Positions 1 to 64,000 of a DNA stretch of 64,000 nucleotides are shown here, piece by piece. The DNA comes from Paragordius varius (lineage: Eukaryota; Animalia; Nematomorpha): positions 13,144,001 through 13,208,000 of the forward strand of contig OZ176054.1 in assembly GCA_964247055.1 (NCBI GenBank), written 5' to 3'. A program made the position numbers and the translations under genes. Position 1 is the stretch's first letter. The number at the start of each line of letters is the position of its first letter. The notes under the pieces were generated by a model. The model was not told the DNA's origin, made no database searches, and worked only from the letters and a program-made list of their open reading frames with translations.

Positions 1-3000
1 ATTCCCAAAACTGTGTTTTAAAAAACGGAGTAGGTAATATCGTGTCTGAGCATGATTTGAATCAAATCCCCCTGCCTTGTGAAAACGCTAACGAAAATAG
101 CAAAAACGAATTGAAAGATACTCATCAACAGTTTTCACCCATAAAAATTGTGATTAAAAAAGTAAAAGACCCTTTAATTTCTAATGCCAACAATAGCAAT
201 ACCTTACATAAAATTGTTGCAATCACATCGAATGATCTGCCTTCACAAAACAAAAATGTTAATAAAATTCCTAACAATTATGGACCCGAAATTAACAACA
301 TTGAAAATACTTCTAAACAATCATCCTTTAAAAACAAATTTATCAATTTGGTGAAGAGTAAAAATCATACCATACATAAAACAAAAACTAACGAATTCTC
401 ATTTGCTGATAAAAAATTGGCCTCTAATGAAAACATTTTTACCAATTTCAATGAATCCAGTAAGGAAAATAAAATACCGCCTAAAAATAAACTTGATTGC
501 ACGGATTCGAAATTAAATTTGTCTAGTTCGATCGCATATGTTAATAATACCCCAATGACAAATGGTTCAACGAATTTATTTCAATCTTTTAATGTTGTCT
601 CACCACACAAAAAACGTAAAAATGGACAGGAAACAGAATTAAATACTATAGAAACAACAAAACATGACAATATTAATTTGTCTCAAAATGAGTTCAATAA
701 TAGGAAATCCTTGGAAAAACTTAATAAAAAGAAAAAGAAACATAAAAAATTGAAAATGGTGGCAGAAAATAATGCAAGTAAGCTTGACAACACGCCTTCG
801 CCGATCGCCATCGCAAATACTGCCTCTAAGAGTATAAATATGCCAGAAAACTCATTGGGTTTAAATACAGGTTTAGTTTAATATATTTTATCCTGAAATT
901 TCAATTTTTGAAACTGTTATTAGTGTTTTTAAAAACGGCTCTCTTTATTATCTCGGGACTCTGATATACTTAAGAAATCCTGTGAAAGTTGTTTCTTAAC
1001 GTTTATTTTTACTTAAAAGTTAATAAATCAATATTGTAATTTTATTTAATTGACTAGCGTGAATCTCGTGCTGCTACGCAGCCCGAGGAAGTCCTTCGGA
1101 CTTCTGGGGAGGGGGGGAGGGGTTCGAAGTTTGGATTTGATTGGGTCTACCGGTTTTCCTGTACCAGATCACAAAGCCAGCATTTTCCATTTTTATAAAT
1201 ATATAGATGAGGATAAATAATGTATTAATATCCATATATCTTTTAACATGCTATGCATATGATAGATACTCCTTACTCAGCATCTATCATCAAAGAAACG
1301 CTTGACTAAAATTTTTGCCTTTTAACAGGCAATACGAAAAATCTTTCTCGAATTTTTACAGTCTCATACCGTGGACAAAAAAATACAATAAAAAAATATT
1401 TTTGTGGACTTTGTTTTTTTTGAAAAAAATGGCATTTTACGGGGGGAGCGGGTAAAAAGAGGGCCTAAATCAAAAAAGTGACTCGACCATGTTCAGCGCG
1501 ATCAAAAATAAGTAAACAAAATTCATATTTGAAATTGAATGGTCCAACACGTTCTCCAAAAAATTGACTTAACCCATTTTTCACACGGGGTGGGCCCGAA
1601 CTGGGGACCTAATTCCAAAAAAGGGCGAAGCTATTGTCGGGGCATTCATTAATGATTATATTTTTTCGATATTTGGATTTGATTGGGATCACCGGTTTTC
1701 CGGAAACAGTTCACAAAGTTATATGAAAAATCAGTTTTTAGCGGGTAGCTCCTTACCCAGTAGCTATCATCAAATAAACGGTGGACTAAAATTTTTGCCT
1801 TTTAACAGGGAATACGTGGAATCTTTATTGAATTTTTACGGTCTCATACCTAGGGCGAAAAATCGATTTAGAAAATTATTTTTGTGGACTTTGTTTTTTG
1901 AAAAAAATGGCATTTTACGGGGGGAGCGGGTAAAAAGAGGGCCTAAATCAAAAAAGTGACTCGACTATGTTCGGCGCAATCGAAAATAAGTAAACAAAAA
2001 CTATATTTGAAATTGAATGGTCCAACACGTTCTCCGGAAAATTGTCTCAAAAACACGATTTTGTGGACTTCTGTTTTCAAAAAAAACCCGTTTTTCATAC
2101 GGGGTGGGCCCGAACTGGGGGCCTATTTCAAAAAAAGGGCGAAGCTATTGTCGGGACATTTATTAATGATTATATTTTTTCGATATTTGGATTTGATTGG
2201 GTCTACCGGTTTTCCTGTACCAGATCACAAAGCCAGCATTTTCCATTTTTATAAATATATAGATTATATATGTTAAGCCATTTTTTACGTCTTTTGTGAA
2301 AAAAAGTTTTTTTACACTTTTTGAGGAATTATACTATTGTTTTCATAAAATTAATTGTTTGATCTACCAAATAACTTTTTTTCACTAAATTTTTTTTTTC
2401 AAAAAGGATTATATCTTATGTTGTGAATCATTTATGCCTAGATATCTATTGTAATATAAATTTTATTATATTAGATGAAAATGATAAAAGTAAATCACAG
2501 TTTGCCAATTATACCGATAAAACCAATAATTTAAAGCCGACTCCAGACTTTGACAACAATCCTAAAGAAAAAAGGAGTTTTACACAAAATTCATCAAAAA
2601 CTTCTAACATACCCAATAAAACATCCGCTCCTACCTCATTCAAGGAAGAAATGACCAAAATTTTACAAAGCCAAGGTAAGCTAAAAATCAGATAAATTTG
2701 TCAATTAATATAAGATTTTTAGTTTTTTCTATAGATTTTCATATATATGTAACGGAGGAGTCTCAAATGCATGTATTATGACCGTTTCTATGACTGTTTT
2801 TTACCAAAAAAAATAAAAAATACATAAGTTTAACGTGATATAAAATAAATTATGTATACAAAAAATCCAAATATACTCATTAAACTCCACATTATCTTAT
2901 ATCTAGACAAGATTTTTTAACTAAGGTTGTTAATGGAAACCATCAAAAATAAAAATAAAAAAAGCTTTTAAGTATCAATTAAATATCATTATAATTATCA

Positions 3001-3467
3001 AATTTTTGTGTTGTGTTAATCAATGTATTTGAACAAAACTCATTCGTTAATTTTGTTACGGTGCAAAAACTACTCTACTCATATAAAGTTTTAGGGAAGT
3101 TGTTTTCTAACAGTATTCTATTTTTTTATATTTTACTTATTTAGCCCTTTCATGGGAGTCATCGACAGAAACCCCTTCTGCTACAATTAAACAAGATTTA
3201 GTTTCAAATGCTATTACTACAACATCAACTGCATCATCAAATAATTTTAAGCAATCCTCAGAGAACCCAAAAAATAGCTTTTTTAACTCTAAAAAAGGCT
3301 GTAATGATCCATATATTCGAAAGCAAAATAGTTTCTCTGGACCTTTTCCAATGTTAACTTATCAAAGAAACAAGGATGACAAAAAGCGACATAAAAATAG
3401 TCAACAAAATTATGCGTCAAACTCTACTGTCGTTGTTAATCCTTTTGTAAAATATGTGACAAAATAA
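1..3467 (+). CDS. 3' part of an unidentified N/K/S-rich low-complexity protein; exons <1-870, 2475-2675, 3145-3467
   Basis: The frame of ORF 42-881 is open back to the window start. Donor GT at 871 (phase 1), acceptor AG 2473-74 giving D-ENDKSKSQF, donor GTAAG at 2676 (phase 1), acceptor AG 3143-44 giving ALSWESSTETPS...NPFVKYVTK, TAA at 3465-67. Contains a basic cluster KKKKKHKKLK. No domain recognised. Confidence 0.7.
1054..2263 (-). mobile_element. Non-autonomous Helitron-like element(s) with internal ~480-bp tandem duplication, in intron 1 of the first gene
   Basis: On the minus strand: 5' ends A|TCTATATATTTATAAAAATGG at 2263 and 1207; a 3' end with a hairpin (+ strand ctcgtgctgc-tac-gcagcccgag, 1065-1087) followed 7 nt later by CTAG|T at 1057-1054. 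Blocks 1305-1715 and 1785-2230 are near duplicates. Confidence 0.65.
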
Positions 3468-4050
3468 GCATAATAATATTACATTTAATATGGGATGAAA
3501 AGTTTACCGTTTTTGCATTTATATAGGTTATGTTGCGGAACAAAAAAAACTTTTATTATAATGTAATATCTTCGTTTATTTGGCGTGCTATAAAATTTAT
3601 TTTGTTTTGTTCATGTGCCATGTTCTTTTGGAAACCTTTTGATAATTTTACAAAATCATTGAAATATGTGCTGATTATACCCAATAATATTAATCATATC
3701 TATATTGTGTATGTATGAATATTATTCTATATGTTGTATATAAATTAACCACCATTTATCTCTTTACTCTATTGTTTAATGCATTTTTTATTGAGATTAT
3801 ACGGTAATTTAGCCTACTTTTTGGATGCAAATTAAGAAGCATGTGTTGGTAGTAAATTAATCTAATGAGCTTATATATTTTCGGATAAAACATTTGATAT
3901 CTAAAATTAACCTTATCATTATAAAGAGAAAACGGATTATCTCATCATGGTTTATTTAAAAAAATATTAAATTATATGATTTAAAGGCATAACAAAGATA
4001 TGGCCTCCGAAAGTCCCACTTTTTTGGTTTTTTTAATGAGCTAGTTATAT

Positions 4051-4449
4051 TATACCATTTACAGTTCAAATTCACCCTTGAACAATTCAAATTCACCTTC
4101 GAACAATTCAAATTCACCCTTGAACAATTCAAATTCACCCTCAAACAATTCAAATTCACCCTAAAAATAAATTATGTGTTTTCGAACTAATATAACTCAT
4201 ATTAATTTAAAATATATCTTTATGGCATAATTAATTATTTTTTTCAGTATTATTTTAATTTAAAACAAAATTTTATTTTTTAAAAATATATTAAAATATA
4301 GCAAATTTTTAATCTTAAAAAACATGTTATTTATTTGAGGGTGAATTTGAATTGTTTGAGGGTGAATTTGAATTGTTCAAGGGTGAATTTGAATTGTTTA
4401 AGGGTGAATTTGAATTGTGTAAGGGTGAATTTGAACTGTAAATGGTATA
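4051..4449. mobile_element. Foldback-like MITE, copy A; arms built from 21-bp caattcaaattcacccttgaa repeats
   Basis: Termini tataccatttacagttcaaattcaccc ... gggtgaatttgaactgtaaatggtata; about 5 repeats in each arm, in inverted orientation, around an AT-rich core. Confidence 0.8.
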
Positions 4450-4459
4450 AAAGAAACGC

Positions 4460-5290
4460 AAAAATTCCGATATTTTGAAATTTTCTCTATGCTAGATTAT
4501 GGCATCCAAAAAACTTTTTTCTGAAAATATGCACACCTTGTTCAAAATTTAATATTTACAAAACTGTTGACGGAAACTGAAAATAACATTTTGAGATTTT
4601 ATAAAAACACTTTTCCATATAATTTGATGATGTTATTTCCATCACCTCAGAATTTTGATTAAAATAGTTTGTCCTTAAATATATTTTTCTATAATATTCA
4701 CCCAAATTTAAAAGTACTCGAACGTTTATTTCATTCTGAGGTAATAGATTAACATCAATAAGTATATAAAAGTAGCGTTTAAATAAAATATTAAAGTGTT
4801 TTACATCGTTTCCGTCATGCTTCAAAACACCATAAAACTCGCTTCACCCAAATTTGCATAATAATCAAATCCTTTTTTTCAGAAAATTTTTTTGATGTCA
4901 AAATTACCATATATTGCGACACTAATCTCGGCCCTTTCGCCTTTATTCAGAGATAACTTGCTCATTTTTGACGGGTTCAAAATATAATTTCGGAGCCCAA
5001 ATAAACTACTATATAATATTTTTTATATGGTTTATGGTGTATTTTTGTAATATTGGAATGAAGAATTTAACTTTGATCAAAAAAATGTACGCTTTTGCCA
5101 TTCTCTTATATGGAGCAGTTACCATAAAAGTGTGAATAACTTTGTTAAATCTCCTCTCGTAAAGACCAAAATCACCATGATAATCCTGATTCATTTTCCT
5201 ATCAGAATATATATGATTTTTTGTGGACACTGTATAATTATTTGGATACGTATAATAGAAAAAATGGTAACAAAGGTACGTTATCATTTA
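4460..5290 (+). repeat. Older repeat sharing internal modules with the non-autonomous hAT family
   Basis: Blocks such as caccatgataatcctgattcattttcctatcagaatat (~5175) and tcttatatggagcagttaccataaaagtgtgaataac (~5105) recur at ~7900 and ~52670-52760. Confidence 0.5.
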
Positions 5291-5658
5291 ACGCAATAAA
5301 CACTAAATTTGATTAATGTCGAATTTTAGAAAATAGTCGCGACGATAGTTCGAATCATGACAAAAATTTATTTTTTTGCCTCTCTTATATGTGCAATTAT
5401 AAATTCTGCATAAATTAGCATAATGGTGTTGTTTACCAAAATTTAAGATACATTTTTCCTGAATGAGTAGGTCATTAACCAAAAATCTAAAACACTTCTA
5501 TAATCTATACATAAAATTAGGATGTTTTTTAACAATAAGCAAAATTTTTTGTGGGTTTTTACGATTCATGCACATCAAAATATTAAATCATAATTAATAA
5601 GAAAAAACTTATACTGAAAAATTATCATTTTTTCGAATATTTTAAGTGCAAGGTGTGT

Positions 5659-5782
5659 TTGTTTACATTAATTTGACTGAACTACAATTGACGTCAAAGT
5701 GTGAAACAATAATATTTGTCTGAAATCTTGAAAAACAATAACATATTTCTGTCACCATCCATACATCCAAAATCCTATATAA
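5659..5782 (+). promoter_or_regulatory. Candidate promoter: forkhead site TTGTTTAC (5659-66), palindromic CRE TGACGTCA (5689-96), TATA box TATATAA (5776-82)
   Basis: The motifs are read directly and lie in the expected order about 90-210 bp upstream of the ATG at 5872. Function is inferred. Confidence 0.45.
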
Positions 5783-5871
5783 GCTCACTCACTAAAAGGG
5801 TTTAAAATTTATTACATTTGTTTTGCTTGTTTTAATTTTTTTTCAAAAAATCATTCCTTAATTCTGAAACC

Positions 5872-5991
5872 ATGAATGTAAAATTCTTTTTTTGGTGCTT
5901 GGTTTTGCTTACAATTTTAGCGTTGGGCAAGAGTAAGATTTTACTGTTACCACAGACAGAAGATGAAAGTACCACTACGCCTGCTTCTTAA
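5872..5991 (+). CDS. Candidate small secreted peptide, 39 aa: MNVKFFFWCLVLLTILALGKSKILLLPQTEDESTTTPAS
   Basis: ATG 5872 to TAA 5989-91. Signal-peptide-like n-region, h-region and A-L-G cleavage pattern; TATA and CRE upstream; AATAAA near 6147. Below the ORF-track length cut-off. Confidence 0.5.
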   Translation: MNVKFFFWCLVLLTILALGKSKILLLPQTEDESTTTPAS

Positions 5992-6643
5992 AGGGTCAAA
6001 ACACTTTAGTTTCCATCATTGCTTTTATACATTTTATAATCAAAAGTTTTTATAATGCATTTCTTTTGATTAACTTTAAAAGGATTATAATTTTTATAAT
6101 CAAAATAATTTTGTGATGCATTTTAGTTTTGATTTACTGTAACAGGAATAAATTTTTTTACTATATTTTATATACGAGTTTGCACATTTTTTCTAACAAA
6201 AATTATATCGTACTTCCCTTTAAAGGTTAAAACATTGATGCAAATACTTCAGAACTCTGAAATTGACAGAAATTATTATATATCATACTGTTAAGTGAAT
6301 ACATCATTGACGCTGTTTTTATGTGGATTTTACTCCCTGTACTCAAATTTTAATGATAATTTCTATATGGTATTTTGTTTTGATTTTGGCATCTTTAGAA
6401 TATGTATTATCTGAGTATGTTATTTTCAGTTTGCTAAATTAAATATTAGGATTTATTAATCTTATATCATGAGGTAAATAAATGTTGATCTAAATCTATG
6501 TTTTATGTGTATTATAAAATATTTTTTATACCACTTTTCTTTCTGTATATTTGGAGATTTTTTATCCATATATTTTTTAAGCAAGTTATATTTATTTTCC
6601 AAAGACGGTCTTCCAAACATACATAAAAATATACAGTTTAGAG

Positions 6644-9600
6644 CAGTGATACTCAAACCGCGGCCCGCGGGCCGCATGCGGCCCTAGGAGGGCTTTAAAA
6701 TTGCCCTATGACCATAATGTAAAGTGACCAGATAGGCTGTTTTTCGCAGTACAGTACTGGATTTTCAGAAAAAAACTGCAACTGTACTGCGCTCACTTTT
6801 GTACTGCTTTTAAAAATTTAAAAAAAAATAATTACTTATGATACCTTTTTTCAAAAAAAATTTATAATTAGTACCCTCCGTAAAAATAAACCCATAATTT
6901 GTAAACATATTGTTCATTTTGCGGTAAAAACTAAGATTGGCCTATTTTTAATTGGTTAATATTTTGTTTTTTGCTCAATTTATAAATAAAATTGGATTTT
7001 AAATCGGCCAAACCTTATAATTGCAGCCTTTCGTACATTGGCGAAACGGACTCCACCGTAAGATTCAGGCTAATGGCTCTTTCACTCAGAGGCTTCCGCA
7101 AATAAAGTTGTCTCAAAATTTAAAATTATCAAAATTAATTTATGATATTTTAATAAATGTTTGATCAAGTTAGAGCCATTTTTTGATAAATTATCAAACG
7201 GAAAATTATATAGAAAATTGTTATCTCCGTAAGTATTAATTAAAATTTATTATTATGGTATATAATTTCAAAATAACATTTTTTTCGTAATTAAGAGAGT
7301 TACGTTTTCTATTCTCATTAGATGTAAGGTATGGTACATAATTTTTTCCTAAACTTTATATTTATTAGTTTTCTTAATTTTTGCAACAAATTTGAGATAT
7401 TTTGTTGAATACTTCTAACAATTTGAAGCATGATGGACATGATTCACTTTAAGATATAATAAAACCCTTTTTCTAAATAATTCGATGTTGAACATAGAGT
7501 TTTAATTTAAAAGTTTTTTTGTTTGCAATGGTGAATTTTCGTAAAAAAATGCCATTTTTATTTAAGCTAAATTTGAAAACGAACGAATATTTTAATTAAA
7601 ATTTTGATTGAGAAATTAGCATTATCGAATTACATAAAAATGTTAGAACAACCGTTTATATCGTTTCCATCATGCTGAAATTAGTATGAAATATGGTTCA
7701 ACAAAATTTGCTAAAAATCAAATTTTTGAAAGTATGCATTTTTTAAAAAATATATTTAGTTGATATCAAAATTTAGCATATAATTAAAACTATTGCATAA
7801 TCTCGGAATTTTTGCGATTATTTTAAGAGAGCAGTAGTTTTAAGAGAGCCAAAAAAATTGGGACTTTCAGACACATTTAAAAACTAAAACCAAAAGCACC
7901 ATGATAATCACGATATTTTCCTATCAGAGTATATATATTTCATCTGAAAATTTTTTTGTTGAAACTATGTTATACCACACCTATGGTGTAGAAACAGGCA
8001 AAGTGTGTTTTAATTTTGTACTGCGTTTAAGTTTAAAATATCTGGTCACATTACCATAATGATACTTAAATTATTTTTTTATTGATGAATTTTTATCTTT
8101 AGATCTATTTCGTAATTTCTATTTTTTAACCAATTTGGTAGAAAAATTTCCCTACATAAAGTGATTTCAAATTTTGGCAGACCTTGTTGTTTCTGTATTC
8201 TATTTTTTTCTATTTTGAAATTTTTATTGGATTCCTTTATTTAAGCAAGCTTTTCACCCAAACTTGCATATACATATTCTTTTCATTGCTATCCTGCATC
8301 ATTTTTTATAACTCCCATAAAATATTTTTTAAATCAACATCATTAAATTTTTACCTATTTTTTATAGCATGATTCAAATTATATTCCATGACATCTATTG
8401 TTAAAAAACGTAAATTATCCGATAAAAATCGCTCTTTAAAAAGGAATGGGAAGAAAAATTCTTTGTTTCTCCCAGGAAAAGCTGTAACAGCTTCATATGA
8501 AATTTGTTATATTTTAGGAAAAAATATGAAGCCGTTTAATGATTCCCAATCAATAAAATAAAATGGTAGCACTTTTTTCGATAATAATGGTATATCTATG
8601 AACAAAATTGGTTTCGATCTGCACAGATGGCTGTCCCTCTATGAAACGAAGGATTTATCCCTCTTTTGAAAAACAAATATAATTTGAAAAATATTTACCC
8701 AACAGCAAAACTTGGTTTCGCGTGTAAAAGATGAATCACATAATTCAGTAATTAAAACGGTTGTGGATATAGTTAACCACATCCGAGAGAATTTAACAGC
8801 CGTAAATTCTAAACCTTCTGAATATTAGTTAAGTGAGTTTGATGATATTCTTTTATACACCGCTGTGAGATGGCTAAGCCTTAGCAAGTATTAAATAATG
8901 TTTTAAGACCTGAGATTGTATTATTTATAAAAGATAACAGAAAGTTTGACGAGGAAATTAATAGTGACCAATGGTAAGTTTTATTGCCTACCTTAGCGAT
9001 ATTTATTTATAGACTTAGTCTTAATACAAGTTTTTAAGGGAGCAAAATTATAACCCAATTTGGTAATCAAATTGCTTTGAAGAAAAATTAATAAGATATA
9101 AACAAGAATTTATAAATAAAACACTCCTATATTTTCCAACATCTAAAATAGACAATCATTTAGCATTTATATCTAATGAAATGAAATTCAGATTTGAAGA
9201 ACTAAGTAATATTAAAAATTGCTAAAATTTCGTGGAAAATCCATGGTATGGATATATCCAATATTAAGCAACTTGAGTATCCGGTTTTGATCAGGCGCAT
9301 ATCATTGAAGAATTCGTATTTAAAAATGATTCCGATTCGGATATATATAAGGAGAATCGAAGAGAAGAAAGATATGTATGGTTTTGGCAAGATGTGCCAA
9401 ATAAATATGAAAATATAAAATGTGCTAAGTTATCCTAACTGTTTTTTCTCAAGTTATCCGTGAGCCTATTCAAAAATGAGGTATCTCAAGAATAGATACA
9501 GAAATCGCTTAACCGATAATCATATGGATGACGTATTAAGATTGGCCTGTCATGAGGCGAAACCAAATTTGTCAAAAATTATTGGTTAATATCAAAATAA

Positions 9601-9814
9601 ATGTTGTTACCAAAATATTTAATTTTTTAAACTAAATGGTGCAAAACGAGTTTTTAGTTGGATTTACATGTGATCCGCAAAAAATTAATTGTGCTGATGT
9701 AGAGTATAAATATGTGCATATGGCAAATAGCTGTGGAATATTTGCCATTGGTTCATGGCCCTCGAAAAAATAATATATATTTGGCCCGTCCAATTTTTTT
9801 GGTGAGTACCACTG
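6644..9814 (+). mobile_element. Decayed hAT (Buster/SPIN-like) DNA transposon with transposase remnants
   Basis: TIRs cagtgatactca / tgagtaccactg and a perfect 8-bp TSD GTTTAGAG (6636-43, 9815-22). Broken peptides at 8490-9590: ASYEICYILGKNMKPF, VIKTVVDIVNHIR, ILLYTAVRWLSLSK, AYLSDIF, DNHMDDVLRLA. Confidence 0.88.
6720..8053 (+). mobile_element. Non-autonomous hAT element nested in the Buster-like element
   Basis: TIRs taaagtgaccaga / tctggtcacatta; TSD CCATAATG (6712-19, 8054-61); second copy at 51640-52877. Confidence 0.88.
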
Positions 9815-9919
9815 GTTTAGAGTCTTTTTTCCTTTTTTTATCAAAGGGTAAAAACCTCTAAATTGTATCCGGACATGTGAAAGCTTTTACACTCGCCTGC
9901 CCAGGGCTGACAGTGATGA

Positions 9920-9995
9920 TGGAAAAAATGCTTAGTTTCGGGGTTCGAACTCAGGCACGCAGAGTTAGTGTCCGGCGCCCTACCTACTATACCCG
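9920..9995 (-). mobile_element. tRNA-derived SINE head or tRNA pseudogene
   Basis: The minus strand reads GGGTATAGTAGGTAGGGCG (A-box-like) ... GAGTTCGAACCC (B box) ... TTTTTT. The T-stem does not pair, so this is not a functional tRNA. Confidence 0.5.
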
Positions 9996-11798
9996 TAAGT
10001 TCATTATTTTTTGAGAATACTTTAGTATGGGCGCATTTCTTTTTTTGGTTTGTTTAAACAGAGCACTCATTCTGCTTTACATAACGTATTGTTGATCATA
10101 TTGCATAATTGCAGGTAGGTAAAATATATAATTGCTTCAAAAGGGATATTACATTTAATTATTATCTAATTAGAATTGCCAAATATTTTAATAAAACCCC
10201 CAAGATCAGACCAATGGGGGTCACATATAGCCCTCCGAGTATTTACCTTAAGCTCCCGAAAAATTTGGATAATCATAATTTACAAGAGTTAGATAAAATC
10301 TTGGTAATCTAATATTCCCCATATTGTGTTTCCATACAGTCTTATTAGAATCTAACAAAATAGTTTTGAGTGGCAATATCTTAAATGCGGCCCGCGAAGC
10401 CATTTGTGTTGGATACCCCTTATTTACACAGTTAATCATAAATTTCATTCTTGTAGCTATTAACTATTGTCATAAAATTTTATTGAAAATATACATATTC
10501 TCATAACTGGTATTGAGTGATTGTAATAGTAAGTATTTCAAATACAGCTATTGTTCGGCAAAATAATAATCAGCATTCATTATAATTAGATCTGATCCAG
10601 ATTTTCTAAACCGATCAATGGGTTGTCTTTATATAGTGTCTGGACTATAGAAACCATTCGCATCTTTGGTCCTTTGACCAATTAAGTAAGTTAGTTAATA
10701 CATTTGTAGCGATGACATATTGGGGCAGCTTTATATCCCAAAACTTTATCTTGTAGGATAAACTATTGTTTTAAAAGCTAATATAGTTAAAATTTAATTT
10801 TAAATATTGTTCTTATATTAAAAAGGTAAAATTTTATAGTTTTGTGACCTCTAAAGGCTGAAACAGATCTTAACACGATTGAAAACGAACAGCTGATATT
10901 AAATTCAAAATATATCAAGTTTTGATTGGTGAAACGTAGCCTTAAAGCTATCTGAAATAGTTAAAATTTTCTAACCATAATATACATTTATTTGCCTGTT
11001 GATGGCGGCGAAAAAGTCTGAGATAAGGATGTTTTACAATTTTTTTTTCAAAAAATAATTTGTATCCGCCTAAAATGCTAAGCTATTTTTAAATTCGGCC
11101 TAATACCTTTAATATTTTTTAAGAAATCGCTAGCCCAAAAGGTTATGAAGTGCTAAGAAGATGACATTATTTGTAAATAATTAAAAACATTTGGTTAAAA
11201 ATGTATTCGAAATATATCAATAGATTATGTTTATAGGTAAATGTTTAAGATTCGCCTGAAAAGATTATGTTTAAGGAATATATGCAAATGGTATATACAC
11301 GTTACGTTTCTTGTACATTTTATAGCTAACGGGCCAAATGCTCTCCTAAAAGTACTTTTATGGTGCTGAATTTTCAATTTAATTATTTCTGTCACTTATC
11401 TGAAGCACTAATATCTGTGTGTCAATGCAATCGTCCGTATTATATGGGGTCAAGACAAGAAAAATATTTCTAAAAATGATTTGATGAGTGTTTCAATGAC
11501 AAGCCATTTTTATGGTACCCTGATAAATACTATTTTATAAAAAATACTTTGCTATTTTTACCGATATTAATTAATAATTAATTTATCGCATAAAGTTTAT
11601 TTAAATATTAGTAAGGCGACAAGATTTATTTTTATATCCATCTTTTTGAGTGAGAATCCTAATGATGTTTTACTCACAATAAACGTCGAATAAATTTTCG
11701 GTTATAAATATAAAATCATGAGACATAACAAAATTCGAACCATGCAATAATTTAAAAACGTTTATATTATAATATTTATTAAATAAGATTAATATATA

Positions 11799-12158
11799 TC
11801 ATCTTTTCTTAAATCCATATTTTTTTCTTTCGTAAAACAAATCCGTTTTGGCGCTTCCCAGATTAACTATTTTCGGACAACCGTCTCTCTAAAAATTAAA
11901 ATCATGCAAATATACGTCTTTTTCTTGCATTGTACATTCTTTACAGTAATAGGCATCTGATATTCCTGGACCACCACATATAACACACCTTCCCTGGTAA
12001 GAACCGTAATTACATTCATCACAAATTCGAACTAAAGTACAAGGTCTGACATATGAATCACAAATTACACATTTTCCATCACATTTTTCACACAATCTCC
12101 CAATAGCTACTCCTGGTTGTTTTCTGCAAAAGATAAGATCGGGGTGGTGCCGAGCCAT
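11799..12158 (-). CDS. PHF5A: PHD finger-like domain-containing protein 5A (SF3b subunit, Rds3), 110 aa; exons 12158-11916 and 11888-11799
   Basis: [16 protein letters not shown]...KECTMQEKD, then a 27-nt GT-AG intron (11915-11889), then [32 protein letters not shown]. Length and sequence match the known 110-aa protein. Confidence 0.98.
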
Positions 12159-13159
12159 TTAAAATTATGAATGAATAAATACAATTACCAACATTGAAAA
12201 TATTTTTTAGCATCTTGGACAAAAACCCTAATATGGTAGTAATAAAAAATGAAGCTCATATAAACAATTATGTCTATAATTTATAGTCAGCGGGAAAAAA
12301 CTAAAATTATTTAGTAATAGCCATATACATTTTTTTATATTAGAATTAATCTAAAAATTGTATGTAGTCAAGTTTTCATCCCAAAATAATACCTAAATAA
12401 AATATATATGCGCGAATATAATATTATTTGCTTTCTCAACAAACATCGAATTAGTTCACCGAGCAAAATCAGCAATCAATAATTTTAATTAAGACATAGT
12501 AGAAAAAGCGGTAGGCCTAGTAAAAAGACATGGAACACCTGAAAGGTTTAATGCGCTGTCTATATCAGAGCAAAAAATAACGAAAATCTTTTCATAAGCT
12601 TTCAGAGGTTTTAAACAGAAAGTTGTGGTCCTGGCTTGATCCAGAGGTGTATTTAAACAAACGGATATCTCTCATCAATTATTTTAACTGTTATTAAATA
12701 TAAAAAATTTTATAATTTTGGGTCTTAGAGTCATATAACACAGGTAATCATAAAATTCAATTAAAATCTTGAGAATATAGCATTCTTGTTATAAGAATAT
12801 CAAGGTATATTAACACTTTTTTACTTGGGATGGTATTGTATTATAGCTTAGATAAATATTGATTTCAGATCCCATTGAGTTGAAAATCCAGTTCCAGCCT
12901 TGCTTTCTCGGGAACCACTCAGGATACATTTTTCCTAAGAAATAATCGGGTTTCGGTTCTAGTGGTTCTCGTATGACTTTTTTTAAAAATAAAATTTATT
13001 TATATTAGTTTTTAATATTGATTGTATAATTTTATTTTTTCTAGATTTCCATAAAAATCAAATAACCATGATAATTTTAGAATATTTTCTTATGGTAATC
13101 GGTTGAAATGGAATTACCATGTCGTCAATTTTTTTAATGTCTTACACTTAACACCTTAA

Positions 13160-13720
13160 CACTCGGATACAACACATTCATTTTAGTCTTTCGATTCAAA
13201 TTGGGGTAGTTAAATACCCCGGGCCTTTTTATAATCGAATTCTTTAAAAAATATGGAAGGAATCGAAACCATTACAAAATTTCGCACTTCTATGACATCA
13301 AACCGAAATATGTAAAAAAAAATTTTGAAAAATACTTGATATTACTTATTTTTAGCTAAAACCGAAAGGTAAAAATTTAGTCAACGTGGCATGCAAGCAA
13401 TGGTAAAATTAAAAAATAATACAAAATAAAAAGCGTTTTCTGTTTTTATCAATGTTAGATGTGTTATAAATATAAAATTAGCTTTTATTTTTGCTTTAAA
13501 ATCAAATAAACACGATATTTTGCAAAAATGTTGTGAAATAAAAATGGCATCGAAGTAGTTTGACATGGAACTTTTTTTTTAAAACAAAATTTTATTGAGA
13601 TATTTTGGCATATTTATATAATTTTTATTAGGATAGAAGCATATCTATTGGGACCTTTTCCTTCGGTAGTATTTTAAAAATCCTAACTCAAATATTTAGA
13701 TACCCCATTGAATCGAAGTG
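13160..13720 (+). mobile_element. TTAA-flanked (piggyBac-type) MITE, copy A
   Basis: TTAA|cactcggatac...ttgaatcgaagtg|TTAA; subterminal tcgattcaaattggggta motif in inverted orientation at both ends. Confidence 0.7.
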
Positions 13721-13970
13721 TTAATGGAACCACTGACATACTGAAAAAGATTTATTCAATCAATATATTAAATACATTTACCTGGGGTAAAAAAACCGGA
13801 TAAAATATAAATATCTATATCAAAAAAATGTATCAGAATTATCATGGTACTTTTGGTTTTAGCCTTATGAGCGATATAAGAGATTTGTTTATACATTTGT
13901 GGTAAGTGCCCCAAAAGTTGCAAAATTTGCGCACATTTTTTGATAATATATTTTTTTGTAAATGCTTTAA

Positions 13971-14528
13971 CACTTGGATACAACACATTAGTCCTTCGAT
14001 TCAAATTGGGGTATTTAAATACCCCAGGTATGTTTAGAATCAAATTCTTAAAAAAATATGGAAGGAATCGACCATGGAAAAATTTTGCACTTATTTAACA
14101 TTAATAAACCAAAATATATATAAAATTTTAATAAAAAATACTTGATATTATTTATTTTAAGCTAAAACCGAAAGGTAAATATTTAGTCAACCTGACATGT
14201 GTGTAATAGAATTAAAAAATAATACGAAAAACACCTCTTTTTCTATTTCTATCAATGTTAGATGTGATTTAAATTTAAAATTAGTTTTAATTCTACCCTT
14301 AAAATTAAATGAAAACGATATTTTGCAGAAATTTTGTAAAATAAAAATGGCGTCGAAGTAGTTTGACATGGAACTTTTTTTCAAAACAAAATTTATTTAG
14401 ATATTTTGGCATATTTATATAATTTTTAATATAGAAGTATAAATTTGGGACCGTTTCCTTCAGTAGTTTTTGAATCCTAATTTAAATTAAGTCTGGGGTA
14501 TTTAGACACCCAAAATTGAATCGAAGTG
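13971..14528 (+). mobile_element. TTAA-flanked MITE, copy B
   Basis: TTAA|cacttggatac...aatcgaagtg|TTAA; collinear with copy A. Confidence 0.72.
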
Positions 14529-14654
14529 TTAATGTAAAAAATATAACTAAAAATTGTTTTTACAAAATTGTAATTTTTAGATATGGACTTTGCAAGTCCG
14601 AAATTTTTCGCGCTTCTAAAATGGTCTAGTTATCTAAAAATAAACGCAATAATG

Positions 14655-15180
14655 CCAAGGATTTGAATTGGGGTATCTAAATACCCCAGACTAAATTTGA
14701 GATAGGATTATTTAAAAACTACTGAATGAAACGGTCCTAATTTAAATTTATTTCTATCCCAAAAAAATATATAAAAATGCCAAATATCTCAATAAAATCT
14801 TGTTTTAAAAATAAATCCATGTCAAACTTCGACGCCATTTTTAATTTTCAAAATTTTTTACAAAATATCGTCTTCATTTTAAAGGTAATAAAGCTAAGTT
14901 TTGATTTAAGTTATATCTAACATTGATAATAATAGAAAAAGCTGTTTAATTTTTCAATTTTACCATTGCACGCATGTCACGTAGACTAAATTTTTACCTA
15001 ATAAATAATATCAAGTATTTTTGAATAAAATTTTATATATTTTGGTTATGTTAAATTAGTGCAAGATTTTGCCATTTCGATTCCTTCCATATTTTTTAAA
15101 GAAATAAATTTTAAACTGGCCTGGGGTATTTAACTACCCCAATTTGAATCGAAGGACTAAAATAATGCTGTATCCAAGTG
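14655..15180 (-). mobile_element. TTAA-flanked MITE, copy C, inverted relative to B
   Basis: Ends gtatccaagtg|TTAA at 15180; the body is the reverse complement of copy B. A further diverged relative lies near 53980-54260. Confidence 0.7.
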
Positions 15181-15562
15181 TTAAATATATGTTAAATTTT
15201 GATATCAATTAAAAATATTTTCAAAAAATGGATAATTATAAAAAATTTATTTTTAAAACTTTGTTTAAGCGTACTTGTTTAAAATTTTGGGAACGGTAAA
15301 ACGCTTTAAAATATTAAATAAACTTTTTCAGTATTATTATATAATACTGAACATTTCTACCACACAAAATTTTCAAATCAATTATTCCTTCGTCTTTAAT
15401 TTTTTACAAAATTAACCAAAATTTTTAAGCAAACAAACCTTAATATTAAAATTTTTTAAATTGTTAAAATGTTCAGCATCATTGAATTATATAGAAAATT
15501 ATAATATCTTAAAACGTTTTTAACCCTTTCTATCATACATAAGAATAATAAACAATTAAGAG

Positions 15563-15737
15563 CAACGGTACTCAAATCGTCGCCATAAAATGCCTTATGG
15601 CCCTTTAAAAAAATTTGAACCATTGTTTGAGGGCCAAAAAACGTTTATAAGCTCCCGTGCAATACCAATTAAATATTTTTGATCAACCTTAAATGTAAAT
15701 TAATATATCAAAAATATTTTGGACTTGAGCTACACCG
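15563..15737 (+). mobile_element. Degenerate hAT-type MITE
   Basis: caacggtactcaaa...ggccc...ttgagctacaccg resembles the termini of the 6644-9814 element; the flanks match at only 5 of 8 positions. Confidence 0.4.
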
Positions 15738-15986
15738 ATTAACTCTAAAAGTTAGAAAACTATAAAAAAGTTATTCTAATCAGAAAACGTTTGATAATAA
15801 TATTTTTGGAAAAAAAAACTTTTAAAAGAGTAGTTTAATGACTTTTCTATAGCTATCCGAAAATGTCATTGTCTATAAGTGAAAAAGTAATTAAGTTTTA
15901 AAACACAAAATAAAACCTTTTTTAATTTTTCGCGCTTTACAAGGTCCCAGCACTCGTGAAATCATCTGTATTTTCCGTCATCTTAA

Positions 15987-18805
15987 ATGTTTGGTCAAAA
16001 ACCACTCTTTGGAGGAACATCTTCCTCTATTTTTGGGCAACAAACTCAATCAACTCAAAATATATTCGGAACAACAAGTAACCTCTTTTTTATTATATAA
16101 ATATTTTTTGTTTTGAGTATGCCGTATTAGAAATAATAAAATAAATTCCAAATATAATTTTTTTAAAGACAACTATTTAACTTGAATTTCTTGATTATAT
16201 TCCATTGTTTTGGGTTGAAAAGAAATAAGAATTAAATTAATTGTAATCATAAGTCAGCCGTGTTTAACACAAAGCTTCGCGGGCCGCATCTCAAAGATAT
16301 GTCGGAATTTTAGGCGTAATACTGGCAAATACTATTTATTTAAACACTTCTGGCTAGTTTCTTGTCAAAATTTGAAAGACATATTCAAAAAATGTTTATC
16401 AGAGTGCCTCATTTAAAATGGATCTCTATTATCTTTTACGTTTTTTTCCCATATAGTTTTATATTTTTTGCATTTAAGATCCAACTCAAGCCGTGGTTCC
16501 GTTCGGTCAACAACCCCAACCCTCGGCGACCCCTTCTCTGTTCGGTCAACAACAGCCAACCCTAAATAATCCTTCGACAAATTTGTTTCAACCTCAAACA
16601 CCTGGGACATCTGCTTTCTGTAAGTTAAGTTTTTTAGTTAATTTTGAAAAATGTTTGTGTGTAATTTTAGAATTTGAAATATTCCCTTTTTTGTTTGATG
16701 AGTAACATTGAGTTTTTTGAGAAATCATATCTAAATATTTACTATACAATGTTTTGGTTGAAAATGAAATTTAGAATGTTACATATTTGAATTATATTTT
16801 TTACTTATAAACCGCCAATCGCAAACATATGCAAAAAATTTTTTCGTTTAAATAGTTGATCATTTTATAAAAAAAAGTATAACCCTTTATCCTTTTATAT
16901 TTCCTTTCCTTAGAGATATTTTTAAATACTATCTATATAGCTAAAAAATTGGTTAATTCACTAAAAATAAAATATTTTTAGTTTTATATTGAAATAAAAT
17001 ATATCTAATTTTAGCGTTTGGTCAAACACCGAATGCACAAACGACGCCATCTTTCTTCGGTGGGGCATCGACAGTCACCAGCAATGTGGGGTTCCCTTCC
17101 GCCCCTCAACAGACGCCATCTTTCTTTGGCGGTGCATCCACCGGTGGTGGCCTTTTTGGGATGGCCACTGCCCCACAAACAGCTGGTAGTAAACTTTTAT
17201 TCTTAATGCTAATATATAAAAATTTTTGGTTAAAATTGGTTTAATATACATGATTTTAAATGGTTAATTTTTAAAAACGGTTGTTTTTTATCAAGCAAAT
17301 TTTTAAAATTTTATTTGCATACAATAATAACATATTTTTAATGTTTGATTCGGATTTTACATTAATATTTGGTATTTTTGGTTTTATGCTATTTCGATAT
17401 TTTTTATTTGTGAACATTGGGCATATATAAAATGGCTCTAAAATAAATGCTTTAATAATATAAATACTTTTCTTTAAATTCAAAAATATATAGCATTTTT
17501 TCCAATTTTAATGTGAAATCTATCTATATTTCTTATTTAAAATTATTTTTGTCAAAAAACATTTTATTCAATTTAAGGCACAACGATCAAGTTTAAAGCC
17601 CCAACCGCGCAAGATACAATGTATCGAAATGGAATTTCCCAAAACGTTACTATTGGAATTCAATGCATTTCAGCCATGAAGGAATATGAAAATAAATCTC
17701 TTGAAGTATCAATTAATTAAAATAACTTGTAAAAAAGGTTTATTGAAAATTAGTAAAATTTAGATATAAATTCTGATATGTCGTTTTTTTATAAAAACAG
17801 ATTTAAAACTAAATTTAAAAGGTAAAAGATTGTATTCGTTTTTTTGTATAGATAATATACATGTTTTTTTGGAATTTGTTTATATAAGTCAATTGATAGT
17901 ATATTAAGTTATGAATGGAATTATATGCAATAAAAATTTATGTATAAGGATAAAACTTAAGAATAAATGTTTTAATATAATATATTTCAATCTGGAACAG
18001 ATGTAAAGAAACATATACTAAACTATTTAAAAATTTGATTATTATAATTCCTTAATATTTTACTTTATAATTTTAATTTTATATTCTAAAAAAGTTTTTT
18101 TTTATAATGAATATTAACTCGTAAATTTATAGATACTAACATGAATATGGGTGGGAATGACTTATTATTAATTTATGTTCGAAAAATTTTGCGTTTTAAA
18201 TGTAATTTTGTCAATTTCTTACTCCTACCTAACAAGCCCTTTTTATTTTTTTATTTTTATATATAAAAATTAAGGTTTAGAGAATATTATTTTAAAGTTT
18301 TTTTTCTGTTGAATTTCTTGATTTTTTTACTTTCTTGTTAGGAATTACGTCTCGAAGATTATATGGCAAATCGAAAAACTGCGACAGTAACCGGTTTAGG
18401 GTTAGGTTCGACCCCCTTTCAACTCGGTCAAACAGGTGAGTCAGCTGTTTTTTTTTCAAAATATAACTAGTAAACTCAAACTTTTAAAATGTGTCGAAAT
18501 TTATTAATTTCTGCATATTAGAACTAAAATATTTTTCCAAGAAGAATATTAATAAAACTTTTTTTTGCGCGAAATAATATTTTATTAGCACTTGATTGAT
18601 CAAATTTTTTGATTTTTTTGGGATTTTATATTATAATGTTTTTTATAAATAGAATGAGAATAATACTTTTTAGAAAGTAATAGAAAGATGAAAAAAAGTT
18701 TAAAGTTTCTTTTTATGGAATATAAAAGAAAATATCGAGGTTTTTTTTATAAAAATTGCGTTTTTTTTGCACATCGAATAAAATATTTTTGCCTTTTAAT
18801 TTTTA

Positions 18806-18840
<35 letters not shown>

Positions 18841-21800
18841 TTCCTCACTGTTTGGTGGTACCCCACAAAGCAGTACGACGACCAACATTTTTGGGGTAAA
18901 TTCCAACCCCAGTATTTTTGGTGCTTCCTCGTCTTCGTTTCTGGTTTTATTTTATTTAAAATTTTATTTAATTTATAAATTAAATTTTAATTTGATTAAA
19001 TTTTAATTTTGTAAGTAAATATGTTTAAAAATAAGCTATTGAATATATATATATATATATATAAGTTTAATGTCCAAATTAAGGGGTATTTTATAATATA
19101 TTTTTAAAATATTTTATAAATTTTTTGATTTTTTTTATATATTTCTTTAATTTATGTTTTTTTAAAAAAATTTAGACTAGTACTACACCTTCGCTGTTTG
19201 GAGCTGCTCAGGTATTTTTTTATTTTTAGAAAATTTAATTTTTTTCGAATAAAAGAAAATTTTTTTATTTTTATACCATAAAAATTTTTCTTATATTAAA
19301 AATTTTATATTTTTATATCCTTTAAAAATTTGCAATTTGAAAAAATTATATTTTTTATTTATTTTTTTATTAATATTTTTTTATTTTATATATAATTTAG
19401 CCTTCCGCAACACCCAGTCTTTTCGGGCAACAAACGGTAAAAAATTTAAAATTATTTTATTTATTCAAAAAAAAATAAATTAAATATTTCTGTGATTTAA
19501 TTAAATATTAATTTTTTTTACAATTTTGAATTTTTTTTTTAGTCACAACCAACAGCTGTTGCGACTCCATTTCAGTTTGGCGTTACGCCTCAAGTATATT
19601 TTATATTTTTTTGTAATTTTTTTTGAAAAAAAATTAAATTAACCGAAGCTCATTTAATTTAAAAAGAATTTTTTTAAAAGATTTTTTGTAATATATTTTT
19701 AACAATATAAGTTAGATTTGGAATATAGTATTTATTAATTATAGCTATAAAATGATTATATGGAAAGAATTAAGGTTTAATATGGGGCTGTCTTTTATTT
19801 GTCTTATATTGTTTTGTCTTTTTTAAATAATTCCTATTTTATTTTTTATAGTTTGTTTTTTTTTAAATTTTATACTATAAAATTTTAAAATTTTTTTATA
19901 GTTTTATTTAACACTTAATGTCAAACATTATTCCATTTTTTTGTATTTCATTTATTTTTTAATTCCGAATTTTTTATATCTTAGGTAGCAAGCAATGCCC
20001 CGAGCTTATTTGGAACAGGGGCGGCGAAACCCGCCCTCTTTTCTGGTTTTGGCCAGCCGACCGCTCCTGCCATCTCGACTACCCCGGGATTTTCATTTAA
20101 TTTTGGTAATTCATAATTTTTTTTTGAAAGTTTAAGAATTGTTTTATTAAAAAACTTTTTAATTCTTTTAATTAGGATTTGCATAAATAATTATATCATT
20201 TTCTTAAGTTTATTCTTTTTTCTTTATTATAGTTTCGAAATAGTTTTTTCTTAAAAAGTTCTATATATGTATTCATCGTACTAAGTTAAAAACATTTAGA
20301 ATTTTTTTTTCAGTTTTACATAATTTAACTTTCAGAAAACTTATATTTTTGTTTGAGAACACTGTATTTTTTGAAAAAAAAACATTATGTTAAAAAACAA
20401 ATTTTTTACCTGGAATAGGAACTTTTTTATTTATTTTTAAAATGTTTTTCTATTAAGGAAAAATCCTCAGTTTTTATCAGGATTGGAAAAATTATAACCA
20501 TTTTTATTGATTTAAATATAAAACTCAAAAATATTTTTTCCTTAAAAATTCTCAAACTATTTTTATATAGGTAGCACAGTAGTTTCAACTTCATCATCAG
20601 CTGTTCCTGGGGGGTTTTTTGGAGGGCAACCCACTGTGGTCAGTTCAACGACCCCAAGTTTTTTTGGCGCCACACCTGCTCTGGGCTCTAATCTTTTTGG
20701 TAAAATTGCTTGTTTTCCATAAAATCAATTGGAATTGGAATTAATTAGGATTTGATTAAATGTTAAATGTCATTTTTTGCCAAAATATAAATTTTTTAAC
20801 CTAATTCATAGAACAGTAAAACTTTTAAAATTATACGGACAAAACGTGAAAATATAAGAACGGATTTTTTTTCTAAATTACAACCTTACTTTTTTTAATT
20901 CCTTATCTTATGTTACTCATTTGTTTTAAACTGCATTATATTTATCAATTATTATGTATTTTTTGATAAATGATTTTTAAATAGGATAAATTACGGTTTA
21001 GAAAATATGAGGGTATCTTTTAAAAAAAATATTTGTCCCTATATTTTCACATTTTGTCCGTATAAATTCATAATTTTACTGTGTATTTTGACAAAAAATG
21101 TTAATATTAAAATATATTAATATTTTTTTTGATAATTAATTTTAACATTTATTATATTTTTAGGTCAACCGGTTGCAAGTTCGACCCCATCACTATTTGG
21201 ATTTCCTTCTGGTATTAATTTAAGAAATTTTTTTTAATTTCACTTTAAATGTTTAAGATTTAAAATTTGGTGGTGAATTTATAATTATTAATAAATTTAC
21301 AGTATAATATAAAAATATAAATATTAATTAATATACTATAGATATATTTAGAAATATCACATTATTTAGCTTAACTTTGAAGTTTTGTCCTATAGAAATT
21401 AGGGTTTTATATTCAAAAGTATTTATATATATATATATATATATATTAGGCTTATTTTCCCCACACTATATATAGTTGTGGTCAATTGGTAACACACTCT
21501 ACTAGTGTATGGAAAAAACAACAAAATATCTAAATTTAACAATCTTTACCCATCTAATAACATTACATTACTTTAATGATTTAAGACTTTGTTGTTGTTT
21601 TTTCCATACACTAGTGTGTTGCCACACCACAACTATATATATAGTGTGGTTAATAAGCCAGTATTAAAATGCAAACTATAATACGTGGGTAGAAAATAAG
21701 GTTTCTAAACATTTGATTTCCGCTTTATATTTAATTTGATTTTTAAAGCTGTTTCAACAAATGCGCCACCTTCCCTGTTCGGCGGCCAACAGCCTCAACA

Positions 21801-24800
21801 AACATCAACCGGAGGGGGATTTTCATTTTTTGGGGGCGGGAATATTCCAGGGCAAGCATCTGCCCCATCTGCACCCACAGGTGGAGGCAGTACATTCAAT
21901 TTCTTTGGATCATCATCAGCTGTTATCACTACGACTTCAACTCAGGCCGCGCCAAGCTTTGGCGCGTTTGGATTTGGAGCTGCTACCGGTATATTTTGTC
22001 TAGATTATAGATTCTAGAATATTCTATTTTTTTCGTTTCTACAGTTATTTAAATGTGTTTTGATTAGAGTTCCATAAGGAAAAGTGTGCGTAATAGATTA
22101 AAAATTTATTTTCTTTTTACTTTATGTTTGTCGTTTATAAATTTATGTTACACACATGTCTATATCCAAACATATTTTCAAAACAGCTGGCAGTGGGGGC
22201 GCTTTTGGATTTCCCGCCAAAACAACTTCTTCTGCAGCTGCTCCAACTGGATTTTCTTTCTTTGGCGCTCCTTCTCAAACATCAGCTGTTGTCAACACAA
22301 CAACACCTTCCCTGTTCGGTTTTGGCGGCGGGCCATCATCTGTGTTTGGCGCGCCACAAACACAGCTAGGAACTGCGCCCTCTTTTGGGGCAGCCACTAC
22401 ATCAGCTGGTGGGCAATTTTCTTTGTTTCAAATGCCGTCCGCTGCTCCATCAGCTGTTTCAGCCCCAAATCTATTTGGTGGTGGAGGAGGATTTCCGTCT
22501 GCACCCGGATTCAACATGGCGGCGCCCATAAGTAGTACTCCTGCGCCATCTTTGTTTGGCTTTGGTACAAATCAAACGCCTGCATTTGGGTAAGTTTTTA
22601 CAGATACACCTATATAAAATTTAAATGATACGGACAAAACATAAAAATATAAGACAAATGTTTTTTTAATTCTAAAAAGCGGAGGAAAATACATTTATTC
22701 AGGGTCAATAATATTTTTCTTTAGTCTGTAAAGTTTTTATCCTTAAATCTGGCAAATATGAATATAATTTTTACAATTTTATATCATTTACATTTCAAAT
22801 CCATTCACCCCTTAAACAGAATGAATGGAATTTCGTTTAAAATTAATATAATAAAGAAAAATATGATAAACTGCGCCACAAAGGAATATAGATCACAATA
22901 ATAATAATAATAATGGGTTAAATTAGCCCCAAAATTGATGAAATTTATTTTTAGGGGGTTTAAAATGTTTACGATTAAATGGTTTTAAATGTTAAGAGTG
23001 AATTTGAAAATAATGCTAAGGTATATTTGATCAAAATTATGTTTTAGAGGGAATTTAAAATATTTTACAGGGAATTTAAACTGTTTTAGAGTGAATTTGA
23101 AATATTTCAAGTGGTAACTTAAAAAAATATAATATTTTTTAAACCAAATTCTTCTATATTGATAGTTCTTTTGGGGGAACTGGAAATACGAATAATCCTT
23201 TTAATTTTGGAAATTCGTCGATTCAACCAACCGGTTTTGGCGGTTCTTCTTTATTCGGTCAATCATTGGCGACCCAACAAGCATCAGCGCCATCATCTGG
23301 TTTATTTGGTAATCTTTTTTTTATTTTGATTTAAAATTGCATTTTTAACAAATAAAACTTTTAAAGTAATAACTCTTTAAAAATCAGTTATTTTATGTTA
23401 ATTTTTTAGAGATTATTATTTGGTTTTAATCTTAAATGGCTTAAAAAGTTGAGAAATTATACAGTAAAAACTGAAATAATACGGATAAAACTTAAAAATA
23501 TTATGACTAATAATTTTTAAGACAACTATATTTTTAAATCTTGATTTATTTAAATAAAACTCATTATTTATAAATGGCATAATTTTAATTGTAACTAAGT
23601 TGCTTATATGGGGAACATTTAGATTTTAAAAGTATGGTTGTCTTTTAGATAAAAATATTTGTCTTTATATTTTAACGTTTTGTCCTTATGTTGAATTTTA
23701 ATTTTTACTGTAAAATGCCAAAATTGTTTAAAAAGTACAAATATTGACAGTTTTTTACTTTTAAAGAAACCATATTTAAATATTTTATTAAATATAGTGA
23801 AATTCAAATTATACTATGGGCTAAACGTAAAAATATAAAGACATATATTTTTTTAAAATACAACCAACACAATACTTTTTATACCTTAATTTACCCCTAT
23901 AAAAATATTTAAATACAATTGTAAAATATATAATTTGTTGTGTTACCAAATTTATATTATCCATTTGGATTTGAAACACCTTAAGTAAATTAAAAAAATT
24001 TTTAAATGGTTGTTTAGTATTGTCTTTATATTTTCAGTTTTCTCCGTATAATTTGAATTTTTACGGTAATAACAAACGCATATAAAAAATCCTTTTAAAA
24101 ATAACTCTATTTAAAATATTTTTAAATATATATAATATTTTGAGAATATTATTTTTCATTCTATTCATATATGTAATAATTTAACTTTAGTTCAATCCCA
24201 ACCAACTCAAACACCGCAAATAACCCAATCAAATTATACAGGGTATAGTATATATATATACATATTAATTTTTTTTCATATATATCTGGTTTTTTTTTCG
24301 ATTTAAAATGTATGATTACTTATATTTTTACTTACACTTTGTAGATCCTTGATACCATCAAGCTTAAGCGCTCAAACATTTCAAAATGGTAATTAATTTT
24401 TTTATTTTTTAATTGTTAATTTTTTTTAATTTTTTGTTGAAAATTTTTTATATTTTTTTTAGTAAAATATGAAAAGAAATGAAATAATACGGACAAATTA
24501 TAAAAATATAAAGACACAAATACTATTTTTTTCTAAAACCATACTTTTGTTTCAAACCTTAATTTTTTTCCTACATAAATTATTAAAGTTACATTTTTAA
24601 ATGATATAACTGAGTGTAGGTATTATCAATTTACTTCATCTTTAATTCCTATTTTGTAATTTAAAACGATAAGTAATATTGTGTAAATATTAAGGCTTAA
24701 AAAGTATGGCGTTATCTTTATATTTTTACGTTTTGTCCATAAAATAGTGTGAATTTTATTTTATCGATTAAAAATTTAAAAATAAATTTAATTTAAAAGA

Positions 24801-27800
24801 GTCTACTTAAAGTCTTTGAGAGCTAATACAATAAAATAGTGAAATATAATTTTTTTTATTTTATATACAGTAAAAATTGAAATTATACGAAAGGACAAAA
24901 TGTAAAAATATAAAAACAAATACTATTTTTTCTAAAAGACAACCAACCATACTTATTAAATTTTGTGATTTTTTTTAAATATTTCCTATTTTTCAAATGG
25001 CAAAGTGAGAAATAGAGATATATATTACTAACACAATCAATCTTAAATATTATATCGTAATTGTAATAAAAATTGGAATTATACGGACAAAATGTAAAAT
25101 TATAAAGATAAATATTTTTTTCTAAGAGAAAACCATACTTTTTTAAACCTTAATTTTCAAAATATAACTCATTGTTTCAAATTGCACAATATAAAATAGA
25201 AATGTAAATTGGTAGCACAATCAATTACTTAGTTTACGATTGTAATTAAATATTTTAAATAGCAAAAATCAAGGTTTGAAAAAGCATGGGGTTGTCTTTT
25301 GAAAAAAAATGTTTGTCTTTATATTTTAAGTTTTGTCCTTCCGTATAATTTCTGTTTTTACTGTAAATTGCTTATTTAAGAAAAGGTAAGTCTTGAAAAA
25401 ATATGGGTTTGTTTTTTGAAAAAAAATATTTCTCTTTATATTTTAAAATTTCGTCTGTATAAATATTAATTTTTACTCTAAACTTATATAAAGAATTAAG
25501 GATTTGAAAATAGGATATATAAAAAAAATTTCCTCTCTTATTATATGAAATTTTATTGGTAAATTTTGTTTCTGGTTTTTACTTTAGTTTTCTCAGATCC
25601 GACTGGTCCTTTAAGAAAACAAATTTTGGATTTGGTTAATCTTATGCCATACGGCGATGTTCCCCTCGGGAATAGCTCATTATTTTTACAAGTTGAATAT
25701 TTATGATATTTTTTTGAAAATTTCTTTATAAAAGCAATAATTAAAAAGTAATTTGTTGTTTAAAATCTAATTTATCTAATGCTCGAATAATATAATACGA
25801 ATAATTATTATATACTAAAAATTAATTTAACGGTAAAAGACAAATGTTTTTTATTCTAAGAGATAACTATTATCATTTTTTAATACACATATTGTTATAT
25901 TTAGTTATGGAAAATAAATTTATGATTTTAAAATTATTATACCATTAAACTTCAAATTCACCCTCAAATAACTCAAATTCACCCAAAATAAAGTTTTTTT
26001 AAGATTAAAAATATAATAATTTGTTTAAAGCTAAAATAATACTGAAAAAATAATAAACTAAGCTATATAAACATAAATTTATACTAATAATGAGTTATAT
26101 TAGTTGCCCGAAAACATAATTTATTTTTAGGGTGAATTTGAATTGTTCAAGGGTGAATTTGAATTGTTCAAGGTGAATTTGAATTCAAGGGTGAATTTGA
26201 AGTGTTCAAGGGTGAATTTAAATTGCCTAAGGGTGAATTCGATTTGTTTAAGGGTGATATTGAATTGTTTAAGGGTGAATTTAAATTGTTTAGGGTGAAT
26301 TTGAATTGTCTAAGGGTGAATTGAATTGTTCAAGAGTGAATTTGAATTGTTCAAGAGTGAATTTGAATTGTTCAAGGGTGAATTTATATTGTCTAAGGGT
26401 GAATTCGATTTGTTTGAGGGTGAATTTGAATTGTTTAATTCGATTTGTTTGAGAGTGAATTTGAATTGTTTAAGGGGGAATTGTGGTTCAAGGGTGAATT
26501 TGAATTGTTAAAGGGTGAATTGTAAAGGGTGAATTTGAATTGTTCAAGGGTGAATTTATATTGTCTAAGGGTGAATTCGATTTGTTTGAGGGTGAATTTG
26601 AATTGTTTAATTCGATTTGTTTGAGGGTCAATTAGAATTGTTTAAGGGGGAATTGAATTGTTCAAGGGTGAATTTGAATTGTTAAAGGTTAAATTGTTCA
26701 AGGGTGAATTTGAATTGTTCAAGGGTGAATTTGAATTGTTTAAGGGGGAATTTAATTGTTCAAGGGTGAATTTGAATTGTTTAAGGGTGAATTGAATTGT
26801 TCAAGGGTGAATTTGAATTGTTTAAGGGTGAATTTGAATTATTCGAAGGTGAATTTAAATTGTTTAAGGTGAATTTAAATTGTTTAAGGGTATATATCGT
26901 TTTTCATGTTAAAAAATTCATTTTTTTGCTTCGTATGATATTATTAATTCCTCTTTTATTATTGGAATTTAAACTTAATTCCCATCGTAATTTTTAAATG
27001 TATTTAGGATTCTGGACGTGTGCAAAAATCAAGCCCCTCACATTTACCTTCCTTGTTTGATAATAATGTAGTTGATAATCAAAAAACTTCAAATACTTCA
27101 AGTTTAAAGGGTGATTCTATTGATGGTATATTTAATATTTTTATTTTTTGTGACAATTTTAAGTTTGAAATTTTTTTTTATTAGCAATTAAAGACAATAT
27201 ATAGTACAAATAAATTTTAGTATAATTTTTATTTTTCATTCAATTACCATAATTTTTGAGTAAAATATATGGTTATAATTCTAGTTTCCAAACTACTATT
27301 TTAAAATATTTTCATATTACAATTAAACATTTTAAAATTAAATATCACATATTTTTAAAGTTTATTTAATACTACATTTTTTTTAAAAAAAACTTCAAAA
27401 AATATTTAACATTTAATTTTAATAGGTCGTAAAAGCTCTGTACTCTTTTCTGGGTTAATTCCAACCCAGCTTGGAGCAATGCGTTATACACCCAACAATA
27501 AATTTTCATTGCCTACATTTGGATTTGAATCTTCTCCAAAGCGGAATTCTCCGTTTTTAAGCACTAGTCCGTTAAGATCAAACTCTTTTAGATTGGTAAG
27601 TTTTAATTTAGTTTTATCAAGTTTTTTTTATAAAATTATAAGGAATATTATTTGTGTTTTTTTGCAAATAAAAGTCTTTCAAAATGGTTTTTCGTTTTTA
27701 GGAAAAACCTTTAGTTTAAATAATTAATTTGGAAAAATTCGTATGTTATAAAAAAATACAATTTTTAATTTCTTGTAAAAATATGAACAGTGAAATGGAA

Positions 27801-30800
27801 ATTATAAGGATAACACATACATGAATCTACCATGATTTTAATGTGATATTTTTCAAAAAAATCTATTTTTAACAAGTCAAAAAAAGGTTAACTTAAAAAA
27901 ATAAATTTTTTGCTTTTAAATATTTCAATATTATTTTCATTGAAATCTTTTATTATAAACAATAAAAATTAACATTTATTTTTAATATTACCACCCACAT
28001 CCAATAATACTAAATTTCAAAAATATCAAAAATAATATTTTATAGAATTGTAAAATAAGGGTTAATAATACGTTTTTTATAGGTTTTTATCATTAGCTTT
28101 TTAACTTTCATATTTGATTTGTAGAAAGAATTGTTTAAAGAAACACCCCCTAGCCCATCAAAGGAAAATGGAAAAATTAGGAATTTTGACTTGAATGATC
28201 AATCCATTGCAATTATACCTCGAAATAAAAGCGCAAATAGTAAAACTTTACAATTATCTTTTTACTTAAATAAGTTTGTTCATATTTTTTTATATTTATC
28301 CTTTTAACCATGAATTTATAATTAAAATTAAAAGTATGAGGTTTTCTAATAGAGAGCCATAAAAAAATTAATAACTCAAGTTTTACAAAATCAACCAAAT
28401 TTTTAGGGAATATAATTATTCTATGATTAGATATGGAGTTTATAGGCTCAGTTTCTTATTTTATTTTTTAACACTATTCATTTAAACTATGTAAAAAAAT
28501 AGCTAAAAATTTCTTATAAAATAGATAAATTTAAACCTTTGGGTATAGTTTAACTTAGATAATAACTTTTTTTAGGCAACATTTATCTTTTTTTCTATAA
28601 ATTAAAGCATTATTTTATATTAGAATCAAGCTTGAACGCTTCCTTATTATTTCCATCAACTCCATTCAACCTTTTTGGATCTGGTCAAAAAAATGCCAGT
28701 TTTATCCCTCAACATTCAAATCTAAATAATGTTGAACAAAACTCGAATGGTAGGAATTTGAAAAAATTAAACGTAAAAGCTGGCGCATATATTAGTCCAA
28801 AGACAATTGGAAATTTTGCATTTTCACAAAGATCATTGAATTTCAATGGATTAACAACAATGGATTTCAAAACCTCACCTTCAAAAAGGATTTTTAATAT
28901 TGAAGATAATCCTAGTCATTTAAGTCTGTCTACCCCGGGTGTTAGGTATTATTGATATTAATTTAATCAAAATAACTTTTTGTTAGGTCACTTTAACGCA
29001 CGAATTTATTTAATATTTTGAAATTTTTGGGTATAAAAGATAGATATAGATCAAAGCGTGTCCAACACGCGCCTCGAAAATATTTCAGCAGCCCTAGAAA
29101 AATCAAAAAATACTCTCTAGCGATAATTGTTATCATAGATTTTTTACAGTCCTGTCCTATGTTTGAATTTAATATAATATCTATACATGTCCATATACTT
29201 TTTAAATATGAGGGGCGCCTGTCGGTTTTTTAAGTGAAAAATGCCGCCCACGAATTCATTTGTGTTGGACAGCCCCTTGTTTATGCGCATTAGGTTACCA
29301 ATAGAAAATTTTTCAAAAATAGTCGACATATATATGCAATCAAATTTTTCATATAAAACCCATATATATATAAATGGGAGGAATTGACAATGTAATAATA
29401 TCACCATCGTTTATATGAGATTAAATTTTTTGTAAAAAGTTAGGAAACACAAAATCTTACATCTTTTTATATATATATATATATTAGTCGTTATCAATCA
29501 CTATATCCGAAATTAACGGTTCCCGACTCAGTCTTTTCAGTAGATTCGACTGATTCAAATGCGCTCTTTTCATCTTTTCATCAAGAGCAAAGTTTAGAAA
29601 ATATTGATAATCGGGATTTGTCTTTTATATCAACACGCGACAATTTATCTGGACCTTCTGGTATATTTTTATTATTATATATGAAGAATATTTTTACTTT
29701 ACTGTGTAAATATTGGAGTTTTTTCAAATTTTCATAGCAAATTCCTTATTAATCAGTTCTTCACCCATTGTCTTATTAACCATATATCATTACGATAATA
29801 TGTTTTTTTTTCAAATGAGAATAATATATTTTCTTAACAATTCTTTTGATTATGTTGGTTTTGAATAAATATGATTCATATTTAATTTACAAGCTTTTTT
29901 CGTTACCTTTATATTTTAATGGAGAAGAGCGTTTACCATATATAATATGCATGAAACGCTAATTAAAGTTAAAATATATTTTGCTCCTTATCGAATATGT
30001 TTCCATCTCTGATTTAATTATATCTGTTTAAAATTTTTGTTTCTCAAAATAGAAATGTAAATTGATAATCGTTTTTTGTCTAAATGATTTCCATAAACAT
30101 TTTTAGAACATGATGGTCCCTCCTTTGAACAACATCAAAAAAACCAATTTGCGCAAATCAACTCTAATACAATTGAATTATTTCATCCATCTATGGTTGA
30201 GGATTATTACCAATCAAATAACTTTTACAGTGAAGATGAAGGCGAATTCCAATTAATCAGTAGTGATTCTGAAAATGAAAGTCCTAAAAAACGAAGTGGC
30301 AAAACACAAAAAACGGCGACTCCTGGAAAATTGCAAAATTTTAGTGGCTCTAATAGTTCCCTGCAAAATAGGAACCATCAAGAATCATCGTTGAATGTGA
30401 ACAGCTTGCTTAAGAAATTAGCCTTTGAACGGCCCTTGTTTAAATGTACTAAACCTGGGTATGTATAACTAATTTTTTAAATACTTTATATACCAAATTT
30501 AAGGTCTAAAGTGTTAGTTAATGATAAATAATTGGGAAATATGGAGGTGCCCATTTGAAAGAATTACAAAATTAATTTTTCCATTATTTTCTGAATATTT
30601 TTTTAATATAAACATTTATAATTATGAATTAAAGTTTAAAATGCTAAGTAAAAAATAAAGATGATTTAATAAAAAAAATAAAATCTATTTCTTTCAACCA
30701 AAAAAACTATAAACTTTACGCGTGTTGATTTTTAACATAACGTATACCATATAATTAATGTTAATAAAATTGAGATATTGAGATTTCAACGTTTAAAATT

Positions 30801-32793
30801 TAAGATTTTCTCAAACAATTAATTACTTTTATTTTTTTGTCTAAATAATTTTAATTTTTATATACTAGAAACATATCTATGATAATCTTTTTTTTTCATA
30901 GATATACCACGGCCCCAAGCGTAGAGGAATGTTATGAAATGTATTTGAACAATTTGCGTAAAACTATTATAGATTTTTATGACAACGATCCTGATATGGT
31001 GGATAAAGCTAGGAGTCGTCTAATGATTAACAATTTTACGATTGAAAGAAAGGTTTTTATTTAACCTTTTTTTCGATAAAAAAATTCAAAAATATTAAAC
31101 GTATTTGAAGTATTATTTGATTTACCGGTTAATTTTTATAAAGATCACTTTAAAATATTGAAATTTATGTTGGTTAAGTGATATAAGTATGAAATTTTAA
31201 ATAGTTGTATGTAATTTGTGTTAATGTAAAAGGAGTGTTTCAGTTTTATTATTTATATTTTTTGGTTCAACATTTGGATTTTTAAATAACATCTCCTTTG
31301 GTTTTATATAAATTGGTATATTTTAATCTGTAAAAAACCCAACACAAGCCTTTAAATTCCTATACAAATTATAATTTGTTGAAAATTAGCATTAAAATAT
31401 TCTTTTAAATGAATAAAACAATATAAAACTTTAAAGTATTGCATATATTTAATTTTTTTTATATTAAAAAAGAATATATATGTATATATTTTATTTTGTA
31501 GGGTTATGGATCTATCATGTTTCCTGGAGAAATTAATGTTATAGGCCTCAACATTGATAGAAATGGTAAAAAGATTTATTTATGCTCTCAATTATAAAAT
31601 TACCATACCATATTTTTGAAAATTTTAACGGGGAAAAATTTAATTTTTTTGAATAACGAAACTAAAACAATTTTAGTTTAAAAATTTTCTCAATTTTCAA
31701 TTTTTATAGCCATATATATATATATATATATTTTAATATTAAAATCTCACCAGGCATATAAAATATACTTCAATAGACACCATATTGAAATAAAATAAAT
31801 ATTTTTCCTTTTATTAGTCCTGATTGATGTTAAGGATGTCGAAATTTATCCGGATGAAGTGGAAAAACCCATATTGGGTGAGGAAATGAACCGACCAGCT
31901 CTTATAACACTTCACAATACTTATCCCATTGATAAATCAACTTTGCAACCAATTAAGGTACTAATTTATTAAATTAAAAGTAGAAATTACAGTAAAAACT
32001 GAAATTATACGGACAAAACCTCAAAAAAGATAAATATTTTTTTTCTAGAATCTTGATTTGTTCCAATATAACTCATTGTTTTAAACTGCAAAATACGAAA
32101 TTGATATGTTTATTGGTAAAACAATTAATTTATTTACAATCGTAGGAAAAATTAAGGTTTAAAAAAATGATGGTTGTCTTTTGTGTAAAAATTGTCTTTA
32201 TATTTTTTCGTATAATTTCAGTTTTTACTGTATACCTATGTCAGGGTGCATAAAGTTAGAAAATACCCAAATAGTTAATAAAAGATAAAAATAGCTTAGT
32301 CAAATTAATAACTAGGTTTGTAATTATGGGGTTAACCTCCTATCATAATTATATTTACATTAATGATTTTCTATTAAATAGATAAAAAACCTTTTAATTT
32401 TAATGTTAACGGATTTTTGTTTTTAAAATAAAGTTTATTTTATATACCACCATAATGGTAATAAATATTTTATTAATATAGGAATTGGATAAGATAATTG
32501 ATTTCAATTATGAGAAACGTTTACGCATCGCTTGTAAGAAAATGGGAGTTAAGTTTATCGATTATATTCCACACACTGGGACATGGATGTTTGAGGTAAT
32601 TTTAGTTTCAGATCAATTAAAAAAACTTTTTGATAAATTATTTGAGATGAGTTTTTATTTATTAAAATTCAATTTTTTTTACATATTTTCTATTTTAAAC
32701 CTCTTATTTATTTCATTTTGAAAAAGTTCGTAATTTATCACTTTTTAAATATATAATATGATCCTTAAATTATTTTAGGTCTCCCATTTTTAA
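15987..32793 (+). CDS. NUP98: Nucleoporin Nup98 (FG domain, GLEBS, autoprotease domain), about 1286 aa, 29 exons, ending VSHF-stop; not fused to Nup96
   Basis: Exons: 15987-16077, 16479-16619, 17015-17185, 17578-17705, 18342-18435, 18840-18943, 19176-19211, 19401-19436, 19543-19593, 19985-20105, 20571-20699, 21164-21211, 21749-21988, 22187-22589, 23166-23308, 24191-24242, 24345-24388, 25597-25691, 27008-27125, 27426-27595, 28125-28239, 28624-28945, 29488-29660, 30107-30458, 30902-31052, 31502-31565, 31818-31957, 32482-32595, 32779-32793. All GT-AG and phase-consistent (3861 nt). GLEBS: GTTIKFKAPT...QCISAMKEYENKSLEELRLEDYMANRK. APD: KPGYTTAPS...FTIERKGYGSIMF...NRPALITL...YEKRL...GTWMFEVSHF. 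A few linker-exon boundaries are less certain. Confidence 0.95.
20814..21081. mobile_element. TA-flanked Tc1/mariner-type MITE family (cagtaaaaactgaaattatacggacaaaacg...), copy in a Nup98 intron
   Basis: Inverted termini cagtaaaa...ttatacggacaaaacg and ttttgtccgtata...ttttactg. Confidence 0.7.
21449..21659. mobile_element. Palindromic MITE with ~75-bp inverted arms
   Basis: ggcttatt...ccacactatatatagttgtgg...ctagtgtatggaaaaaacaaca is mirrored by tgttgtttttccatacactag...ccacaactatatatatagtgtgg...aataagcc. Confidence 0.75.
23462..23710. mobile_element. TA-flanked MITE copy
   Basis: TA|cagtaaaaactgaaataatacgg ... atttttactg|TA. A second, more degenerate copy follows at ~23795-24065. Confidence 0.8.
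24470..25490. mobile_element. Cluster of about 4 nested or partial TA-flanked MITE copies (Nup98 intron 17)
   Basis: Repeated atacggacaaa / ttttgtcc arms at ~24487, 24735, 24868, 25080, 25340 and 25455. Confidence 0.7.
25938..26894. mobile_element. Foldback-like MITE, copy B, with the right arm expanded to about 36 copies of the 21-mer
   Basis: Left end tataccatta with about 2 repeats; same core as copy A but inverted; agggtgaatttgaattgttca array at 26128-26890 ending gggtata. Confidence 0.8.
29052..29279. mobile_element. hAT/Charlie-like MITE; related termini at ~10385-10420 and ~16255-16290
   Basis: caaagcgtgtccaacac ... gtgttggacagccccttg. The shared gcttcgcgggccgca subterminal motif is seen in the other fragments. 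No TSD found. Confidence 0.5.
31990..32230. mobile_element. TA-flanked MITE copy
   Basis: TA|cagtaaaaactgaaattatacgg ... cgtataatttcagtttttactg|TA. Confidence 0.85.
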
Positions 32794-33566
32794 ACTCAAA
32801 TATCTGGAAAAAATGACTCAAAAAAATCAAACTCAAAGCCTACATAAGAAACAGCCTTCTCTATTATATTAATGTTATGATAAATATCATCCATTTTATA
32901 AAACAAATAAATGTTTAAATTCGCGTAGATACTAATGTGTTGTTGGTTGATATTTATTGAAATCTTTTCATAAATATTTTTTTGTTTTCTTTTTTTTATT
33001 TTCTATATAAATATGGTTTGTCATGTTTAAGCCGATATTCATAATAAATATATATATATTATAACTAATAAATTATATATAATGACTTTAAAACACAATA
33101 ATAAAATAATAGTTATGTGATGTGGGGGTGTAGGGGTAAGATACATAAAAATAACTAATTTATATATACAGGAAACCTCTTCATTTTTTATAAAAACATA
33201 TAAATTTTATCATTTTTTGGGAATTATTTTAGAAAAACCCAAATAATTAAAACTTAGATATCAAAAAAATAGTTTATTCTGTTGAAAATACAAGTGTGCT
33301 TAAATTATCTTTTAAAATTCAAATTTTTGACTAATTTTTTTCACAAAAAAAGGTTTGACTGTTATACATATTGAAAAGTGTGACTGCGTCGTGGTTTTAC
33401 ATTTAAATACTAATATAAAAAAAGGATATATTAATATAAGGGGCGAAAATTAAAGAGAATTTTTCTTTACATTAAGTTAAAAGTAATAGAAAATGTGACA
33501 TCTTTTATATGTTTTTAAAACTTGGACAATAAAAAGGGTAATTTTTTCCCCCACGTTTAGTTTGGT

Positions 33567-35206
33567 TTAAGACATGAATTGCATGATTGCTCGCAGTGCA
33601 TAAAGATTGGCTGCTTGGATTTTGGCATCCATAATCATGAGATTAACATGAACCTAAATACAATTAGATTAAACAAAAAATAATAAAAGTTTTTTCACTA
33701 AATTTTCAAAAATCGCTTTTAATACAGCAAAAAATTAAAATTTTACGGGTAAAACGTAAAACTATAAAGAAAAATGTTTTGTTCCCAACCATACCTTTTT
33801 AAAACCTTCTTTATTTTTCTTATATAAACTAAACTATTCAATTATAATTGTAAAAAATAATTTATGTGTTATTGATATAGATAGATCTCTCCATACTTTG
33901 GATTAAACAATGAGTTTTAAGATTTAAAAAATATGTAAGGTTGTATTAAACAAAAAAATATTTACCTTTATATCAATAAAACTCATTTAATCTAGTTGAA
34001 AGTTAATTATAGTCATAAAAAATCGTAAAACCTACAACATGAATTAATATATTATTATATTCTTTAGGAAACTCACAAAATTACTCCCTAAAACTATATG
34101 TATGTTTTTTAATTTAACAAAAAATAAAATATGTACCTTTTCAGATTCTAGGAAATCGCGCATAAATCCTTCCTTAATGCAAAACTCTAAGGAACTCGAA
34201 GTACTGCTACTCCTTTTACTTAAAGGGGAACTTTTTGTCCCTTCATTTCCGCCGCCATTGTTAGAGTTTTTACCCCGTTTTTTCGTATTGGTAGAATGAG
34301 TTTGACCAGATTTTTTATTCTAAGAATATATATGTAAAAAGATTAAAAATTAAATATTAGTTTAAACATAAAAGTTTAAATATAATGAATTTTTTCCATA
34401 AAGATACCCAACTATATTTCTTATTTCACAAACTAATAACGATATGTTACCTATACAGAAAAAAAATAATTTATCCAAATAAAAATTATTTGCCTTGGAC
34501 TTTTTATCTCATTACTGTTTAATATATAGTTTTGAAAGCGAAAAAAAAGTATTTTTTTCAGATAAACGAAATTTAAAAATCTTCAATTATATTTAAACTA
34601 AAATTGTTAAATATAAAATAAGGTATGCTAACATAATTTACATATCTATTCCACATTTTGAATGGATTATACGCATAAAAAAATATATTTTTTTATTATT
34701 TATATAAATATGGGAAAAATTATCTTTTTATGCTTTATTTAAAAACTTTTTTCAAAAAATTTACTTTATTCATTTTGCCATGAGGTGGATTCGTAGAAGA
34801 ATTTTCAATTTTCGTTGCAAAAGATTGGCGGTTGTTCTTATTGAGAGATGTTTCAGGAACCGATTCAATTCTAAATGATAATTATTAATATTTTATGATA
34901 AAAAATTAATATAAATTATCAATTAAACTGGATTAAATTATATATATATATATATATTCACTCCTGATACGGATGTATAAGAAACATAGGGTATTTTTTC
35001 CAAAAAAAGATATTCAAACTTTTTTAAATCTTTTCCTGTATAATATATTAATTGTGTTACTACTTTATATTTTTTATTTTATGCTTTGCAATGTAAATAT
35101 TAATTTTATAAAAAATCAAGTGTTTTAAAAAGTATTTCGGTTGTTTGAAAAATAAACTCTCCATATTTTTACATTTTGTCCTAGTATAATTTCAGTATTT
35201 ACTCTA

Positions 35207-35248
<42 letters not shown>

Positions 35249-38200
35249 AACTATTGAGAAAAACTAATCTGATTATGTTAAATATATTCAGTTTAAACTT
35301 TTTGCATTTTTATTAAAATAAAAAACTGTTAAAATAGTTTTTATGTATAATTTCATCAATCTTTACTCTACTATATACTTCGGTAAAAATTGATACATAC
35401 CAAACTATTGAGAAAAACTAATCTGATTATGTTAAATATATTCAATTTAAAACTTTTTTAAAATAAATATTCTTTTTTTACTTTTTCTAAGTAAAATTTC
35501 AGTTTTTACTGGATATATTTTTGTAAAATTGATATATATAAACTATGGCCAAAAACTAATCAGATTATGTTAAATATATATTCAATTTAAAACTTTTTGC
35601 ATTTTTATAAACATAAAAAGACTTTGTAAAATAATTTCTATCACCTGAATAATTTGGGCGATTTTTTTCCCTTATTTTCCATTTTATCATAATTTTCATT
35701 TTTATTGTCTTTGTTGTGAATTACAATGTTGTAACAAGCGTCACAAAAGGTCGGAGCTAAAATGCGTTGTGGATAACACGTTAAAGTTTTGATGACCTAG
35801 AAATATTAACATTTCCCATTAATTTATGATTTATTGAATTTTACGTAAAAATTAAAATTATAATAAAACTAAATTAAAATCACTTATATCCACACAAATT
35901 TTTGGCGATATAAATTTTTATTGTTTTTTTTTTCGTAACAAATGTTAGAAAGCTTTTTTTTATTTTTACAAGTTATTTATGAGAAACCCTTGTTATATAA
36001 AAAAAATCAATGAAAAACCATAAATTTATATAATATTTATATGATTTACAAAAAAACGTAAATTTTTTTTATAATATTAAATTCTAACGCATATCCATTT
36101 ATAAAATCACTAATATAAGTTAATTAATAAAAGGAAGTGTAAAGTTTAAGCAGTGCTAAATTATATTGCACAGTTATACTTATTATCAAAAAAATTTATT
36201 TCTTTTGTAATATGGAAATATTTTTAATAATACTTGTTAAAGATTCATTAAATAGCAAATATAAATTTTACTCATGTTTTCATGGGTTATTCCAAAAAAG
36301 TGTCGTGTTAACTTCACATAAAAATAATTTAACAGATGGTAAAAATAAATAATAAATAATTTATAAAACCATTTTCAAATTTCTAGTCAACAGCTGATTG
36401 ACTTGACTGTAATCGTAATCGTCATGGCGGATCCCATATGCCGAATGAATGTAATTCCAAATGGCCCGACGAAACATGGACGTATCTACGTTACTTACAC
36501 AACCCATTCTGGAATATAAAATATTATAAGAATAAAAATTTAGTTTTAAATTATTTTTTTTGGATATCACAATAAAAGAATAATTTGAAATAAATTTTCT
36601 ATAATATATATTGAAATTAATTTCAATTTCAAAAATGTTTAAAATTTCACGGGACTTAAAAAATAAACATAAAAACAATTTTTTCAAATTTAAATAAAAT
36701 GACAAACTTCCGATTGGTACAAATATATAAAAAACTTTTTTTATGCAAAAATAATCTCAAAGTATTTTTCATTATTAAGTTTTATATTTATCAAAAATCA
36801 AAAGATTTAAAAAGTATGGTTGGTTGAAATATTATTTGTCTTTATATTTGCACATTTTGTCCGTAATTCGCTTTTTACTGTATTAAATTTTTAAGTGAAA
36901 ATAAAAATAATATGCAATTTAAGTGAATTTTTTGACTTTATTTTTAATCATTCAACATATCAATAAAGTTTTTATAGAAATAAATCTATATTTGCACAAA
37001 AAATTAAAAAAAAACATATGTTAATATTTAGTTTATAATTAATAAAATTCATAGTACGTGGAATAAGTAAGGTGATATGCCATACGGAATTTGTCATCTA
37101 ACAGATTGCTTAGCTCAGGACACAATCTATTAACCAGTGCATACCCATGGTGTTCCCAAGAATAATCCTATATAATATATTTTTAAACAACAAAAATAAA
37201 AAAAGAAATTTTAAATAAAATTAATTAATTAATTAAATCAAGTAAAAAGGATGGTAAATAAGAGGTTTATAAAATATATGATTAAGGTATATTAAACAAT
37301 CCTTATTACAGTAAATTTGAAATTATATGGACAAAACGTAAAAATGTTACGATAAAAATTTTTTTGAAAAGATTTTCATACTTTTTTTATAACAAAATCA
37401 TTTGATAACAATCGTAAAATATGTAATTAATTGTGCCAATATACATTGTTATTTTATACTTTGGAGTTTAAGACAATGAGTTATATTTTAAAAAACCAAG
37501 TTTTTGTCGTTATTTTTTTACATTTTGTCCGTATAATTTCATTTTTTACTGATAGGCATTTATATAAATATAAAATATATCAAAAAAATTGGAATTTACA
37601 AAAAAACGCACTGTTTTTTTCAGATCTCATCTCTATATAGAAAAAAAACTTGGTTTTTTACTCAAGGGTAATTTTATCAAATTATTACATTTTACTCTAT
37701 TTTATACATCATTTTACTTTAAAAAAAACCAAAATTTATCTAATACAATATTGTAAATAAATTCTCAAACAAATTATAATTTAGAAGAAATATAAACTTG
37801 AATTCTAAAGGTAGGGGCTTGACTAGGATGGTCTCGCTTAGCAAAATCAACGTAAGAAAAAGTTTCATCAGCGGAAATAAAAGTTGAAGCTTTAACTAAA
37901 TCCAACACTTCCGTGAGATTAGAACCGTCTCGTTTAAGCTTATTCCTCCAATCTTCAGTTTTGTTTTCATCTCTGACCATGGTTAAAATTTGATATTATA
38001 TACCATTTACACAAATTCAAATTCACTCTTAAACAATTCAAAATGACCCTTAAGCGATTCTAATTCACCCTTAAACAATTCATATTCACCCTTAAACAAT
38101 TCATATTCACCCTTAAACAATTTAAATTCACCCTTAAACAATTCAAAAAAAAATTCAAATTGAACCCTAAAAATAAATTATGTGTTTTCGGGCAGCTAAT

Positions 38201-40539
38201 ATAACCCATCATCATTAATATGAAATATATTTTTAAGAACATATATTATTCGGCATTATATTAATTTTAAACAGAATTTCGTATTTTAAAAATATTAAAA
38301 AATAATGGTAGATTATAATCGTAAAAAACATATAATTTATTTTAGAGTGAATTTAAATTGTTTGAGGGTGAATTTGAATTGTTCAAGGGTGAATTTGAAT
38401 TGTCCGAGGGTGAATTTGAATTGGAAATGATAAAGCAAAGGATGAAAGGACATACGTCAAAATATAAAGACAATAATTTTTCTCAAAAGACAACTACATT
38501 TTTTAAACTTGATTGTTTTTTAAAAATAACTAAATGTTTTGAACTGCAAAGTAAGAAATAGTTGTGTAAAAGGGTAATATAATCAATTATCTATTTTATA
38601 TAATTTGTGGCGGAAAAACTAAGTTTCCTAGCAGTATGAGGTTATTTTTTTAAAAAAAATTATATGTCTTTATGTTTTTAAGTTTTGTCCGTAAAATTTT
38701 AGTAGGCAATCAAAATGTAAAAATAAAAGTATGGTAAAAATAAATATTAAATATATATCACTATTGGTTTCCCCCAAAACTATAAAAATTAAGGATAAAA
38801 AAATATTTTTTAACAAAATTCATATTATAAGCAACATGGTATACTTTTGACAAAAAAATATTTTATTCATTTTATATACCATTTACAATTCAAATTCACC
38901 CCCTGAACAATTCAATTTTACCCTTAAACAATTCAAATTCACCCTCAAATAAATAACATGTTTTTTAAGATTAAAAAATACCAATATTTTTATATATTTT
39001 TAAAAAATAAAAATTTTGTTTTAAAATCATACTGAAAAAATAATAAACTATAACATAAACATATATTTCATATTTATAATGAGTTATATTAGCTGTCCGA
39101 AAACATATAATATATTTTTAGGGTGAATATGAATTGTTCAAGGGTCAATTTGAACAGTAAATGGTATATATTTATTCTAGGAAATATTAGTAAATTAATT
39201 TTCATCTATATTCCAATATTCGTAAACTAAAACGATTGTTTGTGCCTTTAACTTTTACTTGAGTGTTTAAAATATATTTTTAACTTGTTTAAACAACTTT
39301 TAGCAAATATGCTTTTACTTGAAATTATTCGTTCGACGCAAGTTAGTTTCATCGAATTGAAGTAAGAGGGATGATGGACAACTACTGTTTGTCGTCGTGT
39401 TGTCTTCATCAGAAGTAATTCCACTTTGAGGTGAACTCAACAAGACATTGAAATTGGGGTTTTTAATCACATTCTTTCAAATTTAATAATAAAAATTATA
39501 ATTTTAAAGATAAAAATTGAATTAAAATTAAATCAAAGATTAATCCATAAAAATGTAAAAAAATAAAAGACAATTTTTTTTCTAAAAAAACAACCCCATA
39601 CATGGTTAAAGAAACCTTAATTTATCCTATAAAAAACATTTAATTATAATCAAATACATTAATGAATGTGTTATCAATTTCCATTTCTATATAAAACAAT
39701 GAGAGTTATATTTAAAAATATTAAGATTAAAAGTCTATTGGAAAAAATATATGTCTTTATATTTTAACATTTGTCCGTATAATTTCAATTTTTACCGTAA
39801 AATTAATGTATCAAAATTACTGAAAGAGACAAATATTTTTTGGTATATAAAGATAGCCCCATACTTTTTTGAACACACCTTGATTTTTATTAAGTATGTA
39901 ACCTATTGATTATTTTGGATTGCAAGCATAGGGAGAAACATAAATAGGGTTACAAAATTATATTAGTTTATGTGGGAAATATCAAGGTATAAAAAAGTAT
40001 GGCTATCTATAAATTGTCTATTGTTAGGGTAATATATAAGGACAAACCCTTAAAACTAAAAGAAAAATATAATAAAAAAGACATTTTTTTTATAAATAAA
40101 AAGACCCCAAAATTATTTTATAAAAACATTGATATTTTATATATATTTTACATGTTAACAATTTGGAATTTCATAGGTGTCTTTACTAATTTATGTATCT
40201 ATTTTCCTCAATTTATCGCCCCAAAATAATAGGTTATATTACTTGTAAAATTAATCAAGGTTATAATATAAAATCGTCTTCATATATGTTATATAGGATA
40301 ATTTTATTTCAATTAACATACTGCAGTTTCTAGCGTGGATTCAAAGGTATAATTTTTTAATGTAGTTTGTGGAGGTTCAGGTTTAATGGTCATAGCCAGG
40401 GCGATATCTATTGCTTTTTGAGATGAGGGTGTTGCTATATATATGTAGGAAAAAATTATTGAACATTTTTTAGAAATATTGTGACTCAAACTAATGTTTT
40501 AACACATCATCCAGTTAAAGTTTTTTAATCAAAAGTTTG

Positions 40540-40576
<37 letters not shown>

Positions 40577-41039
40577 AAAAAATTATTAAACATTTTTATA
40601 AATTGTAAAATAAAAATCTAATGTTTTAACAATATAAACATTTTTATAAATTGTAGAATAAAAATCTAATGTTTTAACACATCATCTAAAGTTTTTTAAT
40701 CAATCGCTTTTTTTATTTATATATATTAAAGGAAAAAATTATCAAACATTTTTATAAATTGTAGAATAAAAATCTAATGTTTTAACACATCATCAAGTTT
40801 TTTAATCAATCGCTTTTTTTATTTATATATATATAGGAAAAAATTTATTAAACATTTATAAATTGTAGAATAAAAATCTAATGTTTTAACACATCATCCA
40901 GTTAAAGTTTGTTAATCAAAAGTTCGTTTATATATATATATATATATATATAATTATTAAACATTTTTATAAATTGTAGAATTAAATTGATGTTTTAACA
41001 CATCATCCAGTTAAATTTTTAATCAAAAGTTCGCTTTTT

Positions 41040-41083
<44 letters not shown>

Positions 41084-44000
41084 AAAAAATTTATGAAACA
41101 TTTTTAGAAATATTGTGACTTAAACTAATGTTTTAACACATCATCCAGTTAAAGTTTTTTAATCAAAAGTTCACTTTTATATATATATATATATATAGAA
41201 AAAAATTATTTTTATATATCGTGACTTAAACTAATGTTTTAACATCACCCAGTCAAAGTTTTTTAATCAAAAGTTTGCTTTTTTAAGAAAAAATCTTTTT
41301 TTTACCCATAAAACTTATAATTACAGGTGATCAAATATGGGTAATAAAGTGTGAATAAGGCATCAATTAACCTCAAATTAAAAACTTTAAATCTAAATTT
41401 ATTAAGAGTTGACTTCTTTTTATACTTAAACATATATTTTACCTAAAAAATAGTCCTTTGGAAAAAACTTAAATATTTTAATATTCTACCTTACCATAAC
41501 TTACCTCACATATTTTAAGGCTTTAAAATTCAAATTTTACAAACAAAAGAGAATATATAAAGCCAGCCAATTACACTTAATATTGAAAAATTTTACAGTA
41601 TATATGCCTTTCAATGGTTACTTATTTCATAACACTATAGTAGGGGGCAATTTGCAACAAAAGATTATATCGAAAAAAAGGAAATGAAAAAATTGTTAAT
41701 TCGAAATTTTATTGTTTTTTCCATACATTCCTGTGTTGAAATCGCTCTCTACTATAGTGTTGTGAACTAAGCACCATTAAAATAAATGCATACTGTAAAT
41801 TTTTACTGTAAAATTGAATAAAATAATTATAATAGCAGGTCAATTCACAATAGTATATCGAAAAAACGGAAAGAAAAAATTGTTTATTCAATATTTTTTA
41901 GTTTTTTTTTTTTTCATACTAAAAATTGCCCAATTATATATAGTTTGAAATAAGCAACCATTAAAATAAATGCAGGCATATTGTAAAATTTTACTGTAAA
42001 ATTAAAAAAAATTGTTTAATCAACGTTTTGTTGTTTTATCATACATTCCTGTGTGGAAATTTCTCAAAATAAGCAACCATTAAAATAAATGCATACTATA
42101 AATTTTTACTGTAAAATTGAAAAAAAAACTTAATCATGATAGTAGGGGGCAATTTGCAACACAATAGTATATCGAAAAAAAGAATTTTTTTCATTATTTT
42201 GTTGTTTTTTTCATACACTTATGTGTTGAAATTGCCTAACTAAGAAACCATTTAAAATGAATGCATACTGTAAATTATTTTTACTGTAAAATTGAAAAAT
42301 CTCAATAGTGTATCGAAAAAAAAGATATGAAAAAATAGTCTATTCAATATTTGGTCGTTTTTTCCATAAACAATACTGTTGTGTTTCAAATTGCCCCCTA
42401 CTAACGTGTTGAAATTGCTCAAAATAAGAAACCATTAATGAATACATACTGGAAATTTTACTTTAAAACTGAAAAAAAAACTTTATTCTTTACCCGGAGA
42501 TATGGTATTAACATCTTGTGCCATTTCAATGTTGGTGTTTCCAGGAAACATTTCATAATTCTCATTATTGTTATCTAAATCCTGAGCTCGAATCTTTTGA
42601 TGTAAAACTTTCATTTTAGTTATCAGGGCGTCGACAGTCACCTCTTCAAAAGCTTCCAACTATGTTTTAGTATGCAGAAGAGTAAAATTTAGACGGGTTA
42701 TATTATTAGGGTTTAAGAACATTTTAAACATAAAATACAGTCATGTTGTCGTTTATTTTTTTATTAGGCAAATCCCTTAACCTATAAACAACCCTAGATA
42801 AAAACACTTGATGAAAACCTCAGAATTTGGAATTAACAGTCCTATTTTATAACATCCAAGGGGGTTTGTAAAAGACTTTGGTCATGATTTTTAATCAAGA
42901 TGCTATAATTAAACAAATTTTTATGTACAATCCATAGATGTGTTAAATAATGACATATCTATTTAAGTTTCAACAATCTATAACTAATCGATAAGCATAA
43001 TTTATATATTGGCAATATATACTCATCTTTCTGGCTTAAACTGCTGTGAATAATGTTAAAATAAAATAGTTTTTATATTGTTTAATGTAAAACACTCATA
43101 TTAATTAAGGATAACCTTTAACGTCAAACAAAGTAAAAACTATTCCCCCTATTAAAATCAAAGATTTTCAAAAAGTCTCAAAAAAATTTCTCTATCTGTA
43201 AAATTTTACGCAATCTTCGCCCTCGTCTACTGTGTTAAGTTGTAAATCATCATTTGCGGATGGTTCTATCAGAGAATTCTCGTTTTCGGTTGTTGAAACA
43301 AGCAAAACCTTTCTATTCAGCAGGGGTGTACTCGAGTTAGGGTTAATATTACTTGTTTGCAATGGATATGAGAGGGGTGTATCCGTTAACAAAGAGTTTT
43401 TATTGCTTTGTTCTATATCATCATACAAGTAAAAACAGTAAAAAAAGTTTAAAGTTGAATAACTTAAAATAAATTTACATTTTTATTTTACATTTGACAT
43501 AATTCACATATAAAATATATAATTTTAATGATTTATAGTTTTAATTAATAGGAAAATTATACAATGACGATATTTCTAAAGAGTTAGGCGTGAATTAAAT
43601 ATATATATGTGCGTTTGAAAAAATATTTTATAATATAATTAGGTATATACTGTAATTTTTTATAATTTCAAGTACAAGGTTTAGAAACCCTAAGTTTCAT
43701 ATTTCACATGGAGACACTTAAAATTCAGATATATAATATATGGTTGATACCTTAACTCACCCCCTTTAAACCAGTAAAAACACTCTATAAGCCCTTTAAA
43801 AACTTAACATTTAAACCCAATTTCAAATCAAAAAACCAATTTTTATATTAGGTAACCACCGTCCTTGTTAAAACTGTTAATCTTATAATTTTCAAGTCAA
43901 ATTTCTTAAATTAGAGCTTTAAAACCTAAAAAAGTACGCCCTAAAATTTCCTATTTTAAACGTAACAAATTCATTTAAACCTCAAAATTTTCCAACCCAA

Positions 44001-47000
44001 AAAAGTTAAATTTCGTTATTTTTTCTTTTTTAAGCTTTAACCCTAAACAAAAGTCTCTTAACCCTTTAAAAACTTCATTTAAATCTAATTTGAAACTAAT
44101 GAACCAATTTTTTACCAATTAACCAAAATTTTACTTGTGACATCGTCCCTGTAAAACTTTTAATCTAAGTCAAATTTTTTAATTAACTTTAAAACCTAAA
44201 AACTACGCCTTTAAATTCCTTTTTACATCCAACAAATTCATTTAACCCCAAAATTTTCATTATCCTTTCTTTTCCAGTTTTTCGAACCTTTAAACCTCTA
44301 AACAACAGTCTCTTAACCTTTCAGTTTATTCATTTCAATCCAATTTTAACCCATTTTTAAAGCAAAATATCAATCCAATTTTCACAATCAAAAAATTCAA
44401 TAATACCAAATATCAATCCAATTTTCACAATCTAAAAACACAAAAAAAATCCAATTTTAACAATCAAAAAAACTCAAAAAAACAATAAAATCCAATTTTC
44501 AAAATTTAAAAACCAAAATATCAATCCAATTTTTACAATCAAAAAACCAAAAAAACCCGAAGAAATCCAATTTTCACAGTCAAAAAAACTCAAAAAACCC
44601 GAAAAAATTTCAATTCAATTTAAACCAAAATGTCAATCCAATTTTCAATCAAAAAACCCAAAAAATCCAAAAAAACACAAAAAACCTAAAAAAACCCAAT
44701 TTTCACAATCAAAAAACCAAAAAAATCCAAAAAAAACCCAATTTCCACATTCAAAAAAAACCCGAAAATAACAAACCATTACTTGTAAGACCTTCTCCGC
44801 TAATATTATATAGACCATGTTTTTTGCGATAATCCCCGTAGAGTTGAGTAAGCGTAGCATGAAAAGCTTGTTGAGTTAAATCATAAAGCCAAGCGCAACC
44901 AAACACAAGACTACACAATCCCTGGAAATGAGTCAGCAAAGTTATGGCAAAAACCAATTCACCCGGATTCCAATTGTTTTGGGGTAGATCGTTTCTCATT
45001 ACATGCTATTATTAGATATCATTTAAGGTAATTACTTTCTAAAAAAAGGTTTAGTAAAACTATGTTTTGGGGTAAATCGTTTCTCATTACGTACTATTAT
45101 TAGATATATAAAAAGTTTTTAAGTTTAAAAATCTTTTTGAGAGTTTATATTACAGTTTTTGATATCTTTTATAAACTTTTTTTATATTTCCAATTGTTTT
45201 GGGGTAGATCGTTTCTCATAACATGCTATTATTAGATATTTAAAGTATTTATCTTCCTAAAAAATGCTTTTTTGTGAGATTTCTAATGACTATCTTATGT
45301 GATACATAAAAGAGCTTTTGATATAATAAACTAATTTACTTATATTTCCAGTTGTTTTGGGGTAAATCAATATGCTATTATTTGATATAAAAAGTTTTTA
45401 GATATTGAAAAGTATTTAGCTTTAAAAATTTGTGAGTTTTTTAAAGGCTATTTTATGTGAAATAATAGAGCTTTTGATATCTTTAATAAGCTAATTTTCT
45501 TATATTTCCAATTGTTTTTGGGGCAGATCGTTTCTCATTAGAAATTTATTAAAGTATTTAGTTTTCAAGAGTTTTTTAAGAGTTTTAAGACCATTTTATG
45601 GAATATAGTATAGTTTTCGATATTTCCAATTGTTTTGGGGTAAATCGTTTCTCATTACGTGCTATCAAATAGAAAATTATTAGATTTTTGTTAAAGTAAT
45701 TACTTTCTAAAAAAGATTTTTTGTAAGTTTTTTAATGACTTACAGTAAAGTTTTTAATATTTCCAATTTTTTGGGGGATAAAACGGTTCTCATTACGTGC
45801 TGTAGAGGTAATGAAATTATTAGATATTTATTAAAGTATTTAACTTCTTAAATAAGATTTTTTGAGTTTTTAATGACTATGTTATGTGAAATAATAGAGT
45901 TTTTGATATCTTTAATAAAATATTAATCGTTTCTCGAAACGTGCTAGAGGCAAAAAAATGCTGTAAATATAATTAATAATTAAATTTCCTAAAAATTTGT
46001 GAGTTTTTTTGAAATATTTATTTCTCTTTTATATTTAAATTTGCTCACAACAATTTTACGATATTAAAAACACTTTTTACTTTAATAAGTGCTCGATCAA
46101 TTCTCCAGGGTTGATGTGCCAACAACTTATTGATTTCAAACAAATTTTTCATTTTTTGAGGGATGGCTTCAGAATCAAACAACCAATCCATATCACCTCC
46201 GGAATTTAAGAATTCGCGCATTTGATTCACCATGAGCGGACGACAATTGTAACAACTCACGGCCTTTTAGAGGAGTATATTTGCACAAATAAGGAAAAAT
46301 ATCATTAAGTTTGTCATAACCTAAATTCTTTTAAAAAAAGGTAACCACTTTAAAATTTGATATTATACGCTTTAAATTGGTCATTTCACTTTTTAAGCTT
46401 GTTCTTATAAGTGTTTAACCCTTCATATCAAAATTGTACAGCCATTAAACATATCATATTTGAACTTTCATCTAATTATCCAAACATTTTTATTTAAATG
46501 ATAAAATTAGTATGTTTTTGGACTGGTAATAAATTGTTTGTATTCAGCATAAGTTAAAAATGTTAAAATAAAAGTGAGGCATTTGTATAGTTGAATTATA
46601 AATTAATGGTATATTATGTTTTCTGGATATGTAAAAGTGCCAATAAAACGCGAAACTAAAAAATTACCATAAGCGCAATAAAATGGCGATCGGCGTAAGA
46701 GAGTGAGAAATTGCCTTTCAACAAGAAATTGTGCATACGATAAAACTTTTCAAAGTATTTGGGATGAAGGGTTAAGACATACGTCACTTTTTCCAAAATA
46801 GCATCATCACGTGTCTCGATATCAGCTGTTTCCGTTTTGCTTGGTTTAGCGGGAGTGGTAATGTTCATGTTGGTCGTTACATAATCTGGACAATATTTCA
46901 ACATGGTTTGTGTTATGGGCGCCACACATTTATAAGATGGCGGATCATTCAGCAATTCGTCTTCGGCAGCGCTTGAGTCTAAATCATCTGATGAATGCAA

Positions 47001-48421
47001 TAATCCAAACTCAACACTTGCGATTTTGGGGTCATTGTACTTTTCAAAAGCTGTTGTTTGATCCACATTTTCATTTTGAGGTAAAACGTGTTGTTCTGTG
47101 TTAATCGTTTGGTCGTCACATGACTTTGGGGCGATCGTCTGCGTTAACCCATCAACAGATTGAATGTTTTGTGAACTGCTCCGATTACTTGAATTACTTT
47201 CACTAACCAGTTTAGGACTACCAATTACTACAGAACTTGATGGTCCAGCATTATTTGTCATAATGAGAATATTGCCGTCTGTTTCATACAAGGGTAGGGC
47301 CGTCGACGAGATCAGCTGAGATTTTTTGGGTCCGGCGGTGTGGTCACCACGTGAAACACTTGATTGGTGATGGCGGATTTTAACGTGATCACCTGTTTCA
47401 GTTTCTGTGTTTGTTACAGGAGAGTAAAGGTCATTTTGTTGCGACAATGGTACGCTAAAATATAATTTTATTAACGAGTTAATGAATATTAAAATGAAAT
47501 TAAAATATTTGCAATAAAGTCACTAACGTGTTTTTATTCATTAAAAACATAAATGTTGTTTTATAAATAAAAGCGGTGTATAAATATATTTCATGGTTAA
47601 TTACATTATATAAACGATTAATTATACATATACGAATCGATTTGCCGATATATTTTACATTTATAATTTGTAAAAATAAAATTATAAATGAAATTTTGGT
47701 TTCAGAAAAAAATTGTAAAATATAAAATTTGAATATTTTATTTTTTTTTAAATAGACACACCCCTTCGTAAGTTAACTATTATAAACTTTATGTATTAAA
47801 TATATTTCTATACGACCGACACACATTAAACAAAGTTCATTAATCTCATTACATATGCAATTTAAAATAAAAGATAATTAATTATATTAAAATTTGACAA
47901 CAAAAGTAAAAGCATATATCATGCATAAATTTTGTATTAAAACGAAAAATGCTAATCTAAAATCAATACTTTTTGTGAGTAAATAATATTATAATCAACC
48001 TATTAGTGCTAAAATCGGGTTGATTTTCCTTCAAAATGGATGTTAGATTGGTGGGACCAAAAGGTTTATCACCCAGAGGCGTAAAATCTATGGCCAAAAA
48101 ATCAGCCGAAGTTTTTGGTACGGAAAATGATATTGCAGTAAGTTTTCGATTGGTGCCTTTAAGCGCATTTATACCTCCAATACATTTGTAAGAATGGACA
48201 GTATGTCGATTCAAATTACCTAAAACGAATCTTCTATTGTATTCCATATCGGTGGAATAAGCGTAAGGTTTGTGGTGTCCTTTTTTCGGTTCTTTCGGAG
48301 AGAATGAGGAGGAAAGTAAAAATCTGTGAGTATTATGAGACAATACAGGTGGAGATCCAATAGTTATATCACTAAATTTACATTTAAATATATACCTTTT
48401 CTCAAAATTATTTGCTAACAT
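33567..48421 (-). CDS. SESN: Sestrin, about 1067 aa, 15 exons, with large low-complexity extensions and insertions
   Basis: Exons (minus strand): 48421-48000, 47454-46668, 46263-46081, 45005-44783, 43412-43210, 42659-42494, 40434-40322, 39473-39319, 37972-37798, 37167-37058, 36508-36370, 35796-35645, 34870-34765, 34319-34137, 33653-33567. Phase-consistent (3204 nt). Sestrin motifs: LHPKYF...[50 protein letters not shown]...[30 protein letters not shown]...RHDDYDY, ESEKVHVNL...LYALRAI. The start codon is uncertain. Confidence 0.93.
35230..35600. repeat. Tandem ~150-bp repeat x3 next to a sestrin donor site
   Basis: aaactattgagaaaaactaatctgattatgttaaatatattca at ~35238, 35402 and 35540, preceded by (TA)n. 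Confidence 0.75.
37309..37551. mobile_element. TA-flanked MITE copy
   Basis: TA|cagtaaatttgaaattatatggacaaaacg ... ttttgtccgtataatttcattttttactg. Further partial copies at ~35100-35200, 36780-36880, 38440-38700, 39510-39797 and 48789-48860. Confidence 0.75.
37999..38422. mobile_element. Foldback-like MITE, copy C (right end truncated)
   Basis: tataccatttac with about 7 repeats, then the core, then about 4 inverted repeats. Confidence 0.75.
38875..39168. mobile_element. Foldback-like MITE, copy D
   Basis: tataccatttacaattcaaattcacc ... tttgaacagtaaatggtata; 2-3 repeats per arm. Confidence 0.8.
40435..41290. repeat. Tandem ~110-130-bp repeat (about 8 units) with variable (TA)n spacers, abutting the sestrin exon 7 acceptor
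   Basis: Unit: aggaaaaaattattaaacatttttataaattgtagaataaaaatctaatgttttaacacatcatccagttaaagttttttaatcaaaagt. Confidence 0.85.
41630..42480. repeat. Tandem ~150-200-bp repeat (about 5 degenerate units) abutting the sestrin exon 6 donor
   Basis: Recurring tagtagggggcaatttgcaaca, tatcgaaaaaa, ccatacattcctgtgttgaaat and ccattaaaataaatgcatactgtaaatttttactgtaaaattg. Confidence 0.8.
43780..44770. repeat. Two or three ~260-300-bp units followed by a G-poor ~40-bp minisatellite (about 10 units, 44330-44770)
   Basis: aatccaattttcacaatcaaaaaa repeats run up to the exon 4 donor at 44782. Confidence 0.75.
44968..45950 (-). repeat. Tandem array (8 units) that includes the sestrin exon 4 splice acceptor and its first codons
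   Basis: On the + strand, caattgttttggggtagatcgtttctcattacatgctattattagatat or variants at ~44970 (true exon), 45063, 45190, 45348, 45508, 45625, 45762 and 45926. Confidence 0.9.
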
Positions 48422-62700: not shown

Positions 62701-63417
62701 TGCATCAATGGGTGCAAAGAGTTACACATGGGTTTTCGCCAAACAAAATAGTTTTTCTGACACAGCATTTATATGTTACCTAAGAGGACAAAATGCAAAG
62801 TTAATGTACACTATTTTAAAGAATCGATGTTATGTTTTTTTTACAAAAACTTTGACAACATCTCTTATTTTGGTAAATTTAAATTTGATAGCGAGAAAAA
62901 TTTTACCACAAAGCATAAAATATGTAATTAAGTGTTAGCGAGGTAAAGAACTGGATGTATCAATCGCCATTTAATATTGCATAGGATTTCATTTGAAAAA
63001 GGGGTTTATGAAACCGACAAGAATTCGATGAGTTCCTAATATGGTTAAGATAGATAAGATTTTACTGATAATACAAAAAAATGGTTAATTAATTCAAATA
63101 TATTACTTGTGTTATGGAATCAATTATTTTTAATTATTGTGTCTCTAACAACAATCATATATAATGCTTATAAAATATATAATTTTTTAGTGATAAACCC
63201 ATCATTAAATGGTTTGAATTCAAGGCTTTGTGAAAGTTTGCATAAAAATTATAATTGAAATTATTCGGAATTTTCGGTACTACACTAATAATCTAATAAA
63301 ATGTTTCCGATTCCAAATTCCTTATTTGCACGGTATGATATAAACCTAAATTCACACACAAAAATAAACCCTTAAACGCCTTAACAATACGTTATCCACG
63401 CAAACAAATTTTACAAG

Positions 63418-64000
63418 TTCAAATTGGCCAGTTACCTTAAATACTATCAACACAGCAAGTCAACCATTTATCCCGCTAGGTGGAACGAAAAAACCCATAG
63501 TAGAATGGAAACTGTGGATTATTATTGTTGTAGGATTTTTGGCCATATGCCTCATGATTGGAATCGTGATGTTCATTGTTAGAAAACGGTTTAGTCATCG
63601 TAAAAATTCTAATCAAGATACCATTTACGAAGATATTGATGGTTTAATTATATATCTTAGCAATTTATAAATAAAAATTTCCAGGAATATATCTAATACT
63701 ATATAAATTGGTTCAAGAACATTATATTATCTTTTTCCGTATTTATTATTTAAGTTACTTTCATTAATTAAATATAGGTAAAGAAAACATTTTAGGCAGA
63801 AAATTAACGCGTAAACAATCTAACATAAACCTTTTGTTCGGAAAACAACGGAAATCAGGACAGTCAAAAAATGATAAGACAAGTTTAAATGACTCCGAAC
63901 GAGGTTCAATGGGAAATTATGTGTTTTACTTTTTATACGATGACATATATGTTGAATTTATGGAGTACTTTAACAAGAAGGAACCTAGTAGGACTTTGGC
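63418..64000 (+). CDS. Single-pass membrane protein, partial: exon ~63418 (or 63432)-63641 and exon 63796->64000
   Basis: S/T-rich stalk, TM segment LWIIIVVGFLAICLMIGIVMFIV, basic stop-transfer RKRF, then TIYEDID. Donor GT at 63642 (phase 1) joins AG 63794-95, and the frame stays open to the window end. Confidence 0.62.

What the first reader, a model, noticed from the sequence alone, without database searches (positions are those of the whole stretch)
32779..32793. Nup98 ends with a stop codon exactly at the autoproteolysis site (HF|S becomes HF-TAA)
The last exon is GTC TCC CAT TTT TAA (VSHF*). In animals and fungi the APD cuts between F and the nucleophilic Ser of HFS. Here the Ser codon position is TAA, one base from TCA, and is followed by an 18-codon open remnant (TQISGKNDSKKSNSKPT*). 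The translated product therefore equals the normally cleaved product. The self-cleavage step appears replaced by a hard-coded terminus while the catalytic Lys (VKDVEIY) and His remain. I know of no animal example, but could not search.
Basis: partly seen in the sequence, partly recalled or inferred. Interest (0 to 1): 0.85.

Follow-up and report, generated by a model that had tools for sequence, protein, structure and literature searches.

The report
Stand-alone Nup98 ending at its cleavage site
In this AT-rich animal genome (nearest relative found: a horsehair worm), the nuclear-pore protein Nup98 has its own gene, whose stop codon sits where other animals' Nup98-Nup96 precursor cuts itself; plants and yeast paralogues already show the split arrangement.

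Summary
The last coding exon reads GTC TCC CAT TTT TAA (VSHF-stop) at 32779-32793, behind a canonical AG acceptor. It is joined in phase to exon 32482-32595.

In alignments to solved structures, VSHF matches the last four residues of mature human Nup98. The TAA therefore sits at the position of the nucleophilic serine.

It is not an artefact. The horsehair worm Gordionus has the same final intron and a terminal exon GTA TCA CAC TTT TGA. Synonymous sites between the two genes are saturated, yet the residues and the stop position are kept.

No Nup96 coding sequence and no alternative HFS exon exist anywhere in the 64 kb window. Sestrin runs convergently from about 3.5 kb downstream.

My best reading is a stand-alone Nup98 whose mature C-terminus is made by translation termination, not autoproteolysis. 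This parallels plants (separate Nup98 and Nup96 genes) and yeast Nup116/Nup100.

The "open remnant" after the stop is unconserved 3'UTR. The lysine named as catalytic is probably the wrong one.

There are no RNA data for this species, and I could not verify where Nup96 lies.

The scan noted the same VSHF-stop in another Nup98 copy of this genome (s1-310093).

The parts
15987..16080 (+). First coding exon of Nup98, with ATG at 15987 (MFGQKPLFGG...). The 3' boundary is approximate.
   Evidence: ORF list. The N-terminus MFGQKPLFG is identical to Gordionus P0010.
17577..17705 (+). GLEBS (Rae1/Gle2-binding) exon
   Evidence: Pfam PF21240, 54.3 bits. 67% identity to P0010 residues 107-152.
18800..23331 (+). 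Series of FG-repeat exons (for example 21709-22014, 22141-22590, 23143-23331). Exact boundaries were not determined.
   Evidence: ORF translations rich in FG/SLFG/GLFG. Weak PF13634 hit.
25611..25667 (+). Conserved piece of the intervening domain (LRKQILDLVNLMPYGDVPL)
   Evidence: tblastn with P0010, 84% identity.
30097..30458 (+). Exon ending ...RPLFKCTKPG(G). Donor GTATGT at 30459. The 5' boundary is approximate.
30902..31052 (+). Autoproteolytic-domain (APD) exon 1 (YTTAPSVEEC...FTIERK)
   Evidence: AG/GT junctions and open frame. Aligns with Gordionus and other animal APDs.
31502..31565 (+). APD exon 2 (GYGSIMFPGEINVIGLNIDRN, plus the first base of the Val codon)
   Evidence: The phase-1 intron is at the same position as in Gordionus.
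31818..31957 (+). APD exon 3. It carries the conserved K...N pair (EKPILGEEMN) and PIDK.
   Evidence: PF04096, 38.9 bits. PDB hits to Nup145 and Nup98. Conservation analysis.
32482..32595 (+). APD exon 4 (ELDKII...HTGTWMFE). Donor GTAATT at 32596.
   Evidence: Aligns to human Nup98 residues 841-875. 74-87% identity to Gordionus.
32596..32778 (+). Last intron, 183 nt, phase 0, GT...AG. It lies between FE and VSHF.
   Evidence: Gordionus has an intron at the same position (766 nt). The intron is absent in the nemertean Tubulanus and the nematode Mesorhabditis.
32779..32790 (+). The four terminal codons, GTC TCC CAT TTT (V S H F). They match the last four residues of mature human Nup98.
32791..32793 (+). 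TAA stop codon at the position of the nucleophilic Ser/Thr of the HFS/HFT motif
   Evidence: Gordionus has TGA at the same position.
32794..32930 (+). Probable 3'UTR, with AATAAA at 32906-32911. The end is approximate.
   Evidence: The first AATAAA lies 113 nt after the stop (93 nt in Gordionus). There is no similarity between the two downstream sequences.
36364..47519 (-). Sestrin gene on the opposite strand, convergent with Nup98. Its presence leaves no room for Nup96 exons.
   Evidence: PF04636 hits in descending profile order: 47519-46659 (profile 25-77), 46266-46048 (79-138), 37995-37777 (268-308), 36756-36364 (337-389).

Best explanation
The window carries a complete, stand-alone Nup98 gene with FG repeats, a GLEBS motif, an intervening domain and the peptidase-S59 autoproteolytic domain (APD). 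Its reading frame stops immediately after the His-Phe that precedes the scissile bond in canonical Nup98-Nup96 precursors.

Shown: the ribosome releases a protein that ends in ...EVSHF-COOH. This is the same C-terminus that other animals produce by an N-O acyl shift at the following Ser. The arrangement has been kept under purifying selection since before this lineage and Gordionus diverged.

Inferred: no autoproteolysis occurs, because neither a nucleophile nor a scissile bond is encoded. The APD is kept for its other job, anchoring Nup98 to the pore through the surface that is freed once nothing is attached after Phe.

Inferred: the stop is pinned to this codon because any uncleavable C-terminal extension would stay attached at that surface. 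This follows from S. pombe, where cleavage is essential only to remove the tail of the Nup98-only isoform.

Inferred, not verified here: Nup96 is made from a separate gene elsewhere in the genome, so the ancestral polyprotein gene has undergone fission, probably by duplication and complementary loss.
For: - Sequence and splice phases are consistent.
- Pfam finds APD and GLEBS.
- VSHF equals human residues 877-880 of the 880-residue mature chain. The last Phe of the Gordionus protein aligns with the last residue of mature human Nup98 and with yeast Nup145 F605.
- Gordionus XP_065313475.1 is identical to the submitter's model CAK9290400.1. It ends in VSHF and has the same three last intron positions and phases.
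- The Gordionus submitters' annotation (BRAKER/TSEBRA) used RNA-seq and nematomorph transcriptome proteins as evidence.
- Over the last 110 codons pN is 0.19 and pS is 0.95 (saturated). Of 77 identical residues, 48 use different codons. The terminal exons differ at three third positions and in the stop codon (TAA against TGA), yet encode the same thing.
- No Nup96 similarity was found with 16 animal Nup96 queries, in the whole window or in the 10 kb downstream of the Gordionus gene (best E 0.76).
- No exon of the form AG + V/I/L-x-H-F/Y-S/T exists in the window on either strand.
- Sestrin runs convergently from about 36.4 kb.
- All 18 fused animal proteins aligned, and the nematode Mesorhabditis, keep HF followed by S or T.
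- Literature: split Nup98 and Nup96 genes are viable in S. pombe, and cleavage is needed to remove the tail (PMC4483485). Plants encode Nup98 and Nup96 separately and have expanded Nup98 (PMC8685260). Yeast Nup100 and Nup116 are not made as fusions (PMC4283134).
Against: - There is no RNA or protein evidence from this species. The 32595/32779 junction rests on comparative evidence only.
- I could not find the Nup96 gene of this genome or of Gordionus. Its separate location rests on an unchecked first-reader note (s1-277357).
- The genome holds further Nup98-like copies (s1-310093, s1-379246, s1-285214; paralogous contigs). This copy could therefore be one of several, and I cannot exclude that a canonical fused gene exists elsewhere.
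- The proposed reason for the exact stop position is an inference from work in other organisms.
Confidence: 0.8

Rival explanations
1. This is an extra Nup98 paralogue of the Nup116/Nup100 type. A canonical, self-cleaving Nup98-Nup96 gene persists elsewhere in the genome, so there has been no true fission.
For: Several Nup98-related copies are noted in this genome. Paralogous contigs at about 4x depth overlay exon 32482-32595. Yeast shows that such paralogues coexist with a fused gene.
Against: The first-reader note s1-277357 describes the Nup96 gene as lacking the FG region (unchecked). In Gordionus, the searches with the GLEBS exon and with the APD returned only the 1037-residue protein, but those searches are not exhaustive.
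Confidence: 0.12
2. The exon at 32779 is an alternative terminal exon of a still-fused gene, like the human or S. pombe short isoform. The Nup96 exons would lie further downstream.
For: Short Nup98-only isoforms are the rule in animals and fission yeast.
Against: The 31 kb downstream shows no Nup96 similarity and no HFS exon. A convergent sestrin gene starts about 3.5 kb away. The 10 kb downstream in Gordionus is likewise empty. Known short isoforms keep HFS plus a tail, which this one does not.
Confidence: 0.04
3. This is an assembly or sequencing error in the T5 run, or a decaying pseudogene.
For: Homopolymer runs are error-prone. With T4 the frame would continue HF-KLKYLEK... for 28 codons.
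Against: Gordionus independently has a stop at the same codon, with a T4 run and TGA. There is strong purifying selection on the domain. All splice sites and frames are intact. No listed indel or variant falls at the site in DNA contigs.
Confidence: 0.02
4. Programmed readthrough or recoding of the stop produces a cleavable extension.
For: None specific. TAA and TGA are each one base from TCA.
Against: The in-frame sequences after the stop are short (17 and 30 codons) and unrelated between the two species.
Confidence: 0.02

Closest known systems
Canonical animal and fungal Nup98-Nup96 (human NUP98, yeast Nup145, S. pombe Nup189), peptidase S59
   Same: FG repeats, GLEBS, intervening domain and APD are in the same order. 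The APD is 35-46% identical to those of fused animal proteins. The His-Phe and the conserved Lys...Asn pair are kept. The predicted C-terminus is identical in position to the cleaved product.
   Different: There is no Ser/Thr nucleophile, no scissile bond and no Nup96 downstream, because a stop codon takes the place of Ser. About ten columns that are >=90% conserved in fused proteins have changed, mostly in the same way as in Gordionus. Examples are YRPETGSW to YIPxTGTW, and VHFRR to VLIDV in the window and VYIEI in Gordionus.
Short Nup98-only splice isoforms (human isoforms 3/4; S. pombe spliced nup189)
   Same: Both give Nup98 without Nup96 from a transcript that ends soon after the APD.
   Different: Those isoforms keep HFS plus a tail (33 residues in S. 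pombe) that must be removed by autocleavage, and they share a gene with Nup96. Here there is no tail, no cleavage and no Nup96 in the gene.
Yeast Nup116 and Nup100
   Same: They are stand-alone Nup98 paralogues with an APD-fold C-terminal domain and are not made as a fusion. Going by the alignment coordinates, the Nup116 CTD chains end two or more residues beyond the position aligned with the final Phe (146- to 149-residue chains).
   Different: They coexist with a fused Nup145. I did not see their residues at the His-Phe position. The gene here keeps His-Phe exactly and carries GLEBS, like an orthologue of animal Nup98.
Plant Nup98a/Nup98b and separate Nup96
   Same: Nup98 and Nup96 are on separate genes, and Nup98 has expanded into paralogues (PMC8685260). 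The notes on this genome suggest the same pattern.
   Different: This is an independent event in a different kingdom. I could not check whether plant Nup98 also stops exactly after the Phe-equivalent residue.
Gordionus sp. m RMFG-2023 XP_065313475.1 ('Nup98-Nup96-like', 1037 aa)
   Same: It has the same architecture, N-terminus, last three intron positions and VSHF-stop terminal exon.
   Different: It shares 61% identity over the APD (70% over the last 110 residues). Its stop is TGA, not TAA. Its last intron is 766 nt rather than 183 nt. Its first two APD exons are fused.

Membership tests
Nup98 / peptidase S59 (Pfam PF04096 Nucleoporin2) | APD sequence match above the family threshold | tested here: met
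   One exon alone scores 38.9 bits against a cut-off of 28.4. PDB hits to Nup145 and Nup98 APDs reach E 1e-11. The Gordionus orthologue matches the human APD at E 2e-37.
Nup98 / peptidase S59 (Pfam PF04096 Nucleoporin2) | FG-repeat domain with an embedded GLEBS motif, N-terminal to the APD | tested here: met
   PF21240 scores 54.3 bits. Exons between 16 and 23.3 kb are FG-rich.
Nup98 / peptidase S59 (Pfam PF04096 Nucleoporin2) | His-Phe at the end of the APD, plus the conserved Lys...Asn pair | tested here: met
   Alignment columns K108, N116, H179 and F180 are retained in both the window and Gordionus.
Nup98 / peptidase S59 (Pfam PF04096 Nucleoporin2) | Ser/Thr nucleophile directly after His-Phe (HFS/HFT) | tested here: not met
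   TAA sits at 32791-32793, and TGA at the same position in Gordionus. All 18 fused animal proteins aligned have S or T there.
Nup98 / peptidase S59 (Pfam PF04096 Nucleoporin2) | Self-cleavage of a precursor | not testable with these tools
   No bond after Phe is encoded, so cleavage at this site cannot occur. Whether the fold is still competent would need biochemistry.
Fused Nup98-Nup96 polyprotein gene | Nup96 (PF12110) encoded in frame downstream of the APD | tested here: not met
   16 Nup96 queries gave a best E of 0.76 over the whole window and L001. Convergent sestrin lies downstream.
Nup98-only short splice isoform | HFS followed by a short tail that is removed by autocleavage, from a gene that also encodes Nup96 | tested here: not met
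   There is no residue after Phe, no alternative HFS acceptor and no Nup96 exons.
Stand-alone Nup98 homologues (yeast Nup116/Nup100, plant Nup98a/b) | APD fold at the extreme C-terminus, with translation ending at or within a few residues of the scissile-equivalent position | tested here: met
   The protein ends exactly at Phe. The Nup116 CTD chains end shortly beyond the aligned position.
Stand-alone Nup98 homologues (yeast Nup116/Nup100, plant Nup98a/b) | Nup96 supplied by another gene | not tested
   The only basis is the unchecked note s1-277357. My searches did not recover a nematomorph Nup96.

The most novel reading that the evidence does not exclude
Horsehair worms as a lineage may have fully uncoupled Nup98 and Nup96 biogenesis. 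Under this reading the ancestral polyprotein gene was duplicated. One descendant lost Nup96 and fixed a stop at the nucleophile codon, then multiplied into several HF-terminated Nup98 paralogues, including a membrane-anchored fusion. The other descendant lost the FG domain but kept a mini-APD in front of Nup96. That would be the first animal lineage in which the 'conserved biogenesis pathway' is dismantled. It would offer a natural test of why the fusion is otherwise kept.
Probability: 0.35. Interest if true: 0.6.

Novelty: new member of a known kind. Interest (0 to 1): 0.45.

Why it matters
Production of Nup98 and Nup96 from one self-cleaving precursor is treated as a conserved biogenesis pathway of animals and fungi. 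Why the fusion persists is unresolved, because laboratory splitting is tolerated in fission yeast.

A natural, long-maintained split in an animal lineage shows that the fusion is dispensable in Metazoa too. It was kept long enough to saturate synonymous sites.

The stop is fixed on exactly the nucleophile codon in two genera. This suggests that the free Phe C-terminus itself is the constrained feature. It points to the anchoring role of the domain, not its chemistry, as the function under selection.

It also gives a natural starting point for asking whether an APD that has not cleaved for a long time keeps catalytic competence.

This is not a new kind of system, since plants and yeast paralogues already show the arrangement.

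Tried and rejected
1. RNA evidence. Two run searches found only DNA-type contig sets. The one 'RNA?' run laid (X8) had no coverage, so the junction is untested by reads.

2. More nematomorph homologues or transcript fragments. Two searches used the Gordionus APD with length windows of 570-1815 and 220-700 residues. They returned only the query, one fish protein, or nothing.

3. The Gordionus Nup96. A 16-sequence profile of the last 100 APD residues plus Nup96 gave 985 hits. The 120 listed were all fused proteins of molluscs, fish and other animals, and a divergent hit could not be seen.

4. Age of the last intron. The Ixodes locus did not contain the relevant exons. Tubulanus and Mesorhabditis show no intron before V-x-H-F. 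The intron is therefore either a lineage-specific gain at a GAG|GT proto-splice site or an old intron lost elsewhere. This remains undecided.

5. 'Remnant' after the stop. In the +1 frame the window reads LKYLE at 32795-32809. In Gordionus, RYL follows the stop in frame, faintly recalling SKYGL. With synonymous sites saturated and the 3'UTRs unalignable, I treat this as chance.

6. Catalytic residue numbering. The primary structural paper was not held, so I used the residue description in a 2026 preprint.

7. Full exon-by-exon model of the FG region. I did not attempt this. Low-complexity exons and weak splice consensus would make a chain uninformative. Only the first exon, the GLEBS exon, one intervening exon and the last six exons are placed.

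Full report
**What is in the sequence**

On the + strand, 32779-32793 reads GTC TCC CAT TTT TAA. It is preceded by ...ttattttAG and follows an exon that ends ...ACA TGG ATG TTT GAG|GTAATT at 32595/32596.

I followed the reading frame back through 32482-32595, 31818-31957, 31502-31565, 30902-31052 and the end of the exon closing at 30458. This gives 180 open codons with AG/GT at every junction. Two split codons resolve correctly: GG|A for Gly, and G|TC for Val.

The gene starts at 15987 (MFGQKPLFGG...). It contains FG-repeat exons and a GLEBS exon at 17577-17705.

Pfam recognises the autopeptidase S59 domain (PF04096) and GLEBS (PF21240) on single exons.

**Where the stop sits**

Exon 32482-32595 aligns residue for residue with human Nup98 841-875. 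The chain concerned stops at 880 because it is the mature, cleaved protein (7r5j_U0). The remaining E-V-S-H-F therefore corresponds to human K876-V-S-H-F880, and the TAA occupies the codon of Ser881, the nucleophile.

The Gordionus orthologue gives the same result over the whole domain. Its last residue aligns with the last residue of mature human Nup98 and with F605 of yeast Nup145.

**It is real and old**

A search of 1.84 billion representative proteins with the GLEBS exon returned one protein that ends in VSHF. It is the 1037-residue 'Nup98-Nup96-like' protein of the horsehair worm Gordionus sp. m RMFG-2023.

The submitter's model and the RefSeq model of this protein are identical. The submitters' annotation used RNA-seq and nematomorph transcriptome proteins as evidence.

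The Gordionus locus (L001) has the same gene order of conserved exons. It has the same positions and phases for the last three introns. Its terminal exon reads attag|GTA TCA CAC TTT TGA.

Over the last 110 codons the two genes are 70% identical in protein. pN is 0.19 and pS is 0.95, meaning synonymous sites are saturated. Of 77 identical residues, 48 use different codons.

The terminal exons differ at three third positions and in the stop codon, yet encode the same four residues and a stop. An assembly error or a recent nonsense mutation cannot explain this. The stop has been held at this codon by selection.

In both species the first AATAAA lies about 100 nt after the stop (+113 and +93). The downstream sequences are not alignable.

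**No Nup96 here**

Sixteen animal Nup96 sequences found nothing in the whole window, on either strand, or in the 10 kb downstream of the Gordionus gene (best E 0.76).

A pattern search found no site anywhere in the window with AG followed by V/I/L-x-H-F/Y-S/T.

Sestrin exons run on the minus strand from 47.5 kb down to 36.4 kb, with about 55 residues of the profile still to come. The two genes therefore converge within about 3 kb. This agrees with the scan's note s1-285213.

Where Nup96 lies I could not test. An unchecked note (s1-277357) places it on another piece of this genome, behind a 100-residue mini-APD. My three homology searches did not recover a nematomorph Nup96.

**Comparison with other animals**

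All 18 fused animal proteins I aligned carry HF followed by S or T and then K-Y. They include mollusc, fish, nemertean, tick and hemichordate sequences.

The 120 best hits of the Nup96 profile search carry the Nup96 and APD Pfam domains. They come from many phyla.

The nematode Mesorhabditis belari keeps HFSSYGLL.

The intron that separates FE from VSHF is absent in Tubulanus and Mesorhabditis, where one exon runs through the site.

In the two HF-stop proteins the nearly invariant Lys...Asn pair (EKPILGEEMN here), the DK motif and His-Phe are retained. About ten otherwise >=90% conserved columns have changed, mostly in the same way in both. This fits a change of constraint that predates their split.

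The pair eight residues apart fits the description of the catalytic Lys and Asn.

**How it most likely works**

Shown: the gene encodes a Nup98 that ends at the Phe that is normally P1 of the scissile bond, with nothing after it.

Inferred: translation termination replaces autoproteolysis. The APD persists as the pore-anchoring module.

Inferred: the stop cannot drift downstream, because an uncleavable tail would remain attached at the surface that must be free. In S. pombe, separate Nup98 and Nup96 genes are viable, and cleavage is essential precisely to remove the tail of the Nup98-only isoform (PMC4483485).

**What is known**

Plants other than Chlamydomonas and Physcomitrella encode Nup98 and Nup96 on separate genes and have multiplied Nup98 (PMC8685260).

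Yeast Nup100 and Nup116 are Nup98 paralogues that are not made as fusions (PMC4283134). The Nup116 C-terminal domain ends just after the aligned position.

The same literature describes animals and fungi as using the fused gene. I found no paper that links Nematomorpha and Nup98.

The finding is therefore a new, apparently undescribed animal member of a known arrangement. One instance is already present, unremarked, in RefSeq.

**Limits**

- There is no RNA or protein evidence for this species. The DNA contigs laid on the region show no listed variant at the site, but they may derive from the assembly's own sample.
- The same contig data and the scan's notes (s1-310093, s1-379246, s1-285214) indicate further Nup98-like copies in this genome. 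One of them, 6.5 kb beyond the window's end, is also reported to end in VSHF-stop.
- I cannot exclude a canonical fused copy elsewhere in the genome.

Noticed in passing
window 31984-32210: A segment inside the Nup98 intron between exons 31818-31957 and 32482-32595 has contig depth about 2000 times that of its flanks in three runs of three organism labels. Many loose ends and internal joints occur there. It is a very high-copy dispersed repeat.
   Followed up: no
window 32547-32557: The only X1 contig over this part of the APD exon differs from the window at 32547, 32550 and 32553 (third codon positions) and at 32557 (Ile to Val). Its depth is about 4 times the single-copy depth. This points to further conserved Nup98 APD copies in organism A.
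   Followed up: partly
window 26125-26891 (also 38014-38147; related arrays near 3959-4490): A 21-bp tandem array of 38 copies (TTTAAGGGTGAATTTGAATTG) lies in a Nup98 intron. The reverse-complement unit recurs in the sestrin region.
   Followed up: no
window 36364-47519, minus strand: A sestrin (PF04636) gene is spread over at least 11 kb, convergent with Nup98.
   Followed up: partly
window 11892-12158, minus strand: An ORF encodes a near-complete PHF5A-like protein ([39 protein letters not shown]...).
   Followed up: no
window 53157-53228, plus strand: tRNA-Pro (TGG).
   Followed up: no
L004 6001-11376 (Mesorhabditis belari CAUEEP010000630.1): The nematode Nup98 gene model ends HFSSYGLL|intron|ESDETKE-stop, 13 residues after Phe. 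The next called gene, 600 bp downstream, has a weak COX17 Pfam hit. No Nup96 similarity was found in the 6 kb of flank. This may be a stand-alone Nup98 that still needs self-cleavage, which would be an intermediate state. The record is marked partial.
   Followed up: partly
P0001 (Microplitis mediator XP_057337105.1, 1343 aa): This wasp protein matches the GLEBS exon in 8 separate stretches. Several other animal proteins match in 2-3 stretches (Aplysia, Saccoglossus, tardigrade, lungfish).
   Followed up: no
window 32795-32809; L001 22711-22734: Just after the stop, the window reads LKYLE in the +1 frame, and Gordionus reads ...IRYLP in frame. This faintly recalls the SKYGL that follows HF in fused proteins. 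Given the saturated divergence, I judge it to be chance.
   Followed up: partly

What the first reader, a model, noticed from the sequence alone, without database searches (positions are those of the whole stretch)
32794..33566. No room for Nup96: apparent fission of the Nup98-Nup96 polyprotein gene
Only 773 bp of AT-rich DNA, with AATAAA at ~32906, separate the Nup98 stop from the stop of the convergent sestrin. I saw no + strand Nup96-like exons within the sestrin introns. Animals normally make Nup96 only through the fused precursor, whereas separate genes are known in plants. This predicts a free-standing Nup96 gene elsewhere, perhaps with its own APD, or loss of Nup96. The two 3' UTRs may also overlap.
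Basis: partly seen in the sequence, partly recalled or inferred. Interest (0 to 1): 0.72.

Follow-up and report, generated by a model that had tools for sequence, protein, structure and literature searches.

The report
Nup98 gene split from Nup96
In this AT-rich animal genome the nuclear-pore gene that normally encodes Nup98 and Nup96 as one self-cutting precursor is split: Nup98 stops exactly at the old cutting site, and a Nup96-like gene with a short self-cleavage leader lies on another contig, as in plants.

Summary
The + strand Nup98 gene (15987-32793) ends in a 15-nt terminal exon, VSHF plus TAA. Exactly 773 nt of 22% GC DNA separate this stop from the stop of a convergent sestrin gene. 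This genome's own Nup96-like exons find nothing similar from 20 kb upstream to 134 kb downstream of the window start.

The same Nup98-end/sestrin-end junction occurs in three diverged copies on this contig, which argues against misassembly. The closest relative found, the horsehair worm Gordionus, has a Nup98 with the same intron and a VSHF-stop exon (stop TGA), so the truncation is old.

A junction profile found the predicted free-standing partner at G000:C2:12189594-12189289 (-). It reads FKVPHF|SRYRL followed by an acidic run, with a roughly 100-residue degenerate autoproteolytic leader. No FG, GLEBS or N-terminal autoproteolytic-domain similarity lies in the 22 kb upstream. Its body is only weakly, though collinearly, Nup96-like.

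The scan had already noted this Nup96 half on other DNA (s1-277357) and the HF-stop here (s1-285151).

No RNA data were available. The split is known in plants. The held papers gave no animal report, but the spider mite genome also shows a Nup98-only gene.

The parts
15987..32793 (+). Complete Nup98 gene: start codon, FG-repeat exons, GLEBS, linker and autoproteolytic-type domain (APD), ending at HF-stop.
   Evidence: tblastn of Gordionus Nup98 (P0002) hits collinearly from residues 1-27 at 15987-16070 to residues 996-1034 at 32482-32598. FG-rich open frames lie at 16.4-23.3 kb.
17610..17705 (+). GLEBS (Gle2/Rae1-binding) exon of Nup98.
   Evidence: Pfam PF21240 at 54.3 bits on window:17577-17717. 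Genome search places it at C5:13161610-13161705, one of only two GLEBS copies in the genome.
30902..31052 (+). APD exon 1 (start of the domain, with a lineage-specific insertion).
   Evidence: AG/GT boundaries read. Duplicated with the other APD exons in the two partial copies. No Pfam hit on its own.
31502..31565 (+). APD exon 2 (GYGSIMFPGEINVIGLNIDRN).
   Evidence: 81% identical to P0002 residues 928-948. Splice sites and phase (a lone G joins TC of the next exon) read.
31818..31957 (+). APD exon 3 (core, with YPDE..KP motif).
   Evidence: Pfam PF04096 at 41.2 bits, profile positions 57-104 of 148. As a phmmer query it found 132 APD proteins.
32482..32598 (+). APD exon 4, ending ...TWMFE, followed by a phase-0 GT donor.
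   Evidence: 74% identical to P0002 residues 996-1034. Junction profile A1 scores 43.7 bits. Sequence read.
32779..32793 (+). Terminal mini-exon: VSHF then TAA, a stop codon in place of the Ser of the HF|S autoproteolytic site.
   Evidence: Preceded by a polypyrimidine-rich tract and AG. Kept in both partial paralogues, one with a synonymous GTC>GTA change. Kept in Gordionus as GTA TCA CAC TTT TGA after the homologous intron.
32794..33566 (.). The 773-nt AT-rich spacer between the two convergent stop codons, holding both 3' UTRs.
   Evidence: 22% GC and no long open frame. AATAAA on + at 32906, 33043, 33067, 33100 and 33528; AATAAA on - at 33273, 32995 and 32953. Such hexamers are expected by chance in DNA of this composition.
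33567..33653 (-). Last sestrin exon with its stop codon (33567-33569).
   Evidence: Pfam PA26 positions 419-445 of 445, E 2.7e-8.
33567..47519 (-). Convergent sestrin gene.
   Evidence: Collinear PA26 matches on the - strand: profile positions 25-77 (46659-47519), 145-187 (44754-45005), 268-308 (37777-37995), 337-389 (36364-36756) and 419-445 (33570-33653).

Best explanation
This is a real, old gene fission of the Nup98-Nup96 polyprotein gene.

The window holds the genome's only complete Nup98 gene, with FG repeats, GLEBS and an APD. Its last exon encodes VSHF and then a stop. The protein is therefore made directly with the C-terminal Phe that other animals obtain by self-cleavage at HF|S. With no Ser after HF, this APD cannot cleave. 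It is presumably kept as the fold that docks Nup98 to the pore (inferred).

Nup96 is encoded separately on contig C2. Its gene starts with a leader of about 100 residues that is a shrunken APD. The leader ends FKVPHF|SRYRL followed by an acidic stretch.

The likeliest history is duplication of the fused gene followed by complementary loss (inferred). One copy lost everything after HF. The other lost the FG/GLEBS part and most of the APD. Whether the leader still self-cleaves to expose the usual N-terminal Ser of Nup96 is not known.

Shown here: the gene structures, the absence of Nup96 near Nup98, conservation of the HF-stop exon, and the HFS junction on C2. Inferred: splicing of the mini-exon, leader cleavage, and the evolutionary path.
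For: - The gene model has GT-AG introns and consistent phases and ends VSHF-TAA.
- Sestrin's last exon and stop lie 773 nt away on the other strand.
- No Nup96-like exon was found in 154 kb.
- In the whole genome, Pfam APD hits occur only in the window gene, its two partial copies on C5 and six fragments on C4. GLEBS occurs only in the window gene and at C5:13456825.
- The Nup98-end/sestrin-end adjacency recurs in three copies that are 85-93% identical.
- Gordionus Nup98 (XP_065313475.1, 1037 aa) ends ...TWIFEVSHF with the same phase-0 intron and a VSHF-TGA terminal exon. It has no Nup96 similarity in the 10 kb downstream.
- Junction profile A1 hit C2:12189319-12189390(-) at E 5.8e-4 genome-wide. 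hhalign of that open frame against Nup98-96 alignment A2 gave probability 92.5%, E 5e-7.
- The only two PDB hits of that open frame are Nup98-Nup96 chains aligned at the cleavage site.
- Downstream open frames give weak hhalign hits in collinear order, at A2 columns 176, 322, 567, 595, 678 and 726. An increasing run of 6 out of 8 has p = 0.022.
- No FG, GLEBS or N-terminal APD similarity lies in the 22 kb upstream of the C2 junction exon.
- A 27-nt intron in PHF5A shows that the 23-nt intron needed for the 100-residue leader is plausible in this genome.
- In S. pombe, Nup98 and Nup96 expressed from separate loci support viability (PMC4483485).
Against: - There is no transcript evidence. No RNA run held the locus, and only short DNA unitigs could be laid on it.
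- Pfam Nup96 (PF12110) finds nothing in the genome or in the C2 open frames. Nup96 parts of lobster and Trichuris proteins find nothing either. The Nup96 identity of the C2 gene body therefore rests on weak collinear matches (combined score p about 0.06) plus the junction.
- If the mini-exon were not spliced, Nup98 would read through from FE into about 40 intron-encoded residues.
- The C2 leader lacks several nearly invariant APD residues, including the Trp before F-x-V-x-HF, so it may not be catalytic.
- I could not find the Gordionus counterpart of the C2 gene.
Confidence: 0.75

Rival explanations
1. The VSHF-stop exon is not used, or is only one alternative 3' end, like the short Nup98-only mRNA of humans and S. 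pombe. The main product would then differ: either read-through into the intron, or splicing to distant exons.
For: No RNA evidence for the splice. Humans and fission yeast make Nup98-only transcripts by alternative splicing (PMC4483485). Two partial downstream copies could in principle offer alternative 3' exons.
Against: The 15-nt exon, its AG and the upstream donor are kept in three paralogues and in Gordionus, where the stop codon differs. No Nup96 exons exist on this strand within 134 kb. The Nup96-like gene is on another contig. The read-through tail is AT-rich intron-like sequence and differs between the copies.
Confidence: 0.1
2. Nup96 is lost or unrecognisably replaced. The C2 junction-like open frame would then be a relic pseudogene or part of an unrelated gene.
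For: Pfam Nup96 finds nothing in the genome or in the C2 open frames. Body matches have individual E values of 0.02-0.4. The protein atlas search was uninformative.
Against: Long open frames (83-269 codons) follow the junction on the same strand. They match A2 alignment columns 322, 567, 595, 678 and 726 in collinear order. By eye (not tested) they carry Nup96-like motifs in that same order: W-x-LC, WL, the A-x-x-x-A...G-x-x-R-L/ALLL-x-Q block, L-x-W and D-x-C-Y-H. A decaying relic in 22-25% GC DNA would not keep such open frames. The junction hit is specific.
Confidence: 0.1
3. Assembly artefact: a misjoin, or duplicated haplotigs, put the sestrin 3' end next to a truncated Nup98.
For: The region lies in tandem segmental duplications that include a 26-kb block at 100% identity, which could be an assembly duplication. 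No single contig of the public runs spans the gap.
Against: The adjacency is present in three copies that differ by 7-15%. Unitigs from two studies cover all or nearly all bins with no break signature apart from an interspersed repeat at about 31985-32230. The stop after HF lies inside the conserved mini-exon and is shared with Gordionus.
Confidence: 0.03

Closest known systems
Separate NUP98 and NUP96 genes of land plants
   Same: Nup98 and Nup96 are on different chromosomes. The stand-alone Nup96 keeps an N-terminal APD leader ending F-x-V-x-HFSRFGL plus acidic residues: plant proteins P0190-P0202 carry PF04096 and PF12110, with HFS at residues 174-205. The separation in plants is stated in PMC8685260.
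   Different: Here the leader is only about 100 residues and too degenerate for Pfam. The host is an animal. Nup98 ends exactly at HF.
Canonical animal/fungal Nup98-Nup96 (Nup145, Nup189, npp-10) precursor
   Same: The same domains in the same order up to HF (FG, GLEBS, APD). The same junction motif as in fused relatives, including nematodes (Trichuris P0089, Pristionchus P0094).
   Different: The defining continuous open frame across HF|S is absent. Cleavage of Nup98 is replaced by a stop codon.
Short Nup98-only isoforms of human and S. pombe
   Same: They produce Nup98 without Nup96 from a transcript that ends soon after the APD (PMC4483485, PMC2150585).
   Different: Those isoforms keep a tail after HF|S that must be removed by autocleavage, and they coexist with the fused mRNA. 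Here there is no tail and no fused option.
Engineered split in S. pombe
   Same: Nup98 and Nup96 expressed from two loci rescue the nup189 deletion (PMC4483485), showing the layout is viable.
   Different: That split is artificial. The one here is natural and conserved between two genera.
Other natural splits seen here
   Same: Agaricomycete stand-alone Nup96 proteins start M-A-R-F at the cleavage site (P0186-P0189, P0196). Basidiobolus Nup98 (P0093) ends at HF. Tetranychus urticae Nup98 (P0057) has no Nup96 within 10 kb downstream.
   Different: The fungal Nup96 proteins have no APD leader. The mite Nup98 keeps an 8-residue tail after HF|S. None of these was studied further here.

Membership tests
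Nup98 (GLFG/FG nucleoporin with GLEBS and S59 autoproteolytic-type domain) | FG-repeat N-terminal region | tested here: met
   Open frames at 16.4-23.3 kb are rich in FG, SLFG, FFGG and GLFG. They align to P0002 residues 271-505.
Nup98 (GLFG/FG nucleoporin with GLEBS and S59 autoproteolytic-type domain) | GLEBS motif (PF21240) | tested here: met
   54.3 bits against a cut-off of 27.
Nup98 (GLFG/FG nucleoporin with GLEBS and S59 autoproteolytic-type domain) | C-terminal Nucleoporin2/S59 domain (PF04096) ending in HF | tested here: met
   One exon alone scores 41.2 bits against a cut-off of 28.4. The exons are collinear with the Gordionus APD. The protein ends VSHF.
Nup98 (GLFG/FG nucleoporin with GLEBS and S59 autoproteolytic-type domain) | Autoproteolysis at HF|S (nucleophilic Ser after Phe) | tested here: not met
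   The codon after Phe is TAA here and TGA in Gordionus, so there is no Ser and no scissile bond.
Fused Nup98-Nup96 precursor gene | Nup96 coding sequence continuous with Nup98 across HF|S in one gene | tested here: not met
   There is a stop after HF. A convergent sestrin lies 773 nt away. No Nup96-like exon was found in 154 kb.
Stand-alone Nup96 with APD leader (plant-type layout), for the C2 gene | HFS junction followed by an acidic stretch | tested here: met
   FKVPHFSRYRLDEDSDDEEE. Profile E 5.8e-4 genome-wide; hhalign probability 92.5%, E 5e-7. The only PDB hits are Nup98-Nup96 at the cleavage site.
Stand-alone Nup96 with APD leader (plant-type layout), for the C2 gene | Nup96 domain (PF12110) | tested here: inconclusive
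No Pfam hit exon by exon. Weak collinear hhalign matches only.
Stand-alone Nup96 with APD leader (plant-type layout), for the C2 gene | No FG/GLEBS part upstream in the same gene | tested here: met
   No tblastn hit of Nup98 proteins and no FG-rich open frame in the 22 kb upstream. No GLEBS on C2.
Stand-alone Nup96 with APD leader (plant-type layout), for the C2 gene | Leader self-cleaves | not testable with these tools
   This needs expression of the leader-Nup96 N-terminus, with His and Ser mutants.
Sestrin (PA26) | PA26 domain through to the C-terminus | tested here: met
   Five collinear exon matches covering profile positions 25-445 of 445.

The most novel reading that the evidence does not exclude
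Nematomorph-like animals and plants have independently reached the same layout: a Nup98 gene without Nup96, plus a stand-alone Nup96 that still carries a self-cleaving leader. If the roughly 100-residue leader here is active, autoproteolysis would be kept not to separate two nucleoporins but to make the Ser-initiated N-terminus of Nup96, or to time its assembly. The genetically encoded HF-COOH end of Nup98 would show that the free C-terminal Phe, not the act of cleavage, is what Nup98 needs.
Probability: 0.3. Interest if true: 0.7.

Novelty: new variant of a known kind. Interest (0 to 1): 0.55.

Why it matters
The Nup98-Nup96 polyprotein with its HF|S self-cleavage is usually described as the rule for animals and fungi (PMC8685260, PMC4483485). 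Why the two proteins are made from one precursor is still debated.

A natural animal lineage in which the gene is cut at exactly the cleavage site gives a ready-made test. Nup98 is born "pre-cleaved", and Nup96 keeps only a miniature leader. This would show which aspects of the pathway are dispensable: stoichiometric co-expression, the cleavage event itself, or a free Phe and Ser terminus.

It also matters for annotation. Orthology pipelines that expect a fused gene will score Nup96 as missing in such genomes, because its body is too diverged for Pfam.

Tried and rejected
Genome searches that found nothing
- Whole-genome search with Pfam Nup96 gave no candidates, and nothing rang in the 14 control genomes either.
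- Nup96 parts of lobster and Trichuris proteins gave no hits.
- A weak APD-like hit on C9 proved to be the wrong frame of a coiled-coil (myosin-like) exon.

Motif patterns
- Three patterns gave only chance-level hits: HF[ST]-x-YG, YPD[DE]..KP and W-x-F...HF[ST].
- The real junction has Tyr in place of Trp, and RYR in place of KYG, which is why these missed it.

Protein searches
- Three word-indexed protein searches did not recover a Gordionus Nup96.
- Pfam, hmmsearch and tblastn on single C2 open frames recognise only the junction.
- The protein atlas search was uninformative.

Reads
- Presumed RNA runs of the species held none of the locus. Read laying gave only short DNA unitigs, so it shows neither splice evidence nor a contig spanning the gap.

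Full report
**What is in the window**

The window is 20-33% GC and comes from a 110-Mb, 44-contig animal assembly, at G000:C5:13144001-13208000.

A complete Nup98 gene lies on the + strand. Gordionus Nup98 (P0002) aligns collinearly from its first 27 residues at 15987-16070, through the GLEBS exon (17568-17705) and FG exons, to the autoproteolytic-type domain (APD). Pfam confirms GLEBS at 54.3 bits and the APD core exon at 41.2 bits.

Reading the splice sites gives these APD exons: 30902-31052, 31502-31565, 31818-31957 and 32482-32598. All have AG/GT boundaries and consistent phases. The last of these ends ...TWMFE. After a 180-nt intron, an AG precedes GTC TCC CAT TTT TAA at 32779-32793. Nup98 therefore ends VSHF, which is the residue before the scissile bond of the conserved F-x-V-x-HF|S-[KR]-Y-G junction. 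That junction is present in nearly all APD proteins that continue past the domain.

**The other side of the gap**

The - strand exon 33570-33653, with its stop at 33567-33569, matches the last 27 positions of Pfam PA26 (sestrin). Four further PA26 pieces follow collinearly up to 47519.

The gap 32794-33566 is 773 nt at 22% GC, with no open frame of note. The nearest - strand AATAAA is at 33273. If those two signals are the ones used, the UTRs do not overlap. In DNA of this composition such hexamers occur by chance, and there are no RNA data, so this stays open.

**Is there a hidden Nup96?**

The Pfam Nup96 search and foreign Nup96 proteins find nothing anywhere in the genome. By itself this shows little, because genes here are searched exon by exon. 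The informative test came after I had found this genome's own Nup96-like gene (described below). Its open frames, and a Nup98-96 profile, find nothing from 20 kb upstream to 134 kb downstream of the window start.

**Is it a misassembly?**

The 3' part of Nup98 together with the sestrin 3' end is present three times:
- the window copy;
- a partial copy at window-equivalent 65.6-73.2 kb;
- a copy at 86.8 kb onward that carries a second sestrin.

These copies are 85-93% identical in this part. All three keep the mini-exon, one with a synonymous change. A chimeric join would not be inherited by diverged paralogues.

Public DNA unitigs from two studies cover all or nearly all bins of 28600-34500, but they are too short to span the gap.

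One caution concerns the same duplicated unit. Part of it (window 39550-65582) is 100% identical over 26 kb to its copy. That is either a very recent event or an assembly duplication. It does not touch the finding's coordinates.

**Is it old?**

A search of 1.8 billion representative proteins with one APD exon found Gordionus sp. Nup98 as the second-ranked hit and the most similar by identity: XP_065313475.1, 1037 aa, from the horsehair worms (Nematomorpha). It ends ...TWIFEVSHF.

In its locus the homologous exon ends ...TTC GAA, followed by GT. After an intron of about 770 nt, the last exon is GTA TCA CAC TTT TGA. The position, phase and content match, but the stop codon differs. No Nup96 similarity lies in the 10 kb downstream, which holds transposon-like frames.

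The HF-stop therefore predates the split of the two lineages. Nematode relatives such as Trichuris and Pristionchus have the fused gene.

**Where is Nup96?**

I looked for it independently. Motif patterns failed.

A profile of 30 junction regions (A1) hit C2:12189319-12189390(-) at E 5.8e-4. The open frame C2:12189594-12189289 reads ...GSQFLVMCLYDFKVPHFSRYRLDEDSDDEEE. Against Nup98-96 alignment A2, hhalign gives probability 92.5% and E 5e-7 at the cleavage site. Its only PDB hits are frog and human Nup98-Nup96, aligned at the same place.

An ATG at C2:12189695, a 23-nt GT..AG intron and this exon together give exactly 100 residues before the Ser. A 27-nt intron in the highly conserved PHF5A gene of this window shows that such tiny introns are used here.

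Downstream on the same strand are open frames of 83-269 codons. Their best hhalign matches to A2 are individually weak (E 0.02-0.4) but fall in the order of the protein. An increasing run of 6 out of 8 has p = 0.022. By eye they carry the W-x-LC, WL, A-x-x-x-A...G-x-x-R-L/ALLL-x-Q, L-x-W and D-x-C-Y-H motifs of Nup96.

Pfam sees none of this. The Nup96 identity of the gene body is therefore probable, not proven.

The 22 kb upstream holds no FG, GLEBS or N-terminal APD similarity. The genome's only other GLEBS is on C5.

**Mechanism**

Shown: two separate genes, one ending at HF and one beginning with a reduced APD plus HFS.

Inferred:
- The fused gene duplicated and the two copies lost complementary parts.
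- Nup98 is made "pre-cleaved". Its APD cannot cut (no Ser follows HF) and serves for docking.
- The Nup96 leader may still self-cleave, as the plant leaders presumably do.

The S. pombe experiments show that separate expression is viable (PMC4483485).

**Comparison and novelty**

Plants have separate genes, and their Nup96 keeps an APD leader (PMC8685260).

Agaricomycete Nup96 proteins start at the cleavage site, and Basidiobolus Nup98 ends at HF.

Among animals, the Tetranychus urticae Nup98 gene stops 8 residues after HF|S and has no Nup96 within 10 kb.

Searches of the held papers found no report of a split in animals and none that mentions Nematomorpha with Nup98. I rate this a new variant of a known kind, of moderate interest. 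The scan had already noted both halves (s1-285151 on this window, s1-277357 on C2).

Noticed in passing
window 39550-64000 (continues to C5:13209582), versus C5:13242039-13268071: A 26,033-bp block is 100.0% identical to a copy 58,489 bp downstream. The rest of the same duplicated unit (window 28.7-39.5 kb) is only 80-93% identical. This is either a very recent duplication or gene conversion, or an assembly duplication.
   Followed up: partly
C5:13209578-13217158 and C5:13230845-13236521 (window-equivalent 65.6-73.2 kb and 86.8-92.5 kb; L001, L003, L009, L010, L013): Two partial copies of the Nup98 3' half, from the linker exons to VSHF-stop, lack the FG/GLEBS part. In copy 3 the exons are 94.9% identical to the window gene with no indels, against 91.3% plus many gaps outside the exons. 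That fits a young pseudogene but does not exclude an APD-only product.
   Followed up: partly
G000:C4:1227308-1349939 (L004-L008): Six copies of a rearranged Nup98 fragment sit in a tandem array of about 24-kb units. Each fragment is the APD core exon joined directly to a linker exon. They are probably pseudogene pieces carried in a large tandem repeat.
   Followed up: no
window 11889-11915 (- strand): PHF5A has a 27-nt GT..AG intron. The frame resumes with [12 protein letters not shown]..., the normal C-terminus, so ultra-short introns are real in this genome.
   Followed up: yes
G000:C5:13456825-13456920: This is a second GLEBS copy (47.8 bits) with no APD nearby in the Pfam search.
   Followed up: no
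L070 (Tetranychus urticae HE587301.1), 10001-12800: The spider-mite Nup98 (865 aa) ends HFSSYELVNE-stop. Even close mite Nup96 queries find nothing in the 10 kb downstream. This animal may also have a split Nup98/Nup96.
   Followed up: partly
window 31985-32230 and many other places: An interspersed repeat of about 250 bp (MITE-like) sits in the intron between APD exons 3 and 4. It is at very high copy number: unitig depth there is hundreds of times that of the flanks, with many loose ends.
   Followed up: no
window 26118-26891: An imperfect tandem repeat inside a Nup98 intron has strong GC skew. It translates as repeated GEFELFK in one frame, and related copies lie at 38.0-38.4 kb and 4.0-4.5 kb. 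It is a satellite or transposon array, not FG repeats.
   Followed up: no
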